IMG/VR virus record: IMGVR_UViG_3300043409_001462 | Coordinates: 64,001-128,000 of that record | Direction: 5' to 3' (one strand) | DNA length: 64,000 nt | Origin: a virus | Shown: positions 1 through 64,000 of the stretch, in pieces | How positions within the stretch are numbered: the first letter of the stretch is position 1 | Layout of the letters: each line of letters begins with the position of its first letter | Notes under the pieces: model-generated | Told to the model about the DNA's origin: nothing | The model's database searches: none | The model's input: only the letters and a program-made list of their open reading frames with translations | Program-made: the position numbers and the translations under genes

Positions 1-717
1 TTAACAACATTTACTGTTGGATTAACATACTATATCACTGTTGGTGCTGGTGGTGCTTCCACAAATCTTCTCGGCAACAACGGTGCAAATTCTCAAGTAG
101 TAAACTTTTCAACTTTTTCAATAGTAGCAATTGGTGGTGGTGGTGGCGGAGGATCAACCAATGCTGCTACTGTAAATGGTCAAAGTGGTGGATCTGGTGG
201 TGGCGGCGGAAATAACAGCGGAGCAAATGCGCCTGGTGGTTCAGGTACATCTGGTCAGGGATATGCAGGAGGAACGCTTAGTGGCTATGCTGCTCCAAAC
301 TATCCAGGTGCTGGTGGCGGGGGAGCAGGTGCAGTTGGTACATCAGTTACTAGTGCTACAGTAGGTGGTAATGGTGGTGCTGGAATATCATCATCTATCA
401 CTGGAACATCAATAACATATGCAGGTGGCGGAGGTGGTTCAACATATAATGGAGGAACTCCTGGCACGGGTGGCTCTGGTGGTGGAGGTGCTGGCGCAAC
501 TGGCGCTACTGCAGGAACTGCAGGAACAGTTAATACAGGTGGAGGTGGAGGAGGAGCTGCACAAGGATCCTATTCTGGTGCTGGTGGTTCAGGTGTTGTT
601 ATACTCTCAATACCAACAGCAAACTATACTGGAACAACAACTGGATCACCAACTATAACGACAAACGGAATATACACCGTATTGAAATTCACAGCATCTG
701 GCACATATACAGCTTAA
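1..717 (+). CDS. Glycine-rich virion/fibre protein, 5' truncated
   Basis: Frame-1 ORF open from window start (LTTFTVGLTYYITVGAGG...) to TAA at 715-717; GGGGG/GGSG repeats; C-terminus near-identical to that of the next ORF. Confidence 0.8.
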   Translation, partial: LTTFTVGLTYYITVGAGGASTNLLGNNGANSQVVNFSTFSIVAIGGGGGGGSTNAATVNGQSGGSGGGGGNNSGANAPGGSGTSGQGYAGGTLSGYAAPNYPGAGGGGAGAVGTSVTSATVGGNGGAGISSSITGTSITYAGGGGGSTYNGGTPGTGGSGGGGAGATGATAGTAGTVNTGGGGGGAAQGSYSGAGGSGVVILSIPTANYTGTTTGSPTITTNGIYTVLKFTASGTYTA

Positions 718-726
718 GGGTAAATT

Positions 727-2967
727 ATGGCATACAATCAACAATTATCAGTATTAAGTCAGGTTGCTCCAGCTACCACAGGAACAGCTGGTCAGGTGTT
801 AGTTTCAGCGGGTAGTAGCGCAAGTTCATATTGGGCAAGTGCAATACCAGTGAGTGCATATAGTGCTCAGTTTATTGCAAGCACAACAGGGTTAAGTGTC
901 GCTTCAAATGCAGCTTTTGGGTTTGGTACTGGTAATTTTACTGTTGAATTCTGGATGCATATAACTGCAAACCCTGGCACTACTGCAAGTATAATGCACG
1001 GTACTGCTTCGAGTGCGTTCATTATAAATTTCAGTTCAGCTGGAAGAATAATTGTAAGATCGTATGGAATAATTGATTTATTAACTGCTTCTACTTCAGT
1101 CAACTTAAATGCTTGGAATCACATAGCTGTTACACGAAGCGGAACAACTTTAACTATATGGTTAAATGGAGTAAGCGCAGGAACAGTAACAGATTCTACT
1201 TCATTTGCAACTACTGGGCTTTATATTGGAAGAGAAGATTCTGGAGTAAGCTCATATTATTATAATGGATATATATCAAATTTTCGCATCGTAAAAGGTG
1301 TTGCAGTATACACAGGCGCATTCACGCCACCAACAAGCCCACTAGGAACAGCACAAGCTGCTGGAACTAATATAGCAGCCGTAACACCTTCGCAAGTTAG
1401 TTTATTAACTTGTAACGGACCTGGATTTAAAGACTCGTCATCAAATGCATTCGCTATAACTAATATTGGTAATGTCATAGCATCCCAATTTGCTCCATTC
1501 TCATCATTCTCTGCAATAGCAAGATCAGCAACACAAACACAAACAATACTAACATCTGGTTCTGGAACATATTATACACCATCAGGTGTTGCTTGGTTGC
1601 GTATTCGTATGGTTGGTGGTGGAGGTGGTGGCGCAGGTGGTGGTGGTTCTGGTACTGATGGTAGTGTTGGCGCTAATACAACCTTTGGTTCATCGTTTTT
1701 AGTTGCTGGTGGAGGCAGTAATGGTATAAAATCCAATGGCCCTGGTGGTGCTGGCGGTACATCTTCTATTGGTTCAGGAGCAACTGGTGCATCTATATCT
1801 GGCGGTTCAGGCGAAGGTGGTGGATATGGCGTTTACGCAAAAGGTGGGGATGGTGGTTCTTCAGCTTTTGGTGGAAGTGGTCTTGGTGGTCGGCATGGTG
1901 CGTCTATTAATAGCGGTGCTGCTGGAGCAACAAATAGCGGCGCTGGTGGTGGTGGTGGTAATATCAATAATGCTTCGAATGATAGTGCTGGCTCTGGTGG
2001 CGGCGCTGGCGGATATGTTGAAGCATATGTATCAAATCCTGCAGCATCTTATGCATATACTGTAGGAGCAGCTGGTGCTGGTGGTGCTGGTGCTGGACAG
2101 GGTGCTGCTGGTGGCGGTGGTGGTTCTGGCATCATTATTGTTGAAGAGAATTATGCTGTAAACGCATCAAGTACTGGCGTTTATCCTGCAACTTATTTAA
2201 TTGTTGCTGGTGGCGCTGGTGGTTATGGTAACTGGGGCGGTGGAGGAGGCGCAGGCGGAGTAATCACTGGTGACACTACATTTGTTGCAGGAACAACATA
2301 TACTATGACAGTTGGTGCTGGCGGTGCAGCAGCTACTGATGGCGTGAATTCATATATTAATAATCTTGGTGTTCAAGCATATGGTGGTGGAACAGGACGA
2401 GGTGCTTTAGGTGGTAATGGTTCAAATGGTGGTTCTGGCGGTGGAGCTGGTGGGAACCAATCCGGTGCTACTACAAACGGTGGTTCCGGAATATCAGGAC
2501 AAGGGTCGAATGGTGGAGGTGCTATTGCTAACGTAAATCCAGGTGCTGGTGGAGGCGGTGGTGCAGCATATCCTGGAGTTCAATCAACTGGTACGGTTGC
2601 AGGAAATGGTGGTTCTGGTATATTAAATACAATTACAGGCTCATCTGTAACTTATGCTGGTGGAGGTGGAGGTGGCAACGGCGCTGGTCAAACAGCTGGA
2701 ACAGGCGGCGCAGGTGGTGGAGGAAATGGTGCCACAGCAACAGGAGGTTCTGTAGTCAACGGAACAGCTGGCACCGCTAACTTAGGTGGTGGTGGTGGTG
2801 GTGGTTCAACTAATGGCGGGTTAGGTGGCGCTGGTGGTTCTGGCGTTATCATCATATCAATTCCTTCTGCTAACTATACAGGTATAACATCAGGTTCACC
2901 AACAGTAACAACTAACGGCAATTACAAAGTATTAACATTCACAGCATCAGGCTCTTATACAGCCTAA
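727..2967 (+). CDS. Glycine-rich fibre-like protein with LamG/concanavalin-like domain
   Basis: FTVEFW, WNHIAVTRSG and YISNFRIVKG LamG-like motifs followed by two Gly-rich domains. Confidence 0.75.
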   Translation: MAYNQQLSVLSQVAPATTGTAGQVLVSAGSSASSYWASAIPVSAYSAQFIASTTGLSVASNAAFGFGTGNFTVEFWMHITANPGTTASIMHGTASSAFIINFSSAGRIIVRSYGIIDLLTASTSVNLNAWNHIAVTRSGTTLTIWLNGVSAGTVTDSTSFATTGLYIGREDSGVSSYYYNGYISNFRIVKGVAVYTGAFTPPTSPLGTAQAAGTNIAAVTPSQVSLLTCNGPGFKDSSSNAFAITNIGNVIASQFAPFSSFSAIARSATQTQTILTSGSGTYYTPSGVAWLRIRMVGGGGGGAGGGGSGTDGSVGANTTFGSSFLVAGGGSNGIKSNGPGGAGGTSSIGSGATGASISGGSGEGGGYGVYAKGGDGGSSAFGGSGLGGRHGASINSGAAGATNSGAGGGGGNINNASNDSAGSGGGAGGYVEAYVSNPAASYAYTVGAAGAGGAGAGQGAAGGGGGSGIIIVEENYAVNASSTGVYPATYLIVAGGAGGYGNWGGGGGAGGVITGDTTFVAGTTYTMTVGAGGAAATDGVNSYINNLGVQAYGGGTGRGALGGNGSNGGSGGGAGGNQSGATTNGGSGISGQGSNGGGAIANVNPGAGGGGGAAYPGVQSTGTVAGNGGSGILNTITGSSVTYAGGGGGGNGAGQTAGTGGAGGGGNGATATGGSVVNGTAGTANLGGGGGGGSTNGGLGGAGGSGVIIISIPSANYTGITSGSPTVTTNGNYKVLTFTASGSYTA

Positions 2968-2987
2968 TAACTAAGGAGAACTAAACA

Positions 2988-3368
2988 ATGGGGCATTTTG
3001 CAAAAGTAGTAGACGGAAAAGTATCACAGGTAATTGTTGCGGAGCCAGACTTCTTCGACACATTTGTTGATTCATCACCTGGTCAGTGGATTCAAACTTC
3101 ATATAATACAAGAGGTAATGTTCACTATGCACCAAACTCAAATGAGCCAGATGGTGAACCAGCACTAAGAGGCAACTATGCTGGTATTGGATACACATAC
3201 GATGCAGTCAATGATGTGTTTTACCCAGAAAAACCATACAACAGTTGGACGCTTTCAGAAACAACATGGTCTTGGGAAGCACCTGTTGCTTATCCAGACG
3301 ATGGTAAGTATTATACTTGGAACGAAGAAACTACAGCTTGGGTAGAAGTAACAGTTCCCGAAGCATAA
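2988..3368 (+). CDS. Hypothetical protein associated with Gly-rich fibre genes
   Basis: AAGGAG RBS; WIQTSYN / NYAGIGYTYD / W.APVAYP motifs typical of small phage proteins next to Gly-rich genes. Confidence 0.65.
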   Translation: MGHFAKVVDGKVSQVIVAEPDFFDTFVDSSPGQWIQTSYNTRGNVHYAPNSNEPDGEPALRGNYAGIGYTYDAVNDVFYPEKPYNSWTLSETTWSWEAPVAYPDDGKYYTWNEETTAWVEVTVPEA

Positions 3369-3403
3369 ATATAATAAAAACAATAAACAGGGGATAGTGA
3401 ACC

Positions 3404-5647
3404 ATGGCAGATAAAGATTTCGTAGTTAAGAACGGTCTAGTAGTTAACACAAACTTTTCTACCAATGGTTCACAAATTACTCTCAGTACGATTAACTCTA
3501 CATCAAACGGTTTTCTTGCGACTTCAACAACTGTAACTGTTGGTAATTCTACAGTCAACAGCACAATTAATGCTAGTTCATTTACAGGCAAATCAGCTGA
3601 CTCTGATAAACTTGGTGGTGTTTTAGCTAGTGGATATCTTACTACATCAGGAGTTGCAGCCGATTCTACTAGACTTGGTGGTGTTATATCATCAGCTTAC
3701 GTCAACAGCACAGGTACTTACACTATTTCTGGCGTTCATACTCATAGCGCTAATATCGTAATTACAAATCCAGCTGGTATTTCTGCCAACAATTCATATG
3801 GCACCGCAGGTCAGTTTCTTACAACAAACGGAACAAGTACTTACTGGTCTTCTCAAAGATTATCAGCCAACAGTAATGGTGGTACTGGTGCTATTCAGTT
3901 AAATGATGCTGGTAATCTTGGATCTAATTCTAGTTTTCTTTATAACCAAACTACCAACACCATATCGATCGGTAATACTTCTGTAAGCGCCACTATCAAT
4001 TCTACTGTATATTCTGGTACATCTAACAACACTCTTTATCTTGGTGGAGTTACAGCTTCATCTTATACTAATTCTATTAATTTAACTGATAACCTTGCAA
4101 GATATACCACATCAAGTGCTTTGACAACAATATTAAGTGGTTATTTAACAACTACTGGAACAGCAGCAGATTCATCTAAACTTGGTAATGTTCTTGCAGC
4201 AAATTACGTTGCTAATAGCGGTAACTATACTATTGGTGGTGTATTAACTTTCATTAATTCATCTATTCATACTGGTAACGTAACAATCTCTAATAGTGTT
4301 ACTGCAAATGGTTCAGAAGGATCTGCAGGTCAGGTATTAACTTCTGGTGGTGCTAACAAAAACGTTTATTGGTCAGCTGCAATAAATGTTGCTTCTCAGT
4401 ACGCTTGGACTAACACTCATTCATTTTCAAACGTTGTTACGTTTAATGGTAATGCTGTATTTGCAAATGCTATCTCTGCTAATGGTGGATATGGTACGCT
4501 AGGACAGCAATTAATTTCTGGTGGTACTGGAGCTAACGCTTATTGGGGATTTGCTCCTGGCGCTAACACAGCTGGTGGTGGTGGAGCTGTTCAATTTTGG
4601 AATGGTGCAACGTTTGGTTCTGCATCAGGTCTAACATTTGCTTTGACAGGTAATAATTTATCTGTTGCTAATAGCATTAGTATTGGTGGCGTATCTATTA
4701 ACTCTACTTCTTATGGTGGTAAATCTGCTGACTCTGATAAACTGGGTGGTACATTAGCAGCTTCTTATGCGTTGAAAGCTGACGTTCATTTTATTGGTAC
4801 TACTTCTGTGGCACTCAATAGAGCTAGTGCTTCATTAAATTTAGCTGGTGTTAACATCGATGGTACAGCTGCTACTATAACTGGAGTGTATGCTGGTACA
4901 TTAACATCTTCTCAAATTACAACAGCTTTAACTTATACACCATATAATGCTACCAATCCAGCTGGTTATACTACCAATTTAGGAACTGTAACTGGTGTTA
5001 CTGCATCTGTACCTCTTTCATCAACAGGTGGAGCCACACCACAAATATCTATAACTCAAGCTGGTATCGCAACTAGTGGATTTTTATCTTCTACAGATTG
5101 GAATACTTTTAATAATAAACAAGCTGCATTACCAGCCGCTACTAGTTCTGTTTCTGGTTATCTTTCATCAACTGATTGGTCTACATTCAATAGTAAAGCT
5201 CCTACGACTACAGCTTCTGCTTCAGTTACAGGTTTACTTTCATCAACTGATTGGTCTACATTCAATAGTAAAGCTCCTTTAGCATCACCAACTTTTACTG
5301 GTACTGTAACTACTTCAAATGTAAAATTTAATAGTGCGTATTCAGCTAATGTTATATCTAGTAGTACTTCTATTAATTGTGGTTTAGGAAATTATTTCAC
5401 TGTTACTGGAGGCTCAGGAACATTTACATTCTCATTTAGTTCGGTTCCTTCTAGTGGTAATTTATATACTATGGCAATTAAAATGGTTAACAGTGGTGTA
5501 GCTCCTACAATTGTATGGCCGAACACTGTAAGATGGCCATCCGCATCTGCACCTGCAACTTCTTCTAATACTGATATTTGGGTATTTTTAACTGATGATG
5601 GTGGTTCAAATTGGCGTGGTAATTTAGCTATGAAGGATAGTAGATAA
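3404..5647 (+). CDS. Tail fibre-like structural protein
   Basis: N-terminal DFVVKNGL; S/T/N/G-rich; ADSxxLG repeats and GxLSSTDWxTFNxK repeats. Confidence 0.7.
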   Translation: MADKDFVVKNGLVVNTNFSTNGSQITLSTINSTSNGFLATSTTVTVGNSTVNSTINASSFTGKSADSDKLGGVLASGYLTTSGVAADSTRLGGVISSAYVNSTGTYTISGVHTHSANIVITNPAGISANNSYGTAGQFLTTNGTSTYWSSQRLSANSNGGTGAIQLNDAGNLGSNSSFLYNQTTNTISIGNTSVSATINSTVYSGTSNNTLYLGGVTASSYTNSINLTDNLARYTTSSALTTILSGYLTTTGTAADSSKLGNVLAANYVANSGNYTIGGVLTFINSSIHTGNVTISNSVTANGSEGSAGQVLTSGGANKNVYWSAAINVASQYAWTNTHSFSNVVTFNGNAVFANAISANGGYGTLGQQLISGGTGANAYWGFAPGANTAGGGGAVQFWNGATFGSASGLTFALTGNNLSVANSISIGGVSINSTSYGGKSADSDKLGGTLAASYALKADVHFIGTTSVALNRASASLNLAGVNIDGTAATITGVYAGTLTSSQITTALTYTPYNATNPAGYTTNLGTVTGVTASVPLSSTGGATPQISITQAGIATSGFLSSTDWNTFNNKQAALPAATSSVSGYLSSTDWSTFNSKAPTTTASASVTGLLSSTDWSTFNSKAPLASPTFTGTVTTSNVKFNSAYSANVISSSTSINCGLGNYFTVTGGSGTFTFSFSSVPSSGNLYTMAIKMVNSGVAPTIVWPNTVRWPSASAPATSSNTDIWVFLTDDGGSNWRGNLAMKDSR
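5162..5278 (+). repeat. 42-bp direct repeat within fibre gene (5162-5203, 5237-5278)
   Basis: CTTTCATCAACTGATTGGTCTACATTCAATAGTAAAGCTCCT occurs twice, 75 nt apart. Confidence 0.85.
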
Positions 5648-7695
5648 TGGCATTATTAGATTTATTATTGATGGGTGGTGGTGGTGTTTCCGTTACTTAC
5701 CCAGCAACAGTAACCAATGGTACTCCTTTTACATGGAGAATTGTAAATGGTAAACCTAATGAAGGATGGTGGGGGACCACATCTGGAGCTTTCGTAACAA
5801 CTTTCGGTTCTCAAGCAGCTCCATTTGCATATCTTGATAGTTCTGGAAATGCTACTTACACCAATGGTGATTTTTCTCCGAATTTTGGAACTATAACATT
5901 AACAATTAATTTTCAATCTGGTTCAGTTATTACTAAAACTGTCACAATTTCGAAAGGGGCGACACCAACTGTTACTATGCCAACAGAACAAGACGTTGGA
6001 ACCCCTTTCGATTGGACAATATCTAATGGTAAACCAGATATGTCTTATATTGTAAGATCAACTAACACTTATGCTGGTACTGAAGGAAATTGGGGAACTC
6101 AATTAATTCCATCTACAGGTATTTCAAATATACAAATACTTGACGCTTATGGAAACGCTACAAATAGAATATATAGAACTCCTTCAACGGTTATAAATCC
6201 GTTTGGTTATGGGTGGGATTATGGTACACCAAATGTAGGTAGAACTATAACATTAACATTTACTTTTTCTAACGGCACTTCAGTTACAAAAAATATATAT
6301 GTTTCAGAACCAAGAGTAGCTTTCACATCAAATATATTTTCAGTTGCAGCCGCTACTTATTCTAAAGATTATTATTGGATAATTGCTGGATGTGGTTCTG
6401 GTAAATTATTAGTGTCTACAGATAGAGGTACAAAATTTTATCAAAAAATATTTGCTTATAGAGTTAATGGTGTTTTAACACAAAGAACCGATGTAAATAT
6501 TTTAAATATTAGATATTTTCCAAAATGGGGAACGAACGCAACTGGAATTTGGGTCGCTGCTACTTCTATCGGGTGTTTTTATGGATATACTACATTATGG
6601 TCCAATTCTAATGGGACAGGATTTAATGCTGATACATTTTCATGGATGGAATGGATTCCTTTAACTGATTTGAATAATATATTGACTAATTATTGTGCAG
6701 ATGCAATTTACTGGGATCAGGCTGGTGCAATTTATGCAATAAATGGTGGAATTTGTGCGAGATATGGTTTTTTTGGAGCTGAAATAGGCGTATCAAGAGC
6801 AGCTGCTTTTTCTAAAAGCACAATAACTTATTATAATAGCACAACTTCTACTGAAACAGTAACAAATAATTATATACCTGCAGGTAATTTTACAACAATT
6901 TACGCTCCACCTAATCCATCATCTGTTGCTAGAAGTGCACTTTTGATTGGTGCTAGTGATGGAGAAGTTTATCATTTAGTAGCGGATCCTTATTTAGGGT
7001 CTAATTATCCTTCGTATACAAATAAACCAACTACTAGTGGTTTAGAATTTAGAGGTTATGGAAAAGTTAATGCTTATGACGCACATGCGCAAGTAACTGG
7101 CCCTCGATTTATTAAGAAAATAACATCTACTTATACTGGTACTGGTTCAAGCAGCTTAGACTATAGTTATATGGCTTTGACGCAATACAATATAGCAATA
7201 CCATTTATTTTTTCGTCTACTATTACAAATCATTCTATTCCTAGAACTTGGCAGGATGATCCTTCTACTTTTTATAAATATTATTGGCAAGCTGGATTAA
7301 CTAATGTGCCAACTGTTGGTGTAGCAGGAACAGGTGCTTTCATCGTACAAAAAACATCAGATAGCACTCAAATAGAAACAGCAAGTGGATTTAAATTCAC
7401 ACCACTTATAGGTGGGGATGGATCTGGAAGAATATATAAATTTGGTACAATACCATTTTATAGTGCTACAAATGGCATTTCATCCTCCAAAGATGCAGCA
7501 CTAGCAAATTATGGAATTTTGGCTTGTTGTTCTGTTCCAATAACTGTTTCTGGATATACTGATGCATTTGCTAATATATATGTTGGGTCTATGGGTACAA
7601 TTCAAAAAGAAATTGTATATAATAATAACAGTCAACTGAGTAATGCAATAATAAATAATGGTGGAACAATAAAAAACGTTTACACTCAAGTATAA
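5647..7695 (+). CDS. Putative virion/receptor-binding protein
   Basis: Overlaps stop of upstream fibre gene; two internal repeats (TPFxWxIxNGKP...TITLT); beta-rich composition. Confidence 0.55.
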   Translation: MALLDLLLMGGGGVSVTYPATVTNGTPFTWRIVNGKPNEGWWGTTSGAFVTTFGSQAAPFAYLDSSGNATYTNGDFSPNFGTITLTINFQSGSVITKTVTISKGATPTVTMPTEQDVGTPFDWTISNGKPDMSYIVRSTNTYAGTEGNWGTQLIPSTGISNIQILDAYGNATNRIYRTPSTVINPFGYGWDYGTPNVGRTITLTFTFSNGTSVTKNIYVSEPRVAFTSNIFSVAAATYSKDYYWIIAGCGSGKLLVSTDRGTKFYQKIFAYRVNGVLTQRTDVNILNIRYFPKWGTNATGIWVAATSIGCFYGYTTLWSNSNGTGFNADTFSWMEWIPLTDLNNILTNYCADAIYWDQAGAIYAINGGICARYGFFGAEIGVSRAAAFSKSTITYYNSTTSTETVTNNYIPAGNFTTIYAPPNPSSVARSALLIGASDGEVYHLVADPYLGSNYPSYTNKPTTSGLEFRGYGKVNAYDAHAQVTGPRFIKKITSTYTGTGSSSLDYSYMALTQYNIAIPFIFSSTITNHSIPRTWQDDPSTFYKYYWQAGLTNVPTVGVAGTGAFIVQKTSDSTQIETASGFKFTPLIGGDGSGRIYKFGTIPFYSATNGISSSKDAALANYGILACCSVPITVSGYTDAFANIYVGSMGTIQKEIVYNNNSQLSNAIINNGGTIKNVYTQV

Positions 7696-7707
7696 TTAGG
7701 ATTTGAA

Positions 7708-8301
7708 ATGTCAGAAACAATGAAAAATCTTTTTGCAATCGTTGTAAAAAACGAAATAGTAGAATATCCTGTAAATCCTATGTTCAAATTACCTAATGTA
7801 TCTTTTGATACAAACTGGGAAGGTGGAATTATTCAAGATTTAAATTTTGTTAAGATTAACAGAGTTGATAAGCCATCTTGTAATTTAGGTTGGGATGCTT
7901 TTGAACAACTACCAACATATATCTCAACTACTAGATCATGGAGCCAAAATTGGAAAATCGAATACATTGGTAAATATGCTTTAAAATCTTGGATTTCAAA
8001 TATTAGATATTTAAAAGAAACAAATGGTGTGTTGATTGATAATGTTGCATATAGTACAGATCGTAATTCTCAAAATAAATATTCTACTTTAGCATTAAAC
8101 AATACGAAAACATATTGGAAAATAAATGCTACGGATTTCGTTTATACAGATATGAAAATAATTGACGAAAAAGTTAGAAATTATGTCCATGAATGTTTCG
8201 AAATTGAACGTAAATTTTTTGAAATAATTGATAGCGAAGATATGGATCTTATAGAAAATACAGATTTTGAATCTGGATGGCCAGATAATAATATCGGTTA
8301 G
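7708..8301 (+). CDS. DUF4376-like tail fibre-associated protein
   Basis: RYLKETNGV...STDRNSQ...W motif; position after fibre genes. Confidence 0.55.
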   Translation: MSETMKNLFAIVVKNEIVEYPVNPMFKLPNVSFDTNWEGGIIQDLNFVKINRVDKPSCNLGWDAFEQLPTYISTTRSWSQNWKIEYIGKYALKSWISNIRYLKETNGVLIDNVAYSTDRNSQNKYSTLALNNTKTYWKINATDFVYTDMKIIDEKVRNYVHECFEIERKFFEIIDSEDMDLIENTDFESGWPDNNIG

Positions 8302-8309
8302 GAATAAAA

Positions 8310-9050
8310 ATGGCAGTTCCAGCATCAAGAGAAAATTTCAAAGAGTACTGCCTACGTAAGCTAGGTAAACCTGTCATTGAAATCAACGTAGACGACGATC
8401 AGGTCGACGATCGTATCGATGAAGCTTTGCTCTATTACGCTGATTATCATTTCGATGGAACTGAAAAACAGTATTACAAATATCAGGTAAATCAAACTGA
8501 TATAGACAACAAGTATATTACTCTACCAGAAAATATCATTGGCGCTGTAAATATTTTCCCAGTAGGGCAGGGATTAAATACTAATAACCTTTTCAACATC
8601 CGTTATCAAATCGCATTAAACGATCTTTATACTCTTACATCGGTATCGATGGTGCCATACTACATGGCTCTTACCCATGTTCAATTTCTTGAACAGATGC
8701 TTGTTGGTCAGCAGCAGTTAAGATACAATCGTCATACGAACAAATTTCATGTCGATATGGATTGGAATATTATTAACGTTGGCGAACATCTAATTATCGA
8801 AGCATATCAAGTTGTTGATCCTAATACGTACACTAACGTATGGGGCGATCGTTGGTTAGCTCGTTATACTACTGCTATAATTAAACAGCAGTGGGGAACA
8901 AACATGAAGAAATTTCAAGGTATGCAGTTACCAGGCGGATTAACATTTAACGGTCAGCAAATTTATAATGAAGCTACTGAAGAACGTAAAGAGTTAGAAA
9001 ATGAAATGATCACAAGTTATAGCCTACCAGTTACAGATATGATAGGATAA
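8310..9050 (+). CDS. gp13: T4-like neck protein gp13
   Basis: YCLRKLGKPVIEINVDDDQ...QQWGTN..KF...LPGG.TFNG; synteny. Confidence 0.92.
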   Translation: MAVPASRENFKEYCLRKLGKPVIEINVDDDQVDDRIDEALLYYADYHFDGTEKQYYKYQVNQTDIDNKYITLPENIIGAVNIFPVGQGLNTNNLFNIRYQIALNDLYTLTSVSMVPYYMALTHVQFLEQMLVGQQQLRYNRHTNKFHVDMDWNIINVGEHLIIEAYQVVDPNTYTNVWGDRWLARYTTAIIKQQWGTNMKKFQGMQLPGGLTFNGQQIYNEATEERKELENEMITSYSLPVTDMIG

Positions 9051-9053
9051 GCT

Positions 9054-9611
9054 ATGTTATCATTTAATTTATTTAATCGTTTAGACGAAGATATAAAAAA
9101 AGCATTAGGGTTTGCACGTAGAGCTCATGCTGGACAAACAAGATCAGACAACACACCTTATATTCGTCATCCTGAAAGAGTTGCTGCTACTGTTAAAAAA
9201 TTTAAAAAGTCTCATAATATTGATGCTATCATAAGCGCTGCATATCTTCATGACACTATTGAAGACACTAATACTACTAAAAAAGATTTAGAAAAAATGT
9301 TTGGCGCTCTTGTTGCATCTTTAGTTCAGGATCTTACTTCTGATAAAGAAAAAATATCAAAAGTTGGTAAAACAGAATATCTATCTCAAAAAATGAAAAA
9401 AATGTCTAGTTATGGATTGGTTGTGAAGCTAGCAGATAGATTAGATAACGTACAAGATATCAAGTCAGCAAAAAATGCTGCATGGCGTAATAAATATAAA
9501 AAAGAAACTCTTGATATTTTAAATTTCATAGAAAAAGAAAGACTATTGTCAAATACTCATATGAAAATAATCACAGAAATACGCCGTAAGTTGGCTGAAC
9601 TGGACCACTAA
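9054..9611 (+). CDS. HD-domain small alarmone ((p)ppGpp) hydrolase, Mesh1/SAH-like
   Basis: AHAGQTR..PYIRHP, LHDTIEDT and VKLADRLDN motifs of the RelA/SpoT hydrolase domain. Confidence 0.85.
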   Translation: MLSFNLFNRLDEDIKKALGFARRAHAGQTRSDNTPYIRHPERVAATVKKFKKSHNIDAIISAAYLHDTIEDTNTTKKDLEKMFGALVASLVQDLTSDKEKISKVGKTEYLSQKMKKMSSYGLVVKLADRLDNVQDIKSAKNAAWRNKYKKETLDILNFIEKERLLSNTHMKIITEIRRKLAELDH

Positions 9612-10354
9612 TGGCAACCAATTTTTTCTTCAATAATTTTCAATCATCTCAAGAGCAGCTGCTACTCGAGAACCTAATTATTGAAGCTATCAAAATATAT
9701 GGCGAAGACATGCTTTATCTCCCACGTAAGCTGGGAAATTTTGATCAGCTATACACTGCTGACGATCAAACCATTTATGATAAAGCTTATCCAGTAGAAA
9801 TGTATATCAAGTCAGTAAATGGGTTTACAGGCGATGGTAACTTTATGTCTAAGTTTGGTCTTGAAATTAGAGACCAGGTTACATTTTCTGTTGCTCAAAG
9901 AGTTTGGCTTGAGGAAATTGGCACAATTACCAATTATACTCGCCCAAATGAAGGCGACGTAATTTACTTTCCATTAAACAAGAAATGCTTTCAAATTAAA
10001 TCAGTAAGCAAGCTTGAAATGTTCTATCAGTTAGGTGCTCTTCAAACTTGGGAATTAACTTGTGAGTTATTCGAATATAGTAACGAACAGTTTAATACTG
10101 GTATACCAGAAATAGATATTATTCAAACTAAATTTTCAACTAACATTCTTGACTATTCAATAACAGATGAAGACGGAATGTATCTAATGGATGAAAATAG
10201 TGATTTTATTACTAGCGAAAAGTATGATTTAGAAACTATCGTCCCAGGCGCGCAAAATAATACTTTAGAGGATGGTACTGTTAATTTCCCAATAGGATCG
10301 AACGACTTTATTGATTTTAGTGTTATTGATCCATTTAGTGAGGGACATATCTAA
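9611..10354 (+). CDS. gp14: T4-like neck protein gp14
   Basis: EAIKIYG..YLPR, SKFGLEIRD, RPNEGD.IYFP, CELFEYSNE motifs; synteny. Confidence 0.92.
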   Translation: MATNFFFNNFQSSQEQLLLENLIIEAIKIYGEDMLYLPRKLGNFDQLYTADDQTIYDKAYPVEMYIKSVNGFTGDGNFMSKFGLEIRDQVTFSVAQRVWLEEIGTITNYTRPNEGDVIYFPLNKKCFQIKSVSKLEMFYQLGALQTWELTCELFEYSNEQFNTGIPEIDIIQTKFSTNILDYSITDEDGMYLMDENSDFITSEKYDLETIVPGAQNNTLEDGTVNFPIGSNDFIDFSVIDPFSEGHI

Positions 10355-11196
10355 TGTTCAATCAAGGTTTTTATTTCGCGTCAATACGTAAATACGTTAC
10401 ACTATTCGGTACGCTTTTCGACGATATTAGTATTACTAGAACAGACAGCGCTGGTAATTTAAACGCTTTTATTAAAGTGCCAATTACATACAGTCCAAAA
10501 GAAAAGATGCTAGCACGTATTGGCAGCGATCCAGATCTCGATCGTCAAACAGCTGTTCCTACTCTGCCAATCATGGCGTTTGAAATGACAGACATTCGAT
10601 ATGATGGTACTAGAAAACTTAGCACTGTTAAAAAAATTGCAGTAGCTAAACCAGAAGACCCAGAAGTTTTAAAGTATCAGTTTGTACCAGTACCATATAA
10701 CATTGGTTTTAGACTTTATGTTATGGTAAAGAACGCTGAAGATGGCACTAAAATTATAGAACAAATTCTTCCATATTTTACTCCTGACTGGACAACTACT
10801 GTTCAGCTTATTCCAGAAATGGAAGTAACTATGGAAATACCATTAATTTTAAACGGTATTTCGCAGGATGATGTTTACGAAGGTAATTTTAAAGAACGTA
10901 GATCTTTAACATGGACTCTTGATTTTAATATGAAAGGGTATATTTTTGGACCAGTTAAAACAGGTAAAATTATCAAGTTTGCTAATAGTGTATTTTATAC
11001 ACCTCAAGGAGCTGATTATGGCGAACTTAGTAAATATGTTGGTAACTCTAGTCCTGTTGCGTTCTTACAAACTCAACCAGGATTGACTGTAGCTAATACG
11101 CCAACATCAAATGCTGCGCTATCAATCGATCCTCGTCTAATAACTGCTACTTCTGATTTTGGATATGTACAATTTAACACAAATGTGGAACCATGA
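10354..11196 (+). CDS. gp15: Tail sheath stabilizer gp15
   Basis: KVPITYSPKEK, VPYNI, IIEQILPYFTP motifs; synteny. Confidence 0.92.
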   Translation: MFNQGFYFASIRKYVTLFGTLFDDISITRTDSAGNLNAFIKVPITYSPKEKMLARIGSDPDLDRQTAVPTLPIMAFEMTDIRYDGTRKLSTVKKIAVAKPEDPEVLKYQFVPVPYNIGFRLYVMVKNAEDGTKIIEQILPYFTPDWTTTVQLIPEMEVTMEIPLILNGISQDDVYEGNFKERRSLTWTLDFNMKGYIFGPVKTGKIIKFANSVFYTPQGADYGELSKYVGNSSPVAFLQTQPGLTVANTPTSNAALSIDPRLITATSDFGYVQFNTNVEP

Positions 11197-11612
11197 CAAC
11201 TGGAAACAACAACCCAATATATAATGCTTTAAATTTATCTCCTATGTCCGACCCTGTAAAAGCTATAGTAGCTAAGGCGCATGATGATAGTGCTAGAAAC
11301 GATTTCGAAATGGCTCGTGGTAATATACACGAAGTTATTCAAAATGGCACATACGCAATAGAAAAGCTAGCACAGATAGCTGACTCTTCTCAACATCCAA
11401 GAGCTTTTGAAGTGCTTGCAAAATTAATGGATACTATGCTTCAGGCAAACAAAGATCTTATGGAGCTACAAAAACAAATTCGATCTATTAATGCAGCTGA
11501 CGCTCCTACTAATGAACAAGCACAACAAGTAACAAATAACCTTTTCGTTGGTTCTACAGCAGATCTTCAGAAAGTTATTGAGGAAATGAAAAATGGCGGA
11601 CCAAAGACGTAG
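11193..11612 (+). CDS. gp16: Terminase small subunit gp16
   Basis: HPRAFEV and NNLFVGSTADLQ motifs; precedes gp17. Confidence 0.9.
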   Translation: MTTGNNNPIYNALNLSPMSDPVKAIVAKAHDDSARNDFEMARGNIHEVIQNGTYAIEKLAQIADSSQHPRAFEVLAKLMDTMLQANKDLMELQKQIRSINAADAPTNEQAQQVTNNLFVGSTADLQKVIEEMKNGGPKT

Positions 11613-13233
11613 TGGTTATAATGGTAATTCGCTTTTAAAACGCACTAACCAATCAATTGAATGGACACCAGAATTAGTTTCTGAATACGTAAAGTGTTCG
11701 CAAGATCCAATTTACTTTACTGAAACATATATGAAAATTATCAACATCGATCGTGGTTTGGTAAGTTTCAAACTGTATGATTATCAGAGAGAAATGATTA
11801 AATCTTTTGCTGATAATCGATTCAACATTGTTGCCACCGCACGTCAGGCTGGTAAGTCGACTGTTACTTGCGCCTTTATCCTTTGGTATACTATATTCCA
11901 TCCAGAAAAAACTGTTGCTCTACTAGCTAACAAAGGCGAAACGGCTCGCGAAATTCTTCAGCGTATTCAGTTAGCATATCAGTATCTTCCAGCATGGCTT
12001 CAGCAAGGTGTCAAAGAGTTTAGAGCTGGTGCTATCGTTTTCGAAAATAACTCTCGTGTTATCGCAGCTGCTACAAGCTCTGACGCTATCCGTGGTTATT
12101 CTATCAACTTATTGTTTATCGACGAAGCAGCTTTCATCGAAAACTGGGATACGTTCTTTACTTCGGTTTATCCTACTATTTCATCTGGTAAAGAATCTAA
12201 AATTATTCTCGTTTCTACACCAAATGGTTTGAATCACTTCTATGCTATTTGGCAAAATGCTATCGAGAAAAGAAATAACTACCAACCTATAAAAGTATCG
12301 TATGAACGTGTTCCTGGTAGAGATGAAAAATGGAAAACAGACACTCTTTCATCTATGAACTTTAATGTTGAAAAATTCGAGCAAGAATACTGTGTTGAAT
12401 TTATGGGTAGCTCTGGCACGCTTATCGCTGGTTGGAAACTTAAAGAGTTAGTCCATCAAACACCGTTGAATAGCAAAGATGGTTTGTCTGTTTATTGTAA
12501 TCCAATTAAAGATCACAAATATGCAATTGTTGTTGACGTTTCTGAAGGTAGATCTTTAGACTATTCGGCGTTTCAGGTTATTGATGTCACACAAATGCCA
12601 TATCAACAAGCTTGTGTGTATAGAAACAATATGATTACGCCTTTAGATTATGGTGAAATCGTACATAAAGTAGCTATCAATTATAACAAAGCTCCTGTGT
12701 TAGTAGAAGTTAATAATATGGGCGCTCAGGTTAGCCATTCTCTTCATTATGATTTTGAATATGACAATATTCTATTCACAGAAAACAACGGTAGAAACGG
12801 TAAGAAAGTTAGTTCTGGTTATGGAACTGGAATTGATATGGGTGTAAGAACTACCGTTCCTGTTAAAGCAAATGGTTGCTCTCTGCTTAAACTATTGATC
12901 GAACAAAATCAGCTTATCATCAACGACTTCCATACTATCGAAGAACTTTCACGTTTCTCTCGTAAAGGGAAAAGTTATGAAGCTGAAGAGGGAGCTCATG
13001 ACGACCTTGTTATGGGCTTGGTGTTGTTTGGATGGCTATCTGAACAGCAATATTTTAAGGATTACACCGATATAAATACGCTTATGAGATTAAGAGATAA
13101 AACTGACGAAGAGATTATGAGTGATTTATCTCCCTTTGGATTTGTAGATGATGGTAGGGATGATTTTCAAGAAATTATAGACATGACGCCTCGTGGAAAT
13201 TGGATGTCAGAATTAAAAGATGAATATTTATAA
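11593..13233 (+). CDS. gp17: Terminase large subunit gp17
   Basis: YQ adenine motif, ARQAGKS Walker A, LFIDEAAF Walker B, STPNG, HDDLVM nuclease motif. Confidence 0.97.
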   Translation: MADQRRSGYNGNSLLKRTNQSIEWTPELVSEYVKCSQDPIYFTETYMKIINIDRGLVSFKLYDYQREMIKSFADNRFNIVATARQAGKSTVTCAFILWYTIFHPEKTVALLANKGETAREILQRIQLAYQYLPAWLQQGVKEFRAGAIVFENNSRVIAAATSSDAIRGYSINLLFIDEAAFIENWDTFFTSVYPTISSGKESKIILVSTPNGLNHFYAIWQNAIEKRNNYQPIKVSYERVPGRDEKWKTDTLSSMNFNVEKFEQEYCVEFMGSSGTLIAGWKLKELVHQTPLNSKDGLSVYCNPIKDHKYAIVVDVSEGRSLDYSAFQVIDVTQMPYQQACVYRNNMITPLDYGEIVHKVAINYNKAPVLVEVNNMGAQVSHSLHYDFEYDNILFTENNGRNGKKVSSGYGTGIDMGVRTTVPVKANGCSLLKLLIEQNQLIINDFHTIEELSRFSRKGKSYEAEEGAHDDLVMGLVLFGWLSEQQYFKDYTDINTLMRLRDKTDEEIMSDLSPFGFVDDGRDDFQEIIDMTPRGNWMSELKDEYL

Positions 13234-13236
13234 ATA
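13229..13236 (+). promoter_or_regulatory. T4-type late promoter TATAAATA (gp18)
   Basis: Exact consensus upstream of the sheath gene. Confidence 0.75.
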
Positions 13237-13284
13237 ATTCAAGAAAAAGAACACCTTATCTTTTTTCCACAGGAGGAGAATATC

Positions 13285-15357
13285 ATGCCATTTCAACTAA
13301 GTCCAGGCGTTAATGTTACCGAAATCGACCTAACAGGTATCGTTCCTGCAGTTGCCACTACTGATGGTGCAATTGCTGGCGTTTTTAATTGGGGTCCAGT
13401 CGGTACTAGACAATTAATTGATACAGAAACAAAGTTGGTAGATACGTTTGGTAAACCAAACTCAAACAACTATGAAACTTGGTTCACCAGTTCTAATTTC
13501 CTTTCTTATGGAAATCGCCTTTATGTAACTCGTGTTGCAAACACAACAAATAATGACACTGGTACAATTTCAGCTATCGCTAATTCAGCTTCAGTTTCAA
13601 ACGTAGCTGCTCAAACAGTTAAGAACGTAGCTGATTTCGAAGGTAAAACTTTTGATCCTAACGTATTGTATGTTGCAAGATATCCAGGCGCTCTTGGTAA
13701 CTCATTGAAGATTAGTGTTTGCGATAGCTCTTCGTCTTTCTCTTCATCACTTAAGATGTCTGGGTTAGCTGCAACAGAAGCTTTAGACGTTTCAGCTAAT
13801 CTTGCTGTTGGTATTGGTCAAAGTTATGCAAATCTTAATGTTACACCAGGTTCTGGTGGTAGTGCTATCAACTGTAACACTTACATTACTAATTTGCTTG
13901 CTAACGTTTCTATCGGCGATTACCTTTCAGTAGGTAATACAACTATCGGCAATCAGAATCTTCGTGTTACTAGCATTGGCGCTATTGTTGCAAATTCTAC
14001 TGGCGCATTCGCTACTATTGGTTTAGATACAAACTATCGTCTTGCAACAGCATTCACTACAAATACTACTGTAAATAGCACCGTTACTCGTTCTTGGGAA
14101 GGTAGTATCGCTGTTGGTAATGCTCCTGTAGTTTCTGATTATCAGGCTCAGTTCGGTAACACAGCAGCTGTAGACAGTATTCACGTTATTATCACTGACG
14201 AAAATGGCGCTTTCACTGGAATTCCAGGAACTATTCTAGAAACATTCAATGGTCTTTCACGTTCATCAGATGCTAAGACAGTTGGTGGTCAGGCAAATTT
14301 TTACAAGACAGTTATTAACCAGACATCAAAGTATATTTGGGCTGTTAATGATCGTTCTGGCGCTGTTTCAAATACAGCTACTTCGCTAGTTACATCTACA
14401 AACAAAACACCAGGTTCTTATACATTCACTGGTGGTAAAGATGGCGCCAGCGAACAGGCTATCCCACTAGGTATTTTAGCTAACGGTTATGATCTTTATA
14501 AGTCAGCTGAAGATGTTGATATTTCTCTTATCCTTCAGGGTAAAGCAAGAGGAACTATCGGTACTCACGAACTAGCAAATTATCTAATCGACAACATTTG
14601 CGAACCTCGTAAGGATTGTATCGCTCTTATTTCACCAGATGACAGCGTAGTAACTGGTAATGCTGGAAACGAAGCAGTTAAGCTTGTTGAATGGAGAAAT
14701 TCAGTTCATGACAGTTCTTATGCTGTAATGGATTCTGGTTACAAGTATCAGTACGATCGTTATAACGACGTGTATCGTTGGATTCCATGTAATGGTGACA
14801 TTGCTGGTCTATGCGTACGCACTGACAATAGCCGCGATCCATGGTGGTCACCAGCTGGTTTCAATCGTGGTCAGATCAAGAACCTTGTTAAGCTTCGTTG
14901 GAATCCAAGACAGGCTGATCGCGATATCCTTTATAAGAGCGGAATCAACCCACTAGTATCATTCCCAGGTCAGGGCACAGTACTTTATGGTGATAAAACG
15001 CTTCAGTCTAAGCCATCAGCATTCGATAGAATCAACGTTCGTCGTTTGTTTATTGTTCTTGAGAAGGCAATTGCTACTGCTTCTAAGTTCTTCTTGTTTG
15101 AGTTCAATGATGAATTTACTCGCGCACAGTTTAAGAGCTTGATCACACCATATCTTCGTGACGTACAGGGTCGTCGTGGTATCACTGACTTCTTGGTAGT
15201 TTGCGACGGAACAAACAATACTGGTGAAAGAATTGATCGCAATGAGTTCTGGGGTGATATCTATATTAAGCCAGCACGTTCTATCAACTTCATTCAGTTG
15301 AACTTCGTTGCTGTAAGAACTGGTGTTCAATTCTCCGAAATCGTCGGCAAGTTTTAA
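13285..15357 (+). CDS. gp18: Tail sheath protein gp18
   Basis: LSPGVNVTEIDLT N-terminus; SPAGFNRG, FDRINVRRLF, IKPARSINFI motifs. Confidence 0.97.
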   Translation: MPFQLSPGVNVTEIDLTGIVPAVATTDGAIAGVFNWGPVGTRQLIDTETKLVDTFGKPNSNNYETWFTSSNFLSYGNRLYVTRVANTTNNDTGTISAIANSASVSNVAAQTVKNVADFEGKTFDPNVLYVARYPGALGNSLKISVCDSSSSFSSSLKMSGLAATEALDVSANLAVGIGQSYANLNVTPGSGGSAINCNTYITNLLANVSIGDYLSVGNTTIGNQNLRVTSIGAIVANSTGAFATIGLDTNYRLATAFTTNTTVNSTVTRSWEGSIAVGNAPVVSDYQAQFGNTAAVDSIHVIITDENGAFTGIPGTILETFNGLSRSSDAKTVGGQANFYKTVINQTSKYIWAVNDRSGAVSNTATSLVTSTNKTPGSYTFTGGKDGASEQAIPLGILANGYDLYKSAEDVDISLILQGKARGTIGTHELANYLIDNICEPRKDCIALISPDDSVVTGNAGNEAVKLVEWRNSVHDSSYAVMDSGYKYQYDRYNDVYRWIPCNGDIAGLCVRTDNSRDPWWSPAGFNRGQIKNLVKLRWNPRQADRDILYKSGINPLVSFPGQGTVLYGDKTLQSKPSAFDRINVRRLFIVLEKAIATASKFFLFEFNDEFTRAQFKSLITPYLRDVQGRRGITDFLVVCDGTNNTGERIDRNEFWGDIYIKPARSINFIQLNFVAVRTGVQFSEIVGKF

Positions 15358-15390
15358 TAAATACATTAAAATCCATTAAGGAGAAAAACA

Positions 15391-15987
15391 ATGGCATCAG
15401 GATTTAATATCAGTACCTTCAAGACAAGAGGTCTTACAATGGGCGGTGCTCGTCCTACACTTTTCGAAGTGTATTTGACACCGCCTCCAGGCATCGGAGT
15501 TGACCAGAATTCTCAGGACAAATTCCGTTTCACTTGTCGTGGAGCATCACTACCAGCTTCTACAATTCAGTCTATCGATGTTGGATACTTTGGTCGTAAG
15601 ATCAAGGTTCAGGGAGATAGAACATTCCAGGATTGGTCAGTAACAGTAATGAACGACGAGGATTTCCTTGTTCGTTCAATGTTTGAAAAGTGGTCAAACG
15701 CTCTTAACAGAATGGAATCAAACATTCGTGATCCTCAATTTGCTGAAGAAGAAAATTCTTACAAGGTTGACATGGATGTTATCCAGTACGGTAAGGACGG
15801 TTCGTTGATTCGTCAGTATACTATTATTGGCGGTTTCCCAACCGATATCTCTGAAATTCAGTTAGATTGGGATACAACTAACCAGATCGAAACATTCACT
15901 GTTAGATTTGCTTATGACTACTGGCTACCAACAGTTGAAGACGTTAACTCATACCTTAGCGATGCTGTTAGCCCTGTTTCAACTTAA
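15391..15987 (+). CDS. gp19: Tail tube protein gp19
   Basis: GGARPTLFEV, GDRTFQDW.VTVMNDEDF, FAYDYW motifs. Confidence 0.95.
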   Translation: MASGFNISTFKTRGLTMGGARPTLFEVYLTPPPGIGVDQNSQDKFRFTCRGASLPASTIQSIDVGYFGRKIKVQGDRTFQDWSVTVMNDEDFLVRSMFEKWSNALNRMESNIRDPQFAEEENSYKVDMDVIQYGKDGSLIRQYTIIGGFPTDISEIQLDWDTTNQIETFTVRFAYDYWLPTVEDVNSYLSDAVSPVST

Positions 15988-16029
15988 TCTATATAGTTAA
16001 TAGCCTCTTGGAATAGTTTTGTTATTTGG

Positions 16030-16057
16030 AGAGGGGCTGGACCTTAGCCCCTCTTTT
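16030..16057 (+). terminator. Stem-loop/terminator between gp19 and gp20
   Basis: AGAGGGGCT..AGCCCCTCT stem followed by T run. Confidence 0.6.
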
Positions 16058-16073
16058 ATTTGAAGGAAAAGAA

Positions 16074-17810
16074 ATGCAATTATTCGGTTTTGAATTTAAA
16101 CGTAAAATAGATTTAGATGTTTCGCCGTCTTTCACTCCAAAAGAGCAAGAAGACGGTGCAATAGTTATTGCAGCAGGTGGTAGTTTTGGCACTTACGTTG
16201 ATTTAGATGGTACAGTAAGAACAGAAGCAGAGTTAGTTACCAAGTACAGAGAAATGTCATTACATCCTGAAATTGATTCAGCTGTTGATGAAATAGTCAA
16301 TGAAATGGTAAGCTTAGATGAAAAAGATCTAGTAGAAATTAAACTAGATAACTTGCCTGCAGTACCTGAAACAATCAAAAAGAAAATTCGCGAAGAGTTC
16401 GAAAACTGTCTAACAATTCTTGATTTTCGTAAACACGCTTATGAAATTATGCGTCGTTGGTATATTGATGGTCGTTTATATTATCATGTTGTTATCGATG
16501 ATAAAGATACTAAAGCTGGTATTAAAGAAATTCGTTACGTTGATCCCCGTAAAATTCGTAAGATCCGTGAAATCGCCAAGCGTAGAGCTAAAGGTGGTGA
16601 TAATGGCGAAACAATAATTCCAAAAACACAAAATGAATATTTTATCTTTAACGATAAAGGTTTTAATTACGGTAACAAAATTACTGGACCTTCTACGACT
16701 GGTCTTCGTATAGCCAAAGATTCTATTCTTCATATTACTTCAGGATTGACAGACAATCAGGGAACTATGGTTCTCTCATATATGCACAAAGCAATCAAAT
16801 CATTGAACCAGTTGCGTACACTTGAAGACGCATTGGTTATCTATCGTCTAGCAAGAGCGCCAGAACGTCGTATTTGGTATATCGACGTTGGTAATCTTCC
16901 TAAGATGAAAGCAGAACAATATGTTCGCGATATCATGGTTAAGCATAAAAATCGTTTGATTTATGATGCTGACTCTGGTGCTATTCGCGACGACCGCAAA
17001 TTTATGACGATGCTAGAAGATTACTGGCTACCACGTCGTGAAGGTGGTAAAGGTACGGAGGTTACTACCTTACCTGGCGGTCAAACACTTGGACAAATGG
17101 ACGACGTTCTTTATTTCCAAAAGAAGTTGCTTCAAACTCTTAACGTACCAGTAAACAGACTTAACTCAGATGCATTGTTTTCTCTTGGACGTGCAACAGA
17201 AGTTAGTCGTGATGAATTGAAGTTCAGTCGTTTTATTAGTAGACTACGTGGTCGTTTTTCTCAGTTGTTCCTAAACATGCTAGAAAAACAAATTGTACTT
17301 AAACAAATTATGACTATTGAAGATTGGCATAATATTGCTGGCGAAATTCAGTTCGACTTTGCAAAGGATAACTATTTTAGTGAACTCAAGGATGGTGAAA
17401 TCCTTGACAACCGTATCAATCTTGCGCGTAACTTACAGGATATGCTTGGTAGATATTACTCGCATGAATGGCTACGTAAAAATATTCTTCAGCAGTCAGA
17501 TGATGACATTGAAGAAATGGATAAAGAGATCGAAGAAGAAAATAATTCAGAAGACCCACGTTGGATTAATCCATTAATTCAACAGAATGAAATGGGCGAA
17601 CAACAGATGGATATGCAGCAGCAAGAAATGGGTCAAAATGCAGCTGCAGGAGATGAAGATGTAGCTGTTGATCCTGAGCATGATAAAGAAGTTAAAAAAC
17701 AGCAAACAGCTCAGTCTCAACATTCTCTACTCAGCAAAAAGAAAAATAGAACACTCAGTGACGAAGCTAAATTGAAGTCAGCTTCTTTAATTATGTCTAA
17801 AAATAAATAG
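16074..17810 (+). CDS. gp20: Portal protein gp20
   Basis: LFGF start after GAAGGA; RAPERRIWYIDVGNLPK, EDYWLPRREGGKGTE motifs. Confidence 0.97.
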   Translation: MQLFGFEFKRKIDLDVSPSFTPKEQEDGAIVIAAGGSFGTYVDLDGTVRTEAELVTKYREMSLHPEIDSAVDEIVNEMVSLDEKDLVEIKLDNLPAVPETIKKKIREEFENCLTILDFRKHAYEIMRRWYIDGRLYYHVVIDDKDTKAGIKEIRYVDPRKIRKIREIAKRRAKGGDNGETIIPKTQNEYFIFNDKGFNYGNKITGPSTTGLRIAKDSILHITSGLTDNQGTMVLSYMHKAIKSLNQLRTLEDALVIYRLARAPERRIWYIDVGNLPKMKAEQYVRDIMVKHKNRLIYDADSGAIRDDRKFMTMLEDYWLPRREGGKGTEVTTLPGGQTLGQMDDVLYFQKKLLQTLNVPVNRLNSDALFSLGRATEVSRDELKFSRFISRLRGRFSQLFLNMLEKQIVLKQIMTIEDWHNIAGEIQFDFAKDNYFSELKDGEILDNRINLARNLQDMLGRYYSHEWLRKNILQQSDDDIEEMDKEIEEENNSEDPRWINPLIQQNEMGEQQMDMQQQEMGQNAAAGDEDVAVDPEHDKEVKKQQTAQSQHSLLSKKKNRTLSDEAKLKSASLIMSKNK

Positions 17811-17820
17811 GAGATAAGTA

Positions 17821-18009
17821 ATGGAACAAGATAATAAATACACATTGAAAGATTTAGTAATGTTCGGCGCTCAACAAAAGCCAGTAGATTTTAGTCAAAC
17901 ATTTGACGAATTAATGATAGATAAACTTCAAGCTGCTGTTGATGCTAGAAAATTAGAAATTGCGCAAACAATGTTTAATAGTGCGCCAGCAGATCAAGAA
18001 CAAGGGTAA
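17821..18009 (+). CDS. Small prohead core protein (gp67-like position)
   Basis: GGAG RBS; small acidic ORF right after portal. Confidence 0.55.
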   Translation: MEQDNKYTLKDLVMFGAQQKPVDFSQTFDELMIDKLQAAVDARKLEIAQTMFNSAPADQEQG

Positions 18010-18013
18010 TTAA

Positions 18014-19171
18014 ATGGCAAAGTATCTCAAGGAAGTTTTAAAAGGTGTTAAGTCAAGCACTAAGGTTACAAACGACCTTGGTGGATATAAGCCAAAGGCT
18101 GGTGACGAAGAAGATTTCGCAAAGAAGCATGAAATCGAAAAACATGCCGATCGTGTAGGCAACGGCGATGATGTATATAAGGGTACAACTAAGCATGTTC
18201 TTGCAAACACAAAAGAAAAGAACCATGGCTATAAGAAGCCAGAAGATGCTAAGGTAAACGAAGAACAAATTGACGAAGCTGGTATGCCTGCATCTGTTAT
18301 CAAAAGTAAGCAACATCGTGCTAATATGACTGATAAACAATTTGCTGATTCACATAAAGATAAATCTGATGCAGATCTAAGATCAATGGCTTGGCGTCAT
18401 GGTCATGGCAAACCAGGTACACCTGGTCATAACCATTATGTCAATAGACGCAATAAAGGTTTAAAAGAAGAAGTTCAAATCGACGAATTGTCAACTGATC
18501 TTTTGCATCGTGCAGCAAATAAAGCTGCTAAAAAAGCTATGACTGATGTTCAGGGTCGTTCTGGTCCTATTTTTAAAAAGCGAGCAGCACAGGCTAATAA
18601 GTTTCGCGATAAAGGTATGGCACAGGAAAAGAAAGAAAAAGCTGTTAAAGAAGAAACTATTGACGAAGCATCAATGAAACAAAAACAGCACACTAACAGA
18701 GTAAAAACAATGCCTGGTAAAAAAGGCGCTGTGATGGGTGCAACTTCTAATTTCGAAGCTCCATTCCATAAGGTCCATGCTACAATTTCAAAAAGTGGTG
18801 GATCTAAAGAAGTAGTAAAGCACGAAATTAAAGCTAAAGACAAGCATGATGCAATTTTTAATGTTCAAATGATGCACCACAAGGCTGGTCATAAAGTACA
18901 CGATACAAAGTATAAAGGTACTGTCAAGGAAGAAGCAGAACAAATCGATGAGCTTTCAAAAAAAACTCTTGGTAATTACGCTCATGCAGGAGTAAGAGAT
19001 ATCGCTTCTCGTCAGTACGCTCTCGGTAAGGGTGACAAATCTAATACAGGCAAACTTATGAATCGTCGTAAGGGCGTTGATAAAGCAATCAGTAAGCTTA
19101 CTAAAGAATCTGAAACACCAATTACGTTTCCAAATAAGCAATCAAATAACGCAGTAGGACAAAACGTATGA
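18014..19171 (+). CDS. Putative internal head/prohead core polyprotein
   Basis: Basic modules separated by four EE..IDE motifs; lies between portal and protease. Confidence 0.55.
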   Translation: MAKYLKEVLKGVKSSTKVTNDLGGYKPKAGDEEDFAKKHEIEKHADRVGNGDDVYKGTTKHVLANTKEKNHGYKKPEDAKVNEEQIDEAGMPASVIKSKQHRANMTDKQFADSHKDKSDADLRSMAWRHGHGKPGTPGHNHYVNRRNKGLKEEVQIDELSTDLLHRAANKAAKKAMTDVQGRSGPIFKKRAAQANKFRDKGMAQEKKEKAVKEETIDEASMKQKQHTNRVKTMPGKKGAVMGATSNFEAPFHKVHATISKSGGSKEVVKHEIKAKDKHDAIFNVQMMHHKAGHKVHDTKYKGTVKEEAEQIDELSKKTLGNYAHAGVRDIASRQYALGKGDKSNTGKLMNRRKGVDKAISKLTKESETPITFPNKQSNNAVGQNV

Positions 19172-19446
19172 GCGCGATCGTTAAACCACTCGGAACAGAA
19201 TCTGTTTGTAATACAACAACTTTTAGTTCTTATAGCAACAGTACATTAGTAAAAATATCACACGCTTCTGCTATTACAACTTTAGCTTTAATTACTTGTA
19301 AAGATTCTACAAACACTACTACTAAATGGACAACTTCTGTTATTGGTGGTGAAACAATAATTTTAGAAAAAGGCGCAACAGATATTTTAACTTCGAATAA
19401 CACAGCTGCTACGTTAGTAGCTGTTCCTGTTGCGTATAAAAATTAA
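19168..19446 (+). CDS. Hypothetical virion protein
   Basis: ATGA overlap with upstream ORF; in head module. Confidence 0.55.
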   Translation: MSAIVKPLGTESVCNTTTFSSYSNSTLVKISHASAITTLALITCKDSTNTTTKWTTSVIGGETIILEKGATDILTSNNTAATLVAVPVAYKN

Positions 19447-19455
19447 GGTAATCAA

Positions 19456-20133
19456 ATGAAGCTAATTACAGAACTAGTAGAACAAGTAGAATATATTACT
19501 GAAGCCAAAGAATCTGGTGAAAAGCAGCATTATATTCATGGCATTTTTCTACAGGCTGATAGAAAAAATAGAAATGGTCGTATCTATGAAATGAATATTC
19601 TAGAGCCAGAAGTTAATCGTTATATTGCTGAAACTATTAAACATAACAGAGCTTATGGTGAACTAGGTCATCCTGATGGCCCAGCTATCAATCTAGATAG
19701 AGTATCACATATTATTACAGAATTAACTCGTGATGGAAGTAATTTTATTGGTAAAGCTAAACTTACTAATACACCAATGGGTAATATTGCAAGAGGTCTT
19801 TTAGAATCTGGAGCTAATCTTGGTGTATCTTCTCGTGCTTTAGGATCTCTTCAGCCAGATAATAAAACTGGCGCTATGATGGTCCAATCTGATCTTCGAC
19901 TTGCTACTGCAGCTGATATCGTTGCAGATCCTTCTGCGCCAGATGCTTTTGTTAAAGGTATCATGGAAAACGTAGAATGGATTTATGATTCTGTTAAGGA
20001 CACTTGGCGCGAAGAGAAGCTTGATAATATCAAGAAACAAATTCATACTATGTCTAAAAGAGAAATAGAAGAGCAGAGACTTGCTATTTTCGAGAACTAC
20101 GTTAGCTCTTTAGCTTTTAAAATCAATAAATAA
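19456..20133 (+). CDS. gp21: Prohead protease gp21
   Basis: GELGHP, LGVSSR.LGSL, DIVADPSAPDAFV motifs. Confidence 0.96.
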   Translation: MKLITELVEQVEYITEAKESGEKQHYIHGIFLQADRKNRNGRIYEMNILEPEVNRYIAETIKHNRAYGELGHPDGPAINLDRVSHIITELTRDGSNFIGKAKLTNTPMGNIARGLLESGANLGVSSRALGSLQPDNKTGAMMVQSDLRLATAADIVADPSAPDAFVKGIMENVEWIYDSVKDTWREEKLDNIKKQIHTMSKREIEEQRLAIFENYVSSLAFKINK

Positions 20134-20167
20134 TAAATAATTCTAAATTCCACAGGGAGACCTTACG

Positions 20168-21373
20168 ATGTCAATTAAAAAGTTTCAAATGAAAGACCTT
20201 CTAGAGCAGGTTGCTACCAACGAAGCTAAGAAGAATGCAGTCAACGAAGAAGAAATCGTTGAGGAAGAAGTTGAAGAAGAAGTAGTTCTAGAAGCTGAAG
20301 ATGCTGAAGAAGATGAATCAGAAACTGATTACGAAGAAGATCAGGAAGATGAAATTGAAGAAGAAACTACTGCAGCTGCTTCTCTTAAGCCAGGTGCTAA
20401 TTCAGTTGACGATCCTAAGTCCAAAATTGGTATGATTGCTAATATGATTGGTGCTATGCAGTCAATGGGTAAAGAAGATCTTGTTAAGTGGTTCGATCAG
20501 ACCATGTCTCTTTACGGTCCAGGTAAGGATTGGGGCGTAGGCGATAAGTCTGGTTCTAATCAGTCTTCAATTGACATGAGTCCTTCAGCAGCTTCATCTG
20601 CAACTGGTCCAAAAACTAGAGACGGTATGCCAAAGCTTTCTGTCAAGGAAGACGTTGAAGAAATGTTTGCTGGCTCTGATCTTTCAGAAGAATTTAAATC
20701 AAATGCAGCAACACTATTTGAAGCAGCTGTACATGCTCGTACAATTGTTGAAATTGCTCGTCTTGAAGAAGAATACGAAGCAGCTTTTGCTGAATCTGTA
20801 GAAGAAATTACAGAAGAACTTACATCTAAGCTCGACTCGTATCTTGAATATGTAACTGAGCAGTGGATGGAAGATAACGAAGTTGCTATTGAGTCAACAC
20901 TTCGTAACGAATTAATGGAAGAATTTATTGGTGGTCTAAAGGGTCTATTTGCTGAACATTATATCGACGTTCCACAGGAAAAAATCGATGTAATCGAAGC
21001 TCTTGCTGAAAAGGTAGAAACACTTGAAGCAGCTCTTGACGAATCCATCAATGAAAATGTAGAGCTTAAGAGAAATATTGCAGAAGTAGAAAAGGATGAT
21101 ATCCTTGAAAGCCTATGCGATGGTCTTGCTCTTTCACAAGTAGAAAAGTTCAAGGCGCTTGCAGAAGGCATTGAATTTGACGGCGACCTAGAAACTTATG
21201 GCAATAAGCTAGTTTTTGTTAAAGAAAACTATTTCGGAGCTAAAAAGTCAGTAGTTTCTACTAATATCGAAGAAGAAACTTTTGAAGGCGAAACATCTTC
21301 AACTAACACAGTTTCTATCGATCCATCCGTTAATCGTTACGTTCAAGCAATTAACAGAAACATAAAGAAGTAA
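20168..21373 (+). CDS. gp22: Prohead scaffold protein gp22
   Basis: Highly acidic; LSEEFK..A.TLFEAAV, YLEYV.EQW motifs; between gp21 and gp23. Confidence 0.92.
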   Translation: MSIKKFQMKDLLEQVATNEAKKNAVNEEEIVEEEVEEEVVLEAEDAEEDESETDYEEDQEDEIEEETTAAASLKPGANSVDDPKSKIGMIANMIGAMQSMGKEDLVKWFDQTMSLYGPGKDWGVGDKSGSNQSSIDMSPSAASSATGPKTRDGMPKLSVKEDVEEMFAGSDLSEEFKSNAATLFEAAVHARTIVEIARLEEEYEAAFAESVEEITEELTSKLDSYLEYVTEQWMEDNEVAIESTLRNELMEEFIGGLKGLFAEHYIDVPQEKIDVIEALAEKVETLEAALDESINENVELKRNIAEVEKDDILESLCDGLALSQVEKFKALAEGIEFDGDLETYGNKLVFVKENYFGAKKSVVSTNIEEETFEGETSSTNTVSIDPSVNRYVQAINRNIKK

Positions 21374-21377
21374 TTTT

Positions 21378-21385
21378 TATAAATA
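21378..21385 (+). promoter_or_regulatory. T4-type late promoter TATAAATA (gp23)
   Basis: Exact consensus upstream of capsid gene. Confidence 0.8.
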
Positions 21386-21418
21386 CAAAATACAACACCT
21401 TAAGAAAGGGAGACAAAA

Positions 21419-22843
21419 ATGTATCTAGCTGAGGCAATTCAAAACAAGTGGGCACCTGTTCTCGATCATGACGCTCTTGGCGTTATCAAGGATCAGCACC
21501 GTCGCTCCGTAACAGCAGTAATGCTCGAAAACACAGAAAACGCCCTTCGTGAAGCTCATGCTCACACTGGCTATCAGACTCTTACTGAAGCAGGTATCGC
21601 ACCTTCTGCAGTTAACGCAATGGGTGGTTCTTCATCTACTGCTGGTACTGGTGGTATCGACACTTTCGATCCAGTACTTATTTCTCTAGTACGTCGTGCA
21701 ATGCCTAACCTTATTGCTTATGATATCTGCGGCGTTCAGCCAATGACTGGTCCAACTGGACTTATCTTCGCAATGCGTTCAATGTATGCTAACCAGCAGA
21801 CTAACTCAACAGGCTATGCTCTTAATCAGGGCGATGCTGTAACTCAGGAAACTTTCTATCAGGAAGTTAATACTGCGTTCTCTTCTGTTGTTGGTGGTGG
21901 TAACCAGCTTGGTAACAATAACGTTGGTAAGTTCCCAGGCGCAACTAACACTACACCACTTAGTGCACTAAGCCAGTATAACACTGCTGGTGGTATGGCT
22001 ACTACTGTTGCAGAAACTCTTGGTTCTAACAGTTCTGGCGCTTCTGACTTCGCTCAGATGGCATTCACAATTGAAAAGGTTACTGTAACTGCTAAGTCAC
22101 GTGCTCTTAAGGCAGAATACACTATGGAACTTGCTCAGGATCTTAAGGCAATCCATGGTCTAGACGCAGAAACTGAACTTTCAAACATCCTTTCAGCTGA
22201 AATTCTTGCTGAAATCAACCGTGAAGTTGTTCGTACTATCAACATCTCTGCTGTTGCTGGCGCTCAGGACAATACAACTACTGCTGGCGTATTCGATCTT
22301 GACACCGACTCAAACGGTCGTTGGTCAGTAGAAAAGTTCAAGGGTCTTATGTTCCAGCTTGAAAGAGAAGCTAACGCTATCGCCCGTCAGACTCGTCGTG
22401 GTAAGGGTAATATCGTACTTTGCTCTTCTGACGTCGCTTCTGCACTTCAGATGGCTGGTGTACTTGACTACACTCCAGCTCTTAACTCAAACAATCTTCA
22501 GGTAGATGACACTGGTAACACTTTCGCTGGTGTTCTTAACGGTCGTCTAAAGGTTTACATCGATCCATACGCAATCGGTGGTAACTACCTAACTGTTGGC
22601 TATAAGGGTTCGTCAGCATTCGACGCTGGTCTATTCTATTGCCCATACGTTCCTCTACAGATGGTTCGTGCAGTTGATCAGTCAAGCTTCCAGCCTAAGA
22701 TCGGCTTTAAGACTCGTTACGGCATGGTAGCAAATCCATTCGCTGAAATGAATACTTCTTATCAGGCTGTTAAGGGTCAGGGTCGTCTTGATATTTCCAA
22801 GAACATCTACTATCGTCGTATGATTGTTAACAACCTAATGTAA
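21419..22843 (+). CDS. gp23: Major capsid protein gp23
   Basis: KWAPVLD, LVRRAMPNLIAYDICGVQPMTGPTGLIFAMR, FYCPYVPL, FQPKIGFKTRYG. Confidence 0.98.
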   Translation: MYLAEAIQNKWAPVLDHDALGVIKDQHRRSVTAVMLENTENALREAHAHTGYQTLTEAGIAPSAVNAMGGSSSTAGTGGIDTFDPVLISLVRRAMPNLIAYDICGVQPMTGPTGLIFAMRSMYANQQTNSTGYALNQGDAVTQETFYQEVNTAFSSVVGGGNQLGNNNVGKFPGATNTTPLSALSQYNTAGGMATTVAETLGSNSSGASDFAQMAFTIEKVTVTAKSRALKAEYTMELAQDLKAIHGLDAETELSNILSAEILAEINREVVRTINISAVAGAQDNTTTAGVFDLDTDSNGRWSVEKFKGLMFQLEREANAIARQTRRGKGNIVLCSSDVASALQMAGVLDYTPALNSNNLQVDDTGNTFAGVLNGRLKVYIDPYAIGGNYLTVGYKGSSAFDAGLFYCPYVPLQMVRAVDQSSFQPKIGFKTRYGMVANPFAEMNTSYQAVKGQGRLDISKNIYYRRMIVNNLM

Positions 22844-22901
22844 TTGAAACCTCGCTGATTCAAAGGCGAGGCAATACAAGACGGTTTCAAGCCGCAAACT
22901 T

Positions 22902-22927
22902 AAGGGGATCTTCGGGTCCCCTTTTTT
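22902..22927 (+). terminator. Intrinsic terminator after gp23
   Basis: AAGGGGATC-TTCG-GGTCCCCTT followed by T run. Confidence 0.9.
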
Positions 22928-22928
22928 A

Positions 22929-22957
22929 TTGACTTTTTTTCATTTTACCAGTATAAT
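22929..22957 (+). promoter_or_regulatory. Sigma70-type promoter
   Basis: TTGACT-17-TATAAT. Confidence 0.65.
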
Positions 22958-23007
22958 CATATATGACAGGATGATATGATAAATAGTATTAGCTCTAGGA
23001 GGTACTG

Positions 23008-23529
23008 ATGACAGCTGTTGATAATACACCATCGAATAAGAATTTTCTAAGTCCGCTCAATTTTGTATTCCAAATCAAGCGTTCTCCTCATTTAAACTTC
23101 TTTGTTCAAGAAGCAAATTTACCTGGTATATCTGTAAATTTTCCAACACAACAAAATCCATTCGTACGTATTCCTATCTCTGGCGACCATGTTGATTTTG
23201 GTAATCTTAGAGTTACATTTAAAGTAGATGAAGAATTACAGAACTGGTTCGAAATACATAACTGGATTAGAGCTCTTGGATTTCCATTTGAATTCGAAGA
23301 ATACAGAACTCTTAAAACTGCACCAACTCAAACTGGCGACGGAATAACTTCTGATATAACACTAGTATTATTAAATCAAATTAAAAAACCTATTTTCGAA
23401 ATTTCATTTCGAGATGCATTTCCTATCTCTTTATCTGAAATGTCATTTAATACTACAGATGAATCAGTAGATTACATAAGCGCTACTGCAGAATTTAGAT
23501 ATGTACTTTACGATGTTGTAAAATTATAG
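23008..23529 (+). CDS. gp3: Tail completion protein gp3
   Basis: NFLSP..F, FKVDEELQNW.EIHNW, DAFPISLS motifs; synteny. Confidence 0.85.
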   Translation: MTAVDNTPSNKNFLSPLNFVFQIKRSPHLNFFVQEANLPGISVNFPTQQNPFVRIPISGDHVDFGNLRVTFKVDEELQNWFEIHNWIRALGFPFEFEEYRTLKTAPTQTGDGITSDITLVLLNQIKKPIFEISFRDAFPISLSEMSFNTTDESVDYISATAEFRYVLYDVVKL

Positions 23530-23577
23530 TATACTTTTGATCCTAACTACGCTATAATATGTTTAAAGTGAGGGATT

Positions 23578-24012
23578 ATGAAGTTAGAAGAAATTTACAC
23601 ACAGTGGGACGTAGATAGTGATATCGATACTACAGATCTCGGTAACGAGAGTATCAAGATACCTAAATTACATAACAAATATTATAGGCTATATACTAGT
23701 GAAAAGCTACTGCTACGTAAATATGAAGCAGAAATGAAATCACTTAAGCTTGCTAAGTATGAATTTTATACGCAGGGACCATCGAGCGAAACGAAAGAGC
23801 TTGGTTGGGAAATGCCAGCTAGAGGTATGATTTTAAAGCAAGAAATGCCTATGTATATGGAAGGAGACAAGGAAATTATTGCTTTGTCTTTAAAAATTGG
23901 ATTACAGCAAGAAAAAGTAGAGCTATTAGAGTCTATTATTAAAAGTCTGGTCAACAGAGGATTTCAAATTAAATCGGCAATTGATTGGCATAAATTTACT
24001 ATGGGAGCATAA
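23578..24012 (+). CDS. uvsY: Recombination mediator UvsY
   Basis: IPKLHNKY, RGFQIKSAIDW motifs; precedes uvsW. Confidence 0.9.
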   Translation: MKLEEIYTQWDVDSDIDTTDLGNESIKIPKLHNKYYRLYTSEKLLLRKYEAEMKSLKLAKYEFYTQGPSSETKELGWEMPARGMILKQEMPMYMEGDKEIIALSLKIGLQQEKVELLESIIKSLVNRGFQIKSAIDWHKFTMGA

Positions 24013-25463
24013 TGGATATAATTGAGATCGAGCGTTTCGACGAGACGTATAATAAAATAACATGTGATCCTGGTATTGGTTTTGAACTGAGTGAATATTT
24101 CACCTTCGAAGTACCAGGCGCTAAGTTTATGCCATCTGTACGTAACAAAGTATGGGATGGTAAAATACGTCTCTATAATGTCATGTCTTGTCTACTATAC
24201 GCTGGTCTCAATAAATATGTAGAAGAGTTTGCTAGTAAACGAAACTACCAAGTAATATACAAGTCGGATTTCTCAGCCGATGAATTTTCAGTTAAAGAAG
24301 CATTCGAGTTTTTAGAAACTATTAAACTACCATCAAAATATCAACCCAGAGACTATCAAATAAAGGCTTTTGTTCATGCTATACGTAATCGTAGATCTTT
24401 ACTTCTCTCGCCCACTGCCTCAGGTAAATCGTTTATCATCTACCTAATAACGAGGTACTATCATGCACGCACTCTTATTATTGTTCCAACTACTTCTTTG
24501 GTTAGTCAACTTGCCTCTGACTTTGATGACTATGGCTTTGTATCCGATAGGTTCGTTCATAGAATCTTTGCTGGACAAGATAAACAAACAGATAAACCAG
24601 TTACCATCTCAACCTGGCAGTCTATATACAAGATGCCTAAAAAATATTTCGAACAATTTGATGTGGTCATAGGTGACGAAGCACACTTATTTAAAGCGAA
24701 GAGTCTTACTAGCATTATGTCTAAGCTTAGTAATTGTCGATATCGCTTTGGATTCACAGGTACTCTCGACGGCACTCAAACTAATCAGCTTGTTCTCGAA
24801 GGTTTGTTTGGTCCTGTTAGAAAAGTTACAACCACTGCTGAATTAATTGATCAAAAACACTTGACTAAATTTGAAATTAAAGCTATAATACTTAAGTATC
24901 CTGATGAAATACGTAAACAAGTATCCAAGTTTGATTATCAAGCAGAGCTAGATTATCTAGTACGTAACGATGCAAGAAATAAATTTATTATGAACCTGAC
25001 GCTATCGCTGTCGGGTAATACTCTATTGTTATTCCAGTTCGTTGAGAAGCATGGCAAAGTATTGTATGATATGATAAAGGATTGTGGACGTGAAGTATAT
25101 TTTGTTCATGGCGGTGTTGATGGCGAGGATCGAGAACAGATTCGTAAATTTTTGGAAACGCAACAAAACGCTATTATCATCGCTAGCGTGGGAACTTTCT
25201 CCACAGGTGTCAACATTCCTAGTTTGCGTAACATTATATCTGCTAGTCCTTCAAAATCCAAGATTCGAAATTTACAATCAATTGGTCGTGTATTACGCAA
25301 ATCAAGTGGTAAAGATGGCGCAACTCTTTATGACATCGCTGATGACTTAACTTGGAAAGATAGAAAAAACTTTACGATACTTCATTTTATGACACGTGTT
25401 GCGATATATAACGAGGAAAAGTTTGATTATAAAATTTATCCTGTAAATTTAAAGGGCGCATAA
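24012..25463 (+). CDS. uvsW: SF2 helicase UvsW
   Basis: WDGKIRL, PTASGKS, DEAH, QSIGRVLR motifs. Confidence 0.95.
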   Translation: MDIIEIERFDETYNKITCDPGIGFELSEYFTFEVPGAKFMPSVRNKVWDGKIRLYNVMSCLLYAGLNKYVEEFASKRNYQVIYKSDFSADEFSVKEAFEFLETIKLPSKYQPRDYQIKAFVHAIRNRRSLLLSPTASGKSFIIYLITRYYHARTLIIVPTTSLVSQLASDFDDYGFVSDRFVHRIFAGQDKQTDKPVTISTWQSIYKMPKKYFEQFDVVIGDEAHLFKAKSLTSIMSKLSNCRYRFGFTGTLDGTQTNQLVLEGLFGPVRKVTTTAELIDQKHLTKFEIKAIILKYPDEIRKQVSKFDYQAELDYLVRNDARNKFIMNLTLSLSGNTLLLFQFVEKHGKVLYDMIKDCGREVYFVHGGVDGEDREQIRKFLETQQNAIIIASVGTFSTGVNIPSLRNIISASPSKSKIRNLQSIGRVLRKSSGKDGATLYDIADDLTWKDRKNFTILHFMTRVAIYNEEKFDYKIYPVNLKGA

Positions 25464-26026
25464 TGGTAAAAGTCAAAAGAAATTATGTTAATAATAAAAC
25501 ATTATACGAAGAAATGATTAAGTATAAAGACAAGCTTAAATTTGCCGAAGAAATGGGTAAAGTTCCCCCTTCTGTTCCTAATTATGTTGGGCAATGTTTC
25601 CTTCAAATATGTAATAGGCTTTCTACCAAGCCTAATTTTATGAATTATTCATATAGAGATGAGATGGTCGCCGACGCAATTGAAAACTGTGTATCGGCTG
25701 CTCATAGTTTTGATCCTGAGAAATCATCTAACCCATTTGCATATTTTACTCAAATAGCCTGGAATGCTTTTATACGTAGGATAAATAAAGAAAAAAAACA
25801 AGCGTATATCAAACATAAAAATTTCGAAAACTCTGGTATTATGGATGAGCTATATGATCAATCAGAAGGTGGGTTTAGCGTTCAAGTAAAACATAATGAA
25901 TACTCTGATGATATCATTAGAAATTTCGAAAGCAAGTTGATTAAAACCACAAAAAAGGCTAAAATAGGATTAGAGAAATTTGTAGAGGAAGAAAAAAATG
26001 AAGAACTTACACCTAGTACCAGTTAA
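25463..26026 (+). CDS. gp55: Late sigma factor gp55
   Basis: YVNNK, PNFMNYSYRDEM..DAIENC, NPFAYFTQI motifs. Confidence 0.95.
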   Translation: MVKVKRNYVNNKTLYEEMIKYKDKLKFAEEMGKVPPSVPNYVGQCFLQICNRLSTKPNFMNYSYRDEMVADAIENCVSAAHSFDPEKSSNPFAYFTQIAWNAFIRRINKEKKQAYIKHKNFENSGIMDELYDQSEGGFSVQVKHNEYSDDIIRNFESKLIKTTKKAKIGLEKFVEEEKNEELTPSTS

Positions 26027-26180
26027 TATTTTAGATCTGGTCGAAAAGATTAATGATAAAACTATCAGAGAAAACGAAAAGAACAATTATGTTCTTCGCC
26101 TAGAAGCAACTTCGGCTTATATCTCAGAAGCTTTGAATAAGAACACTATGAATTTTTCAAGGAAGAAAATTGCTAGATGA
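25998..26180 (+). CDS. Hypothetical protein
   Basis: 60-aa ORF overlapping gp55 end and gp47 start. Confidence 0.5.
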   Translation: MKNLHLVPVNILDLVEKINDKTIRENEKNNYVLRLEATSAYISEALNKNTMNFSRKKIAR

Positions 26181-27241
26181 AGATAGCACTGATCACTGAT
26201 ACTCATTGGGGTGTACGCAATGATAATATTGCTTTCATGGATAACAGTAAAAAGTTTCTTGATGAAGTATTTTTTCCATATTTGGACAATAACAATGTCC
26301 TTACTGTTTGTCATCTTGGTGATCTTGTAGACCGTCGCAAATATATTAATATGCAAACTGCTACGCGACTTCGAATTGACTTCCTCGATAAGCTTGCAAA
26401 TCGTGGATTGGATGTTCATATGATTGCTGGTAATCATGATACATATTTTAAAAACACCAATCGTATTAATGCGCTTCATGAACTTGTTGTTGGAAAATAT
26501 AATTTTACTATTCACGATCAGCTTCCTCGCGAAGTAGAATTCGACAACACGATTGTTTTAATGCTACCTTGGATATGTGATGAAAATAGAGAAGTTTGCC
26601 TACACAAAATCAAAACTACGCCAGCTCAAATCGTTATGGGACACCTCGAACTTGCGGGATTTGAGATGCACAGGGGATCTATCGTCTCTCATGGAGATGA
26701 TCGTTCTATCTTTGATCGCTTTGATATGGTTCTTAGTGGTCATTATCATCATCGTTCCTCTGATGGCACTATACATTATTTGGGTAGTCACGCTGAGTTT
26801 ACTTGGAGCGATTATGATGATCGTAAGGGCTTTCACATCCTGGATACAGAAACCAGGGACTTGACTTTTATCGAAAATACATATACAATGTTTGATAAGT
26901 TCTGGTATGATGATACATCTATCCTTACTCCATCAGAGGGTTGGGACATGAGACATTATGCAGGTAAAATAGTTAAAGTTATTGTCAAGAATAAAACTGA
27001 TCCATATATGTTTGATAGATGCATTGAAGCTTTCGAAAAAGCTGGAGTGTTAGAAATGCAAATCGTAGAAGATCATCTTAACCTTTCAACAGAGGTTGAT
27101 GAAGATATTGTGAACGAAGCTGAGTCTACCATCGATATTTTTAAGAAATATATAGATCAGGTTAACTCTGCTAACCTCGACAAGAACAAACTTGAAAAAA
27201 CAATTGTTGAACTTTATAATGAGGCTCTTGCTATAGAATGA
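26177..27241 (+). CDS. gp47: Recombination nuclease gp47 (Mre11/SbcD-like)
   Basis: DTHWG, GDLVD, GNHD, SGHYH metallophosphoesterase motifs. Confidence 0.95.
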   Translation: MKIALITDTHWGVRNDNIAFMDNSKKFLDEVFFPYLDNNNVLTVCHLGDLVDRRKYINMQTATRLRIDFLDKLANRGLDVHMIAGNHDTYFKNTNRINALHELVVGKYNFTIHDQLPREVEFDNTIVLMLPWICDENREVCLHKIKTTPAQIVMGHLELAGFEMHRGSIVSHGDDRSIFDRFDMVLSGHYHHRSSDGTIHYLGSHAEFTWSDYDDRKGFHILDTETRDLTFIENTYTMFDKFWYDDTSILTPSEGWDMRHYAGKIVKVIVKNKTDPYMFDRCIEAFEKAGVLEMQIVEDHLNLSTEVDEDIVNEAESTIDIFKKYIDQVNSANLDKNKLEKTIVELYNEALAIE

Positions 27242-28944
27242 TATTTTTCAAAACATTGCGATGGAAAAATCTACTCTCAACAGGTAATATTTTTACTGAG
27301 ATCGATCTATCTAAATCAAACAATACATTGATTGTCGGTGAGAATGGGGCTGGGAAGTCTACTATTCTCGATGCATTATCATTTGCATTGTTTGGTAAAT
27401 CATTCCGTAAGATCAACAAACCACAGCTGGTTAACACTATCACGAAGAAAGAACTAATTGTTGAAATTGAGTTTAGTATCTCAAGCAATCAGTATAAGAT
27501 TGTCCGTGGTATAAAGCCAACGGTGTTTGAAGTATATCAGAACGGTATTCTATTAAATCAGTCTGCTGAGATGAAAGATTATCAAGAAATTCTTGAGAAG
27601 CAAATTCTTAAGCTGAATATGAAATCTTTCTGTCAGGTTGTTGTTCTTGGTTCGGCTACGTTTCAACCTTTTATGCAACTTCCTGGCGGTCAGCGTAGGG
27701 AAATTATCGAAGACCTACTTGATCTTCAAATATTTACTACGATGAACTCTTTGCTTAAAGATAAAGTTCAAACGAACAACGAAGTACTTACTGATATTAA
27801 TGCTGATCAAAAAGTTGTTATGGAAAAAATTAAGATCATTAAGGAACACCTATCAGAAAAACAGAACAATAATGAAAAGCTTGTTGCTGAAAAAGTGTCG
27901 GTTATTGATGATACTAATAATAAGATAGAAAAGCTAAACCAACAATATTGGGGATGTGTTTCTGACGTTCAATGTATGAAAGAAAGTATGTCAGAAGAGA
28001 AGTCGATAGCTAAACACCTACAGAAAGTAAATGAATTTAAGCATAAGATAGAAGCTTCCGTTGCTATCCTCAGAAAAGATATTAAATTTTTTGACAATCA
28101 TAAAGATTGCCCTACTTGTAAACAAACAATCGACGAAGAATTTCGTACCAATATTATTTCTGAAAAAAAAGTAGAGCTCGATAGTTCTAGTTCAAAACTT
28201 GATCTACTAGCAAAAGAGTATGACAAAGCTAATGCTAAGATAAATGAGTTGATTGAAATTCAGGCTAACATTAACACAAAGCAAATGGAACAGTTTAAAA
28301 TCAAGAGCAATATTGATTCTTTGATTAAGTATCGTGACCAACTTGAAAAAGAAATTAATCAGATCAATCAGGTTTATGAAGCTGATGAAGAAGACAAAAT
28401 GTCAGAGTTAGAAACTGAATTAAATAATGTTGCAGTTCGATATAATAATGCAATGGATCAAAAACAGATATACACAGCAGCTGCTATGTTATTGAAAGAC
28501 GGTGGTATTAAAGCAAGGATTATTAAGCAGTATGTTCCTGTTATTAATAAGTTTATCAATAAGTATCTTTCAGCTATGGATTTCTTTGTGCAGTTCGAGC
28601 TTGACGAAGAATTTAATGAGACAATCAAGTCGCGCAACAGAGACGAGTTCTCTTACGCCTCATTTTCTGAGGGTGAAAAGATGAGAATTAATCTTGCTGT
28701 GTTGTTTACATGGCGTGCTGTGGCTAAGTTGCGTAATTCTGTCTCTACTAACCTTCTTATTATGGATGAAGTTTTCGATAGCTCTCTAGACTCTAATGGT
28801 ACGGAAGAGTTCCTAAAGATACTAAATAATCTGACATCTGACACTAATACATTTATTATTAGTCATAAGACAGATCAGCTCTATGATAAATTTACTAACG
28901 TAATCAAATTTGAGAAGTATAAAAACTTCAGTAAGGTTGCATAA
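27238..28944 (+). CDS. gp46: Recombination ATPase gp46 (Rad50/SbcC-like)
   Basis: GENGAGKS, CPTC zinc hook, FSEGEK signature, MDEVFD. Confidence 0.96.
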   Translation: MIFFKTLRWKNLLSTGNIFTEIDLSKSNNTLIVGENGAGKSTILDALSFALFGKSFRKINKPQLVNTITKKELIVEIEFSISSNQYKIVRGIKPTVFEVYQNGILLNQSAEMKDYQEILEKQILKLNMKSFCQVVVLGSATFQPFMQLPGGQRREIIEDLLDLQIFTTMNSLLKDKVQTNNEVLTDINADQKVVMEKIKIIKEHLSEKQNNNEKLVAEKVSVIDDTNNKIEKLNQQYWGCVSDVQCMKESMSEEKSIAKHLQKVNEFKHKIEASVAILRKDIKFFDNHKDCPTCKQTIDEEFRTNIISEKKVELDSSSSKLDLLAKEYDKANAKINELIEIQANINTKQMEQFKIKSNIDSLIKYRDQLEKEINQINQVYEADEEDKMSELETELNNVAVRYNNAMDQKQIYTAAAMLLKDGGIKARIIKQYVPVINKFINKYLSAMDFFVQFELDEEFNETIKSRNRDEFSYASFSEGEKMRINLAVLFTWRAVAKLRNSVSTNLLIMDEVFDSSLDSNGTEEFLKILNNLTSDTNTFIISHKTDQLYDKFTNVIKFEKYKNFSKVA

Positions 28945-29978
28945 TGGGATTACTACTGTACACTAAGCCATTTGATAATGAAACTTTAGATCTGATGCCA
29001 TGGTGTCCTAGGAAGTACCCTTATACACAGTCAGTAAATAGAGTTATGCAAGGTATTGATCCTTTCAATGTTACTCTTGGTTGTGAAACTATATATGAGA
29101 TAACCCAGCTACCATCAACTAATAAAACATACGAAGATATGGCAGTGGCAAGAGCTGAACAATTAAAGCAACTAGAAGGCGATATTTACCTCATGTACTC
29201 TGGTGGTGTTGATAGTACAACAGCTCTAGTTGCATTTTTAATTTCTTGGTCTAAAGAAGAATTACAACGTGTTCATATTTTAGCTTCTTCTCAAAGCGTT
29301 TCAGAGTTCCCAGAAATGTGGGATTTAGTTGTTGAAAATTTCAAAGGTAGAATAACTACATCTTATACTCATATGGAAAAAGCTTGTGAAAAAGGATATG
29401 TAATTACTGGGGAGCATGGAGATCAAATATTCGGTAGTGATGTTATTAAAAAAATAGTAAAGTACCGAAATGAAGATGCTCTTCATTCTAGCTGGGAAGA
29501 AAATATGCCTTTGGTTTACCAAAATTTATTTGGAAAAACTGTAAGTAAGAAATTTATTGATGTACATAGAGAAACTTTAGTAGCTTGTCCATTTCCTATA
29601 AAAACTTGTTTCGATTGGGTGTGGTGGTTTAATTTTACCAATAAATGGCAGCATGTTAAATATAGGCTTTTATCTTATAAAGATTGGAAAGATCCAAAAA
29701 ATAATTTTCCAAAAATACATCATTTTTTCGATACACCAGATTGGCAACGTTGGAGTTTAGATAATCATGACAAGAAAATCGAAAAATCTTTAACTTCGTA
29801 TAAATTTACAGCCAAAGAATTTATTGTCAAACATACTAATTTTACTGATTATTTGTCTAAAGAAAAAAAAGGAAGTTTGAGAATCCTTTGGTCTAATAAA
29901 GGATTTTATGAAGCTATCGACGACAATTTAAATTATATTGATAGTGTGAAAGCTATGGAGTTTATAAATGGAAAATGA
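28944..29978 (+). CDS. PP-loop (asparagine synthase C-terminal-like) adenylating enzyme, paralogue 1
   Basis: YSGGVDS PP-loop and TGEHGDQIFG motif; no glutaminase domain. Confidence 0.7.
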   Translation: MGLLLYTKPFDNETLDLMPWCPRKYPYTQSVNRVMQGIDPFNVTLGCETIYEITQLPSTNKTYEDMAVARAEQLKQLEGDIYLMYSGGVDSTTALVAFLISWSKEELQRVHILASSQSVSEFPEMWDLVVENFKGRITTSYTHMEKACEKGYVITGEHGDQIFGSDVIKKIVKYRNEDALHSSWEENMPLVYQNLFGKTVSKKFIDVHRETLVACPFPIKTCFDWVWWFNFTNKWQHVKYRLLSYKDWKDPKNNFPKIHHFFDTPDWQRWSLDNHDKKIEKSLTSYKFTAKEFIVKHTNFTDYLSKEKKGSLRILWSNKGFYEAIDDNLNYIDSVKAMEFINGK

Positions 29979-30585
29979 TAATATATTTGATGCTGATTAT
30001 TACATCTATGTGTTTCACAATAGAATTGTAAGAGTAGTGAAATCAAGAACTGCATATTACACCGTTAGATTATCAAACGTTAGTTCTTATGTAACTAGTA
30101 CTATTCCAGCTGGTGTTACAATTAAAGAACTTTTGTATAAGTATAATTTTTCTATCGGAGATAAAAAAGGATTTCATATACCAGATGAATCTGAGTTGAA
30201 CGATGTACAGTTAAATAGAATGAAACGTGTGACAGAAAAAATTATTCTACTGGAAAAATTTGAAAAAACTTCAGATATGTTAAAAAAAACTGTTATTAAA
30301 AAAACAGCAGATGAAGACATTTTCAATAGAATATTGATGAGAGAAATTGAAGATTATGAAAATGAAAAGATAGTTGGATCATTACTAGAAGCAGAATATA
30401 AATGTTCTAAATTTAGCACATACAATTCATTGATTGAATCTATACATTTAAAATATAGTGATGCTTCAGAATTGTTCGCGTTTCTAAGATATAAAGCTTT
30501 TGAATTTAGAAAATTGTTAGAAGAAAATAAATTACAAGAAGCTTATGAAATTAACATTTTGATGAACCAAAAACTTGGGATGTAA
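29968..30585 (+). CDS. Hypothetical protein
   Basis: 205-aa ORF with GGAG RBS overlapping the PP-loop gene end. Confidence 0.6.
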   Translation: MENDNIFDADYYIYVFHNRIVRVVKSRTAYYTVRLSNVSSYVTSTIPAGVTIKELLYKYNFSIGDKKGFHIPDESELNDVQLNRMKRVTEKIILLEKFEKTSDMLKKTVIKKTADEDIFNRILMREIEDYENEKIVGSLLEAEYKCSKFSTYNSLIESIHLKYSDASELFAFLRYKAFEFRKLLEENKLQEAYEINILMNQKLGM

Positions 30586-30587
30586 AT

Positions 30588-31259
30588 ATGATTGTTTTTC
30601 CTGGAACAAATAGAAGCGTCGATATTATCGACATGCGCGATACGATGTATCCAACATATGCTGTGATGGCAAGAACTACGCATTATGTTGATGCACTTGA
30701 AATTGGATGGGCGACGATGTTCGGCTTTTCATTTGGAAATAGTACTTTACTTATTGGTAAAAAAGAGTATAATATAAAGAGTAACCAATATTTTTCTATT
30801 CCAGTTAGAAATGAAGATGTAACAATCAATCCAACAGACGATTTGTTTGCTGTATTTCGTTTAGGTTTTATTGGTCATGATTTGGTAGGAACACAAGATG
30901 TAACGAAAACTGGTAAGCTTTCTTATATCGACGGTTGTTCTGATTCATTAATGGTTTATCCTCCACGTCTTGGCGACCCAACGTTGAATTATTTGTTTTT
31001 CCCAACAAATATCAATCAATCGTTCCATACACATCCTAGCCTCAGAATTGGTTGTGTTATTGCTGGTGAGGGTATTTCTGAAACAGATCATGAAGTTCCA
31101 TTAACGACTGGTACTTTCTTTTGTCTTGAGGAACACGAGCTGCATCGTTTTAAAACTAAAGATAAAAGTATGAGAGTTATTGCTTATCACCCAGATGGTG
31201 ACTGGGGTCCAACTGATGAAAATCACACTATGTTGAACAGGACTTATATCAAGAAATGA
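30588..31259 (+). CDS. Cupin-domain protein
   Basis: HTHPS..G.V..GEG and later H.F cupin metal motifs. Confidence 0.7.
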   Translation: MIVFPGTNRSVDIIDMRDTMYPTYAVMARTTHYVDALEIGWATMFGFSFGNSTLLIGKKEYNIKSNQYFSIPVRNEDVTINPTDDLFAVFRLGFIGHDLVGTQDVTKTGKLSYIDGCSDSLMVYPPRLGDPTLNYLFFPTNINQSFHTHPSLRIGCVIAGEGISETDHEVPLTTGTFFCLEEHELHRFKTKDKSMRVIAYHPDGDWGPTDENHTMLNRTYIKK

Positions 31260-31492
31260 TAGTACAACTAGAACTTAATCCTGAAACGAATGAATTAATT
31301 CTACCGCTCCCAGATGATATCTGCGCTCAACTTGGATGGATTGTTGGAACAGAATTAAACTGGATTGATAATGAAGATGGCACGTATAGCCTAAAGGAAA
31401 AGAAAAATGGAACTAGTGAAGAGCAACGATCCGATACTGACGACTCCGTGTCAACAGTTCAACTTTCAGGAACCACCGTTCGACCCGATTGA
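31256..31492 (+). CDS. AbrB/MazE-like small protein
   Basis: LILPLPDDICAQLGW..G..L.W pattern. Confidence 0.5.
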   Translation: MIVQLELNPETNELILPLPDDICAQLGWIVGTELNWIDNEDGTYSLKEKKNGTSEEQRSDTDDSVSTVQLSGTTVRPD

Positions 31493-31949
31493 ATTTTCTA
31501 AAGAACTTATTAAGTTTATGTATGAAAAAAATGGTATTGGTTTGGCTGCGAATCAGGTTGGCGTTCCGTATCGTATTTTTGCTATGCGTGGCCAGCCTCA
31601 AAATTTTGTTTGCTTCAACCCTAAAATCGTACAACCTTCAGAAGAAGAGATAACTCTTGAAGAAGGATGCTTGACTTTTCCTGGATTGGTCGTTAAGGTA
31701 AAAAGACATCGTCATATCCGTGTACGTTTTACTACTCCAAACGGAGACACCAGAACAGAAACGTTTACAGGTATGTCAGCAAGAGTTTTTCAACATGAAC
31801 TAGATCATCTTGAAGGAAAGCTTTACTTTAATCGCGCTTCAAGGTATCATAAAGAATTGGCAATGAAGAAGTGGAAACGAGGAGAGTTTTCCACAATAAA
31901 TGTTAATCCTCTTGGAGAATATTATGAACATCTTTTACCTAGATCATAA
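31407..31949 (+). CDS. def: Peptide deformylase
   Basis: GIGLAANQVG, EGCLT, QHELDHL motifs. Confidence 0.93.
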   Translation: MELVKSNDPILTTPCQQFNFQEPPFDPIEFSKELIKFMYEKNGIGLAANQVGVPYRIFAMRGQPQNFVCFNPKIVQPSEEEITLEEGCLTFPGLVVKVKRHRHIRVRFTTPNGDTRTETFTGMSARVFQHELDHLEGKLYFNRASRYHKELAMKKWKRGEFSTINVNPLGEYYEHLLPRS

Positions 31950-32487
31950 CCCTACTCAAGCTGCTGAATGGATGGTAGACAAGCACGTTGTAAAAATGAT
32001 CCTAGAGAGCGCACAGTTGCTTTCTACGGCTCATCGTGTACTAGATGGAGTAGAAAAAGTTAGTCAACGTCTTGTTCCTAATACACTAGAAAATCCTAAG
32101 TATCGTAAACATAAAACTTGGCAATTACCTGATGCACGTGATTACGTAATGTATCAGGCTACGCATATCAATCATCCCTCTGCTGTTTGGTGCCGTACTT
32201 CTGTAGAAAATTATGATTGGCTCGTAGATCATATGTATGCTCTAATGCGCGAGTATACTTATCGTTATGGTAAAACGCACAAGTGTCAGGGCGAGCTTTC
32301 GTATCAACTTCAATCTCCTCCTAAAAATCTTAAGGATTGGGATTGGACTCCGATGCCTTCTTGTATGGCGGAAGAGTATATTATTTCAGATAATCCCTTG
32401 ACAAATTATCGAAACTATTATAGAATAGGAAAGTTAAATCTTCATAAGTGGACTAAACGTGAACCTCCGAGGTGGATCAATGAGTAG
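31924..32487 (+). CDS. Pyrimidine dimer DNA glycosylase/endonuclease V-like protein
   Basis: MNIFYLD start after GGAG; DKHVVKMILESAQLLSTAH, THINHPSAVW motifs. Confidence 0.7.
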   Translation: MNIFYLDHNPTQAAEWMVDKHVVKMILESAQLLSTAHRVLDGVEKVSQRLVPNTLENPKYRKHKTWQLPDARDYVMYQATHINHPSAVWCRTSVENYDWLVDHMYALMREYTYRYGKTHKCQGELSYQLQSPPKNLKDWDWTPMPSCMAEEYIISDNPLTNYRNYYRIGKLNLHKWTKREPPRWINE

Positions 32488-32701
32488 GTATGATATGGGT
32501 AGATTTGAATGGGACTGGTTCATTGGATGGACCTGCGGAACAGTGGTAATTTTAGGTATTTTAACCGCAATTTATCATGGAACTGCTGATAGTAATCAAA
32601 GGTATTATGCATCGATGGATAAGTGTATCGCCGCTGGTGGTTCATTTATTCCTACAGGCGGTCAGAGTGGTGCAATTTGTTTGATGGGGATGAAGCAATG
32701 A
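32480..32701 (+). CDS. Small membrane protein
   Basis: Single hydrophobic helix; start chosen at MSRYD after GAGG. Confidence 0.5.
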   Translation: MSRYDMGRFEWDWFIGWTCGTVVILGILTAIYHGTADSNQRYYASMDKCIAAGGSFIPTGGQSGAICLMGMKQ

Positions 32702-33111
32702 GTTTTTATACAGACGTAAGAGATTTTCATCAGGCTTTCGGGCAGCGTATTGGCGAGAAGCCAGAGCTTCCTGATATTGAAGAACGTAAGCTCCGTATTA
32801 AACTCCTTGATGAAGAAGTATTCGAATATACGGATGCGGAATATGCAGACGACCTTGTTGAAATTGCTGATGCCCTTGCTGACATTATCTATATTGCTTG
32901 TGGCACTGCCGTTTCTTACGGTATTCCTTTGGACGATGTTTTTGATGAGGTCCATCGAAGCAATATGGCAAAGCTGGTCGATGGTAAGGTTATACGTCGC
33001 GCTGATGGTAAGATCCAAAAGCCTGAGGGATGGCAACCACCAGATATTAAAAGCATTTTAGATAAAGCACACACAAAATATATTTGTAAAATTGCTTCTA
33101 TTACGCTATAA
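32698..33111 (+). CDS. MazG-like/PRA-PH nucleoside triphosphate pyrophosphohydrolase
   Basis: EEVFE, DALADIIY, EVHRSNMAK, DGKIQKP motifs. Confidence 0.85.
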   Translation: MSFYTDVRDFHQAFGQRIGEKPELPDIEERKLRIKLLDEEVFEYTDAEYADDLVEIADALADIIYIACGTAVSYGIPLDDVFDEVHRSNMAKLVDGKVIRRADGKIQKPEGWQPPDIKSILDKAHTKYICKIASITL

Positions 33112-33149
33112 TAGTTGGATATATAATATGTGTTTTGAGGAGAACAATT

Positions 33150-34466
33150 ATGGTTGAAACTCTTATAATTAAAAATGCAAATCTTCCTAAGAAAGCTAAT
33201 AAAGAGCTTATTCTAGGTACATTTATTACAAAAGATTCGTACGATCGTGTTATCGAATCCGACTGCGATCTTTATGCCTGGAATCAAACAGGAATTAATA
33301 ACGAAGAAAATTTAATTTTTAAGTTTCGTAAAAATATTTTTACGAAAGAAGAATGTGATGCTGCATATGCTGGTTTGAGAGAAGCTGCTACAGAATCTCA
33401 AAATCGTGGTATGGCTGCTGGTCCTCGTGGCGACCAACTCGGTCAGGAAGGTCGTGGTAATCGCGACTGGGTTACTGCTGAGCAAGAAGATATTATTTCA
33501 TTTTTGAAACGTCCTCTCAATAGTATTGAAGATGGTACCAGCATCGAGTCTATTATTAATATGCGTGTCTCTTCTAATAAAGAAGAGACACGTGGGCGTG
33601 TGTGGCTTCGTTCAGAAGTTACTAAATTATACCCAGAGTATCATGGTTGGTTCGATCAGTGGCTTAATCGTATTAAGGATCTTTCGCGCGAAGAACAGCT
33701 TAAAGAAGCTTATAAGATTGATGATTTTATTTCTGAAACTAACTACGCTCAATCCGTAAAATCTGGTATTGCTGGATATTTTGACAGCTACCCACGTATA
33801 CCTTATGGGCGTGCTACATCATACACTGAAAAGAATCCTGAAAAGTTTGCACTTTGTTACCCTTATCTCCATAAGCTTAACGACCAGTTTCGCGAACTGA
33901 TTCCTAATAGATGGAAGGCGCAAAATGCAGAAGCAAACAAGCTTGACACAAGATTCCGTATTGATGGCACTGTCTTCACTACTCTTACTGTTAACCACAA
34001 CTGGCGTACTGCCTGCCACCGTGATGCTGGTGATCTCACTAGCGGTTTCAGCAATATTTGTGGCGTCACTGGCCCAGAAGGTAAGGGATGGCGTGGCGGT
34101 CAGTTTATTCTCCCTGAGTACAGGATTGCTATTAATCTCCAGCCTGGTGATATGTTGCTCGTCAATAATCATGAAGGAATCCACGGAAACGACGAGCTCA
34201 TTGGCGATGACAATGATCGTATGACTATCGTTGCATACTTCCGTGAGAAGATGACAGAACTTCAATCATGGGATTACGAAAAGCTTCGCAAGCAGTATAT
34301 TGATGAGCGTAGATTAAATAAGGATCATAAGTTCCAACGTCCTCTTTGGAATGGCGTTTCCCCTGCTATGTGGGTAGACCAAGAATGGTATGATTATATG
34401 AAAAAACATAATATGGCCGACCCTTATAAGAAGGAAGAGCAATCAACGTTGGATAGTTTCTTTTGA
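33150..34466 (+). CDS. TET/JBP-family 2OG-Fe(II) dioxygenase (DNA base oxidation)
   Basis: FTTLTVN...TACHRDAGD (HxD), HGN, distal R; DNA-modification neighbourhood. Confidence 0.8.
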   Translation: MVETLIIKNANLPKKANKELILGTFITKDSYDRVIESDCDLYAWNQTGINNEENLIFKFRKNIFTKEECDAAYAGLREAATESQNRGMAAGPRGDQLGQEGRGNRDWVTAEQEDIISFLKRPLNSIEDGTSIESIINMRVSSNKEETRGRVWLRSEVTKLYPEYHGWFDQWLNRIKDLSREEQLKEAYKIDDFISETNYAQSVKSGIAGYFDSYPRIPYGRATSYTEKNPEKFALCYPYLHKLNDQFRELIPNRWKAQNAEANKLDTRFRIDGTVFTTLTVNHNWRTACHRDAGDLTSGFSNICGVTGPEGKGWRGGQFILPEYRIAINLQPGDMLLVNNHEGIHGNDELIGDDNDRMTIVAYFREKMTELQSWDYEKLRKQYIDERRLNKDHKFQRPLWNGVSPAMWVDQEWYDYMKKHNMADPYKKEEQSTLDSFF

Positions 34467-35242
34467 AAATCGCTAAAATTTGTAATGAGTGGGAGCTTCC
34501 GTTCAACTTCGACCTAAAGAGCGAGGAGAACGTAAGCCTCCACAATCGTTCATATCTTCATTATGCCGCCGAACACCCAGAACTTGTTTCTTCAAAGTGC
34601 TGGGCCACTAAATGGCTCCTTGAAGATATTATTGACATGTCTCAAACCTATACTGCTATCGAGTACATGGCAGGTATTGGTGTTCAAAGTCTTTTGATTC
34701 AAAAGCTCTTTAATCTAGAATTTCATGTTATGGGAGAGCTAGACGAAGGATGCGTCGAACATCTTTCTAGCATTGACTGGGACCATAAGGCGATTGTAAA
34801 ATGTCAAGATGCACAAAAGTCTTTGATGGAAGATAATAATTTTGATTTGAAGTTTCTTGATCTTCCTAACTCTAGTATCCTTCAGGTTACAACAAAGTGG
34901 AAAGATGGATTCAACAAATTGTTTGAATCTAACCCAAAGCTTGTTGTTTGGACAGATACATCTATCACGTATCCTATTTCTATTCATGGCGAGAAGTATG
35001 GTAATATCTTAGGTGCTAAACTCGATACAAAATTCGACTACATTAATTCATATTCAGCTTGGCTTTTTAGAAATTTCGGTTATACTATAAAGAGAGCTGC
35101 AATCAGAGGGACTAACGCTGTGTATTTTGCAGCAGTTCCTGGATTAGTGTCTACTACTATTTCTAGTTTCCCAATCGCTGAAAACGAAGGTGGGTTTTAT
35201 TTTATCGGAGAGGAAAAAAGCACTCTTGACAGTTTCTTCTAA
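34463..35242 (+). CDS. Putative SAM-dependent methyltransferase-like protein
   Basis: IEYMAGIG motif-I-like and FLDLPN motif-IV-like segments; TTG start overlapping upstream stop. Confidence 0.45.
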   Translation: MKIAKICNEWELPFNFDLKSEENVSLHNRSYLHYAAEHPELVSSKCWATKWLLEDIIDMSQTYTAIEYMAGIGVQSLLIQKLFNLEFHVMGELDEGCVEHLSSIDWDHKAIVKCQDAQKSLMEDNNFDLKFLDLPNSSILQVTTKWKDGFNKLFESNPKLVVWTDTSITYPISIHGEKYGNILGAKLDTKFDYINSYSAWLFRNFGYTIKRAAIRGTNAVYFAAVPGLVSTTISSFPIAENEGGFYFIGEEKSTLDSFF

Positions 35243-36386
35243 TCAAATTATCGGTCGCTGGTCAGAACTTAACAATCAACCAGAAATTTCAGATCTTAAA
35301 GCAGGTATGGATTTTCGAGAACCTCGTTATCGTCGAGAAGTATTTTTACGATTTTATGAATATCATTTGAAATATAAATCGCATCCTGGCGCTGTTTATT
35401 TTGCTATGCCATGGCTTGCTAAAAAATTAAATATGGACATGGAAACAAAGCTATGGTTTGCTTTTATCAATGGATGCTCTCAAAACATAGTTACAACTTA
35501 TATTATCTTTCAAAAATACCCTAATCTTAAAGAAGTTAAACTAGAACAGCTTTCTGAATGGTGGGGAGATAACCAGCATAAGTTCAAAGCTGGTTCTGGT
35601 TGGGATACAGATCGTAAATATTTCAAGTATGGGAAAACAGGATTCCCAAACTGTGTAAAGTCGTATAAAGAAAACGTTGATAAATTTGGATCACAGGTTG
35701 ACTTGTTCAACAGTTTAAGCTATACTAATGATAAGTCAAAAAACTTCCAAAATACCTGGGATTATGTTCGTAAGAACTTTATGACCTTTGGTCGTCTTTC
35801 TGCGTTTTCCTATCTTGAGTATTTACGTATTCAGGGTGTAAACTTAGATTGTGATAATCTTTTTCTAGAAGATATTGATGGTTCTCGTTCTCACCGTAAT
35901 GGTCTATGTAAAGTACTAGGTCGTGACGATCTTGACTGGTGGAAGCAGGATCTTAAGTATGATGCCGAAACTATCGAATGGTTGAAGGTAGAAGGCGAAA
36001 TGCTTCTTAATGAAGCAAAAGCTCGTTTTGGACATCTATATAAAGACGTTTCGTATTTTACATTAGAGTCAACTTTCTGTTGTTATAAATCTTGGCATAG
36101 ACCCAAGCGTCGTTATCCTAATGTATACATGGATATGTTCCATGATCGTATTAAGTATGCAGAGTCAGAGTGGGATATGAGTTTAGATTTGTTTTGGCAA
36201 ATGAGAAAAGAATGTTTGCCTGAACACCTGCGTTTAGAAGATAATCCTAAAGACCCAGGATTAGTTCCTGAAAAGCAAAATCATTATCTTACTACAGGAC
36301 AGGTGATAATGATGGATAAAGAGTGGGAATGTTTTGAAAACGATTTCTATGGTCCAAAAGGCATTGAACATTTTTATACGGAGTGA
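35190..36386 (+). CDS. Amino acid:DNA transferase / aGPT-pyrophosphorylase-like protein (start possibly 35226)
   Basis: FGRLSAFSYLEYL HhH-like motif and TLESTFCCYK; adjacent P-loop kinase. Confidence 0.7.
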   Translation: MGFILSERKKALLTVSSNQIIGRWSELNNQPEISDLKAGMDFREPRYRREVFLRFYEYHLKYKSHPGAVYFAMPWLAKKLNMDMETKLWFAFINGCSQNIVTTYIIFQKYPNLKEVKLEQLSEWWGDNQHKFKAGSGWDTDRKYFKYGKTGFPNCVKSYKENVDKFGSQVDLFNSLSYTNDKSKNFQNTWDYVRKNFMTFGRLSAFSYLEYLRIQGVNLDCDNLFLEDIDGSRSHRNGLCKVLGRDDLDWWKQDLKYDAETIEWLKVEGEMLLNEAKARFGHLYKDVSYFTLESTFCCYKSWHRPKRRYPNVYMDMFHDRIKYAESEWDMSLDLFWQMRKECLPEHLRLEDNPKDPGLVPEKQNHYLTTGQVIMMDKEWECFENDFYGPKGIEHFYTE

Positions 36387-36928
36387 CTATGAAAGTTATA
36401 GCAATCGGTGGTAATCCAGGCAGTGGTAAGTCGACGCTGATGAAGCGTGTGATTGAGTATTACACTCCTGTAAAAAAGTATGATGAGTTTAAGTTGGTTC
36501 CTTACCTACAGAATAACAAAATTTACATTCTTGGTAAGTATGATGAAGGTGAAGTATTTTCTGGCACTGACCGTATGAGTATGGCAGTTCAGCCAGAGGC
36601 TATTAAATTTTTAGCTAGTCTTCCTGCTGATTCTATAGTATTATATGAAGGTGATAGATTGTTCACTGCTTCATTCCTAGAAGATTGTGCAGAGAAGTAT
36701 GAATTGAAGATTATTCATTTATCTACTTCTGTGGAAGTTCGTGAAGATCGTTACAAGGAACGTGGGAGCAACCAAAACGTTACATGGCTTCAGGGTCGTG
36801 AAAGTAAGATCAATAACATTTTGACGAATATGTCTCTATTATTTTTCGTAGACTCATTTCAAAACGACGACTGGTTTGAACAAGAAATTATATTTCAATC
36901 TATAATTAATGAGGTGAACAATGGATGA
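36383..36928 (+). CDS. P-loop kinase (5-hmU DNA kinase-like)
   Basis: GGNPGSGKST, GTDRMSM, EGDRL motifs; next to transferase. Confidence 0.75.
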   Translation: MTMKVIAIGGNPGSGKSTLMKRVIEYYTPVKKYDEFKLVPYLQNNKIYILGKYDEGEVFSGTDRMSMAVQPEAIKFLASLPADSIVLYEGDRLFTASFLEDCAEKYELKIIHLSTSVEVREDRYKERGSNQNVTWLQGRESKINNILTNMSLLFFVDSFQNDDWFEQEIIFQSIINEVNNG

Positions 36929-37283
36929 TATTAAAGTTGTATATGGCCCAGCTGACAAATATGATACTAGCGTAACTGCTTCTTATGGAGAAACTGACTT
37001 GACTGGAAAAAATTTCTACAAATATGCTGAAAACAAAATTCTTGCAGATCTTTGTGACTATATAGATAAGACGTACGATCAACACTACATGTCTGAAAAT
37101 GATGTACAGTGTTTTGATGCGTGGATTGCTCTTGGAGATGCGACTCCTACCTTCCGTAATACAGCCTTGAAGTATCTTTGGCGTTATGGTAAGAAGAGCG
37201 GTAACAACAAAGATGACTTGATGAAGACCTTACATTACACACTGTTGTGTTTGTATAACGATCACTATAAGGATGTTAAATAA
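36921..37283 (+). CDS. DUF3310-like nucleotide-modification-associated protein
   Basis: TYDQHY, ALKYLWRYGKK..DLMK motifs. Confidence 0.65.
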   Translation: MDDIKVVYGPADKYDTSVTASYGETDLTGKNFYKYAENKILADLCDYIDKTYDQHYMSENDVQCFDAWIALGDATPTFRNTALKYLWRYGKKSGNNKDDLMKTLHYTLLCLYNDHYKDVK

Positions 37284-38137
37284 TGGAAATTAATGTACCA
37301 ATCGAAATGCTTCGTGAGCGGAAGCTTTTCGTCGCGACTCCAATGTATGGCGGTATGTGCGCTGGAATGTTTGCTAAGTCTACTGCCGACTTGTCTGCTA
37401 TTTGTACGCAGTATGGTATTCCCCTACAGTACTACTATCTCTTCAACGAGTCATTGATCACTCGTGCACGCAACTACTGTGTTGATGAGTTTATGCGTTC
37501 GGATGCTGAACATCTTATGTTTATTGATGCTGATATTGGTTTCAATCCTCAGGATGTTATTGCTCTTATGGCTTTGCAGGCACAGGAGCCAGATAAGTAT
37601 GATATCATTGGTGGACCTTATCCTAAGAAGTGCATCAGCTGGGAAAAGATTAAGCTTGCAGTTGATAAGGGTATGGCTGACGAAGATCCAAACGTACTAG
37701 AAAAGTTCGTTGGTGATTATGTTTTCAATCCTAAGAATAACACTGGATCTATTCCTCTTGGAGAGCCAGTAGAAGTTCTAGAGATTGGTACTGGTTTTAT
37801 GATGATCAGTAAGCAAGCTTTGACTAAGTTTAGAGATAGCTATCCTCAACTTAGCTATAAGCCTGATCACGTTCGTACTGAAGCTTTTGATGGGTCACGT
37901 GAAATCCTCCAGTATTTCCAGGCTGAGATTGATCCTGTTTCTAGACGTTACCTTTCAGAAGACTATTGGTTTTGTCAGAAGGTTCAGGCTATTGGTCTCA
38001 AGACTTGGTTCTGTCCTTGGATGAAGATGCAGCACGTTGGCTCTTACATCTTTGGTGGTTCGTTGTCAGATCTTGCGTCTATTGGGGCGGCAGCAACTGC
38101 TGATCCTAGTGCTCTTGGTGGTAAGAAGAAGAAGTGA
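37283..38137 (+). CDS. Glycosyltransferase-like protein (GT-A)
   Basis: ATPMYGG, SLITRARN, FIDADIGF (DxD), LSEDYWFC motifs. Confidence 0.7.
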   Translation: MEINVPIEMLRERKLFVATPMYGGMCAGMFAKSTADLSAICTQYGIPLQYYYLFNESLITRARNYCVDEFMRSDAEHLMFIDADIGFNPQDVIALMALQAQEPDKYDIIGGPYPKKCISWEKIKLAVDKGMADEDPNVLEKFVGDYVFNPKNNTGSIPLGEPVEVLEIGTGFMMISKQALTKFRDSYPQLSYKPDHVRTEAFDGSREILQYFQAEIDPVSRRYLSEDYWFCQKVQAIGLKTWFCPWMKMQHVGSYIFGGSLSDLASIGAAATADPSALGGKKKK

Positions 38138-38151
38138 AAAAGGAATATATC

Positions 38152-38814
38152 ATGAATCTTAATGTGAAGACTATCGAAATCCTCAAGAATTTTTACTCTA
38201 TCAATCCTTCGCTCGTCGTGAAGGAAGGTAACGTATTGACTACCATTTCAACTGGTAAGACAATCGTCGCCAAGGCGACTGTACCAGATACATTTAGTAA
38301 GCGTTTTGCTATGTATAATCTTGGTCGGTTTATTAATTCTGTTACCTCTTATGAGAAGGCGGAAATTACATTTAATGACACTAACGTTGTTATTAAGGAA
38401 ACTGATAAGAATGAGAGCACTCGTTTGGCTTATGCTGATGAGTCAGGTATCAAGGTTCCTCCTGAGAAGGCTATTAATCTTCCTACAATCGATGCTACCT
38501 GTAAGATTACTACTGTAGCTCTTCGCACTGTACAAAAGCAGCTTGGTATTCTTGATGTACCTGAAATTGCTGTTACTGGCGATGGAACAAATATCTATCT
38601 TCAAGCTGTTGATTCTAAGAACGTAAATAGTGATACATTTTCTATTGTTATTGGATCAACTGATCGCACATTCCGTGCTTTGTTCAAGGTTGAAAACATC
38701 AAGGTGATTCCTGGAGACTACGAAGTTGATATTTGTTCGAAGGGCATCTCCCACTTTAAGGGAGAAGGTATCGAATACTGGATTGCAGTCGAGGCAAATT
38801 CAACCTACAGTTAA
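38152..38814 (+). CDS. gp45: Sliding clamp gp45
   Basis: ILKNF.SINPS N-terminus; ENIKVIPGDY.V and YWIAVE C-terminus. Confidence 0.93.
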   Translation: MNLNVKTIEILKNFYSINPSLVVKEGNVLTTISTGKTIVAKATVPDTFSKRFAMYNLGRFINSVTSYEKAEITFNDTNVVIKETDKNESTRLAYADESGIKVPPEKAINLPTIDATCKITTVALRTVQKQLGILDVPEIAVTGDGTNIYLQAVDSKNVNSDTFSIVIGSTDRTFRALFKVENIKVIPGDYEVDICSKGISHFKGEGIEYWIAVEANSTYS

Positions 38815-38817
38815 GGG

Positions 38818-38856
38818 TTGACTTTTTCTACGGGAGGAGCTATTATAGTTCCTCCC
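38818..38856 (+). promoter_or_regulatory. Sigma70 promoter overlapped by a hairpin
   Basis: TTGACT-17-TATTAT; GGGAGGAGCTA-TTA-TAGTTCCTCCC stem contains the -10. Confidence 0.6.
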
Positions 38857-38866
38857 ACTTTATATT

Positions 38867-39427
38867 ATGAGGTATGTGATGCATATCGATGCAAAAAAGA
38901 AATTACTGATAACAGAAATTGTTAAGATAGGATTAAATATTCCTTTCCAATCAGTCAAAGCGAAAATTATTTATTTTAATGAAAATGGTTCTTTAGAACC
39001 AAGATTAAGTATGTCATTTTCACCGAATATTCCAATTAATTCAACAGGAATATACACAATATACGCATCAAAAGATGGAATTGATGAGTGTCTTTATGTT
39101 GGTGAATCTGCTTACTGTGTCAGTCAAAGAATCAGAAGGTTTTTCAAAGAGCTTACTGGTTGTAGTAATCCAAATGAAACTCATCCAGCTGCAACTAAAG
39201 CTAAAGAGAATCGATATTCTCTAGAATCACATACTTTTAAAGTAAAGTGGATTCCATGGCCTTCAATAATTGAAGCCGCTCTAAAATTCGATGTTAAATT
39301 TGACGATTATTTTATGAATAATTTAGATAGCGAAATATCTTATTTAGTTAAATCGAAGTATAATTGCACAACATATATGATGTACGGTTATAGTGCTGCA
39401 ACTCTAAAAGACTTTTTGGGAGTTTAA
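38867..39427 (+). CDS. GIY-YIG family endonuclease
   Basis: GIYTIY...LYVGES...R.R motif; AT-rich insertion between gp45 and gp44. Confidence 0.65.
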   Translation: MRYVMHIDAKKKLLITEIVKIGLNIPFQSVKAKIIYFNENGSLEPRLSMSFSPNIPINSTGIYTIYASKDGIDECLYVGESAYCVSQRIRRFFKELTGCSNPNETHPAATKAKENRYSLESHTFKVKWIPWPSIIEAALKFDVKFDDYFMNNLDSEISYLVKSKYNCTTYMMYGYSAATLKDFLGV

Positions 39428-39428
39428 T

Positions 39429-40367
39429 ATGCTTGAAGAATTTCTCTGGGTTGAGAAGTATCGTCCTAAAACTGTTGAGGAAACTATCCTACCTGCTGAT
39501 CTCAAGGCTGTATTCCAACAGTTCGTCGATCAGAAGAACATTCCTAATCTAATCTTATCTGGTTCTGCAGGCGTTGGTAAAACAACTATCGCTCGAGCTA
39601 TGCTCGAACAACTCGAATGCGACTACATCGTAATCAATGGGTCTATGAATGGTGGCATTGACACTCTCCGAAATGAAATCCTCTCTTTCGCTTCATCCGT
39701 CTCACTCCAGGGTGGACGTAAATATGTCATTCTTGACGAAGCAGATTACCTCAACGCAAACTCTACCCAACCCGCTCTCCGAAATTTTATGGAAGAGTTC
39801 TCTCGAAACTGTGGTTTCATTCTCACATGCAACTTTAAAAACAGAATCATTGAACCGCTACATTCTCGGTGCTCTGTCGTAGACTTCAAGATCAGCAAGA
39901 AGGATATGGCCAAGCTCGCTATGCAGTTTATGAAGCGAGTCAACATTATTCTTAATACAGAAAACATCAAGTATGAGTCTGCTGTTGTTGCAGAGGTAAT
40001 CCAAAAGCATTTCCCTGATTGGCGTCGTGTTCTTAATGAGCTGCAACGCTATGCAGCTACAGGTTCTATTGACACTGGTATTCTTGCTAATATGCAGGAT
40101 ATATCGATCAAAGAACTGGTCGATCTCCTTAAGGACAAAAACTTTACTGAGATTCGCAAGTGGGTTGCTAATAATCCTGACTATGATCAAAACGAAATTT
40201 ATCGCAAGCTTTATGAGCAAGCTTGTAATTTCCTAGAGGCTACAGCTGTAGCGCAACTTGTATTGATTATAGCTAGGTATCAGTATCAGGCTGCTTTTTC
40301 TGCCAATGCAGAAATCAATCTCGTTGCTTGTTTGACTGAGGTTATGAAGGATTGTGAATTTCAATGA
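39429..40367 (+). CDS. gp44: Clamp loader ATPase gp44
   Basis: WVEKYRP, GVGKTT, LDEAD, SRC motifs. Confidence 0.96.
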   Translation: MLEEFLWVEKYRPKTVEETILPADLKAVFQQFVDQKNIPNLILSGSAGVGKTTIARAMLEQLECDYIVINGSMNGGIDTLRNEILSFASSVSLQGGRKYVILDEADYLNANSTQPALRNFMEEFSRNCGFILTCNFKNRIIEPLHSRCSVVDFKISKKDMAKLAMQFMKRVNIILNTENIKYESAVVAEVIQKHFPDWRRVLNELQRYAATGSIDTGILANMQDISIKELVDLLKDKNFTEIRKWVANNPDYDQNEIYRKLYEQACNFLEATAVAQLVLIIARYQYQAAFSANAEINLVACLTEVMKDCEFQ

Positions 40368-40741
40368 GTCCATTCGACATTATCAATTCTATCACTTACA
40401 ACAAGAAGCGTTTGATTGACGATTCTAATGAGAAGATGTACAATGCGTATCAGGTAAATAAAGGTTTGTCTTATTTTAAAGACACAATCTTCATTGCTCA
40501 AGAAATGAACATGAATTATCATCTTGATAATTTGCTTCAGCATGACTATCTTTTCCATACCGTAAGGAAGCAGAAGAGATTTGCTAAGTGGGTTAAGAAA
40601 GACAAGGATGCTGATATTGAAGCTATCAAGATTTATTTCAATTATGGCTATCGTAAAGCGCAAGAAGCTTATTCGATCCTATCAAAAGATCAGCTTGAGT
40701 ACATAAAGGAAAAAGTCAAGGGTGGAGCTTGCAATCGATAA
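40364..40741 (+). CDS. gp62: Clamp loader small subunit gp62
   Basis: PFD.INSI, VNKGLSYFKDT, KRFAKW motifs; synteny. Confidence 0.9.
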   Translation: MSPFDIINSITYNKKRLIDDSNEKMYNAYQVNKGLSYFKDTIFIAQEMNMNYHLDNLLQHDYLFHTVRKQKRFAKWVKKDKDADIEAIKIYFNYGYRKAQEAYSILSKDQLEYIKEKVKGGACNR

Positions 40742-40806
40742 AAGCATAAATACCTCATAACATGTTCAAGTGACAAAAACAAAAACAAATAATTATGAGG
40801 TAAACG

Positions 40807-41205
40807 ATGGCTATATTAGATTCACTGATCGAGGTGAAAATTGCTGAGGAAGAAGATTTCCTAAAGATTAAGGAAACTCTTACACGTATCGGCGTTGCAT
40901 CTAGAAAAGATCACAAGCTTTATCAATCATGTCATATCCTGCACAAGCAGGGTAAATATTATATCGTACACTTTAAAGAGTTGTTTTCTCTTGATGGTAA
41001 ACCAACAAATTTCAGTGAAGAAGATATAGGTCGCAGAAACACAATTTGTCAGCTACTCGAAGACTGGAACTTGATCAAGGTAGTAGAAGCTGATAAAATC
41101 AAATTACCAAAATCTCCTATGAGCCAAATTAAGATCCTACCTCATAAGGAAAAGGATGAATGGGAATTGGTAGCAAAGTACAATATCGGTAGGAAAAAAA
41201 CCTAA
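40807..41205 (+). CDS. regA: Translational repressor RegA
   Basis: FLKIKETLTRIG, LYQSCHILHKQGKYYIVHFKELF motifs. Confidence 0.96.
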   Translation: MAILDSLIEVKIAEEEDFLKIKETLTRIGVASRKDHKLYQSCHILHKQGKYYIVHFKELFSLDGKPTNFSEEDIGRRNTICQLLEDWNLIKVVEADKIKLPKSPMSQIKILPHKEKDEWELVAKYNIGRKKT

Positions 41206-41221
41206 TATAATGTGAGGCGAA

Positions 41222-41569
41222 ATGTTTAGTATGTTCAAACCAAAACCAAAAACTACGGCTGACCAACAGCTGGAAGAAATTAAAAATATCCTGTTCCCAC
41301 CATTCAAGAAGCAAACAGAAAAAGATGTTACGTTTCTGATTGACTATTCGGCTGACTCGAATCTACAAGCAGCTGTCAATGATCTTGAAGAAGGTCATTG
41401 CGATGAGATTGTTATAGGTACAATAAACAAGGTTGTGGATAGAATGGTTGAAGTCAGAAAAATTCTCAAGGCGTATGGAGAATTTGATACCGACGCAAAA
41501 TACATTATCGTTGATGATATGCCTACCGATAAAGAGGATATTGAAGTTGGAAATGAAAGACGACATTGA
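41222..41569 (+). CDS. Hypothetical protein
   Basis: GAGG RBS; 115-aa ORF. Confidence 0.55.
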   Translation: MFSMFKPKPKTTADQQLEEIKNILFPPFKKQTEKDVTFLIDYSADSNLQAAVNDLEEGHCDEIVIGTINKVVDRMVEVRKILKAYGEFDTDAKYIIVDDMPTDKEDIEVGNERRH

Positions 41570-41735
41570 CTATTTGATCGAAGCTCTTGAAGAGATGATC
41601 GACGCCAGAGATGATATGTGGCAGGAAGAGAAATTCTGCAACTACAAACAGATGACTAAGATTGGGGTGGAACGCTACGAACCAGCTCGCGAAAAGCTTA
41701 GGTTCTTTCTAAAAGAAATTGTTAAGCTTAAGTAA
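41553..41735 (+). CDS. Hypothetical protein
   Basis: Start re-assigned to MKDDIDY; 60 aa. Confidence 0.5.
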   Translation: MKDDIDYLIEALEEMIDARDDMWQEEKFCNYKQMTKIGVERYEPAREKLRFFLKEIVKLK

Positions 41736-41743
41736 ATTAGGTG

Positions 41744-41772
41744 TTGACTTCTCCGTCTAGGTGGGGTACAAT
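41744..41772 (+). promoter_or_regulatory. Early sigma70-type promoter
   Basis: TTGACT-17-TACAAT. Confidence 0.7.
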
Positions 41773-41798
41773 AATAGAGTTGAAATAGGAGCTAAAAA

Positions 41799-41966
41799 AT
41801 GAACCTTTCGGATCTCTTTGCTGAGTTTAAGTCACTTCCCTCCGCCGAAGCCAAGGTTGAGTACCTTCGGTCTCTTGCTACGCTCAACCTTCCCTACGAT
41901 ATTAATTACCAAGCTCTAATTGCCGCTTGGGAACGTATAGCTCGAGTTGAAGCGGCTCGAGCTTAA
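41799..41966 (+). CDS. Small early hypothetical protein (55 aa)
   Basis: AGGAG RBS just downstream of promoter. Confidence 0.55.
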   Translation: MNLSDLFAEFKSLPSAEAKVEYLRSLATLNLPYDINYQALIAAWERIARVEAARA

Positions 41967-42010
41967 CAATAAAAAAATAAAAAAAAGTATTGTCTAGCTA
42001 CGATTTAGGG

Positions 42011-42039
42011 TTGACTTCCTCGACTAACTGTAGTATACT
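42011..42039 (+). promoter_or_regulatory. Early sigma70-type promoter
   Basis: TTGACT-17-TATACT with upstream A tracts. Confidence 0.75.
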
Positions 42040-42086
42040 ATATGCATGGTTGGTTGAGGTTGTCGCCTCGTTACAGGAGCTGAGCA

Positions 42087-42278
42087 ATGAAAGCTTTCAC
42101 GGTTTACGGTTCTTTCTACGGTTCGGATGAGCTTCCCGAGGCTATCGCCTCTTTTCCCACCTATCTTGAGGCTGAGATTTTCGTTCGCGATTATCCCGAG
42201 TCCGACCCTATCGTCGAGTACGATCGGTACTTGATTGAGATGACGGTTGGTGGCGCTCGTTTTACTACCTACGCCTAA
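42087..42278 (+). CDS. Small early hypothetical protein
   Basis: AGGAG RBS. Confidence 0.55.
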   Translation: MKAFTVYGSFYGSDELPEAIASFPTYLEAEIFVRDYPESDPIVEYDRYLIEMTVGGARFTTYA

Positions 42279-42291
42279 CTGGAGCTTGACT

Positions 42292-42465
42292 ATGACTGTA
42301 TACGTTCTTCTCGTTGGATACGACTATGAGGGGCAGCAGTGCCTCGGTGTATATTACTCTCGCCAGGAGGCTCAGGAAGCCTTCGAGGCGGCTGACTGGT
42401 TGGGTGGGTACCCTGCGATCGAGGAACGAGTCCTCGGCGTCCCTGCAGAAGCTCTTGACCTCTAG
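42292..42465 (+). CDS. Small early hypothetical protein
   Basis: GGAG RBS; start at MTVYVL. Confidence 0.55.
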   Translation: MTVYVLLVGYDYEGQQCLGVYYSRQEAQEAFEAADWLGGYPAIEERVLGVPAEALDL

Positions 42466-42474
42466 GAGATAATT

Positions 42475-42660
42475 ATGTTCGTAGCAATTCTCACGAATTT
42501 CGGTAACACCATCTATAGCGGTGACGACCTGTCAGCTGCTATTGCTAAGGTTGAGTCTGCTTGCTTCGAAGCCACGGTTCAGCATTACGAATCAGACGGT
42601 CGTAGCGGACTGATGAGCTATTCTCCCATCTCTGGGTGGAGGACGATTGTTTCGTTCTAG
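42475..42660 (+). CDS. Small early hypothetical protein
   Basis: AGGAG RBS. Confidence 0.55.
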   Translation: MFVAILTNFGNTIYSGDDLSAAIAKVESACFEATVQHYESDGRSGLMSYSPISGWRTIVSF

Positions 42661-42674
42661 GAACAATTTTCCTG

Positions 42675-42703
42675 TTGACTTCCTCTGAAAGCTGTAGTAT
42701 ACT
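42675..42703 (+). promoter_or_regulatory. Early sigma70-type promoter
   Basis: TTGACT-17-TATACT; near-copy of the 42011 promoter. Confidence 0.75.
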
Positions 42704-42730
42704 ATATGTACGGTTGATAAGGAGCCTCTG

Positions 42731-42832
42731 ATGTCTACGAATGATCTTCTGATTGTGTTTGGTCCGCTTATCGTGATGGCGCTGGGTATGGCGCTCGGTC
42801 TTATCGTTTACACCATCCGTGAGGTACGCTAA
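42731..42832 (+). CDS. Small membrane peptide (33 aa)
   Basis: AAGGAG RBS; hydrophobic helix. Confidence 0.45.
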   Translation: MSTNDLLIVFGPLIVMALGMALGLIVYTIREVR

Positions 42833-43191
42833 TGTCTGGTATGAACCTGCTGCTGTCTGATTCTCGTGGCGTCTATATCCCTCGCGACTTCGCTGATTTC
42901 GGCGCGCATTGGGATGGCGTAAAAGCCGAAGATCTCGAAATTCTCGCCGCTGGACCCGACCACGAGCACTACTGGGAAGCCTGGGACGCTGTGTTGGGGG
43001 CTGCTACCTATACCGATGGTAAAAACAATGTGTGGCACCTTTCTCAAGACGGTGACTTGTGGGCTGTTTGTCCTGATCTTATGACCGATGAGGAGTACTA
43101 TGGCTACTACGGCGAGCATCGTTCTGATCTCGACGCTGACAGTCGATTTGAAACTGACAACTGGTATGACACTTCTGCGGAGTTGCGCTAA
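42832..43191 (+). CDS. Acidic early hypothetical protein
   Basis: GAGGT RBS; TAATG overlap. Confidence 0.6.
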   Translation: MSGMNLLLSDSRGVYIPRDFADFGAHWDGVKAEDLEILAAGPDHEHYWEAWDAVLGAATYTDGKNNVWHLSQDGDLWAVCPDLMTDEEYYGYYGEHRSDLDADSRFETDNWYDTSAELR

Positions 43192-43406
43192 TGTCTGATA
43201 CATTTTTCTCTCGTCCACCTGATACTCAGATTCGTGAGCTGGTAGATGAGCTATACAAGCGACTCATCGATAGTCGTAGGCTGCTCAAGATGTACGACGA
43301 GGATCCTGATCTAGCTCGTCGTAGTCATGACAAAGGTTACGCTCAAGGTATTCGTGAGGAAATCGCTTACCTAGGTCGTTTGCTCGACAAATATGAGCGT
43401 AGCTAA
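43191..43406 (+). CDS. Hypothetical protein
   Basis: TAATG coupling on both sides. Confidence 0.55.
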   Translation: MSDTFFSRPPDTQIRELVDELYKRLIDSRRLLKMYDEDPDLARRSHDKGYAQGIREEIAYLGRLLDKYERS

Positions 43407-43777
43407 TGACTATGCATCTTCTGCCTGCATTCGTTTCTACAACGAGCACTCGCAAACGTAAGTCAAAGCTTACGAGTAAGGCTAAGATTCAACTTGCAAC
43501 GCATCAGCAGTGGGTTGAAAAAATGACAAAAGGTATGAAGTCGGATAAGAAAGTACTTGACAAAGCCTGGAGAAAAGAGTATACTAGTTCTATGGTTGTT
43601 GATCGTTCGGCGTTTCAGAAGTCAGGTATGGCTCCTGGTGTTTGTGCGAAACCAGAAGAGAAAGTTTACTCTGGTGAAATGCAGCTGTTAGGTATTGCTA
43701 CGATGCACAAGTCCAATATGGTTCCTGTGTTTAAGAAGCAAGATGCCGAAGATATCGCTAGGATGAGGAGAGGTTGA
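43406..43777 (+). CDS. Basic hypothetical protein
   Basis: TAATG coupling; GIATMHKSN.VPVF motif. Confidence 0.6.
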   Translation: MTMHLLPAFVSTTSTRKRKSKLTSKAKIQLATHQQWVEKMTKGMKSDKKVLDKAWRKEYTSSMVVDRSAFQKSGMAPGVCAKPEEKVYSGEMQLLGIATMHKSNMVPVFKKQDAEDIARMRRG

Positions 43778-43953
43778 TGAACGATCAAATTGAAATTCAA
43801 GCTCAAGACAACTCTGGTATGTGGCGTACGTATCATGTAACCATGAACGATTCGCAACGAATTTTGGCTGAGATGCGGTCTATCCAATCTCGCTATCCGA
43901 ACTATCGTGTTCGTGCGATAGATCAGAATGGTCGTGTTGTAGACATTCTGTAA
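43777..43953 (+). CDS. Hypothetical protein (58 aa)
   Basis: TGATG overlap; GGAG RBS. Confidence 0.5.
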   Translation: MNDQIEIQAQDNSGMWRTYHVTMNDSQRILAEMRSIQSRYPNYRVRAIDQNGRVVDIL

Positions 43954-43960
43954 ATAGTAG

Positions 43961-43989
43961 TTGACTTTCTTCAAGAAAGTTAGTATAAT
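43961..43989 (+). promoter_or_regulatory. Sigma70-type promoter
   Basis: TTGACT-17-TATAAT. Confidence 0.75.
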
Positions 43990-44039
43990 AATGAAAGTTG
44001 GTCGTTCGACTGACTAAATAAGTGGAAATGGAGAATTAA

Positions 44040-44327
44040 ATGACTAAGACTGCTCGTGTATTGAATGCCTTTTTGAATGGTGAGAAGCTTACTGCTAAGC
44101 AGATCGCCGCACGTTTTGGTGCTGGTAATCCCCATGAGATCGTTCGTTCGCTCCGCTCTAAGGGCTATGCAATCTATCTCAATGAACATACGAATTCGAA
44201 GGGTAATACGACCAATAAGTATCGCCTCGGTGCACCTTCTCGTGCTATCGTAGCTGCTGGTATCGCTGCTCTAGGTCCAGATTCAGTAGGACCAAATGCC
44301 CGCAAAGTTGCGGTGGGTCTCGTCTAA
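44040..44327 (+). CDS. Winged helix-turn-helix DNA-binding protein
   Basis: LTAKQIAARFG...VRSLRSKGY..Y...KYRLG pattern. Confidence 0.6.
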   Translation: MTKTARVLNAFLNGEKLTAKQIAARFGAGNPHEIVRSLRSKGYAIYLNEHTNSKGNTTNKYRLGAPSRAIVAAGIAALGPDSVGPNARKVAVGLV

Positions 44328-44348
44328 AGGTAGGGAATCCTACTAGTG

Positions 44349-44379
44349 GGCGGGATCCGAAAGGTTCCCGCCTTTTTTT
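44349..44379 (+). terminator. Intrinsic terminator
   Basis: GGCGGGA.CC-GAAA-GG.TCCCGCC plus T7. Confidence 0.9.
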
Positions 44380-44383
44380 ATGG

Positions 44384-44412
44384 TTGACTTCCTTCTAAAA
44401 GTCAGCTATACT
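44384..44412 (+). promoter_or_regulatory. Promoter of tRNA/ncRNA operon
   Basis: TTGACT-17-TATACT. Confidence 0.75.
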
Positions 44413-44431
44413 AAGTTAAGAATAAAGACTA

Positions 44432-44443
44432 CGCTGTTTGACA
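44432..44443 (+). promoter_or_regulatory. boxA-like antitermination element
   Basis: CGCTGTTTGACA about 20 nt after the -10; resembles rrn boxA GCTCTTTAACA. Confidence 0.45.
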
Positions 44444-44469
44444 TTGTTGGAAGCAGAAGCAATCGAAAG

Positions 44470-44578
44470 GTTGTTTCTTCATGGATGCACTTACGGTTCG
44501 ATTCCGTAGTGGTCTGATCAACCGCCTAGTTCTAGACTAGAAAAGCTGTGGACAGGAGTGCATCTTTGAAGAAACAAC
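44470..44578 (+). ncRNA. Structured ncRNA A: long stem bearing a T-arm and an anticodon-like arm
   Basis: GTTGTTTCTTCA/TGAAGAAACAAC and GATGCACT/AGTGCATC stems enclosing TACGG-TTCGATT-CCGTA. Confidence 0.6.
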
Positions 44579-44774
44579 TTATTAGGTGTGGTGTTATGGA
44601 AAATTGCAGTGTTCCTGCACAGCGCACAGTCCCTGGAGCCCTCTGTCCTGCAGGCACGGCATAAACTGAGTTGCAATCAAAAATTGGGGTCGCGCCCAGC
44701 AATAAGATTGCAGAGTAAAGCGAACGGTATGGCGGTCTATCCATATCCATAACATAACATCACTCCTAATAAGT
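44577..44774 (+). ncRNA. Structured ncRNA B (unknown family)
   Basis: ACTTATTAGG/CCTAATAAGT and GTGGTGTTATG/CATAACATCAC closing stems; internal TGCAATC/GATTGCA stem. Confidence 0.55.
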
Positions 44775-44777
44775 ATT

Positions 44778-44854
44778 GGACTCTTAGCTCATTTGGTTAG
44801 AGCAGCGGTCTTTTAAACCGTTGGTGCTGGGTTCGAGTCCCAGAGAGTCCACCA
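44778..44854 (+). tRNA. tRNA-Lys(UUU)
   Basis: Cloverleaf; loop CTTTTAA; CCA. Confidence 0.93.
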
Positions 44855-44857
44855 TAA

Positions 44858-44930
44858 TTGCTTGTAGGGAGAGCCTAGTCGCTCCTGCATGTATTGGAGA
44901 GGCTTAAGCCTGGCGGTATACAGCAAGCAA
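44858..44930 (+). ncRNA. Small structured ncRNA C
   Basis: TTGCTTG/CAAGCAA closing stem with two internal hairpins, between tRNAs. Confidence 0.4.
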
Positions 44931-44939
44931 CTTATATAC

Positions 44940-45014
44940 TGGCGTATAGCTCAGTGGTAGAGCACTGTCCTGATAAGACAGGGGTCAATGGATCGTAACC
45001 ATTTACGCCAACCA
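44940..45014 (+). tRNA. tRNA-Ile(GAU)
   Basis: Cloverleaf; loop CTGATAA; atypical T-loop ATCGTAA; CCA. Confidence 0.88.
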
Positions 45015-45024
45015 AATAGAATAA

Positions 45025-45101
45025 CGGAGATTGGCTCAGTCTGGTAGAGCATTCGCTTTGGGAGCGAAGGGTCGCAAGTTCGAATCTTGCATCTCCGACC
45101 A
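45025..45101 (+). tRNA. tRNA-Pro(UGG)
   Basis: Cloverleaf; loop TTTGGGA; CCA. Confidence 0.93.
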
Positions 45102-45107
45102 AATAAC

Positions 45108-45197
45108 GGAAGAATGGCCGAGTGGTTGATGGCTCTAGTCTTGAAAACTAGCATACCTGCAAGGGTATCGTGGGTTCGAATCCTACTTCTTCCGCCA
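45108..45197 (+). tRNA. tRNA-Ser(UGA)
   Basis: Long variable arm; loop CTTGAAA; CCA. Confidence 0.93.
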
Positions 45198-45211
45198 TAA
45201 ATAAAAGAATT

Positions 45212-45298
45212 GAGTAGGCTGCAGAGACGGTGGACTGCAACGGACTGTAAATCCGTCCTCTAAGAGCGTTGTGGGTTCGAATCCTACCCTACTCACCA
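45212..45298 (+). tRNA. tRNA-Tyr(GUA)
   Basis: Long variable arm; loop CTGTAAA; CCA. Confidence 0.9.
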
Positions 45299-45304
45299 TA
45301 ATAT

Positions 45305-45382
45305 CCTCCGTTGGTGTAGCGGTCTAACATACCCGCCTTTCAAGCGCGGAGATCATCGGTTCAAATCCGATACGGAGGACCA
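45305..45382 (+). tRNA. tRNA-Glu(UUC)
   Basis: Loop CTTTCAA; one anticodon-stem mismatch; CCA. Confidence 0.85.
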
Positions 45383-45388
45383 AATAAT

Positions 45389-45464
45389 GGACCATTAGCT
45401 CAGCTGGTAGAGCAGGAGACTCTTAATCTCTTTGTCGCAGGTTCGATCCCTGCATGGTTCACCA
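45389..45464 (+). tRNA. tRNA-Lys(CUU)
   Basis: Loop CTCTTAA; CCA. Confidence 0.93.
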
Positions 45465-45470
45465 AAGTTT

Positions 45471-45546
45471 TCCGCGATAGCTCAGTTGGTAGAGCGTCTG
45501 ACTGTTAATCAGAATGTCCCTGGTTCGAGCCCAGGTCGTGGAGCCA
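45471..45546 (+). tRNA. tRNA-Asn(GUU)
   Basis: Loop CTGTTAA; CCA. Confidence 0.94.
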
Positions 45547-45550
45547 ATTT

Positions 45551-45625
45551 GGTCCGTTAGCTCAGCGGAAGAGCAACTCCTTTACACGGAGAAGGTCGGC
45601 AGTTCAACCCTGTCACGGACTACCA
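45551..45625 (+). tRNA. tRNA-Val(UAC)
   Basis: Loop TTTACAC; CCA. Confidence 0.92.
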
Positions 45626-45629
45626 TTAT

Positions 45630-45705
45630 GGGGACATAGCTCAGTTGGGAGAGCGTCTGATTTGCATTCAGAAGGTCTGCGGTTCGATCCCGCATGTCTC
45701 CACCA
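45630..45705 (+). tRNA. tRNA-Ala(UGC)
   Basis: G3:U70 pair; loop TTTGCAT; CCA. Confidence 0.93.
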
Positions 45706-45796
45706 TAGGTGATGAGTTGTAGGTAAACCTGAATGCGCTAGGGAACCTTCCTAACTGTTGAGTGATGATGTCGTCACGCACTAGTTACTCAACAGT
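45706..45796 (+). ncRNA. Structured spacer/ncRNA D
   Basis: 12-bp ACTGTTGAGTGA/TTACTCAACAGT stem plus two small hairpins. Confidence 0.35.
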
Positions 45797-45804
45797 CCAG
45801 TTTC

Positions 45805-45880
45805 GCCCGTATAGCTCATCTGGTAGAGCACCTGTTTTGTACTCAGGAGGCGGTGGGTTCGAGTCCTGCTGCGGGCACCA
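45805..45880 (+). tRNA. tRNA-Thr(UGU)
   Basis: Loop TTTGTAC; CCA. Confidence 0.9.
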
Positions 45881-45886
45881 TTCTAT

Positions 45887-45961
45887 CGCGGGGTGGAGAA
45901 GTAGAATCTCGTTTGGCTCATACCCAAAAGACCGTCTGTGCAATTCAGACCTCCGCAACCA
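45887..45961 (+). tRNA. tRNA-fMet(CAU), initiator-like
   Basis: CGCGGGG 5' end with C1:A72 mismatch; loop CTCATAC; atypical T-loop TGCAATT. Confidence 0.8.
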
Positions 45962-45964
45962 ATT

Positions 45965-46039
45965 GCTCTCGTACGCATCTGGTGAGGCGACCCCTCTGTC
46001 TAAGGGGCGAGGAGGGTTCGATTCCCTTCGAGAGCGCCA
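45965..46039 (+). tRNA. tRNA-Asp(GUC)
   Basis: Loop CTGTCTA; G73; CCA. Confidence 0.85.
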
Positions 46040-46056
46040 CTTAATAAGGCTGTATT

Positions 46057-46662
46057 ATGCAAAATGAAGTGATAAGTCTTTTCCCAACAGCTGTTATGAA
46101 GTCTACATTGGACAGAAAACTTTCAAGAAAAGAAGTTAATTTTGTAAAGAAGAATTTTAAAAATATTAGAAGCAATTTGCAAAACAGTACTAGTTGTGAT
46201 AATTATATTTTAGAAAACCAAGAATTTGTTTCTTTGAAAGAGTTTATTGAAACACAGTTAGATGTATATTACAGAAAAGTATTAAATGTTGATACAAGCT
46301 CAAAGATCTACATTACACAATCATGGTTGAATTATTCTAAGCCAGGTGAATCACATCATCCACATACACATACTAATAGTTTTTTGAGTGGCGTATTCTA
46401 CATTAGCACAAATGAAAATGATAGAATTTTCTTTAGAAAACAAAAAGAATTTATACATATACCACCAACTGTTTGTAATGTTTGGAATTCTGATTTGTGG
46501 GCATTGTCAGCTGTAGAAGGATATCTTTATATTTTTCCTTCAAACCTTGAGCATTATGTGGAAAAAATAACAGGTAGTAAAACAAGAATTAGTTTGAGTT
46601 TCAATTCATTCATATCTGGAAAAATTGGAGCTCCTGATTTCTTATCAGAATTAAAGATATAA
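46057..46662 (+). CDS. 2OG-Fe(II) oxygenase (TIGR02466-like)
   Basis: LFPT, SWLN, HPHTH.NS.LSGVFY, IFPS.L.H.V, RISLSFN motifs. Confidence 0.8.
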   Translation: MQNEVISLFPTAVMKSTLDRKLSRKEVNFVKKNFKNIRSNLQNSTSCDNYILENQEFVSLKEFIETQLDVYYRKVLNVDTSSKIYITQSWLNYSKPGESHHPHTHTNSFLSGVFYISTNENDRIFFRKQKEFIHIPPTVCNVWNSDLWALSAVEGYLYIFPSNLEHYVEKITGSKTRISLSFNSFISGKIGAPDFLSELKI

Positions 46663-46663
46663 T

Positions 46664-46738
46664 TGGGGATTAGTTAAATTGGTATAACGGAGGATTCTGA
46701 CTCCTTTGTTCGAGGTTCGAGTCCTTGATCCCCAGCCA
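46664..46738 (+). tRNA. tRNA-Gln(CUG)
   Basis: U1:A72; loop TTCTGAC; CCA. Confidence 0.92.
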
Positions 46739-46741
46739 ATT

Positions 46742-46816
46742 GGTGCCTGAGTAGGACGGTAATGCGCAGGTCTGCAAAACCTTGAGAACCCAGTTCAACT
46801 CTGGGAGGCACCTCCA
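46742..46816 (+). tRNA. tRNA-Cys(GCA)
   Basis: Loop CTGCAAA; U73; CCA. Confidence 0.88.
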
Positions 46817-46824
46817 AATTTTGT

Positions 46825-46899
46825 GCGGGTATAGCTCAGTGGTAGAGCACTTCGTTGCCAACGAAGATGTCGTCGGTTCGACCCCGATTGCCCGCTCCA
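46825..46899 (+). tRNA. tRNA-Gly(GCC)
   Basis: Loop TTGCCAA; U73; CCA. Confidence 0.94.
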
Positions 46900-46976
46900 G
46901 TTCCGATAGCTCAACTGAATAGAGCAACGGTCTACGAAACCGTAGGTTGAGGGTTTGAGTCCTTCTCGGAACACCA
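46900..46976 (+). tRNA. tRNA-Arg(ACG)
   Basis: Loop CTACGAA; abuts tRNA-Gly with no spacer; CCA. Confidence 0.88.
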
Positions 46977-46994
46977 TTCATAGAAAGGTATATA

Positions 46995-47591
46995 ATGATT
47001 AGCAAACATTTATTGAATGAATTGAATTATATTGTAATTGATAGTGGTGTAAAGATGGAAGGTAATTTGTTTTACTACCATCAGACGACACCATCTGATA
47101 ATCTTTACGAACCTTTCGAAAAGAAACGTCAGAACCTACAGCTATTGGCTAAGAAGTTTGATAACATTATGGAGATCGGTTTCAATGCTGGCCATAGTGC
47201 TGCTTTGATGCTCGAAGCCAATCCTAATCTGTTCTTGGTTAGCATCGATATTGGTGAACATAGCTATGTTTCTTCATGCGGAAAGGCTATTCAATCTGCT
47301 TTCCCTGGAAGGCACCAGCTTATCATCAAGGATTCGAAGCTTATCACTCAGAAAGAAATTAGCTTCGCTCAAGCTGTCATCGTTGATGGTGGTCATGAAT
47401 TTGATGATTGCTCTGCAGACTTGGAGTTGTGTAAAACGTACTGCGCGCCAGGAACAGTTATCGTTATCGACGATATTGATTTGAATGGAGTGCAGCTTGC
47501 GTATAGGCATCACTCTAGAAGTTTGTCAGTATGGAAAGATATTGAAACAATATATAACCAAGCTTTCTTCACATTAAACTCGCCCGAGTAG
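46995..47591 (+). CDS. Class I SAM-dependent methyltransferase (Methyltransf_24-like)
   Basis: MEIGFNAGHS, VDGGH, VIDD motifs. Confidence 0.8.
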   Translation: MISKHLLNELNYIVIDSGVKMEGNLFYYHQTTPSDNLYEPFEKKRQNLQLLAKKFDNIMEIGFNAGHSAALMLEANPNLFLVSIDIGEHSYVSSCGKAIQSAFPGRHQLIIKDSKLITQKEISFAQAVIVDGGHEFDDCSADLELCKTYCAPGTVIVIDDIDLNGVQLAYRHHSRSLSVWKDIETIYNQAFFTLNSPE

Positions 47592-47658
47592 TCCAATTGG
47601 CAGAGGCGCTGGTCTTAGAAACCAGATGTTGGGGGTTCAAATCCCTCCTCGGGCACCA
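47582..47658 (+). tRNA. tRNA-Leu(UAG), short variable loop
   Basis: Loop CTTAGAA; A73; CCA; 5-nt variable region. Confidence 0.85.
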
Positions 47659-47662
47659 TTTT

Positions 47663-47774
47663 AGGTTGTGTTCAGCATACAATGGATGAACCAGTCGGTC
47701 GGGTGTTCGAGTCACCCCAGGAGCTCCTTGCTTCTGTAGCTCAGTGGTAGAGCAACTGCCAAAAAGTACAACCT
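47663..47774 (+). ncRNA. Array unit 1: YrlA-like RNA with circularly permuted tRNA module
   Basis: AGGTTGTG/TACAACCT closing stem; T-arm 47701-47717, loop-closed 7-bp acceptor stem 47718-47736, D-arm 47739-47753. Confidence 0.8.
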
Positions 47775-47788
47775 GTTGAAAATAGTGC

Positions 47789-47817
47789 TTGACTTATCCG
47801 TAGATAAAGCGTATTAT
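47789..47817 (+). promoter_or_regulatory. Promoter for array units 2-6 and DUF2828 gene
   Basis: TTGACT-17-TATTAT. Confidence 0.7.
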
Positions 47818-47833
47818 ATGTGTATTGAGTTTG

Positions 47834-47968
47834 AGATTGACCGTTCAGCAAACAGCTTTTGATCAAGCTAGTAGCCCCTGGGCTACGTATAGACTGGCTT
47901 TATACCTGGTCTCCAGTGGTTGTTTCTTCGGGCGTCCACTATAAAAAAATGAAATAAGAAGTCAATCT
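47834..47968 (+). ncRNA. Array unit 2: Y-RNA-like, multi-hairpin cargo
   Basis: AGATTGAC/GTCAATCT stem; GTTCAGCA motif; CTGTTGAG linker. Confidence 0.7.
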
Positions 47969-47978
47969 GTTGAGTTTT

Positions 47979-48067
47979 AGGAAGCATTCGGCAAACAATT
48001 ATTGATTGGTTCAACTCCAATACCAGCGGTTCACGCTAGTACGCCTCGTGTGGGGCAACTGCTTCCT
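47979..48067 (+). ncRNA. Array unit 3: degenerate YrlA-like RNA
   Basis: AGGAAGCA/TGCTTCCT stem; TTCGGCA; T-arm ATTGG-TTCAACT-CCAAT, acceptor-like and D-like hairpins. Confidence 0.7.
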
Positions 48068-48077
48068 GTTGAGTTCT

Positions 48078-48135
48078 AGGATTGTTACAGCATAAATGCA
48101 CTTGATTTGTAATCAAACCCGCAAAGGGCAATCCT
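48078..48135 (+). ncRNA. Array unit 4: Y-RNA-like with Thr(UGU) anticodon-arm mimic
   Basis: AGGATTG/CAATCCT stem; TTACAGCA; TTGA-TTTGTAA-TCAA. Confidence 0.7.
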
Positions 48136-48145
48136 GTTGAGTTTT

Positions 48146-48197
48146 AGGGTCAGTTCCGCATCTAAAATGATTGCATATATCAAACCAAGATGACCCT
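48146..48197 (+). ncRNA. Array unit 5: Y-RNA-like with 7-nt-loop hairpin
   Basis: AGGGTCA/TGACCCT stem; GTTCCGCA; TGAT-TGCATAT-ATCA. Confidence 0.7.
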
Positions 48198-48206
48198 GTT
48201 GAGTTT

Positions 48207-48259
48207 AGATTCAGTTCCGCAACCAATCAAATCGACTTGAAATCGACCAAAGTGAATCT
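48207..48259 (+). ncRNA. Array unit 6: Y-RNA-like with Ser(UGA) anticodon-arm mimic
   Basis: AGATTCA/TGAATCT stem; GTTCCGCA; TCGA-CTTGAAA-TCGA. Confidence 0.7.
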
Positions 48260-48280
48260 GTCGTAAAATGGAGAAGTGAA

Positions 48281-49711
48281 ATGAATACCTTTGTAAATGC
48301 CGTTGTTAATCAGGAAGCTCGTACCGAAAATGGTATGAAGGCTCGCCAGTCTACTGCTAATGCATTGACTGATCTGTTCTTCAAGATCGGTGCTATGCGT
48401 GGTCAGAATGTAATTCCTGCTTGGACTGCTGCTCGTGCTCATGATACTTTGCTTGCATCTCGTATCGCTCTTTGGGCACGTGATGTTCGTGGTGGTGCTG
48501 GTGAACGTAAAATCTTCCGTGACATTTTAGTTGATCTTGCTTCAGCTGATCCTCATCGTGGTGTGGCTCTTGGTCGTAAGATTCCAGAGCTTGGTCGTTG
48601 GGATGACTTCCTTGTGTTCGTTGGTACCCCTCTTGAGGAGTATGCGTTCGAAACTATCCGCGAAGCTCTCGAAGCTGGTAATGGTCTCTGTGCAAAGTGG
48701 ATGCCTCGTCAAGGTGAAACAGCTGTAAAGCTTCGTAAGTACCTTGGTTGGACTCCTAAGTTCTACCGAAAGCGTCTGGTTGAATTGACCAAGGTTGTCG
48801 AAACTCAGATGTGCGCTAAGGACTGGGATAACATCAACTTCAACCATGTTCCTTCGGTTGCTTCTTCTCGTTACAAGAAGGCATTCGCTCGTCATACTGA
48901 CAAGTACAAGGAATGGACTGCGGCTCTTGTTTCTACTGATCCAGAGGTGGCTAAGTCTGTTAAGGTCAATGCTGGTGCGGTTTATCCTTACGATGTGTTG
49001 AAGGGTGTGATTAATCATTATGGGCGTTATGATCAATCTAACTTGAATCATATCCTTGCTCAGTGGGAAGCTTTGCCTAACTTCGTTGGTAATGCTAACA
49101 TTCTTCCGCTTGTTGACGTTTCTGGTTCAATGACTTCGAAGGCTGGTGGTTATCAGTCAAAGTCAGAAGTAACCTGCCTTGATGTTGCAGTTTCTCTTGG
49201 TCTGTATCTCGCAGACAAAAACAAGGGTAAGTTCAAGGATACTTTCTTGACCTTCTCTAGCGATCCTCAGCTGCTTCATCTTCGCGGTAACATCCTCGAT
49301 AAGGTAAAGCAGATGGTATCTTCAAAGTGGGAAATGAACACCAATTTGCATCGTGCGTTGGATAAGATCCTTCGCACCGCGATTGAAGGTAACGTTCCTC
49401 AGTCAGAAATGCCAGGTGCATTGTTGATCCTTTCTGATATGCAGTTTGATTCTTGCACTCGTCACGATGACTCTGCTATGGAAATGATTAAGCGTAAGTA
49501 TGTTGATGCTGGTTACAATGTACCTAACATTGTGTTCTGGAATCTCAATGCTCACGACAATGTTCCTGTCAAGTATGACACTCGTGGTGCTGCTCTTGTT
49601 TCTGGTTTCTCACCTTCTATCGTTAAGGCTGTTCTGCAGGCTGAGATGGATAACTTTACGCCAGAAGCTATCATGATGCAAACCATTATGAACCCACGAT
49701 ATGACTACTAA
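48281..49711 (+). CDS. DUF2828-family protein (Ro60/TROVE-like helical domain + C-terminal vWA)
   Basis: TENG, RDVRGG.GER, AKWMPR, VPSVA..YKKAF..H; MIDAS DVSGSM; SDMQFD, FWNL, SGFS. Confidence 0.8.
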   Translation: MNTFVNAVVNQEARTENGMKARQSTANALTDLFFKIGAMRGQNVIPAWTAARAHDTLLASRIALWARDVRGGAGERKIFRDILVDLASADPHRGVALGRKIPELGRWDDFLVFVGTPLEEYAFETIREALEAGNGLCAKWMPRQGETAVKLRKYLGWTPKFYRKRLVELTKVVETQMCAKDWDNINFNHVPSVASSRYKKAFARHTDKYKEWTAALVSTDPEVAKSVKVNAGAVYPYDVLKGVINHYGRYDQSNLNHILAQWEALPNFVGNANILPLVDVSGSMTSKAGGYQSKSEVTCLDVAVSLGLYLADKNKGKFKDTFLTFSSDPQLLHLRGNILDKVKQMVSSKWEMNTNLHRALDKILRTAIEGNVPQSEMPGALLILSDMQFDSCTRHDDSAMEMIKRKYVDAGYNVPNIVFWNLNAHDNVPVKYDTRGAALVSGFSPSIVKAVLQAEMDNFTPEAIMMQTIMNPRYDY

Positions 49712-49743
49712 GGAAAAGCTTATAGTATTCCTTATGCTAATGT

Positions 49744-49770
49744 GGATGCCCATTGTTGTGATGGGCATCC
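49744..49770 (+). terminator. Strong hairpin after DUF2828 gene (terminator or processing signal)
   Basis: GGATGCCCAT..ATGGGCATCC inverted repeat; weak T tail. Confidence 0.45.
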
Positions 49771-49780
49771 TATTCTTCAC

Positions 49781-49856
49781 GCTGCAATAGCTCAGTTGGT
49801 AGAGCACTTGATTAGTAATCAAGATGTCGCGAGTTCGATCCTTGCTTGCAGCACCA
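49781..49856 (+). tRNA. tRNA-Thr(AGU)
   Basis: CTTGA-TTAGTAA-TCAAG anticodon arm; canonical D/T arms; CCA. Confidence 0.9.
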
Positions 49857-49933
49857 GCCCATATAGTCCAATTGGAAGAGGCGTCGGCTTCAAACTCCGA
49901 ATGTTGTAGGTTCGAGTCCTACTATGGGCACCA
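49857..49933 (+). tRNA. tRNA-Leu(CAA), short variable loop
   Basis: Loop TTCAAAC; A73; CCA; paralogous to tRNA at 47582. Confidence 0.82.
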
Positions 49934-49934
49934 T

Positions 49935-50008
49935 GCTACCTTAGTGTAATGGCAGCACCCGAGTTTGTGGAGCTTGGAGCACAGGATCGATACCTGTAGG
50001 TAGTACCA
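49935..50008 (+). tRNA. tRNA-His(GUG), no G-1, A73
   Basis: Loop TTGTGGA; GCTACCT/AGGTAGT acceptor; preceding base is T. Confidence 0.85.
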
Positions 50009-50015
50009 TATTAAT

Positions 50016-50090
50016 GCCGATGTAGCTCAGTGGTAGAGCATTCGCTTCATACGCGACTGGTCACTGGTTCAAATCCAGTTTTCGGCACCA
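50016..50090 (+). tRNA. tRNA-Met or Ile2 (CAU)
   Basis: Loop TTCATAC; paired G1:C72; CCA. Confidence 0.88.
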
Positions 50091-50144
50091 ATCCCCGCCA
50101 TCCCGATACGTCGGTTGGCACCTCCAGCTTCAGGGCTGGAGAAT

Positions 50145-50220
50145 GCTCCTCTGGTATAGCTGGTGCGTACGCTCGTCTGAAGAACGAGAGGATGCGGTTC
50201 GATTCCGTGGGGGAGCACCA
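50145..50220 (+). tRNA. tRNA-Phe(GAA)
   Basis: Loop CTGAAGA; CCA. Confidence 0.85.
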
Positions 50221-50222
50221 AA

Positions 50223-50230
50223 TATAAATA
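50223..50230 (+). promoter_or_regulatory. T4-type late promoter TATAAATA
   Basis: Exact consensus. Confidence 0.6.
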
Positions 50231-50248
50231 TCTCAAAATGGAGATATT

Positions 50249-50359
50249 ATGTACAAAATATACACGCTAGTGATTGATAACATTACCAAATTAGTTTGGT
50301 TAGCATTAATGACCTATTGGTTATCCGATGGTGTCAAGATAACGTCGCTATTCAAATGA
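50249..50359 (+). CDS. Small hydrophobic peptide (36 aa)
   Basis: GGAGA RBS after late promoter; ATGA overlap with next gene. Confidence 0.4.
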   Translation: MYKIYTLVIDNITKLVWLALMTYWLSDGVKITSLFK

Positions 50360-51003
50360 AGAAATTAGCTCTCTTCAATCATCACCCTGAATGTTCTAAT
50401 CAGTGTTGTATGGGTATGATGAGAGCTTTAGAACCACATTATAAAGTCAAGTGGTTTGATGTTCGTTCCAATCTAGACGAGGTGCTTGATAATGTGGATG
50501 GGTTACTTTTTCCTGGTGGCATTGGCGATAGTGATTCCTATTTCGATTTCTTTACACGTTCTAAAGCTAACAAAATCGCATCGTTTATTGCTAGAGGCGG
50601 TCGGTATATCGGCATTTGTATGGGTGCTTATTGGGCTGGGTCTAGATATTTTGACATTCTTGACAATGTAGATGCGGTTCAGTATATTAAAAGACCAACA
50701 GCTGAGATACGCCGAAGCTATGGCACGGTTGCTGATATCGAATGGCTTGGTCAAAAAGAAAAGATGTTCTTCTATGATGGCTGTACCTTTGTTGGACCAG
50801 GTCGCTATGATACTATTGCCAAGTATGCCAACGATGAACCAATGGCGATCATTCAAGGCAACATAGGTATTATTGGTTGCCACCCTGAGAGCGAAGAGTT
50901 TTGGTTCGAAGATCCTTATCAATATATCAACAAACACTGGCATAAAGGTAAGCATCATCAGTTACTACTAGAATTCGTAAATAAGTTATGGAGAGTTGGC
51001 TGA
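50356..51003 (+). CDS. BPL-N / class I glutamine amidotransferase-like protein
   Basis: FPGG, YIGICMGAY (catalytic Cys elbow), HPE. Confidence 0.75.
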   Translation: MKKLALFNHHPECSNQCCMGMMRALEPHYKVKWFDVRSNLDEVLDNVDGLLFPGGIGDSDSYFDFFTRSKANKIASFIARGGRYIGICMGAYWAGSRYFDILDNVDAVQYIKRPTAEIRRSYGTVADIEWLGQKEKMFFYDGCTFVGPGRYDTIAKYANDEPMAIIQGNIGIIGCHPESEEFWFEDPYQYINKHWHKGKHHQLLLEFVNKLWRVG

Positions 51004-51079
51004 GTGGCCTAAAGCACTCGTTTGCTAAATGAGCGAAGGTGAAAATCTTCCGTGAGTTCGAATCTCACACTCTCCGCCA
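50990..51079 (+). tRNA. tRNA-Ser(GCU)
   Basis: Long variable arm; loop TTGCTAA; CCA. Confidence 0.92.
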
Positions 51080-51093
51080 TATAAATAAAAAGT

Positions 51094-51167
51094 ATCAGTG
51101 AAGTGTTACGGTAGCACATCGGTCTCCAAAACTGAGGGCGAGGGTTCGACTCCTTCCACTGGTGCCA
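51094..51167 (+). tRNA. tRNA-Trp(CCA)
   Basis: Loop CTCCAAA; G73; CCA. Confidence 0.9.
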
Positions 51168-51221
51168 TTTCATACAATGCTTTTGATGAAGATTTTGTCA
51201 TATTCATCAAAGGAGTAATAT

Positions 51222-52952
51222 ATGAAAAAAATATTAGCGTTTATTGCTGCACTTTTCTGCGTAACTTCAGTATATGCACAAACTTTACCATCAGGTTCAA
51301 TTGGTACAGTAACAAACAATACACCTAACACCTGGCAAACATTCACATACACATTCACACCATCAACAACTGGTGCTAACTTTCTCGGCTTTGCATTTCG
51401 TCAGGATCCAGCTTTCTGGACTTTCGATAATGTAAAGCTTACAGCTGCTGGTTCAACAACTAATCTTTTGACTAATGGTGCGTTTGACAATGGTGGTTCA
51501 TTTAGTGTAACAACCAGCAATGGTCCATCATCCATTCAAGCCCCAACTAACTGGGGTGTTTGGTATCAGAATGGAACATATCCAGCCGCTGCTGGTCAGT
51601 GGCAAAGCTCAGGTGTTTGGTACGATGGTGCTGTTGGTACATTCGATGGTATCTATCAGGGCATAGTCCTACAAGCAGGAACAACTTATACCATAGCCTT
51701 TGATGTCAGTGGAAACAATACTGCTAACACTAGCTCTATTCAGCTTGGTGCATATGGTGGCGCTTGTGCTGATGTATCGGTTTCACCCGATCAATGTACT
51801 ATTCCATCGTCTGTTGGCTTCACGACATTAGCAACTCCAGCTCAAGGCGCTTCTGCTGGTGGACCACCAACTCCTCCACCTGTTACTCTTGTCAGCACTA
51901 CAAACGCTCCATCAACTTCTGTTGCAACAACGGTAAATGGTACAGCTGTAACAGTTAACAATGTAGCTACTGGTGGTACAAATAATGGTAGATGGATTGC
52001 TGTAACAAGAACAACAACACCTGTTACTACAAGACCATTTACTGTCACAACTGTGACAACTCCACACGCTACTGAAACTTATAGCGATGGAACAACTGTT
52101 ACAACAAATGGTACTGCTGTAACAACTACTCAAACTGGTGCTACTGTTACTGTAGGTCAATCAACAGCTCAAACTGCTTCTGCTTCTGCTATTGCTCTCA
52201 AAGATGCAATGGCTATTAGTAGATTCAATCCATTTATTGTAGATGCTCTTGCAACCAAAGATGGTGCATGGGCAACTCCTTCTATGGGATATGCTAAGAC
52301 TGGTGGTTCATTTAGAACAAGTGGTCTTGGACTTGGCGCTCAGACAACTGTAGAAGAGAATACTTTTGGTATCGCTGGTACATTTGGTAAAACAAACAGT
52401 AGTGGTTATCTAAACTCTCAATCTCAAGCTGATACATATGGTGCAACTGCATATGTTTTAAGCAGACAGAGTGATATTTGGGTAAAAGGATCTGTTGGGT
52501 TCAATGTGTCAGAATATAACACAACAACATCACTTCCAGTGTTTGCTCTTATCAATCAGAGCAATGTAAGAGCTAAGAATTATTATGCTGATGTGACATT
52601 CTACTCTGCGCAGGAGTATTTTGGCTTCAGACCGTTGGTTGGCGTTGTTGTAACTAACTCAACAATATCATCAAAGGCTCAATCAGGTTCGCCTCTGCTT
52701 TCAACATTACCGACTGATGATAGAGTTATCGAAGCTCGACCATATGCTGGTATCAGATTTGATATTGACCAGACATTTGGAATTGAAACAAGAGTAACAC
52801 AATCAAAAGACTTCAAGACAGTTGGACAGGCTCGTTTGACTGCTAATCATGAAGTGTTCAAGGATGTGTTCTTCAACGTTCAAGCTGGGTTTGAAAAAGG
52901 TTCTGGTTACACAGCAGCTGTAGGTATGATTGGTTTGAAAATCAACTTCTAA
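51222..52952 (+). CDS. Secreted/outer-membrane protein: signal peptide, beta-sandwich passenger, Thr-rich linker, autotransporter-like barrel
   Basis: MKKILAFIAALFCVTSVYA signal; alternating beta pattern ending GLKINF. Confidence 0.65.
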   Translation: MKKILAFIAALFCVTSVYAQTLPSGSIGTVTNNTPNTWQTFTYTFTPSTTGANFLGFAFRQDPAFWTFDNVKLTAAGSTTNLLTNGAFDNGGSFSVTTSNGPSSIQAPTNWGVWYQNGTYPAAAGQWQSSGVWYDGAVGTFDGIYQGIVLQAGTTYTIAFDVSGNNTANTSSIQLGAYGGACADVSVSPDQCTIPSSVGFTTLATPAQGASAGGPPTPPPVTLVSTTNAPSTSVATTVNGTAVTVNNVATGGTNNGRWIAVTRTTTPVTTRPFTVTTVTTPHATETYSDGTTVTTNGTAVTTTQTGATVTVGQSTAQTASASAIALKDAMAISRFNPFIVDALATKDGAWATPSMGYAKTGGSFRTSGLGLGAQTTVEENTFGIAGTFGKTNSSGYLNSQSQADTYGATAYVLSRQSDIWVKGSVGFNVSEYNTTTSLPVFALINQSNVRAKNYYADVTFYSAQEYFGFRPLVGVVVTNSTISSKAQSGSPLLSTLPTDDRVIEARPYAGIRFDIDQTFGIETRVTQSKDFKTVGQARLTANHEVFKDVFFNVQAGFEKGSGYTAAVGMIGLKINF

Positions 52953-52956
52953 TTCG

Positions 52957-52980
52957 GGGGAGCTTCGGCTCCCTTTTTTT
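52957..52980 (+). terminator. Intrinsic terminator
   Basis: GGGAGC-TTCG-GCTCCC plus T7. Confidence 0.9.
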
Positions 52981-53022
52981 ATTATCTAAATATCAAATAT
53001 GTGAATCGATTCGGAGTTTGAT

Positions 53023-54192
53023 ATGATCTATGGTTATCATCCTACATACTATAAACATTTTTTGAGAATTGCTTCTAAATATCCTAACGATAGCAGAGCG
53101 AAACAAATCTTAAACTTTAACTTCCACAGCAGAAAGGAAAATCCTCTCTGGTGGATTAGTCGTTTTATGCACAATCAAGTTCCAGTTGACAGAACTGATA
53201 CATTTAATATTCTTAAGGTTGACACTTGGTCGATACCAGATGTAGATACATCATTCAAAAAAACATTCGATCAAATATGCTACGGAACAGCTACAGAATA
53301 CTGGAACAATAATGACGACGTAAGCGTTCTTTGGTCTGGTGGATTAGATAGCACATGTGTCGCTATTGCATTCATAGAAACAAAACCAGCTGGTAAAAAA
53401 CTAACATTGGTAGGCACGCAAGAAAGCGTTGACGAGTATCCCTCTTTCTATGAACAGCATAAAGCTTTAATGAAGATTGATACTACTGAAGAATTTTGGG
53501 GAAGGTTTAAATATCATCAAAATGAAACTCTGTATGTTTCTGGTGATATTGGGGACCAAATATTCGGCGGTGTTATAGATGAATATGCTGATCATAAAGA
53601 CGAACCTTGGGAGAGCTTTATCGAGTGGAAAGATGTGTTCGAACAAAGTGCTTTCAATGCAGATAATTTAATCCGAGATTGGTATAAGGATGAAAAAAGT
53701 TTATTCATCAAAAGATTTACTGAGTTCAATAAAAAAGCACCATTCCCAATCGTTACTATTTTAGATTTTGTCTGGTGGTTAACATTTACAACTAGATTTA
53801 ATGGTGCTGCAAACAACATAACAAATCTTGTCAATGCAGTTTATAAATTAGAAAAAGCTGCTATAGGAACAGTTAACTGTTTCTTTCACAACTACGAATT
53901 TGAACAATGGTCGATGCTTAATCATCATTTGAAATTTCCTGGCGGACCAGAAACATACAAACAACCTATCAAAGATTTTATTGCGAAGTACAATGGTGAT
54001 ATGGATTTTCTTCTCAATAAAAGAAAAGAAAAATCTACACCTCGCCTTTTAGGAAGCGATGATTGGTTTAAACAATGGCGCTTGAACGATTACTCAAATT
54101 ATTATTTGATTATGTCAGATGGAACCATATATAATACTAAGAATGACATTCCTTTCGAACTGATGGTAAAGTCTTTAACATTTATAAAGTGA
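53023..54192 (+). CDS. PP-loop adenylating enzyme, paralogue 2
   Basis: WSGGLDS, SGDIGDQIFG, DFVWW motifs. Confidence 0.7.
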   Translation: MIYGYHPTYYKHFLRIASKYPNDSRAKQILNFNFHSRKENPLWWISRFMHNQVPVDRTDTFNILKVDTWSIPDVDTSFKKTFDQICYGTATEYWNNNDDVSVLWSGGLDSTCVAIAFIETKPAGKKLTLVGTQESVDEYPSFYEQHKALMKIDTTEEFWGRFKYHQNETLYVSGDIGDQIFGGVIDEYADHKDEPWESFIEWKDVFEQSAFNADNLIRDWYKDEKSLFIKRFTEFNKKAPFPIVTILDFVWWLTFTTRFNGAANNITNLVNAVYKLEKAAIGTVNCFFHNYEFEQWSMLNHHLKFPGGPETYKQPIKDFIAKYNGDMDFLLNKRKEKSTPRLLGSDDWFKQWRLNDYSNYYLIMSDGTIYNTKNDIPFELMVKSLTFIK

Positions 54193-54198
54193 GATGAT

Positions 54199-54951
54199 AT
54201 GGAAAGAATTATTGGAAGTGTTTTAGATGGTCACTATTATAATGATGATGGGTCTCGGAAGAAGATAGGAATATACTGTCAGCAAATAGATAGGTGGATT
54301 CTTATTGATGAATATGACATGTGGATTACATTTAAAACTGCACAAGCTTTATCATCAAAATTAGCAACTACTGTTTATATTCTTTCTGGTGATTTGCAGG
54401 GTATGAACAACGAGAACTGTATTGAATATAGCATCCTAAACAAAACGATATTCAAACGCAAAAACGTTGCTGATCTGATTCAAAATCAAACTCCTACTAT
54501 GAAAAAGGTAGTCGACGATAATATTGTTAAGGTTGGATTGCCTGAAGATTTTTTGTCAATTGTTGGGCGCAAGAAGTTAGAAAAAATGAAAAAATATGTA
54601 AATTTTGTTAACAAGTGTATCTACGGTGTAGAAATATGTAATTCTAAAAATTGGATTGATAATAAAACTGTAGCCATAGTATATCATCCGAAAGAATGGA
54701 GCGATGTGATAACACCATATGAACACAAATCAGAATCAGATAAAAGTGTGTTCAGCGAAATCAATGGCGTTCTGTATTTTTCCAACTCAGTTAAAGAAGC
54801 TAAAGCTGAGATAAAGAATTTGTTTCAATTTTATCTAGATGAATGTTTGGTATCGACCAATCTTGTAAACGTTTTTTATAATGTCATCAAAGAAAAAAAT
54901 CCATTCTCAGAGTATGTCTATAAAACTTCTAACTTTTACAAAACTACTTGA
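54199..54951 (+). CDS. Hypothetical protein
   Basis: 250-aa ORF between PP-loop paralogues. Confidence 0.6.
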   Translation: MERIIGSVLDGHYYNDDGSRKKIGIYCQQIDRWILIDEYDMWITFKTAQALSSKLATTVYILSGDLQGMNNENCIEYSILNKTIFKRKNVADLIQNQTPTMKKVVDDNIVKVGLPEDFLSIVGRKKLEKMKKYVNFVNKCIYGVEICNSKNWIDNKTVAIVYHPKEWSDVITPYEHKSESDKSVFSEINGVLYFSNSVKEAKAEIKNLFQFYLDECLVSTNLVNVFYNVIKEKNPFSEYVYKTSNFYKTT

Positions 54952-54965
54952 ACGAGTAAATCATC

Positions 54966-56273
54966 ATGATAACTTCAGACGAAACACTTTATTTTTTTAA
55001 CATAAGAGACCAGCAAAAGTTTTGGAAAGAAATTTATCCATCGGCTCCACCAGCAAGTAAATTTTATATTGACATCACAAAAAGAATAAACCCACATAGA
55101 CTTTGTAATAGAAACGAAGGCGAGTGGAGTTTACCTTGGAAGCAACACGCTCCTGATAAATTTAAAATGCTTCCATACAATCCAAATTTTAATAAAACGT
55201 ATGAAGAAGTAACTGATGAAAGAGCTATGGATATCAAACGAGGTATCCATGCTGGTAAAAAATATGCAGTGATGTATTCTGGTGGTATGGATTCTACCAG
55301 TGTTGTTGTCGCACTATTAAAGAACTTGACCAAGGAAGAATTAAAATGCGTTACGATATGCGCATCGATTCATAGTCTTGTAGAATATCCCCTTTTCTGG
55401 CGCAAATATATTCAAGATAAATTTGAAGTTTTAGATTCCAACAAATATTTGTACGACGATTATATTGGTATGGGTTATACTCCTATCACAGCTGATGAGG
55501 GTGATTGTATCTTTGGTACTTCTATCGGATTGCAACTTTATCATAATTACGATTATCTTGTTGGGTTGCAGGATCCTGCGGTGCAGGGTAATTTAATGAA
55601 ATTGAAATATCGAATATCAGATGGTGATGTTCATTATAGTCTTTTTAAAGATGTTATCGCTAGATATTTTGCATATGACGATACGCCTTCTGGATTAGAA
55701 TTCGGCAGGTTACTTTATGCGAAGTATCATCGTAATATTATTACGTCTTCCGTGCCAATTTATTCTCTACACGATTTCTTTTGGTGGCTTATCTTCAACG
55801 TAAAATATTTGAATTGTTCAATCCGTGGCGCTATTTTCTTCAACGCTACAATGCCTTTCGATAAGTGCGTTGACTCTATTGAAAACTGGTTTAATGGACC
55901 TGGATTTCAGTACTGGAGTATGAATAACAATAACAATGGATTGAAAATTAAAAAGACTCTAGCTTCATATAAACATATTCAAAGGAAATATATCTACGAT
56001 TTCACCAAAGATGATTGGTATTTTTGGTACAAAACCAAGCTAGAATCTATGGGTAATTTGTCTGTCAAGGGTAAAAATGATATGTCTAAATCATTTACCA
56101 ATAGCGTTATTGGAATTAATGATAAGAATGAGTATCTTTGTATCCCTGACCCTGATGATTTAGATTCAGTTGTCAATAGCAAATATCAAGGTGTGTATCA
56201 TTATGGTCCAGATGTGAGAAATTTTTTCGAAGAATCATTAATGAAATTCGAAATAGACTGGATGGATGACTAA
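54966..56273 (+). CDS. PP-loop adenylating enzyme, paralogue 3
   Basis: YSGGMDS, TADEGDCIFG, DFFWW motifs. Confidence 0.7.
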   Translation: MITSDETLYFFNIRDQQKFWKEIYPSAPPASKFYIDITKRINPHRLCNRNEGEWSLPWKQHAPDKFKMLPYNPNFNKTYEEVTDERAMDIKRGIHAGKKYAVMYSGGMDSTSVVVALLKNLTKEELKCVTICASIHSLVEYPLFWRKYIQDKFEVLDSNKYLYDDYIGMGYTPITADEGDCIFGTSIGLQLYHNYDYLVGLQDPAVQGNLMKLKYRISDGDVHYSLFKDVIARYFAYDDTPSGLEFGRLLYAKYHRNIITSSVPIYSLHDFFWWLIFNVKYLNCSIRGAIFFNATMPFDKCVDSIENWFNGPGFQYWSMNNNNNGLKIKKTLASYKHIQRKYIYDFTKDDWYFWYKTKLESMGNLSVKGKNDMSKSFTNSVIGINDKNEYLCIPDPDDLDSVVNSKYQGVYHYGPDVRNFFEESLMKFEIDWMDD

Positions 56274-56333
56274 ATAGAGTTGCAGGGGTCATGACCTGTA
56301 TCATTTAACGTTAAATCAACATGGAGTTTTTTA

Positions 56334-57278
56334 ATGACAACTAATATTCGCTGGGTTATCGCCCATGAACCAGTAGATCTTTTCCTTAAGGTTGCTGATT
56401 CTTTTTCTAAGGAAGTAAACGAACAGACTAACGGTAAGTTCAATATCGAAGTTCTTTCGCTTACTGATTATTCTAAGAAGTATAATGGTGGCAAGAAGGT
56501 ATCTAAGAACGATCTTATGAACCTTATTGATACTGGCGCTATCGAAATGAGCCATATCTACACTACTTGGCTTGCAGACTACAACAAGGACCTTCATGCC
56601 CTTGATCTTCCATTCCTATTCAAGGATCATGATCACGCTGACCGTGTTCTTGAAGGCGATCTTGGCAAGTCATTGCTTGCTGACGTTTCTAAGACTTCCA
56701 ACATCAAGGCAATGAGCTTCACTTACTCTGGCGGTTATCGTATCGTTCCTGCGAACTTCGCAGCTGATACTGTATCTGCATGGGAAGGTAAGGTAGTTCG
56801 TACTAGCCGTTCTCCAGTTGCTGTTGATACATTCAAGCTTCTTGGTGCAACTCCTCGTGCAGACATTGAACTTGAAGAAATGAACTCTGCTGCTGACGCT
56901 GGCGTTATCGCTGCTGGCGAATCAACATATGTTCGTGTGTTCCCACTCGAGCAGAATAAGAGCTTCGAAGTTGTTAACGATACAGCTCATAGCTTGTTCC
57001 TAACTTCAATCATCGTGAACCAGGATTTCTTCAAGCAGTTCGATGCTGAAACACAGGAAATCTTTGCTAACGCTGCATTCAACGCTGCTCGTAAGGAGCG
57101 TCGTGAGTCTGTTGCTGATATTCCAAACATCCTTGCTCAGTGCGAAGCTACTGGCGTTAAGGTTGTTAAGATGTCTGAAACTGAAGCAGGCAAGTTCAAG
57201 GCAATCACATCTAAGGTTTATGAGATGTACGCTGACTACTTCACTCCAGGTCTTGTGCGCAAGCTCCAGGTTGCTTAA
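56334..57278 (+). CDS. TRAP solute-binding protein DctP-like, without signal peptide
   Basis: V.E.TNGK..IEV, G.IEM, LDLPFLFKD.DHA, GYR, conserved VRT Arg, LGATP motifs. Confidence 0.8.
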   Translation: MTTNIRWVIAHEPVDLFLKVADSFSKEVNEQTNGKFNIEVLSLTDYSKKYNGGKKVSKNDLMNLIDTGAIEMSHIYTTWLADYNKDLHALDLPFLFKDHDHADRVLEGDLGKSLLADVSKTSNIKAMSFTYSGGYRIVPANFAADTVSAWEGKVVRTSRSPVAVDTFKLLGATPRADIELEEMNSAADAGVIAAGESTYVRVFPLEQNKSFEVVNDTAHSLFLTSIIVNQDFFKQFDAETQEIFANAAFNAARKERRESVADIPNILAQCEATGVKVVKMSETEAGKFKAITSKVYEMYADYFTPGLVRKLQVA

Positions 57279-57299
57279 TAGCTACTAATAAATAATACA

Positions 57300-57326
57300 G
57301 GGGTGGGGGAAACTCCACCCTTTTTT
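57300..57326 (+). terminator. Intrinsic terminator
   Basis: GGGTGG..GAAA..CCACCC plus T6. Confidence 0.8.
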
Positions 57327-57336
57327 ATGATAACTG

Positions 57337-57603
57337 ATGGAGACTTATATGTTTAATTTTCTTTCTTCTAAGTGGACTGAGCAACAGCGTCGTAGCATCA
57401 CTAAAGTCGTCACTTGGAGAATTCTCGTTACAATCACAAATTTTGTTGGTGGATGGCTTGCCTCTGGATCTTGGCAAGTTGGTCTTGGTGTAGTTTCATT
57501 TGCGCTTGTAGTCAACTCAATTCTTTATTGGTTTCACGAGAGAGCATGGAATCGTACTGACTGGGGTAAGCAGGTTAAAGAGCCTGAGGAAACTCCAATT
57601 TGA
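57337..57603 (+). CDS. DUF2061-like small membrane protein
   Basis: RSITK..TWR and LYWFHERAW motifs. Confidence 0.75.
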   Translation: METYMFNFLSSKWTEQQRRSITKVVTWRILVTITNFVGGWLASGSWQVGLGVVSFALVVNSILYWFHERAWNRTDWGKQVKEPEETPI

Positions 57604-57628
57604 CTATTTCTATCGATTGAGGTATAAT
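57600..57628 (+). promoter_or_regulatory. Sigma70-type promoter
   Basis: TTGACT-17-TATAAT. Confidence 0.7.
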
Positions 57629-57639
57629 ATATTCAATCG

Positions 57640-58470
57640 ATGGAGAAAGATATGACACCACTTATATGGACATGCGTATACGGAGGAGATGATTATTTCA
57701 ATATCCTCCGTATCAGTTTAGAATCACTAATCAAGTATGGAAAATACAAGCGTAGCCTGTATATTTTTTCTGATAAGGATCAGCAACAAACACTTCAATA
57801 TGTACCAACCGAACTTTGGTCTTGGACGATAGTTCTTCCATTCCCAGAAAAAGCGCACATCTCAGCAAGATATGAATGTTCCAGTTATCTACCGAAGGAC
57901 TACGACGTTTATCTTTACGTAGATACAGACATCATCTACGATGCATCAGTATGGCCAATGCTTTATGACATCAAAAATTCAGAGAAGCTGTGCTTCACTA
58001 GCGAAAAGCATCTCTACCCAAATCTTCAGGCGAAAATTGGTTCGCTTCGAAACGGTAGCGCGTACAACTCTGAATGGTTCGGCTTGGCTATCGCTCATCA
58101 GGATGGTAGTTTGGAAGATTGCTACCTACCAATCATCAACTCAGGCGTCATAGGCTCGAACGATTTGGACGAGTTGATAACCGTATGCTGTGATATTAAA
58201 GCCAAGCTCAAGTACATCGATCCAAAATACCTCCAAGAGTTTGGCGACCAACCCGTAACGAATTATGTAATAATCCAATACGGTTGCGAAACGAATATTA
58301 CCAGATACGTTCACTTCGTCAATTCGGCTCCACCAGAGCTACACGTACGTAATGGGGTGGGGTTGCGAGGAATGGTTCATTTTTTGTGGGCTGGAAGCCT
58401 CAAATACGCCGAAATGAGCCAGTACCTAGACCTCCTAGAGCGGATGGGACTGGACGCTCCTCAGGGCTAG
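57640..58470 (+). CDS. Glycosyltransferase (GT8-like)
   Basis: YLYVDTD (DxD), INSGV, GDQ, VHF motifs. Confidence 0.7.
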   Translation: MEKDMTPLIWTCVYGGDDYFNILRISLESLIKYGKYKRSLYIFSDKDQQQTLQYVPTELWSWTIVLPFPEKAHISARYECSSYLPKDYDVYLYVDTDIIYDASVWPMLYDIKNSEKLCFTSEKHLYPNLQAKIGSLRNGSAYNSEWFGLAIAHQDGSLEDCYLPIINSGVIGSNDLDELITVCCDIKAKLKYIDPKYLQEFGDQPVTNYVIIQYGCETNITRYVHFVNSAPPELHVRNGVGLRGMVHFLWAGSLKYAEMSQYLDLLERMGLDAPQG

Positions 58471-58586
58471 AAATACTTCTATAATACTTGTTTTTTACTT
58501 GTAATACTTACAGTCATGAGAGTATACACAAAGCAAGAAAAATCGCCTATACTGTGATTTTTTAGTATTCGCAAGTATTAAATCGG

Positions 58587-58614
58587 TTGACTTTTCCTCT
58601 AGATAGGGTACAAT
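58587..58614 (+). promoter_or_regulatory. Early sigma70-type promoter
   Basis: TTGACT-16-TACAAT. Confidence 0.6.
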
Positions 58615-58642
58615 ATATGTAACCTAAAGAAAGGAGCACCGA

Positions 58643-58858
58643 ATGACCCGTCATAATCCCCGCCTCGTACCCGAGTTCCTCGCCCGATACCCCTCCGTAG
58701 ACGGCTATACTCTCATCTGTGTCTGTGAGGAAATCAATCGCCGTACTCAAGCTGGAGTTGGCGTACAGGGTATCCTAACTCAAGCTCTGCTTTTAGACAA
58801 CGCTGGTCAATACCTAGCTCGAGTCTGTGAGTCACTTCAAGCCCAACAAAGTGCTTGA
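58643..58858 (+). CDS. Small early hypothetical protein
   Basis: AAGGAG RBS after promoter. Confidence 0.55.
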   Translation: MTRHNPRLVPEFLARYPSVDGYTLICVCEEINRRTQAGVGVQGILTQALLLDNAGQYLARVCESLQAQQSA

Positions 58859-58883
58859 CGAGTTTCGCGAATTACGCTATAAT
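58855..58883 (+). promoter_or_regulatory. Early sigma70-type promoter
   Basis: TTGACG-17-TATAAT. Confidence 0.7.
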
Positions 58884-58910
58884 ATATCTACGGTTGAAGA
58901 GGAGAACGAT

Positions 58911-59165
58911 ATGAACCCCACCTACACGAAGATCCCCCTCGAAAAGCTCGACGAAGTTCGTACGGCTCTTAATGCCAAGCTCAAGGCGCATAGCCAAGCT
59001 ACTGGCTTTCGCTATAAGACCCGTACCTTTTACCTCGGTCCCCGTAAGGTTTATGGCGGTCGTCGTCAGGGTACTACCAACAAGAGCGACGCCTATAGCG
59101 CCAAGCTTGCCGTTTACGAGGATAATGGTCGTTACGGTTACTTTGATATCGCCTACTACGTTTGA
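58911..59165 (+). CDS. Small early hypothetical protein
   Basis: GAGGAG RBS; start MNPTY. Confidence 0.55.
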   Translation: MNPTYTKIPLEKLDEVRTALNAKLKAHSQATGFRYKTRTFYLGPRKVYGGRRQGTTNKSDAYSAKLAVYEDNGRYGYFDIAYYV

Positions 59166-59175
59166 GGAGAAAGCT

Positions 59176-59457
59176 ATGAAACTCGACGATTATGATTTTG
59201 ATATGACTGCCAAGGCTGTGTTCGCGATGAACCCTTCGGCTCCCCAAAATTACGATACCTGGGAGGACCTGAAGTCCTTCATGGTTTCCATGGCGTACAC
59301 CTACGGTCACAAGACCAACTCTTTCAGCACCAGTGGATTCCAGCTGACTTTCTTTCCGAGCTCTAATGACACAGATATTAGCTGTCGTTCGTCTGTTTCG
59401 TCTTTTGTTGCGCTTGAGTATGTGAAGCGTATGACCCTCGTCAAGGAGAATGCATAA
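59176..59457 (+). CDS. Hypothetical protein
   Basis: GAGGAG RBS; start MKLDDY. Confidence 0.55.
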   Translation: MKLDDYDFDMTAKAVFAMNPSAPQNYDTWEDLKSFMVSMAYTYGHKTNSFSTSGFQLTFFPSSNDTDISCRSSVSSFVALEYVKRMTLVKENA

Positions 59458-59642
59458 TGTTTATCGCAAAACCCAACCTGAATAACTCACTCGGTCAAAA
59501 GACTTTCTCCGATATGGAGGCGGCTGTTACCTACCTCGAGGAAGCCACTGGTTACAAGATGGATTTTGTTACCGACAAGCGTACGAAGGAGCGCACTTAT
59601 GACTGGGAAATCATCGGCAAACTCAAGCGTGTCAAAGCGTAA
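59457..59642 (+). CDS. Hypothetical protein
   Basis: AAGGAG RBS; TAATG coupling. Confidence 0.55.
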   Translation: MFIAKPNLNNSLGQKTFSDMEAAVTYLEEATGYKMDFVTDKRTKERTYDWEIIGKLKRVKA

Positions 59643-59748
59643 CCCATTCGCACATGAGCTTAACGATGCAAAGTTTCGGTTGCGCATCGTTAAGCCACGT
59701 AAGGGCAAAGGTTCTTATTCTCGCAAGGAGTCAAAATTATGGGTATGA
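59629..59748 (+). CDS. ArfA-like alternative ribosome rescue factor (39 aa)
   Basis: NPFAHELNDAKFRLRIVKPRKGKGSYSRK matches the ArfA core ..D..FR.R..K..KGKGSY.RK; GTG start assumed. Confidence 0.65.
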   Translation: MSKRNPFAHELNDAKFRLRIVKPRKGKGSYSRKESKLWV

Positions 59749-59924
59749 TGAAAGAACGCTATATGGATATCGTTGATTACGCCGAAGAGTGCTGTGGTGG
59801 TACGCTTCAACATGATGAAGCTTGGAAGATGTTTCAGATGGTTTATCCTGACGAAGGCGAGATTTTCGAAGAAGCTTGGAACAACTGGGATTCTTTTTCT
59901 GAATATATTCTAACACATCATTAA
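59739..59924 (+). CDS. Hypothetical protein
   Basis: AAGGAG RBS. Confidence 0.55.
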   Translation: MGMMKERYMDIVDYAEECCGGTLQHDEAWKMFQMVYPDEGEIFEEAWNNWDSFSEYILTHH

Positions 59925-59931
59925 AAAGTGC

Positions 59932-59960
59932 TTGACTTATCTCTAAATATTAAGTATAAT
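59932..59960 (+). promoter_or_regulatory. Sigma70-type promoter
   Basis: TTGACT-17-TATAAT. Confidence 0.75.
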
Positions 59961-59987
59961 AGATCTTGATGATGAAGGAGTATATGC

Positions 59988-60182
59988 ATGTCAAAACCAA
60001 AGTTCAAAGTTTGCTACGATGTTAAGCACGTCGTAAAAGGTGATGGTATCTATGGATTACTCGTCACCAAAAAGTCTTACTTCCATACCTTACAGGAAGC
60101 ATTCTCCTTCTCTAAGGAGATTTATGGTCTTCGTATAAATGGTGTAGAAGTAGTAGGTCGTCCATCTATCGAACGTATGTGA
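59988..60182 (+). CDS. Hypothetical protein
   Basis: AAGGAG RBS. Confidence 0.55.
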   Translation: MSKPKFKVCYDVKHVVKGDGIYGLLVTKKSYFHTLQEAFSFSKEIYGLRINGVEVVGRPSIERM

Positions 60183-60189
60183 GGGAACT

Positions 60190-60471
60190 ATGCGTAAACT
60201 GTTGATCGTTGCATCTTTGTTGGCTATGTCTTCAGCTGCAATCGCTGCAGACGGTCGACGTATGTATGGTGGTCCTAATCGACCTGCTCATGGACATCAT
60301 CGTCACCATAACGTACTGCCATGGATAGCTGGTGGATTAGCTCTTGGAGCAATTGCTGGTGGAGCATATTACTACGACCATAGCCCACCAAGGTATCGTC
60401 GTCAGTGTTATGACGATTTAATTGGTTACGATCGTTATGGTCGTGAAGTTTGGCGCAAATATTGCAATTGA
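60190..60471 (+). CDS. Small exported protein (BA14K-like Gly-zipper)
   Basis: Signal peptide ending AIA; His-rich stretch; GGLALGAIAGG; two Cys. Confidence 0.5.
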   Translation: MRKLLIVASLLAMSSAAIAADGRRMYGGPNRPAHGHHRHHNVLPWIAGGLALGAIAGGAYYYDHSPPRYRRQCYDDLIGYDRYGREVWRKYCN

Positions 60472-60478
60472 GGTTAAT

Positions 60479-60658
60479 ATGAAAATTGGTGATACAGTAG
60501 AGTTGATAGATGAGAATGATTACGAAGGCAACTATCGTGGTCGTATGAAGGTGGTCAACATCAAAGGTCTGTCCGTTCTGTGCGACCACCCATTCTACGA
60601 CGAGTTGCTTTGGGTTCTTGAGGATCAATTGGTGGTAATGGAGGAAGCAAATGACTGA
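60479..60658 (+). CDS. Hypothetical protein (SH3-like)
   Basis: GAGG RBS; MKIGDTVEL start. Confidence 0.5.
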   Translation: MKIGDTVELIDENDYEGNYRGRMKVVNIKGLSVLCDHPFYDELLWVLEDQLVVMEEAND

Positions 60659-60875
60659 TGATGGTAAGTACAAGTGCACATACTCTTTTAGCTGTGAATA
60701 TGAGAATGTTGCTTTGCCTGGCGAGCCGAAGCACAGCTTGAATGTTCTATCTTTCGATGGTACTGATGCTCACATTCAAACAGTGGTCAACCAGTTTGTT
60801 ACCTTTTTGAAGGCATCTGGTTACAGTTTCCAGGATTTGGAGATCATTAAAGATGCTAATTCCTACAAAGTATAG
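60651..60875 (+). CDS. Hypothetical protein
   Basis: GGAGG RBS. Confidence 0.5.
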   Translation: MTDDGKYKCTYSFSCEYENVALPGEPKHSLNVLSFDGTDAHIQTVVNQFVTFLKASGYSFQDLEIIKDANSYKV

Positions 60876-61206
60876 CATTGGGTACACCTATTGGGTGCCT
60901 CGTGTTTACAAGCAATTTGTGAGTACAGAAACTCTTTATTATGAAGGTGAAGAGTGGACTCGTGATGTGTATGAAATGCGTGCTTTTGCCAAGCAGAAGG
61001 TGGTCCGTTGTATGGAAATCAAGGTCCATAAAAATGGTACGCATTCTGTAATGTATGGTGTAGAGAATATTACAGATGCTGGTACAAGTATGTTTCAGTG
61101 GTATCCAGAAGCAAATATACCTGAAAGCAATACCGAAGAGATTGCTCTAGCTTTTGCTGAGGGATTCTTGAAAGATAACCCAGACACAGAATACTTTGGT
61201 AACTAG
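60853..61206 (+). CDS. Hypothetical protein
   Basis: 117-aa ORF in + strand run. Confidence 0.5.
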   Translation: MLIPTKYSIGYTYWVPRVYKQFVSTETLYYEGEEWTRDVYEMRAFAKQKVVRCMEIKVHKNGTHSVMYGVENITDAGTSMFQWYPEANIPESNTEEIALAFAEGFLKDNPDTEYFGN

Positions 61207-61216
61207 GAGATAAGTA

Positions 61217-61456
61217 ATGATAGATAATGCATTGCAGTTGATTAACCATAAAGGTGCGCTGTTGAAGGAGATTGCATTCCTTGAAACACAGCTTAAAGAT
61301 CACGATACTGGTCATATCCGTACAGCTATCAGTGTTCTTGAAGGTCGTGTGAAGGATATCGTTGAGTTTCTTAATGATACCGATAGAAAGTCAAAGCATT
61401 TGATGAATGGTATCATGAATTGGGACAAGATTATGTCCACACCTGGTAACCTATAA
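61217..61456 (+). CDS. Hypothetical protein
   Basis: AGGAG RBS. Confidence 0.55.
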   Translation: MIDNALQLINHKGALLKEIAFLETQLKDHDTGHIRTAISVLEGRVKDIVEFLNDTDRKSKHLMNGIMNWDKIMSTPGNL

Positions 61457-61485
61457 TAAGTAGTGGTGTTGTTAAAGTTTATTGA

Positions 61486-61561
61486 TCGGGGTTAGTTCAA
61501 TTGGTAGAACTACAGACTTTGAATCTGTGTGTTGGTGGTTCGAGCCCATCACCCCGAGCCA
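61486..61561 (+). tRNA. tRNA-Gln(UUG)
   Basis: U1:A72; loop CTTTGAA; CCA; isolated from the main cluster. Confidence 0.92.
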
Positions 61562-61574
61562 ACTTTGGAGATAT

Positions 61575-61742
61575 ATGATGGATGGATATCAAGGCGATTC
61601 AAATAATTTACTCGAAAAACTCAAATATGCTACTCAAAGTTCTTCAATAGTAGATTTATATTGGGGTGAAGTTATGGAACTTTTGAGAGAAAGTCGAGAT
61701 AAAATTGAAGAATTGACTTCACTTCTTAAAGAGGATAAGTGA
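61575..61742 (+). CDS. Hypothetical protein
   Basis: GGAG RBS after tRNA. Confidence 0.5.
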   Translation: MMDGYQGDSNNLLEKLKYATQSSSIVDLYWGEVMELLRESRDKIEELTSLLKEDK

Positions 61743-61948
61743 TGTTTTTCAGCAAGAAGAACGAAAAGTATATTCGTTGGAAAATTGAGATTGATGGTAT
61801 CACTGCAGAAGGTAAGCCAATCTATCATGTGTACAAAGCAAGAGCGCCATACGGTATGGATTTGGTCTGTGAGTTTCATGACTACGATCAAGCAAGGCAA
61901 TTTGTAGAGAAGCACATTGACTTCCCTATCTACTTCTATAAGGATTAG
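61739..61948 (+). CDS. Hypothetical protein
   Basis: GAGG RBS; overlap. Confidence 0.5.
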   Translation: MMFFSKKNEKYIRWKIEIDGITAEGKPIYHVYKARAPYGMDLVCEFHDYDQARQFVEKHIDFPIYFYKD

Positions 61949-61950
61949 CA

Positions 61951-62193
61951 ATGCCATTCGGTGGATACAACCCATTAGACGACGGCGAATACCAAGATTT
62001 TTCGCCCTGGTTCAAGCCCAAAAAGGAACCTAAAATGTCAGAGCTTGATTTAACAAAGATACAGTTGGTTTGGTCTCAAGATATCTTGGTCAGGATCAAA
62101 ACAATCCTAGACTCAAAAGGATGGACAGACGAGCAGAAGTTGGTCAGCATTGCTTGGCTTGTAAAGCAAGCTGTTAAAAGAGAAGATGACTAG
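61951..62193 (+). CDS. Hypothetical protein
   Basis: AAGGA RBS. Confidence 0.45.
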   Translation: MPFGGYNPLDDGEYQDFSPWFKPKKEPKMSELDLTKIQLVWSQDILVRIKTILDSKGWTDEQKLVSIAWLVKQAVKREDD

Positions 62194-62477
62194 TTTTTCT
62201 TCTCTGCTCTCTTCTTCGCCTCGTCAAGCGTCTTATACAATGCATTCATATTCTTCTGGCACTCAGTATTCTTTGAATGTAATTCTACCAGAAGTTTTGC
62301 AACCTGCACATCCGTTAAAGTTTCAGAATTTGGAAATCGTCTTACGTTTTGACAGTAAAACATCGATTTGTCTGGCACAACTACCTGTAGTTCTGTTTTA
62401 GTAATAATTTGTGGCGGAAGAGCTTTGGCGCATCCTGCAAGAGATAAAGCTATAAACGAAGCAAATATTACTCTCAT
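62190..62477 (-). CDS. o-spanin (Rz1-like lipoprotein)
   Basis: Lipobox LAGC; overlaps i-spanin end. Confidence 0.75.
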   Translation of the reverse strand: MRVIFASFIALSLAGCAKALPPQIITKTELQVVVPDKSMFYCQNVRRFPNSETLTDVQVAKLLVELHSKNTECQKNMNALYKTLDEAKKRAEKKN

Positions 62478-62827
62478 TTTACCACATCCTTCAGCTTGTT
62501 TACTGTATCTTTAAGAACCTTTGAAGACTCTTTATCAGCTGCAACTGTTTCTTTCGAATTTAAATCTGCGCTAATAGAATTGATTTTATCTTCAAAAACT
62601 TTTTTTGATGCAGCGTTTTCTGCTTCTATTTCTCTACGCTTCTTTTCGATATCTTCGATTTGTTGACGTAGTATTTCTTTGTCTTTGGCGTCCTGTTCGA
62701 TTTGTTTTTGGTTGTACTCTAAAAGAGCTTCGCGCTCGATACCTGCGCGCCAAGAATAATACCCTGCTGAAAGAGCACCGAATGCTAGTATACCAATAAA
62801 TATGTAAAGTTGTAAACGTCCAAACAT
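62474..62827 (-). CDS. i-spanin (Rz-like)
   Basis: N-terminal TM helix plus coiled coil; GGAGGT RBS before MFGRL. Confidence 0.72.
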   Translation of the reverse strand: MFGRLQLYIFIGILAFGALSAGYYSWRAGIEREALLEYNQKQIEQDAKDKEILRQQIEDIEKKRREIEAENAASKKVFEDKINSISADLNSKETVAADKESSKVLKDTVNKLKDVVK

Positions 62828-62849
62828 CGTAACCTCCATAGCTAGGAGC

Positions 62850-62857
62850 TATTTATA
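62850..62857 (-). promoter_or_regulatory. T4-type late promoter for spanins
   Basis: TATTTATA on + equals TATAAATA on -. Confidence 0.7.
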
Positions 62858-63462
62858 TGAAAGTATATCTCGGACCTTATAAAAACTGGATTGGACCGTA
62901 TCAGATTGCCGATGCTGTTTTCTTTTGGGTAAATCGTCGTGGTGTCTTTGCTGACGATGACCCTCGTCATGACCGTTGGGACTACAAGGCAGCTGATGCG
63001 TTTGGCGACTGGCTCGCTGATATCAAGTGGCTCTATAAGTCTTGTAACTGGATTCATGCGAAGCGCAAGCGTAATATCAAGGTACGTATTGACGAGTATG
63101 ACACTTGGTCAATGGATCACACTCTTGCTTACATCGTTCTGCCTATGCTTAAACAGTTGAAAGCTACAAAGCACGGCTCGCCTTTCGTTGATGATGAGGA
63201 TGTTCCTGAACACCTTCGTTCAACTGCTGCACCAGAACTAACTGACGAAGAAAAGAAATGGGGTGAAACAGATGCGTTGTTTCATGACCGTTGGGTTTAT
63301 GTTCTCGACGAAATGATCTTCGCTTTTGAATTAGAAATTAACGACGAATGGGATGATGAATATCACAAAAGTGGCGATTATGATGCTATGAACGTTATTG
63401 GTGATCGTCAGAAAAACGGCTTCCGCTTGTTCGGTAAATATTATCAGGGGCTATGGGACTAA
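62857..63462 (+). CDS. Hypothetical protein
   Basis: AGGAG RBS; DTWSMDHTLA..LPMLKQL, FGKYYQGLWD motifs. Confidence 0.65.
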   Translation: MKVYLGPYKNWIGPYQIADAVFFWVNRRGVFADDDPRHDRWDYKAADAFGDWLADIKWLYKSCNWIHAKRKRNIKVRIDEYDTWSMDHTLAYIVLPMLKQLKATKHGSPFVDDEDVPEHLRSTAAPELTDEEKKWGETDALFHDRWVYVLDEMIFAFELEINDEWDDEYHKSGDYDAMNVIGDRQKNGFRLFGKYYQGLWD

Positions 63463-63677
63463 TGGAAACTCTGACTCAATACACTCAAATCCCAGAAGAA
63501 GTTGTACAGCAAGCAGCAGAGATGTGTTCAGATGATGAAAACAATAGCTTCTTTAGAATATGGAATGTTGGTCAAGGGTATAAGTCTGCTGGTATGACAC
63601 CTATCTATTTACTAGATCAAACAGTAATGCAATTATTTGTTGTAGCCCAAGAAACTTTTGGAAAAAAATTGCACTAA
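63453..63677 (+). CDS. Hypothetical protein
   Basis: Overlaps upstream stop. Confidence 0.5.
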   Translation: MGLMETLTQYTQIPEEVVQQAAEMCSDDENNSFFRIWNVGQGYKSAGMTPIYLLDQTVMQLFVVAQETFGKKLH

Positions 63678-63678
63678 C

Positions 63679-63773
63679 CCCTTTAAAAATATTGCGTCGC
63701 AACCTATATAATATGTGAGATGCCAGTCGGGTCTCGCAATTATCAACTCTCGCTTCACAGGAGAACTACTATG
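63679..63773 (+). promoter_or_regulatory. RpoH-like promoter and ROSE-like RNA thermometer leader
   Basis: CCCTTTAAAA...CCTATAT; TGTGAGA/TCTCGCA hairpin; TCTCGCT able to pair with AGGAGA SD. Confidence 0.55.
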
Positions 63774-64000
63774 ACTAACTTTAAATTCGATCACACATTC
63801 TCAGACCTCGCCAAGTTCGACAAGTTTTATGTTGGCTCTGATAAGTTTCTAGCAAAGATGCAGGAAACAGCAGAGCATCTAGCAAATACTGCAACTCATG
63901 GCGCGTATCCTCCATTTAACCTCAAGAAAACTGATGACAATGTTTATGTCGTCGAGCTTGCTGTTGCTGGCTTTGCTAAGCAGGATATCGAGCTTACGCT
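63771..64000 (+). CDS. Small heat shock protein Hsp20 (IbpA-like), 3' truncated
   Basis: YPPFNL.K.....Y.VELAVAGF...DIE motif. Confidence 0.9.
   Translation, partial: MTNFKFDHTFSDLAKFDKFYVGSDKFLAKMQETAEHLANTATHGAYPPFNLKKTDDNVYVVELAVAGFAKQDIELT

What the first reader, a model, noticed from the sequence alone, without database searches (positions are those of the whole stretch)
47663..49711. Tandem array of six Y-RNA-like ncRNAs with tRNA-mimic cargo directly upstream of a Ro60/TROVE-like DUF2828 gene
Seen: six units, each closed by a 7-8 bp stem whose sequence differs but whose pairing is kept: AGGTTGTG/TACAACCT, AGATTGAC/GTCAATCT, AGGAAGCA/TGCTTCCT, AGGATTG/CAATCCT, AGGGTCA/TGACCCT, AGATTCA/TGAATCT. 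Every unit starts AG and ends CT. The 5' strand is followed by a conserved motif (TTCAGCA, TTCAGCA, TTCGGCA, TTACAGCA, TTCCGCA, TTCCGCA). Units 2-6 are joined by CTGTTGAGTT..AG linkers. The interiors are variable. A sigma70 promoter (47789-47817) precedes units 2-6, and the DUF2828 start codon is about 21 nt after unit 6. Known: Ro60/Rsr (TROVE + vWA) binds Y RNAs via a stem formed by their 5' and 3' ends, and bacterial Y RNA genes lie beside rsr. Inference: a divergent Ro60-like protein with its own modular RNA repertoire (constant protein-binding handle, variable payload), processed from one precursor at the linker. It may act in tRNA quality control or against host tRNA-targeting defence.
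Basis: partly seen in the sequence, partly recalled or inferred. Interest (0 to 1): 0.95.

Follow-up and report, generated by a model that had tools for sequence, protein, structure and literature searches.

The report
Phage Ro60-like protein with RNA-mimic array
A freshwater phage carries six small RNA genes in a row, all with the same short 'handle' but each carrying a different tRNA look-alike piece, just in front of a gene for a protein predicted to fold like the RNA-binding ring Ro60; the same pairing recurs in very different phages and I found no paper describing this RNA family.

Summary
Observation confirmed: six stem-closed units (47663-48259) lie 21 nt before a DUF2828/DUF7788 gene in a 173-kb T4-like phage. 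The units share a handle: a 7-bp covarying end-stem, one base, WWCNGCA, and a CUGU end. In 57 related loci, 185 units lie upstream against 6 downstream, 2 antisense and about 3 in shuffles. Searching from the RNA side, 24 of 31 handles had the gene nearby on the same strand. The protein's model matches Ro60 (Z 21.3, 411 residues) although the TROVE family is not hit by sequence. Cargo: units 1 and 3 are YrlA-order permuted tRNAs, units 4 and 6 are anticodon arms, unit 2 is a probable pseudoknot, unit 5 is unclear. The units lack the canonical Y-RNA motif (0 of 180), so they are not YrlA members. The Dictyostelium Class I RNA model ranks handle units first in 7 of 11 phage genomes or contigs, below threshold and not in this genome. 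Most likely this is a divergent Ro/Y-type particle with exchangeable RNA mimics. Binding, processing and function are inferred, not shown. This scan reported the system before on other DNA (189 notes, at least 135 genomes). The Ro60 likeness of the protein family is already published.

The parts
47663..47774 (+). Unit 1: handle plus circularly permuted tRNA mimic (T arm 47701-47717, loop-closed acceptor hairpin 47718-47736, D arm 47739-47753); starts 4 nt after tRNA-Leu
   Evidence: YrlA 39.1 bits, E 4e-7, threshold 69; 13 homologues, 97% of cells paired, 15 of 21 pairs with double changes
47789..47817 (+). sigma70-type promoter-like site (TTGACT-17-TATTAT) between units 1 and 2
   Evidence: both boxes kept in L002 and L003 while the spacer drifts; 12 of 19 long spacers against 0.9 shuffled; activity not shown
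47834..47968 (+). Unit 2: handle, three hairpins, and a 5-bp hairpin plus A-tract (47915-47961), a probable H-type pseudoknot of preQ1-I/SAM-II-like layout
   Evidence: preQ1 18.1 bits against 39; SAM-II 15.1 against 44; 22 related cargos, first helix covaries; register of the second helix not settled
47979..48067 (+). Unit 3: handle plus shorter permuted tRNA mimic (T arm 48005-48021, closed hairpin, D-like arm)
   Evidence: same T-then-D order in L002, L006, L008, L064
48078..48135 (+). Unit 4: handle plus Thr(UGU)-type anticodon arm (48098-48116) and a small hairpin
   Evidence: 18 of 19 bases identical to this phage's tRNA-Thr(AGT) arm; relatives vary the anticodon (UGU, UUU, UCU, CUU, GUU) and keep YU-NNU-AA
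48146..48197 (+). Unit 5: handle plus a 4-bp hairpin with a GCA-containing loop; not a canonical anticodon loop
48207..48259 (+). Unit 6: handle plus Ser(UGA)-type anticodon arm (48232-48246, loop CUUGAAA)
   Evidence: same loop on different stems in 11 units; same loop as the phage's tRNA-Ser(UGA)
47969..47978 (+). Example of the 9-10 nt AU-rich linker (also 48068-48077, 48136-48145, 48198-48206); candidate RNase E-type cut site
   Evidence: RNWUU in 77 of 95 linkers against 45+/-5 shuffled (motif from PMC5222698); cleavage not shown
48281..49711 (+). 476-aa DUF2828 + DUF7788 (phrog_850) protein: helical repeat domain plus vWA domain with intact MIDAS (D279, S281, S283, T354, D386); Ro60-like fold
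   Evidence: (pLDDT 92.6, pTM 0.90)
49744..49770 (+). 12-bp hairpin after the gene, terminator-like or a processing signal before the next tRNAs
   Evidence: pattern match only

Best explanation
The locus encodes a divergent Ro/Y-type ribonucleoprotein kit. Shown: six units share a covarying end-stem plus unpaired WWCNGCA and carry exchangeable cargo, they travel with the DUF2828 gene, and the protein model has the Ro60 fold. Inferred: unit 1 is read with the upstream tRNA operon, and units 2-6 plus the gene from the internal promoter. A host single-strand endonuclease (RNase E type) cuts the AU-rich linkers. Each 50-135-nt RNA is bound and stabilised by the protein through the handle. The cargo (tRNA elbow, anticodon arm, pseudoknot; rRNA-like parts in relatives) is presented to host proteins that recognise such RNA. 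I give about 0.75 to handle binding. Given binding, the most likely job is to occupy or redirect host tRNA-handling enzymes during infection, as decoy for anticodon nucleases or tether to nucleases and repair enzymes, while the ring itself may bind single-stranded 3' ends. The decoy step alone is about 0.35.
For: Coupling in both directions: from protein to RNA, 56 of 57 viral loci, 40 of 80 GTDB contigs (many probably viral), and cultured phages of Listeria, Campylobacter, Staphylococcus, Mycobacterium, E. coli, Cronobacter, Synechococcus and Vibrio. From RNA to protein, 24 of 31 stretches hold the gene, all on the same strand, 21 within 1 kb. T4 and T5 lack the gene, and their tRNA regions show no canonical unit. 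Fold: the 13 best Foldseek hits are all Ro60; Z 21.3, 411 aligned, rmsd 4.0 to 1YVP. Fourteen conserved K/R lie in the helical domain. The stem sequence is free while the adjacent unpaired bases are fixed, as expected of a protein site; Ro60 reads mainly the 5' strand next to the end-stem (PMC4201824). Cargo: anticodon-like 7-nt loops in 34 of 75 short units against 1.7 shuffled; T-loops in 45 of 180 against 0.6. No unit ends in CCA, so none can be charged as it stands. Unit sets differ between phages whose proteins are 76-93% identical, as in a fast-changing conflict module.
Against: No binding, unit-length transcript or phenotype is available for this phage. Sequence likeness to Ro60 is marginal (profile E 0.04) and the Y-RNA motif is absent. 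Ochrobactrum phage OC has the gene but no unit that my patterns found, and half of the GTDB loci show none. Bas63 gp130 protects T7 against Ppl when moved as a gene alone (PMC11482910), and Ppl is a DNA exonuclease (PMC12904381), so the one known activity does not appear to need the RNAs. Cargo such as unit 2 or unit 5 has no known nuclease target. Counts of units are not independent events, because the loci are related.
Confidence: 0.6

Rival explanations
1. RYPER-like tether or gate: the RNAs bridge the ring to host PNPase or another exoribonuclease, or close its cavity, so controlling RNA decay and repair; the cargo is a docking surface, not a decoy. This overlaps with the best explanation and differs in the last step.
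For: Known role of Yrn1 and YrlA (PMC4201824). Phage phiLo Ro60 with Yrl1/2 binds and slows host PNPase (PMC12135203). Units 1 and 3 have the YrlA topology. RtcB lies within 3 kb in Listeria phage LP-048 and 5 of 80 GTDB loci.
Against: No RtcB in this genome or in any of 80 close viral loci. A single tether would not need up to 8 different cargos with varying anticodons.
Confidence: 0.25
2. Cis-regulatory leader: the protein binds the handles in its own mRNA and controls its translation; the units are operator repeats, not free RNAs.
For: The last unit ends within 30 nt of the start codon in 49 of 56 loci; the promoter and units 2-6 lead straight into the gene; one RNA contig from a relative spans units 4-6 and the gene start (weak).
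Against: Units also lie downstream of the gene or scattered among tRNA genes kilobases away. Unit 1 lies before the promoter. The cargo is conserved with covariation, which an operator would not need. Autoregulation may still be a side function of the last unit.
Confidence: 0.08
3. The RNAs act without the protein, as free decoys stabilised by their own end-stem; the linkage to DUF2828 reflects only shared expression in the tRNA region.
For: Both lie in tRNA clusters; gp130 works without its RNAs; some gene carriers show no unit.
Against: T4 and T5 have tRNA clusters and stable RNAs but neither gene nor canonical handle. The unpaired motif is conserved across phages of unrelated hosts, which argues for a partner encoded alongside.
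Confidence: 0.05
4. DNA-level cassette array (integron attC-like or CRISPR-like repeats) or decayed tRNA genes.
For: The linker GTTGAGT fits the attC core GTTRRRY in 45 of 185 units; units are gained and lost as blocks.
Against: The inverse core RYYYAAC occurs once in 185. The repeat sequence differs in each unit while RNA pairing, including G-U, is kept. Strand specificity is strict. Permuted T-before-D order with covarying closed acceptor stems is not decay.
Confidence: 0.02

Closest known systems
Bacterial and phage Ro60 (Rsr, TROVE PF05731 + vWA) with YrlA/YrlB Y RNAs (Rfam RF02553; Chen et al. 2014, PMC4201824)
   Same: Helical domain plus MIDAS vWA fold; RNAs on the same strand next to the gene; stem joining 5' and 3' ends with a conserved motif on the 5' side; permuted T-acceptor-D tRNA module in units 1 and 3.
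   Different: Protein 12-16% identical, different Pfam families; motif WWCNGCA instead of GNCGAAN0-1G (0 of 180); up to 8 tandem units with anticodon arms, pseudoknots and other cargo instead of one or two RNAs; YrlA score far below threshold.
Thermus phage phiLo Ro60 with Yrl1 and Yrl2 (PMC12135203; PDB 9KOP, 9L5Y)
   Same: Phage Ro60-fold protein with tandem small RNAs directly upstream; fold match Z 15.5 over 399 residues.
   Different: phiLo RNAs were defined by a CGAA motif, absent from the first 25 nt of all six units here; the protein is a TROVE member, 16% identical.
Bas63 (Felixounavirus) gp130 (PMC11482910)
   Same: Same family, 37% identical over the full length; authors noted Ro60 likeness and guessed that some neighbouring tRNA genes are Y RNAs; four handle units lie among its tRNA genes.
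   Different: The paper does not identify the RNAs; the units are in the gaps between annotated tRNAs; the reported activity (anti-Ppl) transfers with the gene alone.
Dictyostelium Class I RNAs (Rfam RF01414; Kjellin et al. 2021, PMC7919456)
   Same: Short end-joining stem with free sequence, adjacent unpaired CAGCAA motif, CUGU end, variable interior, many copies. L003 unit 2 has the 11-nt motif exactly. The Class I model ranks a handle unit first in 7 of 11 phage genomes or contigs.
   Different: Scores of 20-25 bits, threshold 41.5; no unit hit in this genome; usually one base fewer between stem and motif; all five invariant positions in only 40 of 180 units; Class I RNAs are dispersed eukaryotic genes with an RRM partner (Rnp1A). 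A DUF2828 gene in Dictyostelium could not be checked.
T4 species 1/2 RNAs (rnaC, rnaD) and T5 stable RNAs
   Same: Unexplained stable, partly tRNA-like RNAs in phage tRNA clusters.
   Different: No handle in them and no DUF2828 gene in T4 or T5.

Membership tests
Ro60/Rsr (TROVE) proteins | Match to TROVE (PF05731) or Ro60 vWA (PF25045) profile | tested here: not met
   No TROVE hit for this protein or 10 relatives; PF25045 at best 18.1 bits against cut-off 27.7 in one relative; PDB profile search E 0.04-0.07 to Ro60 chains
Ro60/Rsr (TROVE) proteins | Helical-repeat domain followed by a vWA domain in the Ro60 arrangement | tested here: met
   Predicted model only: Foldseek top 13 are all Ro60, TM up to 0.61; Z 21.3, 411 residues, rmsd 4.0. 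The cavity itself was not measured.
Ro60/Rsr (TROVE) proteins | MIDAS motif DxSxS...T...D | tested here: met
   D279, S281, S283, T354, D386 invariant in 144 sequences
Ro60/Rsr (TROVE) proteins | Binds a Y RNA stem; binds single-stranded 3' ends in the cavity | not testable with these tools
   Needs binding assays
YrlA / bacterial Y RNA | Encoded within 4 kb of the Ro60 gene on the same strand | tested here: met
   With respect to the Ro60-like gene:
YrlA / bacterial Y RNA | Stem joining 5' and 3' ends | tested here: met
YrlA / bacterial Y RNA | GNCGAAN0-1G motif near the 5' end | tested here: not met
   0 of 6 here, 0 of 180 overall
YrlA / bacterial Y RNA | Permuted tRNA domain (T arm, closed acceptor, D arm) | tested here: met
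   Units 1 and 3 only; 15 units with T before D; covariation
YrlA / bacterial Y RNA | Rfam RF02553 gathering score 69 | tested here: not met
   39.1 bits for unit 1; 37-46 in relatives
Dictyostelium Class I RNA | Short covarying end-stem and CUGU end | tested here: met
   All six units end CTGT; features from PMC7919456
Dictyostelium Class I RNA | 11-nt motif with T3, C6, C9, A10, A11 | tested here: inconclusive
   6-9 of 11 in this window, 11 of 11 in L003; all five positions in 40 of 180 units
Dictyostelium Class I RNA | Rfam RF01414 gathering score 41.5 | tested here: not met
   Best 20-25 bits on units of relatives; no unit hit in this genome
Dictyostelium Class I RNA | Shared protein partner (DUF2828 gene in dictyostelids) | not testable with these tools
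   No amoeba proteome searchable; truncated supplement gave nothing
preQ1-I or SAM-II riboswitch (unit 2 cargo) | Rfam gathering score | tested here: not met
   18.1 against 39 and 15.1 against 44
preQ1-I or SAM-II riboswitch (unit 2 cargo) | H-type pseudoknot with A-rich third loop | tested here: inconclusive
   First helix and A-tract conserved in 22 units; second helix UUUC/GAAR has one double change at its core
Integron attC cassette array | Paired cores RYYYAAC and GTTRRRY | tested here: not met
   45 of 185 and 1 of 185

The most novel reading that the evidence does not exclude
DUF2828 proteins and WWCNGCA-handle RNAs form a second, ancient Ro/Y lineage that works as a programmable display platform. 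One ring protein carries exchangeable RNA mimics (tRNA elbows, modifiable anticodon arms, rRNA parts, pseudoknots) that neutralise host RNA-targeting defences, and the orphan Class I RNAs of social amoebae are the eukaryotic branch of the same family.
Probability: 0.15. Interest if true: 0.93.

Novelty: new variant of a known kind. Interest (0 to 1): 0.74.

Why it matters
DUF2828 is widespread: 711 cultured phage records match, at least 2,257 clusters at 50% identity match with E below 1e-30, and it also occurs in bacterial genome assemblies and giant viruses. A defined RNA partner would give this family a testable biochemistry. It would explain many 'pseudo-tRNAs' and gaps in phage tRNA clusters and add an RNA-based route to phage counter-defence. 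It is testable at once in E. coli phage Bas63, where the gene already has a phenotype and four units are now located. If the likeness to Dictyostelium Class I RNAs is homology, it names a candidate partner for an RNA class thought unique to social amoebae.

Tried and rejected
Single-sequence PDB search: no Ro60 hit. TROVE membership by profile: not met. attC or CRISPR reading: rejected. Homology to T4 rnaC/rnaD and T5 stable RNAs: no handle; one isolated candidate antisense to T5.079 lacks the AG start and the G after the stem and is treated as chance. Riboswitch reading of unit 2: below thresholds, and the base before the 3' strand of the first helix is U or A, not the C that, from memory, pairs with preQ1. 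RtcB partnership: absent here and in 80 close loci. Folding the whole precursor gives no signal (z 0.09) and single units only z -1.3 to -2.8, so structure rests on covariation, not on energy. Expression: one freshwater metatranscriptome has contigs of a close relative over 47862-48017 and 48076-48301; contigs show no ends, strand or level and may be DNA, so this is not counted as support. Literature searches for DUF2828, Ro60-like, Ro-like RNA, and decoy/anticodon terms found no description of the RNA family. Subscription papers are not covered, and the Sim 2020 review was not held. No complex prediction was run, since the tool does not take RNA. A Dictyostelium DUF2828 gene could not be checked. 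The first pseudoknot scripts were too strict; one search is the one used.
Full report
Setting. The window is bases 64001-128000 of a 173,384-bp virus record, 38% GC, rated complete. Its large ORFs follow a T4-like plan (read by eye). It has 29 tRNA calls and a permuted tmRNA; from my own knowledge two-piece tmRNAs of this kind suggest an alphaproteobacterial host, which was not tested. The array lies inside the tRNA region, 4 nt after tRNA-Leu and before a 476-aa gene.

Observation. All six units, arms, motifs, linkers, the promoter-like site and the 21-nt gap are as stated. The feature is far beyond chance. In 57 non-redundant IMG/VR loci encoding relatives (61-93% identity) a fixed pattern found 185 units in the kilobase upstream, 6 downstream, 2 on the opposite strand and about 3 in shuffles. 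Because that pattern demands a stem, I also anchored on the 5' half only: 151 of 168 anchors were closed by the exact complement of their own 7-mer, against 11+/-3 when 7-mers were swapped, and 0 of 13 anchors inside the gene closed. The handle is a 7-bp stem, one base, WWCNGCA, variable cargo, the 3' arm, then GU.

Coupling to the gene. The handle recurs next to homologues in phages of Synechococcus, E. coli (Felix O1 type), Listeria, Campylobacter, Cronobacter, Staphylococcus and Mycobacterium, among the tRNA genes of KVP40, in Bas63, and in 40 of 80 GTDB contigs (84 units against 3 antisense; many of these contigs may be viral). Starting from the RNA, 24 of 31 handle matches had the gene in the fetched stretch, always on the same strand, 21 within 1 kb, upstream or downstream. 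One of the two patterns used this window's unit 4 stem, so some matches are loci already seen. T4 and T5 lack the gene and show no canonical unit in their tRNA regions. Exceptions exist: no unit was found in Ochrobactrum phage OC.

Protein. It is DUF2828 + DUF7788, phrog_850 'RNA-binding protein'. The AlphaFold model (pLDDT 92.6, pTM 0.90) returns only Ro60 structures among Foldseek hits under E 0.001 and aligns to Xenopus Ro60 with Z 21.3 over 411 residues, rmsd 4.0, 12% identity. The MIDAS residues are invariant and the helical domain has 14 conserved basic residues. By sequence it is not a TROVE member. The likeness is already noted in public: annotations 'Ro-like RNA binding protein' and 'putative Ro sixty-related protein' and the Bas63 gp130 preprint (PMC11482910). 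gp130 is 37% identical.

Cargo. Unit 1 matches YrlA at 39.1 bits (E 4e-7; threshold 69). Its T arm, loop-closed acceptor and D arm covary in 13 homologues (97% paired, 15 of 21 pairs with double changes, slid controls 36-47%; the structure was drawn from one of these sequences, which favours it). Unit 3 has the same order. Among 75 short units, 34 hold a 7-nt YU-NNN-R loop on a stem of at least 4 pairs, against 1.7 in dinucleotide shuffles; T-loops occur in 45 of 180 units against 0.6; none ends in CCA. Of 40 CU-NNN-A loops, 39 end the anticodon in U or A and 28 begin with U; from general knowledge these are the contexts of t6A/i6A and wobble-U modification. The loops fall into few classes, so this is a lead only. 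Unit 6 carries the Ser(UGA) loop. Unit 2 belongs to a group of 22 cargos with a covarying hairpin, a UUUC-containing loop and an A-tract, probably a pseudoknot; it scores below the preQ1 and SAM-II thresholds. Unit 5 is unresolved. Close relatives carry different sets and orders of units.

Expression and processing, inferred. Promoter-like sites fill 12 of 19 long inter-unit spacers against 0.9 by chance. Short linkers are 75% AU and hold RNWUU in 77 of 95 cases against 45 shuffled, the RNase E core of PMC5222698. Cleavage and unit-length RNAs are not shown; the one RNA data set is contigs only.

Mechanism. Free stem sequence with fixed neighbouring unpaired bases, strict linkage to one protein family and the Ro60 fold make handle binding likely (about 0.75). 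What the particle does is less sure. Fast turnover of cargo and varying anticodons favour decoys or baits for host tRNA-handling enzymes. The YrlA topology and the phiLo precedent (PMC12135203) favour a tether or gate. The Bas63 result shows the protein acting against a DNA-end exonuclease when moved as a gene alone, which fits a ring that hides single-stranded 3' ends and means the RNAs may regulate rather than enable it.

Comparison. It works like Ro60 with Y RNAs but fails membership on the Y-RNA motif (0 of 180), the YrlA score and the TROVE profile. One relative has the motif exactly. Run blind over whole phage genomes or contigs, the Class I model ranked a handle unit first in 7 of 11 (20-25 bits, threshold 41.5), second in one, and missed in three, including this genome (coordinates converted by me). 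By eye, DdR-66 and DdR-67 carry a stretch that resembles the 23S rRNA L1 stalk as I remember it, as do some phage units; this was not tested. Homology or convergence remains open.

Verdict. A real, conserved RNA-protein module that I did not find described in the papers searchable here: a new variant of the Ro/Y kind. This scan has reported it on other DNA many times; those notes are not independent evidence, and one later check gave a bold reading only 6 in 100. Interest 0.74.

Noticed in passing
window 44467-44580: Strongly folding RNA-like element ahead of the tRNA cluster: long end-stem and a multi-way junction with a T-loop-like hairpin; z -5.6 for 44440-44585; no Rfam match.
   Followed up: partly
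window 45305-45382: ARAGORN calls tRNA-SeC (TCA), but the loop reads CTTTCAA, so it is most likely tRNA-Glu(UUC) with an irregular anticodon stem.
   Followed up: partly
window 46742-46816: tRNA missed by ARAGORN, found by Rfam; loop CTGCAAA suggests Cys(GCA).
   Followed up: partly
window 44855-44939 and 45706-45804: Long gaps between tRNA genes with hairpins (one 13-bp stem at about 45754-45796); folding not better than shuffles overall.
   Followed up: partly
window 46057-46662 and 46995-47591: A 2OG-Fe(II) oxygenase and a methyltransferase (Methyltransf_24) sit inside the tRNA cluster; possible RNA-modifying enzymes, untested.
   Followed up: no
window 50296-57278: Auxiliary genes after the tRNAs: BPL_N/glutamine amidotransferase-like protein, a weak asparagine-synthase-like hit, and a DctP-type solute-binding protein.
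   Followed up: no
genome G000 5645-6030 (outside the window): Permuted two-piece tmRNA with tag ANDNNASRLALAA.
   Followed up: no
L036:2558-2778, L029:1978-2198, L039:2699-2850, L045:306-462, L057:2705-2913: Long units (150-260 nt) whose cargo has CTGGAAAG, GGAG...TTGAAG or repeated GTAGAA modules that by eye resemble 23S rRNA protein-binding elements.
   Followed up: no
L203 (KVP40 172879-177432) and L090:4947-5288 (Cronobacter S13): Handle units sit between tRNA genes or overlap features annotated as tRNA-Ser or tRNA-OTHER, so some phage 'pseudo-tRNAs' are probably such units.
   Followed up: partly
L001 and L019, about 2400-2790 and 460-880: The same small protein gene interrupts the array in several relatives, and L048, L016 and L043 mix true tRNA genes between units.
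   Followed up: no
BFVD hits: DUF2828/DUF7788 proteins also occur in giant viruses of protists (Pithovirus, Marseillevirus, Mimivirus, CroV); handle RNAs there were not searched.
   Followed up: no

What the first reader, a model, noticed from the sequence alone, without database searches (positions are those of the whole stretch)
47663..48067. Units 1 and 3 contain circularly permuted tRNA bodies (YrlA architecture)
Seen in unit 1, in order: CAGT (47692-95); 5-nt variable loop; T-arm GGGTG-TTCGAGT-CACCC; 7-bp acceptor stem CAGGAGC/GCTTCTG sealed by a TCCTT loop; TA; D-arm GCTC-AGTGGTA-GAGC; then ACTG pairing back to CAGT. This is a tRNA with the acceptor end closed and the anticodon loop replaced by the handle stem. 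Unit 3 repeats the order (T-arm ATTGG-TTCAACT-CCAAT, 7-bp stem with one mismatch and 5-nt loop, D-like hairpin). Known: this T-acceptor-D permutation defines YrlA RNAs that partner Ro60. It is the strongest independent link between DUF2828 and Ro60 biology.
Basis: partly seen in the sequence, partly recalled or inferred. Interest (0 to 1): 0.78.

Follow-up and report, generated by a model that had tools for sequence, protein, structure and literature searches.

The report
Phage tRNA-mimic Y-like RNAs, Ro60-like partner
Two of six small RNA genes upstream of a phage gene for a Ro60-shaped protein fold like a tRNA whose acceptor end is sealed and whose ends lie on the anticodon side, as in bacterial YrlA Y RNAs, and they belong to a large conserved RNA family for which I found no Rfam family or published description.

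Summary
Unit 1 (47662-47775) holds variable loop, T arm, loop-sealed 7-bp acceptor stem, U8-A9, D arm and R26, closed by a 4-bp stem and an 8-bp terminal helix. Unit 3 (47978-48068) is a pared-down version with a degenerate D loop.

Neither is a decayed tRNA.
- **Unit 1 class:** in 19 distinct homologs, 97.8% of pair cells are paired. 23 of 28 pairs show compensatory changes, and the Levitt 15:48 tertiary pair covaries.
- **Unit 3 class:** in 15 sequences, 88% of cells are paired and 18 of 24 pairs are compensatory.
- **Origin:** no resident tRNA is a close parent.

The adjacent DUF2828/DUF7788 protein is predicted to fold like Ro60: the top 12 PDB matches are all Ro60. An RNA-only pattern scan finds this protein family on the same contig in 42 of 43 cases checked.

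The architecture is that of YrlA, but membership of Rfam YrlA fails. Scores are 27-40 bits against a threshold of 69, and the GNCGAA motif is absent. A UUCNGCAA handle takes its place.

I read this as a new variant of the Ro60/Y-RNA particle. RNA-protein binding and function are inferred, not shown. This scan has already noted the same RNA family on other DNA many times. I found no publication describing it.

The parts
47582..47658 (+). tRNA-Leu(UAG) with encoded CCA. It ends 3 nt before unit 1, so unit 1 is probably co-transcribed with the tRNA cluster.
47662..47775 (+). Unit 1: a complete Y-like RNA with a tRNA-like body. The terminal helix is 47662-69 with 47768-75.
   Evidence: CM R1 143.8 bits. 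Rfam YrlA 39.1 bits. Covariation.
47671..47678 (+). Conserved single-stranded handle motif UUCAGCAU next to the 5' strand of the terminal helix. This is the presumed protein-binding site.
   Evidence: CNGCA is present in 85 of 91 distinct units. GNCGAA is present in 0 of 91.
47692..47758 (+). tRNA-like domain of unit 1: CAGT, variable loop, T arm, sealed acceptor stem, U8 A9, D arm, A26, ACTG.
   Evidence: Sequence. tRNA tertiary nucleotides are kept in 18-19 of 19 homologs. ARAGORN of 19 un-permuted constructs tRNA.
47789..47817 (+). Sigma-70-like promoter TTGACT-17-TATTAT between unit 1 and unit 2.
   Evidence: 10 of 12 matches. This is a consensus match only.
47978..48068 (+). Unit 3: a Y-like RNA with a minimised tRNA elbow. 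The terminal helix is 47978-86 with 48060-68, and the handle motif UUCGGCAA lies at 47987-94.
   Evidence: CM R2 101 bits and R1 34 bits. Covariation.
48005..48056 (+). tRNA-like body of unit 3: T arm, 7-bp sealed acceptor-like stem with a C.A mismatch, AC, and a D-like hairpin with a degenerate loop.
48281..49711 (+). DUF2828/DUF7788 gene (476 aa). The protein is predicted to be a Ro60-fold ring plus a vWA domain with DVSGS, and is the presumed protein partner.
   Evidence: Pfam. AlphaFold2 model. Foldseek top 12 hits are all Ro60. Invariant D279-S283.

Best explanation
Units 1 and 3 are functional small RNAs of a phage Y-RNA-like family, not tRNA debris.

**Anatomy.** Each unit is closed by an 8-9 bp terminal helix. 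The helix begins UAGG and ends CCUG, and its middle pairs vary freely. A conserved unpaired motif UUCNGCAA follows the 5' strand. This 'handle' is shared with the four other units of the array.
- Unit 1 carries a full tRNA elbow on the handle: variable loop, T arm, an acceptor stem sealed by a short loop, U8-A9, D arm and R26.
- Unit 3 carries a stripped-down elbow: T arm, sealed acceptor stem and a D-like hairpin.

**Proposed mechanism.** The RNA works like bacterial YrlA. The handle binds the Ro60-shaped DUF2828 protein encoded 0.2-0.6 kb downstream. The L-shaped tRNA mimic is held out to proteins that recognise the tRNA elbow. Candidates are modification enzymes, RNase P, an exonuclease such as PNPase, and host tRNA-directed nucleases.

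**Shown here.** The fold, its conservation and covariation, the tRNA-type tertiary nucleotides, the Ro60 fold prediction, and the co-occurrence of RNA and gene.

**Inferred.** That the RNA binds the protein, that the handle is the binding site, and what the particle does.
For: Structure
- Unit 1 coordinates are exact.
- 9 relatives: 96% of cells paired, 12 pairs compensatory, 0 of 500 shuffles as good.
- 19 distinct homologs: 97.8% paired, 23 of 28 pairs compensatory, and only 32-53% paired when partners are slid.
- Levitt 48:15 reads C:G 12, U:A 3, A:U 2.
- U8, A14, GG and A21 are kept in 18 of 19. G53, T54, T55, C56, A58 and C61 are kept in 19 of 19.
- With the halves re-ordered and a resident anticodon arm grafted in, ARAGORN of 19 constructs tRNA. 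It of 25 native units and 5 of 19 mismatched halves.
- Unit 3 class: 15 sequences, 88% paired, 18 of 24 pairs compensatory, all 7 acceptor pairs covary.

Link to the protein
- All 171 R1 matches are on the gene's strand. Of the best 150, 128 lie upstream of the gene and none inside it.
- An RNA-only pattern scan of IMG/VR gave 120 or more stretches. 33 of 80 loci hold DUF2828 in the held flank, all 33 on the same strand.
- 9 of 10 large contigs without it in the flank encode it elsewhere on the contig.
- For comparison, 711 of 50,697 phage records hold the gene.
- The protein model's top 12 PDB matches are all Ro60, with TM up to 0.58 to Thermus phage phiLo Ro60.

Same RNA type in cultured phages that encode DUF2828
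- Mycobacterium phage Kahlid, 46 bits.
- Serratia phage BF, 68 and 35 bits.
- Synechococcus phage BUCT-ZZ01, 36 bits; a Felix O1-type phage, 21 bits.
- A KVP40-type phage, 33 bits.
Against: - No direct evidence exists for transcription, processing or RNA-protein binding.
- Rfam YrlA scores only 39 bits against a gathering score of 69. It reaches 27-40 bits in 9 of 11 relatives.
- The YrlA/Ro60 contact motif GNCGAA is absent.
- The protein has no Pfam TROVE match at E <= 10 and no sequence match to any solved Ro60. Its Ro60 likeness rests on a predicted model of moderate confidence (pLDDT 76, TM 0.36-0.58).
- In Serratia phage BF the RNAs lie about 200 kb from the gene, so adjacency is not obligatory.
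- This phage encodes no RtcB, Rnl2-type ligase or CCA-adding enzyme, so a repair role finds no support in its own gene set.
- Unit 3 of this window has a degenerate D loop with no A14 and no GG. It may not form a true elbow.
Confidence: 0.75

Rival explanations
1. The units are decayed remains of a tandem tRNA duplication: the 3' half of one copy joined to the 5' half of the next, with no function.
For: The junction of two adjacent tRNA genes does resemble the permuted layout. R1 positions 40-97 match junctions such as window 45434-45496 at 20-27 bits. The element lies inside a tRNA cluster. This may well be how the family first arose.
Against: The fold is maintained by compensatory changes across homologs whose partner proteins are only 61-93% identical. 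All tertiary-contact nucleotides are kept. No resident tRNA is a close parent: the best is 36 of 54 positions. The same handle closes units with quite different cargo.
Confidence: 0.02
2. The units are permuted tRNA genes, as in the red alga Cyanidioschyzon. The transcript would be circularised and re-cut to give a normal decoding tRNA.
For: All tRNA parts except the anticodon loop are present in unit 1. In some relatives a small hairpin with a 7-nt anticodon-like loop lies 5' of the variable loop.
Against: Unit 1 of this window has no anticodon loop. The acceptor-closing loops are 3-9 nt and carry no conserved CCA or discriminator. The ends are locked in a conserved helix plus motif that non-tRNA units share. 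Unit 3 lacks an anticodon stem altogether. The phage already carries 25 ordinary tRNAs.
Confidence: 0.03
3. The units are tRNA-like decoys or processing signals that act without the DUF2828 protein. They might be bait for host anticodon nucleases or other tRNA-directed defences, or RNase P/RNase Z punctuation marks that cut the array into units.
For: The elbow is the feature read by RNase P, RNase Z and many tRNA enzymes (general knowledge; Chen 2014 showed RNase P cleavage of M. smegmatis YrlA). The array sits among tRNA genes. In Serratia phage BF the RNAs lie far from the gene.
Against: RNA and gene occur on the same contig in 42 of 43 cases checked, starting from an RNA-only search. They lie on the same strand in 33 of 33 loci where both fall in the held stretch. 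The conserved handle has no role in a pure decoy model. The two ideas are not exclusive, since a protein-bound decoy is possible.
Confidence: 0.12
4. The units are true but highly divergent YrlA homologs, and DUF2828 is a divergent TROVE Ro60. On this view it is the same family by descent rather than a parallel invention.
For: YrlA is the only Rfam family besides tRNA that matches, and it does so consistently: unit 1 plus 9 of 11 relatives. The module order is the same. The protein has the Ro60 fold with a vWA domain.
Against: The match comes only from the tRNA-like part, which any tRNA-derived module would share. The handle motif differs. Chen et al. themselves argue that YrlA and Yrn1 arose from tRNA independently (PMC4201824, section 10), so convergence has a precedent.
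Confidence: 0.3

Closest known systems
YrlA (Y RNA-like A; Rfam RF02553), bound by Rsr/Ro60 in Salmonella, M. smegmatis and some mycobacteriophages (Chen et al. 2014, PMC4201824)
   Same: The 5' and 3' ends pair. The internal tRNA-like domain has the order (V)-T arm-closed acceptor-like stem-D arm. The T and D loops are of tRNA type. The Levitt 15:48 pair covaries. The gene lies close to, and on the strand of, a Ro60-fold protein gene. More than one Y-like RNA occurs per locus.
   Different: The Rfam score is far below the gathering threshold. GNCGAAN0-1G is absent and a UUCNGCAA motif next to a UAGG/CCUG-framed helix takes its place. The partner is DUF2828/DUF7788, not Pfam TROVE. There are six units in a tandem array joined by CUGUUGAGUUUUAG-type linkers. 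A minimised class (unit 3) lacks the V arm and the anticodon-like stem.
Thermus phage phiLo Ro60 with Yrl1 and Yrl2 (PMC12135203; PDB 9KOP, 9L5Y)
   Same: It is a phage-encoded Ro60-fold protein with Y-like RNAs encoded just upstream. It is also the best structural match to the window's protein.
   Different: The phiLo RNAs were picked by a CGAA motif and a stem-bulge-stem shape, and no tRNA-like domain is reported in the text I read. No sequence-level similarity is detectable between the proteins.
D. radiodurans Yrn1 and metazoan Y RNAs with Ro60
   Same: A terminal helix acts as the protein-binding module and a variable effector module is displayed. Yrn1 has a T-arm-like hairpin.
   Different: They have a different arm order, the Ro-binding helix carries a different conserved sequence, and metazoan Y RNAs have no tRNA-like domain (PMC4201824, section 10).
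Class I RNAs of Dictyostelia (Kjellin et al. 2021, PMC7919456)
   Same: They have a short terminal stem with covarying pairs. An unpaired 11-nt motif abuts the 5' strand, with C6, C9, A10 and A11 conserved. The 3' end reads CUGU. The phage handle reads ...U(U/A)CAGCAA and ...CCUGU.
   Different: They are eukaryotic, 42-65 nt long, and no tRNA-like cargo is described. Their reported binder is an RRM protein, and no link to DUF2828 is reported. The resemblance came as a lead from earlier notes and I checked it only against the paper's text.

Membership tests
YrlA (Rfam RF02553) | Score at or above the Rfam gathering threshold (69 bits) | tested here: not met
   Unit 1 scores 39.1 bits and is not reported at gathering on the window. 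9 of 11 relatives score 27-40 bits. The 7 loci from cultured phages gave no hit at E <= 0.1.
YrlA (Chen et al. 2014) | tRNA-like domain in the order T arm, closed acceptor-like stem (AS), D arm, with tRNA-type loops | tested here: met
   The YrlA model aligns T, AS and D of unit 1 at high posterior probability.
YrlA (Chen et al. 2014) | Compensatory change at the Levitt 15:48 tertiary pair | tested here: met
   C:G 12, U:A 3, A:U 2 and other 1 among 19 distinct homologs.
YrlA (Chen et al. 2014) | GNCGAAN0-1G motif near the 5' end (the proposed Ro60 contact) | tested here: not met
   Present in 0 of 91 distinct units and nowhere in 47660-48280.
YrlA (Chen et al. 2014) | Encoded within 4 kb of the Ro60 ortholog, on the same strand | tested here: met
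   Unit 1 ends 506 nt and unit 3 ends 213 nt upstream of the gene, on the same strand. All 171 R1 matches are on the gene's strand, and 128 of the best 150 lie upstream of it.
YrlA (Chen et al. 2014) | Partner protein carries a Pfam TROVE domain | tested here: not met
   Only DUF2828 and DUF7788 match at E <= 10.
YrlA (Chen et al. 2014) | Pseudouridine 55 and dihydrouridine present, RNase P cleavage, physical binding to Ro60 | not testable with these tools
   Needs experiments.
Ro60 / TROVE proteins | Ring of HEAT-like repeats followed by a vWA domain with a MIDAS motif | tested here: met
   The top 12 Foldseek PDB hits are Ro60 chains, E down to 4e-7. DVSGS at 279-283 is invariant in 25 homologs. 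This rests on a predicted model with pLDDT 76.
Canonical tRNA (RF00005) | Contiguous cloverleaf with free acceptor ends and an anticodon loop | tested here: not met
   There is no tRNA call at units 1 or 3. ARAGORN of 25 native units.
Permuted tRNA genes (Cyanidioschyzon type) | All tRNA parts, including the anticodon loop, present in permuted order, so that processing gives a working tRNA | tested here: not met
   Unit 1 and unit 3 of the window have no 7-nt anticodon loop. The acceptor loops carry no conserved CCA.
Dictyostelid Class I RNAs | Terminal stem, 11-nt motif with T3 C6 C9 A10 A11, and a 3' CUGU | tested here: inconclusive
   C6, A7, G8, C9, A10, A11 and CUGU fit the handle consensus (against PMC7919456). 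Position 3 does not fit. No Rfam family other than YrlA, tRNA and chance-level hits matched the array at E <= 10.

The most novel reading that the evidence does not exclude
DUF2828 proteins and constant-handle RNAs form a second Ro/Y-type ribonucleoprotein system, widespread in phages. One protein-binding handle displays interchangeable tRNA parts: a full elbow, a mini elbow, a bare T arm, or anticodon arms. These would serve as bait or adaptor for host tRNA-directed nucleases and tRNA enzymes. Because the same handle occurs in Dictyostelium Class I RNAs, eukaryotic DUF2828 proteins might be the missing partner of those RNAs.
Probability: 0.25. Interest if true: 0.85.

Novelty: new variant of a known kind. 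Interest (0 to 1): 0.62.

Why it matters
Ro60/Y-RNA particles are a long-studied but poorly understood RNA-surveillance system. The purpose of the tRNA mimic in bacterial Y RNAs is still open.

This finding describes a parallel system with three differences from the known one: a different protein family by sequence, a different handle, and modular arrays. The RNA-only pattern scan found it in at least 120 IMG/VR stretches. It is also present in cultured phages of Serratia and Mycobacterium, with weaker matches in a Felix O1-type coliphage, a KVP40-type Vibrio phage and a Synechococcus phage.

That gives tractable systems for asking what a displayed tRNA elbow is for. It also assigns a likely role to two domains of unknown function, DUF2828 and DUF7788. 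And it explains unannotated or mis-annotated 'long tRNA' genes in phage tRNA clusters.

Tried and rejected
- A DNA search of the array against 50,697 phage records found only the neighbouring tRNA-Leu.
- Sequence and profile searches of the protein against PDB sequences found no Ro60. Only the fold comparison did.
- Rfam YrlA at E <= 0.1 found nothing in seven loci from cultured phages, although my own model did.
- I looked for RNA-repair partners in the phage's own 173-kb genome. RtcB, Rnl2-type ligase and CCA-adding enzyme are all absent.
- I looked for a parent tRNA among the 25 resident tRNAs and found none close.
- MAFFT alone misaligned the unit-3 class, giving 81% paired. A model-based alignment gave 88%.
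- The supplementary phage list of Chen et al. 2014 is not held, so I could not check directly whether any DUF2828 phage was in their set.
- The MFE fold of unit 1 draws a GUUCA/UGAAC hairpin that would bury part of the handle motif. It is not consistently present in relatives, so I did not adopt it.
- I did not use the complex predictor, because it does not take RNA.

Full report
**Setting.** The window is part of a 173,384-bp virus record rated 100% complete. It carries 25 tRNA genes on the + strand. Between tRNA-Leu (47582-47658) and a 476-aa gene (48281-49711) lie six stem-closed units. The gene matches Pfam DUF7788 (E 4e-48) and DUF2828 (E 2e-17). The finding concerns units 1 and 3.

**Observation.**
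- In tRNA numbering, unit 1 reads: 40-43 CAGT, 44-48 CGGTC, T arm 49-65, acceptor 3' strand 66-72, a 5-nt closing loop, acceptor 5' strand 1-7, U8 A9, D arm 10-25, A26, 27-30 ACTG.
- An 8-bp terminal helix (47662-69 with 47768-75) closes the unit.
- Unit 1 folds better than all 200 shuffles (z = -2.7).
- Unit 3 has the same order without the 4-bp stem. Its acceptor-like stem has one C.A mismatch, and its D-like loop CGUGUG lacks A14 and GG. Its fold is less exceptional (z = -1.9).

**Comparison with the YrlA model.** At Rfam's gathering threshold only tRNAs are reported in the window. In a permissive search of 741 nt, YrlA (RF02553) is the only meaningful non-tRNA match. It scores 39.1 bits with E 5e-7, and the T arm, closed stem and D arm align at high posterior probability. 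The Ro60-binding half of the model aligns poorly. The same holds for 9 of 11 relatives, at 27-40 bits and never reaching 69.

**Conservation of unit 1.**
- A scan of IMG/VR with the protein gave 80 loci at 61-93% identity. BLASTN then found unit-1 homologs in several of them.
- Nine homologs aligned with obvious compensatory changes.
- A covariance model built from them (R1) found 25 full-length matches of 63 bits or more, 19 of them distinct. All lie on the gene's strand.
- On that alignment 97.8% of cells are paired and 23 of 28 pairs show changes on both sides. No shuffle reaches this, and sliding the partners drops pairing to 32-53%. All seven acceptor pairs vary while pairing is kept.
- The tertiary Levitt pair 48:15 covaries: C:G 12, U:A 3, A:U 2.
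- U8, A14, G18G19 and A21 are kept in 18 of 19. G53, T54, T55, C56, A58 and C61 are kept in 19 of 19.
- I re-ordered the two halves and grafted in the anticodon arm of the resident tRNA-Gly. ARAGORN then called 19 of 19 constructs tRNA. It called 0 of 25 native units and 5 of 19 constructs with mismatched halves.

**Conservation of unit 3.**
- A MAFFT alignment of 11 look-alikes already showed covariation.
- A second model (R2) collected 15 distinct minimised units. In these, 88% of cells are paired and 18 of 24 pairs are compensatory, with 0 of 500 shuffles as good. The T arm is 100% paired and all 7 acceptor-like pairs covary.
- Relatives mostly have tRNA-type D loops such as AAUGGU, UUGGUA and AGCGGU. 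The window's lineage has lost these features.
- ARAGORN accepts 7 of 11 un-permuted constructs, including the window's unit 3.
- Unit 3 is therefore a real member of a conserved mini-elbow class, but it is the weaker half of the finding.

**Not a decayed or processed tRNA.**
- No resident tRNA resembles unit 1 closely. The best is 36 of 54 positions.
- The closing loops of the acceptor stem are 3-9 nt and carry no conserved CCA.
- The window's units have no anticodon loop.
- The same handle closes units with unrelated cargo.
- Junctions between adjacent tRNA genes do match the middle of R1 weakly. This suggests how such an RNA could have arisen.

**The handle.** Across 91 distinct units the consensus is UUUAGG-N4-N-U-(U/A)-CAGCAAA on the 5' side and AAAA-N-N4-CCUGUUGA on the 3' side. 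The YrlA motif GNCGAA occurs in none of them, while CNGCA occurs in 85.

**The protein.**
- Neither the sequence nor a 25-member profile finds any solved Ro60.
- An AlphaFold2 model (pLDDT 76) has Ro60 chains as its top 12 Foldseek matches. These include Thermus phage phiLo Ro60 (TM 0.55-0.58), Xenopus and human Ro60, and Deinococcus Rsr. After them come isolated vWA domains.
- DVSGS at 279-283 is invariant.
- Homologs occur in 711 of 50,697 phage records, and some are annotated 'Ro-like RNA binding protein'. The Kahlid and Serratia BF proteins are likewise DUF2828 plus DUF7788 with no TROVE match.

**Association tested from the RNA side.**
- A pattern made only of handle, T-loop and D-arm letters found 120 or more stretches in IMG/VR.
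- Of 80 loci returned, 33 contain a DUF2828 homolog in the held flank, and all 33 are on the RNA's strand.
- Of ten large contigs without it in the flank, nine encode it elsewhere. The exception is a contig rated 51% complete.

**Cultured phages.** R1 finds the same RNA type in several cultured phages.
- Just downstream of the 'Ro-like' gene of Mycobacterium phage Kahlid, 46 bits.
- Twice in Serratia phage BF, 68 and 35 bits, in unannotated spacers about 200 kb from the gene.
- In Synechococcus phage BUCT-ZZ01.
- Weakly in a Felix O1-type phage and a KVP40-type phage.

**Literature.**
- Chen et al. 2014 defined YrlA and searched only genomes with TROVE-annotated proteins.
- A 2025 paper describes Thermus phage Ro60 with two upstream Y-like RNAs chosen by a CGAA motif.
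- A jumbo-phage survey mentions TROVE proteins with a tRNA-like partner.
- Five papers mention DUF2828 and none concerns RNA.
- I found no description of this RNA family.
- Earlier notes of this scan report the same family on many other genomes. They also gave the lead that the handle resembles Dictyostelium Class I RNAs. The text of PMC7919456 is consistent with that.

**Mechanism.** By analogy with Ro60-YrlA, the handle most likely binds the DUF2828 ring, and the tRNA-shaped module is presented to elbow-reading proteins. This is inference. The phage has no RtcB, Rnl2-type ligase or CCA-adding enzyme of its own. In other phages the gene does lie near RNA ligases: a 'tRNA-splicing ligase' CDS in Listeria phage LMTA-57 and an RNA ligase in Serratia phage BF.

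**Verdict.** Membership of Rfam YrlA and of Pfam TROVE is not met. I classify it as a new variant of the Ro60/Y-RNA kind.

Noticed in passing
L029:2294-2422, L039:2357-2486, L040:2359-2488, L047:767-892, L005:2047-2174: In several unit-1 homologs, the segment 5' of the variable loop folds into a 3-4 bp hairpin with a 7-nt anticodon-like loop (CUUGUAA, CUUAUAA, CUGAAAA). Those RNAs therefore mimic all four tRNA arms, with the break at position 26/27. The window's unit 1 lacks this hairpin.
   Followed up: partly
window 47660-48270 and 91 units in L001-L080: The shared handle (terminal helix, UUCAGCAA-type motif, 3' CUGU) resembles the defining features of Dictyostelium Class I RNAs as stated in PMC7919456. 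I checked this only against the paper's text.
   Followed up: partly
L216 (Vibrio phage phi-pp2 JN849462.1 182676-183547): The record annotates four 'tRNAs' of 113-123 nt, two of them called tRNA-OTHER. An R1 match of 33 bits overlaps two of them. They may be mis-annotated Y-like RNAs.
   Followed up: partly
L085:470-1021 (Listeria phage LMTA-57): A ROOL RNA match of 88.5 bits, just under the gathering score of 99.1, lies about 1 kb upstream of the DUF2828 gene. A CDS annotated 'tRNA-splicing ligase' begins 1.3 kb downstream of it.
   Followed up: no
window 45434-45496 and 45590-45658: Junctions between adjacent tRNA genes match the middle of the permuted-tRNA model at 22-25 bits. This hints that the family arose from tandem tRNA genes.
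   Followed up: partly
window 48024 with 48038, and the same column in L001, L002, L012, L022: A C.A mismatch recurs at the third pair of the sealed acceptor stem in the unit-3 class: 6 of 15 sequences are unpaired there.
   Followed up: no
L158:3276-5617, L161:3964-6234, and record G010 114278-116805: In some IMG/VR contigs the DUF2828 match spans about 2.3 kb, or is split into two pieces about 1.1 kb apart. This may be an insertion or intron in the gene.
   Followed up: no
window 45305-45382: A tRNA with anticodon UCA lies in the phage tRNA cluster. ARAGORN labels it SeC and the Rfam tRNA model scores it at 54 bits. It may be an opal suppressor.
   Followed up: no
L012:1210-1995 compared with window 47660-48145: The order of homologous units differs between relatives. 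In L012, units 2, 3 and 4 precede unit 1, so the units are shuffled as modules.
   Followed up: no

What the first reader, a model, noticed from the sequence alone, without database searches (positions are those of the whole stretch)
48078..48259. Units 4-6 display isolated anticodon-arm mimics, possibly decoys for anticodon nucleases
Seen: unit 4 holds GCACTTGA-TTTGTAA-TCAA, nearly identical to the anticodon arm of the phage tRNA-Thr at 49804 (GCACTTGA-TTAGTAA-TCAA) but with UGU. Unit 6 holds TCGA-CTTGAAA-TCGA, the same 7-nt loop as tRNA-Ser(UGA) at 45108. Unit 5 has a 4-bp stem with a 7-nt loop centred on CAT but lacks U33, so it is weaker. Inference: these minimal units present anticodon loops as decoys or sensors for host anticodon nucleases or tRNA-modifying enzymes, complementing the elbow mimics in units 1 and 3.
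Basis: partly seen in the sequence, partly recalled or inferred. Interest (0 to 1): 0.75.

Follow-up and report, generated by a model that had tools for sequence, protein, structure and literature searches.

The report
Anticodon-arm mimics on phage Y-like RNAs
Two of the three small RNA units in front of a phage gene for a Ro60-like ring protein display selected copies of the anticodon hairpins of threonine and serine tRNAs, and many related phages show the same with other anticodons, so these RNAs probably bait proteins that read or cut tRNA anticodons.

Summary
Units 4-6 (48078-48259) are the last three of six tandem "handle + cargo" RNAs in front of a DUF2828/DUF7788 gene. The protein's predicted fold matches only Ro60 structures over its full length.

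- **Unit 4:** shows a 4-bp stem with the loop UUUGUAA, as in tRNA-Thr(UGU).
- **Unit 6:** shows a 4-bp stem with the loop CUUGAAA, as in tRNA-Ser(UGA).
- **Unit 5:** has a conserved hairpin, but its loop (UGCAUAU) lacks U33 and varies from 6 to 9 nt in relatives. It is not anticodon-like.

In 81 related arrays, 36 of 73 distinct small units carry a 7-nt Y-U-NNN-R loop (shuffles give 0.8) and 29 carry C-U-NNN-A-A (shuffles give 0.14). A second set of 48 loci gave 11 of 28 (shuffles 0.6). The loops equal those of real phage tRNAs with the same anticodon. The stems covary while the loops stay fixed.

Anticodon-arm mimicry is therefore well supported. The decoy role against anticodon nucleases remains an inference (about 35%). 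Docking of tRNA-modifying or other anticodon-binding proteins is the main rival.

I found no published description. This scan has already noted the same RNA-protein system, including anticodon-arm cargo, on other DNA.

The parts
48078..48135 (+). Unit 4. Handle: closing stem AGGATTG/CAATCCT with the motif TTACAGCA. Cargo: a tRNA-Thr(UGU)-like anticodon arm, stem 48102-48105/48113-48116 and loop UUUGUAA 48106-48112, flanked by a conserved GC...GC clamp.
   Evidence: Orthologues in 19 loci keep the loop YUUGUAA, and 4 of 5 stem pairs change on both sides (A3). Stem pair probability 0.74-0.94.
48146..48197 (+). Unit 5. Handle AGGGTCA/TGACCCT with GTTCCGCA. Cargo: hairpin TGAT-UGCAUAU-ATCA (48168-48182). 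Not anticodon-like.
   Evidence: Orthologous loops are UGCAUAC, UUGCAU, CGCAAAA, CGGCAAU, UGCUAAU and CGCACAGAU, so length varies from 6 to 9 nt and there is no U33.
48207..48259 (+). Unit 6, the unit next to the gene. Handle AGATTCA/TGAATCT with GTTCCGCA. Cargo: a tRNA-Ser(UGA)-like anticodon arm, stem 48232-48235/48243-48246 and loop CUUGAAA 48236-48242.
   Evidence: Six different stems carry the same loop in 13 loci, and 4 of 5 pairs change on both sides (A2). The loop is identical to that of 18 of 18 real tRNA-Ser(UGA) in the loci.
47663..48067 (+). Units 1-3 of the same array, with larger cargo. Unit 1 (47663-47774) is YrlA-like. Units 2 and 3 lie at 47834-47968 and 47979-48067. They share the handle.
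   Evidence: scanner; unit 1 scores 39 bits against Rfam YrlA, below the gathering score of 69.
47789..47817 (+). Sigma-70-like promoter TTGACT-17-TATTAT between units 1 and 2. It probably drives units 2-6 and the gene.
   Evidence: 10 of 12 matches. Kept in L002 and L003. No terminator-like site before 49744.
48281..49711 (+). Gene for a 476-aa DUF2828 + DUF7788 protein, a Ro60-like ring with a vWA domain and MIDAS motif DVSGS. It is the presumed protein partner of the handle. RBS GGAG at 48270-48273, 11 nt after unit 6.
   Evidence: Pfam. AF2 model, pLDDT 77. The 13 matches with E <= 0.001, all full length, are all Ro60 structures: 9KOP, 2I91, 1YVR, 2NVO, 9NEN, E 1e-7 to 7.5e-4. Invariant D279-S283.
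49781..49856 (+). tRNA-Thr(AGU), whose anticodon arm is 15/17 identical to the unit 4 cargo. Comparator and possible relative of the cargo.
45108..45197 (+). tRNA-Ser(UGA). It has the same 7-nt loop as unit 6 but a different stem. Comparator.

Best explanation
Units 4 and 6 are small RNAs of about 55 nt belonging to a handle-plus-cargo family. The family travels with a phage Ro60-like protein (DUF2828/DUF7788).

The handle is a 7-bp closing stem, an unpaired (G)UUC-N-GCA on the 5' side and a CAAAG-like run on the 3' side. It is most likely the protein's binding site, as the conserved stem is in Y RNAs. The apical cargo is what the particle shows to the cell.

In unit 4 the cargo is a mimic of the tRNA-Thr(UGU) anticodon stem-loop. 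In unit 6 it mimics tRNA-Ser(UGA). Unit 5 shows a different conserved loop.

The array is transcribed with the gene from the promoter at 47789 and is probably cut at the conserved GUUGAGUUU spacers.

I commit to the reading that the displayed anticodon arms act as baits that occupy or trap host proteins that recognise anticodon loops, most likely tRNA-cleaving defence nucleases, thereby sparing real tRNAs.

Shown: the array anatomy, the Ro60-like fold, the anticodon-loop identity, the enrichment and the covariation.
Inferred: protein binding to the handle, processing, expression level and the decoy action.

Odds: selected anticodon-arm mimicry about 0.9; bait for some anticodon-loop-binding protein about 0.6; decoy or trap for anticodon nucleases about 0.35.
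For: - **Handle family is real and tied to the gene.** 302 scanner hits on the gene strand against 28 on the other strand. 236 hits in 110 kb upstream of the gene against 66 in 465 kb elsewhere. Only the six array units in the whole 173-kb genome pass the stricter handle filter (motif plus a following GT) and lie in an array; three scattered hits that pass it are probably chance.
- **Protein partner.** The 13 structure matches with E <= 0.001, all full length, are all Ro60.
- **Enrichment.** 36 of 73 distinct small units have a >=4-bp stem with a 7-nt Y-U-NNN-R loop (shuffle mean 0.77, maximum 4). 29 of 73 have C-U-NNN-A-A (shuffle mean 0.14). Of 67 distinct 7-nt loops, 21 are C-U-NNN-A-A against 0.6 expected from composition (binomial P 1e-26).
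- **Replication.** In 48 further loci, 11 of 28 units against 0.57, and 8 of 28 against 0.09.
- **Loops match real tRNAs with the same anticodon.** CUUGAAA in 18/18 tRNA-Ser(UGA), CUGUUAA in 16/16 tRNA-Asn, CUCUUAA in 5/5 tRNA-Lys(CUU), UUUGUAA in 16/25 tRNA-Thr(UGU).
- **Covariation.** Loops are invariant while 4 of 5 stem pairs change on both sides, in both the Ser-type and the Thr-type unit.
- **The anticodon varies between phages on a fixed C32-U33 / A37-A38 frame.** Seen: UGU, UGA, UCU, CAU, GAA, GUA, GCA, GUU, CUU, UAU, UUU. One pair of orthologous units differs by a single base, Thr to Lys (L138/L142).
- **A panel that changes between phages is what an arms race would give.**
- **Literature.** Y RNAs tether Ro60 to partners and YrlA mimics tRNA (PMC4201824). 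A phage Ro60 binds two upstream Y-like RNAs (PMC12135203). The Ro60-like gp130 of phage Bas63 counters the Ppl defence (PMC11482910). Abundant ncRNAs lie near an Rsr-like gene in a Listeria phage (PMC12282133).
Against: - There are no expression, binding or cleavage data for any of these RNAs.
- The mimic stems are AU-rich (29% GC against 59% in real tRNA arms). In this window they are only 4 bp long.
- The unit 6 hairpin has a predicted pair probability of 0.09 when folded alone.
- A decoy must compete with very abundant tRNAs, and the copy number of these RNAs is unknown.
- About half of the small units, including unit 5, carry no anticodon-like loop. Decoying cannot be the family's only job.
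- The only tested Ro60-like phage protein (Bas63 gp130) counters Ppl, which is not known to be an anticodon nuclease (PMC11482910).
- The host and its defences are unknown.
Confidence: 0.35

Rival explanations
1. Docking rather than decoy. The anticodon arm recruits a host or phage protein that reads anticodon loops to the Ro60-like particle, or carries the particle to it, in the way Y RNA loops tether Ro60 to PNPase. Candidates are A37-modifying enzymes such as MiaA or the t6A machinery, aminoacyl-tRNA synthetases such as ThrRS or MetRS, or the ribosomal decoding site.
For: The tethering role of Y RNAs is established, and YrlA is a substrate of tRNA-modifying enzymes (PMC4201824). Every anticodon seen on small units ends in A or U at position 36 and is followed by A37-A38, whereas 30% of real tRNAs with C-U-NNN-A-A loops have G or C at 36. 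From established knowledge, A36-A37-A38 is the MiaA determinant and U36-A37 the t6A determinant. Also from my own knowledge, the E. coli thrS operator is a precedent for an anticodon-arm mimic that binds ThrRS.
Against: SerRS does not read the anticodon (established knowledge), yet the Ser(UGA) arm is the most widespread gene-proximal cargo. No modifying enzyme is known to need a Ro-like partner. The bias at position 36 rests on about 12 anticodon types in AT-rich cargo (P about 0.01).
Confidence: 0.25
2. Leader or autoregulatory element. The units, above all unit 6, which ends 11 nt before the RBS, are binding sites through which the DUF2828 protein controls its own mRNA. In this reading the cargo hairpins only stabilise the fold.
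For: There is no terminator between unit 6 and the gene, and the array and the gene share one promoter. A small unit sits directly before the RBS in nearly all arrays.
Against: This does not explain why the loop sequence is fixed while the stems change. It does not explain why the loops equal natural anticodon loops. It does not explain why arrays hold up to eight units, or why such units also lie far from the gene in other phages (earlier notes of this scan, not checked here). It can coexist with the best explanation.
Confidence: 0.1
3. Relics. The hairpins are decaying pieces of tRNA genes captured in the tRNA cluster. They look like anticodon arms by descent and the likeness has no use.
For: Unit 4 is 15/17 identical to the arm of the phage's own tRNA-Thr(AGU), and the match extends into GCA upstream. 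The array lies inside a cluster of 24 tRNA genes.
Against: The loops are invariant across loci whose proteins are only 61-66% identical, and the stems are replaced by compensating changes. The stems do not follow the local tRNA: L002 keeps the unit 4 stem while its tRNA-Thr(AGU) stem differs. The GCA is conserved in orthologues with quite different stems.
Confidence: 0.04
4. Chance resemblance in AT-rich intergenic DNA.
For: The stems are short and AT-rich, and one 7-nt identity alone is not rare.
Against: Shuffle and composition controls, and the replication set.
Confidence: 0.01

Closest known systems
Ro60 (Rsr) with Y RNAs: bacterial and phage YrlA/YrlB (Rfam RF02553; Chen et al. 2014, PMC4201824) and Thermus phage phiLo Ro60 with Yrl1/Yrl2 (PMC12135203)
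   Same: Small RNAs are encoded just upstream of a Ro60-fold gene. Their 5' and 3' ends pair in a stem with a conserved unpaired motif. A variable module imitates tRNA. Several RNAs come from one precursor.
   Different: The protein is DUF2828/DUF7788, not Pfam TROVE, and has no sequence-level match to solved Ro60 structures. The handle motif is (U)UC-N-GCA(A), not GNCGAA. YrlA imitates the tRNA elbow (acceptor, T and D arms) and lacks an anticodon arm, whereas units 4 and 6 show only the anticodon arm. There are up to eight units per array. No Rfam family matches units 4-6.
Whole phage tRNAs that defeat tRNA-cleaving defences: T5 tRNA-Lys against PARIS and T5 tRNA-Tyr against PtuAB (my own knowledge), and escape changes in the anticodon loops of phage tRNAs (van den Berg et al. 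2023, cited in PMC11482910)
   Same: Phage-encoded RNA with a tRNA anticodon loop, in a tRNA cluster, with a possible role against anticodon nucleases.
   Different: Those are full tRNAs that can be charged and that replace cut host tRNAs. Units 4 and 6 have no acceptor, D or T arm and cannot decode. They would work only by binding.
Anticodon-arm mimics in mRNAs: the E. coli thrS operator, which binds ThrRS (my own knowledge), and poliovirus IRES domain V, which binds GlyRS (PMC3384309)
   Same: An isolated hairpin copies an anticodon loop in order to bind a protein that reads that loop. The thrS case also copies tRNA-Thr.
   Different: Those act in cis on one mRNA and bind a synthetase. Here the mimics sit on separate handle-tagged RNAs, as panels with many different anticodons, including Ser, whose synthetase ignores the anticodon.
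Class I RNAs of dictyostelid amoebae (Kjellin et al. 2021, PMC7919456)
   Same: They are 42-65 nt long, have a short terminal stem joining the ends, a conserved 11-nt unpaired motif just after the 5' strand, and a variable remainder. The paper gives T, C, C, A, A at motif positions 3, 6, 9, 10 and 11, which fits UUACAGCA(A) in unit 4 and its orthologues.
   Different: They are eukaryotic and no Ro-like partner is reported. I read only the positions in the paper. The full motif letters come from my memory and from earlier notes of this scan, so this is a lead and not a test.

Membership tests
tRNA anticodon stem-loop (as a mimic) | 7-nt loop with pyrimidine 32, U33, purine 37 | tested here: met
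   Unit 4 UUUGUAA and unit 6 CUUGAAA. Unit 5 UGCAUAU fails on U33. The pattern holds in 571 of 589 real tRNAs of the loci.
tRNA anticodon stem-loop (as a mimic) | 5-bp stem closing the loop | tested here: inconclusive
   In the window there are 4 bp plus a C.A (unit 4) or A.C (unit 6) mismatch at the fifth pair. Most orthologues have 5 bp, for example TTTGT/ACAAA and TACAA/TTGTA.
tRNA anticodon stem-loop (as a mimic) | Loop equals the natural loop of tRNAs with that anticodon | tested here: met
   CUUGAAA in 18/18 tRNA-Ser(UGA). UUUGUAA in 16/25 and CUUGUAA in 6/25 tRNA-Thr(UGU).
tRNA anticodon stem-loop (as a mimic) | Hairpin kept by selection (covariation, fixed loop) | tested here: met
   A2: 4 of 5 pairs with changes on both sides, 0 of 500 shuffles reach the score. 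A3: the same result.
tRNA gene | Cloverleaf with acceptor, D and T arms, recognised by ARAGORN or Rfam RF00005 | tested here: not met
   No tRNA call in 48078-48259. The units are 52-58 nt long.
Y RNA (YrlA, Rfam RF02553) | Match to the covariance model at or above the gathering score | tested here: not met
   No hit in units 4-6 at E <= 10. Unit 1 scores 39 bits against a gathering score of 69.
Y RNA (functional class) | Encoded next to a Ro60 orthologue | tested here: met
   The adjacent gene's model matches Ro60 structures only, over its full length. It is Ro60-like by fold, not by Pfam TROVE or by sequence.
Y RNA (functional class) | Terminal stem with a conserved Ro-binding motif (GNCGAA / CGAA bulge) | tested here: not met
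   A terminal stem and a conserved unpaired motif are present, but the motif is (G)UUC-N-GCA with a 3' CAAAG.
Y RNA (functional class) | Bound and stabilised by the Ro60 protein | not testable with these tools
   Needs co-immunoprecipitation or a gel-shift assay.
Anticodon-nuclease decoy | Binds or is cut by an anticodon nuclease and protects tRNA or phage growth | not testable with these tools
Dictyostelid Class I RNA | About 60 nt, 6-bp terminal stem, 11-nt motif with T3, C6, C9, A10, A11 | tested here: inconclusive
   Unit 4 (..TG TTACAGCAT) fits 4 of the 5 fixed positions, and its orthologue in L023 fits 5 of 5. Rfam gave no such hit.

The most novel reading that the evidence does not exclude
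Phages carry a changeable panel of anticodon-arm baits mounted on a Ro60-like ring. Each bait neutralises or senses one host enzyme that cuts or reads a particular tRNA anticodon. Single-base changes in the bait's anticodon (seen as Thr to Lys between orthologous units) retarget it. The neighbouring tRNA-Thr(AGU), which has the same arm as unit 4 but an altered wobble base, would be the resistant working copy, and unit 4 the sensitive-looking bait.
Probability: 0.3. Interest if true: 0.9.

Novelty: new variant of a known kind. Interest (0 to 1): 0.7.

Why it matters
What Ro60 and its Y RNAs do in bacteria and phages, and why Y RNAs imitate tRNA, are still open questions. A family in which the imitated part shrinks to the anticodon hairpin, with the anticodon changing between phages, points to a definite class of partners: proteins that read anticodon loops.

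This turns the question into simple experiments. These are binding or cleavage of a 55-nt RNA, deletion of a unit in a cultured phage, and pull-downs.

If the baits block tRNA-cutting defence enzymes, this would be a new RNA-based way for phages to evade immunity. The anticodon on each bait would then tell which tRNA the host attacks.

Tried and rejected
- **Nucleotide search of 50,697 phage records with the array.** Only tRNA-Leu matched, so there is no close cultured relative.
- **phmmer of the protein against PDB sequences.** No Ro60 match. The likeness appears only at the fold level.
- **First structure job.** The machine did not answer. The job was repeated successfully.
- **Rfam at E <= 10.** Nothing in units 4-6.
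- **Literature.** "DUF2828" returns only unrelated plant and tardigrade papers. Searches for anticodon-arm mimics or decoys in phages found no description of these RNAs.
- **Unit 5 as a Met/CAU anticodon mimic.** Rejected, because orthologous loops vary in length and lack U33.
- **Unit 4 as a recent copy of the phage's own tRNA-Thr(AGU).** Not settled. The identity of 15/17 is the best in the window, but grafted-stem controls reach 12-15. The unit type is old and its stem does not follow the local tRNA.
- **T-loops.** T-loops (UUCGAAU) satisfy Y-U-NNN-R, so the large-unit count (38 of 106) is inflated. The claim rests on small units and on the strict C-U-NNN-A-A pattern.
- **RNA-repair context.** No RtcB or Rnl2-type ligase in the 173-kb genome. 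The Rnl1 search had no working control.
- **Neighbouring genes.** Clamp loader, 2OG-Fe(II) oxygenase, methyltransferase, amidotransferase-like and a solute-binding protein. These give no clue to the function.

Full report
**What is there.** The stretch 48078-48259 holds the last three of six tandem units (47663-48259) that lie between a tRNA cluster and an ORF at 48281-49711.
- Each unit starts with AG plus 5-6 nt, which pair with the unit's last 7 nt ending in CT.
- Each has an unpaired (G)UUC-N-GCA after the 5' strand and a CAAAG-like run before the 3' strand.
- Each is followed by a GTTGAGTTT spacer.
- A sigma-70-like promoter (TTGACT-17-TATTAT, 47789-47817) lies between units 1 and 2.
- No terminator-like site occurs before 49744, so units 2-6 and the gene look like one transcription unit.
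- Unit 6 ends 11 nt before the GGAG of the gene.

**The neighbouring protein.**
- The ORF product (476 aa) matches Pfam DUF2828 and DUF7788.
- By sequence it finds no solved structure.
- An AlphaFold2 model built on 56 homologues (pLDDT 77) matches only Ro60 structures with E <= 0.001, all over the full length. These are Thermus phage phiLo Ro60 (9KOP, 9L5Y), Xenopus Ro60 (2I91, 1YVR, 1YVP), Deinococcus Rsr (2NVO) and human Ro60, with E from 1e-7 to 7.5e-4. Isolated vWA/MIDAS domains follow.
- The MIDAS motif DVSGS is invariant.
- Homologues occur in 711 phage records from many hosts.
- Unit 1 gives a sub-threshold match to Rfam YrlA (39 bits; gathering score 69). Nothing in Rfam matches units 4-6.
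- The genome is a 173-kb viral record, rated complete, with 29 tRNA genes. Its only array of handle units is this one. It has no RtcB or Rnl2-type ligase.

**Check of the observation.**
- Unit 4 holds TTGA-TTTGTAA-TCAA at 48102-48116. Together with the preceding GCAC it matches the arm of tRNA-Thr(AGU) at 49804, and over the 17-nt arm the identity is 15/17.
- Unit 6 holds TCGA-CTTGAAA-TCGA at 48232-48246, with the loop of tRNA-Ser(UGA) at 45108.
- Unit 5 holds TGAT-TGCATAT-ATCA, without U33.
- Folded alone, the unit 4 stem is well predicted (pair probabilities 0.74-0.94). The unit 6 and unit 5 stems are not (0.07-0.09).

I fetched 80 viral contigs encoding relatives of the protein (61-93% identity). 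I scanned them with a pattern that uses only the handle: AG, GCA at offset 10-16, a 7-bp closing stem and CTG.
- Specificity of the scan: 302 hits on the gene strand against 28 on the other strand, and 236 within 1.6 kb upstream of the gene against 66 in four times more DNA elsewhere.
- There are 73 distinct units of 70 nt or less. In 41 of them the longest-stem hairpin has a 7-nt loop, against about 7 in shuffled cargo.
- 36 units have a >=4-bp stem closing a Y-U-NNN-R loop (shuffles: mean 0.77, maximum 4 in 500).
- 29 units have C-U-NNN-A-A (shuffles: mean 0.14).
- Given that a 7-nt loop exists, 21 of 67 distinct loops are C-U-NNN-A-A against 0.6 expected from base composition (P about 1e-26).
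- A second, non-overlapping set of 48 loci, reached through the Synechococcus phage BUCT-ZZ01 protein, gave 11 of 28 units (shuffles 0.57) and 8 of 28 (shuffles 0.09).
- For comparison, 571 of 589 real tRNAs in the same loci fit the loose pattern and 295 fit the strict one.

The predicted enrichment is large.

**The loops are real anticodon loops, and they are selected.**
- The unit loops equal the commonest loops of real tRNAs with the same anticodon:

| Loop | Real tRNAs with this loop |
|---|---|
| CUUGAAA | 18 of 18 tRNA-Ser(UGA) |
| CUGUUAA | 16 of 16 tRNA-Asn |
| CUCUUAA | 5 of 5 tRNA-Lys(CUU) |
| CUCAUAA | 25 of 44 tRNA-Met |
| CUUCUAA | 10 of 17 tRNA-Arg(UCU) |
| UUUGUAA | 16 of 25 tRNA-Thr(UGU) |
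| CUUGUAA | 6 of 25 tRNA-Thr(UGU) |

(all)
- In the Ser-type unit (orthologues of unit 6), six different stems carry the same loop. Four of five stem pairs change on both sides, and no shuffle or slid register comes near (A2).
- The Thr-type unit (orthologues of unit 4) behaves the same way and has an extra conserved GC...GC clamp (A3).
- Between phages the three middle letters change while C32-U33 and A37-A38 stay. Small units show UGU, UGA, UCU, CAU, GAA, GUA, GCA, GUU, CUU and UAU. Larger units and further loci add UUU.
- One orthologous pair differs by a single base that turns Thr(UGU) into Lys(UUU) (L138 and L142).
- The cultured Synechococcus phage BUCT-ZZ01 has a unit with UUUCAA-CUUUUAC-UUGAAA.
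- All anticodons on small units end in A or U. Of real tRNAs with the same loop frame, 30% end in G or C. This is a modest bias (about 0.01 for 12 anticodon types).
- The mimic stems are much more AU-rich than real arms (29% against 59% GC).

**Unit 5.** Its orthologues keep a hairpin at that place, but the loops are 6-9 nt long: UGCAUAC, UUGCAU, CGCAAAA, CGGCAAU, UGCUAAU, CGCACAGAU. They share YGCA and have no U33. It is a different, unexplained cargo class and not an anticodon mimic.

**Is unit 4 a copy of the phage's own tRNA?** The likeness to tRNA-Thr(AGU) is the best in the window. However, the unit type with its GCA is present in distant loci with other stems. In L002 the unit keeps its stem while the local tRNA-Thr(AGU) has another. 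Grafting other mimic stems onto the loop gives 9-15 of 17. I take it as a possible old relationship, not a recent copy. The A34 of that tRNA is unusual and is shared by the closest relatives.

**How it most likely works.**
- By analogy with Y RNAs, the handle binds the Ro60-like protein and the cargo is displayed. In Y RNAs a conserved stem binds Ro60 and a variable module engages partners, and YrlA imitates the tRNA elbow (PMC4201824, PMC12135203).
- An isolated anticodon arm can only be read by something that recognises anticodon loops. I rank decoy or trap for tRNA-cleaving defence nucleases first (about 0.35).
- Reasons for that ranking: the panel changes between phages as in an arms race; the phage also carries working tRNAs for the same anticodons; it has no RNA ligase for repair; and a Ro60-like phage protein has been shown to counter a defence system (Bas63 gp130 against Ppl, PMC11482910).
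- Docking of A37-modifying enzymes or other anticodon readers is the main rival (0.25). It would explain the restriction to A or U at position 36.
- An autoregulatory role for unit 6 may coexist with either reading.
- Binding, processing, abundance and any effect on nucleases are inferred, not shown.

**Comparison with what is known, and novelty.**
- The system works like a Ro60-Y RNA particle but fails two membership tests for YrlA-type Y RNAs. It has no model match, and its handle motif differs.
- Its protein is Ro60-like only by fold.
- Anticodon-arm mimics are known in mRNAs (the thrS operator; poliovirus IRES, PMC3384309). Whole phage tRNAs are known counter-defences. Panels of anticodon arms on Y-like RNAs were not found in the literature searched.
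- Earlier notes of this scan report the same handle family, including anticodon-arm cargo, in many other genomes. The thing is therefore new to the literature I could search, but not new to this scan.
- Those notes also point to the Class I RNAs of dictyostelids. The published architecture and fixed motif positions fit, but I did not test this further.

Noticed in passing
window 45305-45382: A tRNA with anticodon UCA (ARAGORN labels it SeC). It may be an opal suppressor in a phage whose genes read normally under table 11.
   Followed up: no
window 49781-49856; also L001 4504-4579, L003 2978-3053, L002 19-94, L012 5879-5954: tRNA-Thr with the unusual anticodon AGU (A34), directly after the DUF2828 gene and shared by the closest relatives. 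Its anticodon arm is 15/17 identical to the unit 4 cargo.
   Followed up: partly
window 46742-46813: Rfam tRNA hit (44 bits) that ARAGORN did not call, between tRNA-Gln and tRNA-Gly.
   Followed up: no
window 47910-47956 (inside unit 2): A hairpin followed by an A-run (CCACTATAAAAAAATGAAA) gives a weak PreQ1-I-like hit (E 0.65). The element is kept in unit 2 orthologues of L002-L006.
   Followed up: no
window 46057-46662 and 46995-47591: Genes for a 2OG-Fe(II) oxygenase and a Methyltransf_24 protein sit inside the tRNA cluster. They may be nucleic-acid-modifying enzymes.
   Followed up: no
L138 1881-1944 and L142 1880-1941: Orthologous small units that differ in the loop by one base, CTTGTAA against CTTTTAA. 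This switches the displayed anticodon from Thr(UGU) to Lys(UUU).
   Followed up: partly
L081 about 3600-3860 (Synechococcus phage BUCT-ZZ01) and L082 about 3900-4125 (Citrobacter phage Ci1, annotated tRNA-Pseudo-AAC): tRNA-shaped RNAs with open acceptor ends, in which the anticodon loop is replaced by a capped hairpin carrying the handle motif (..CTACAGCAAAAC.., ..TTCTGCAATC..). This is the opposite topology to units 1-6.
   Followed up: no
window 48146-48197 (unit 5) and its orthologues: A second conserved cargo class. It has a hairpin whose loop contains YGCA (UGCAUAU, UGCAUAC, CGCAAAA, CGGCAAU). What it imitates is unknown.
   Followed up: partly
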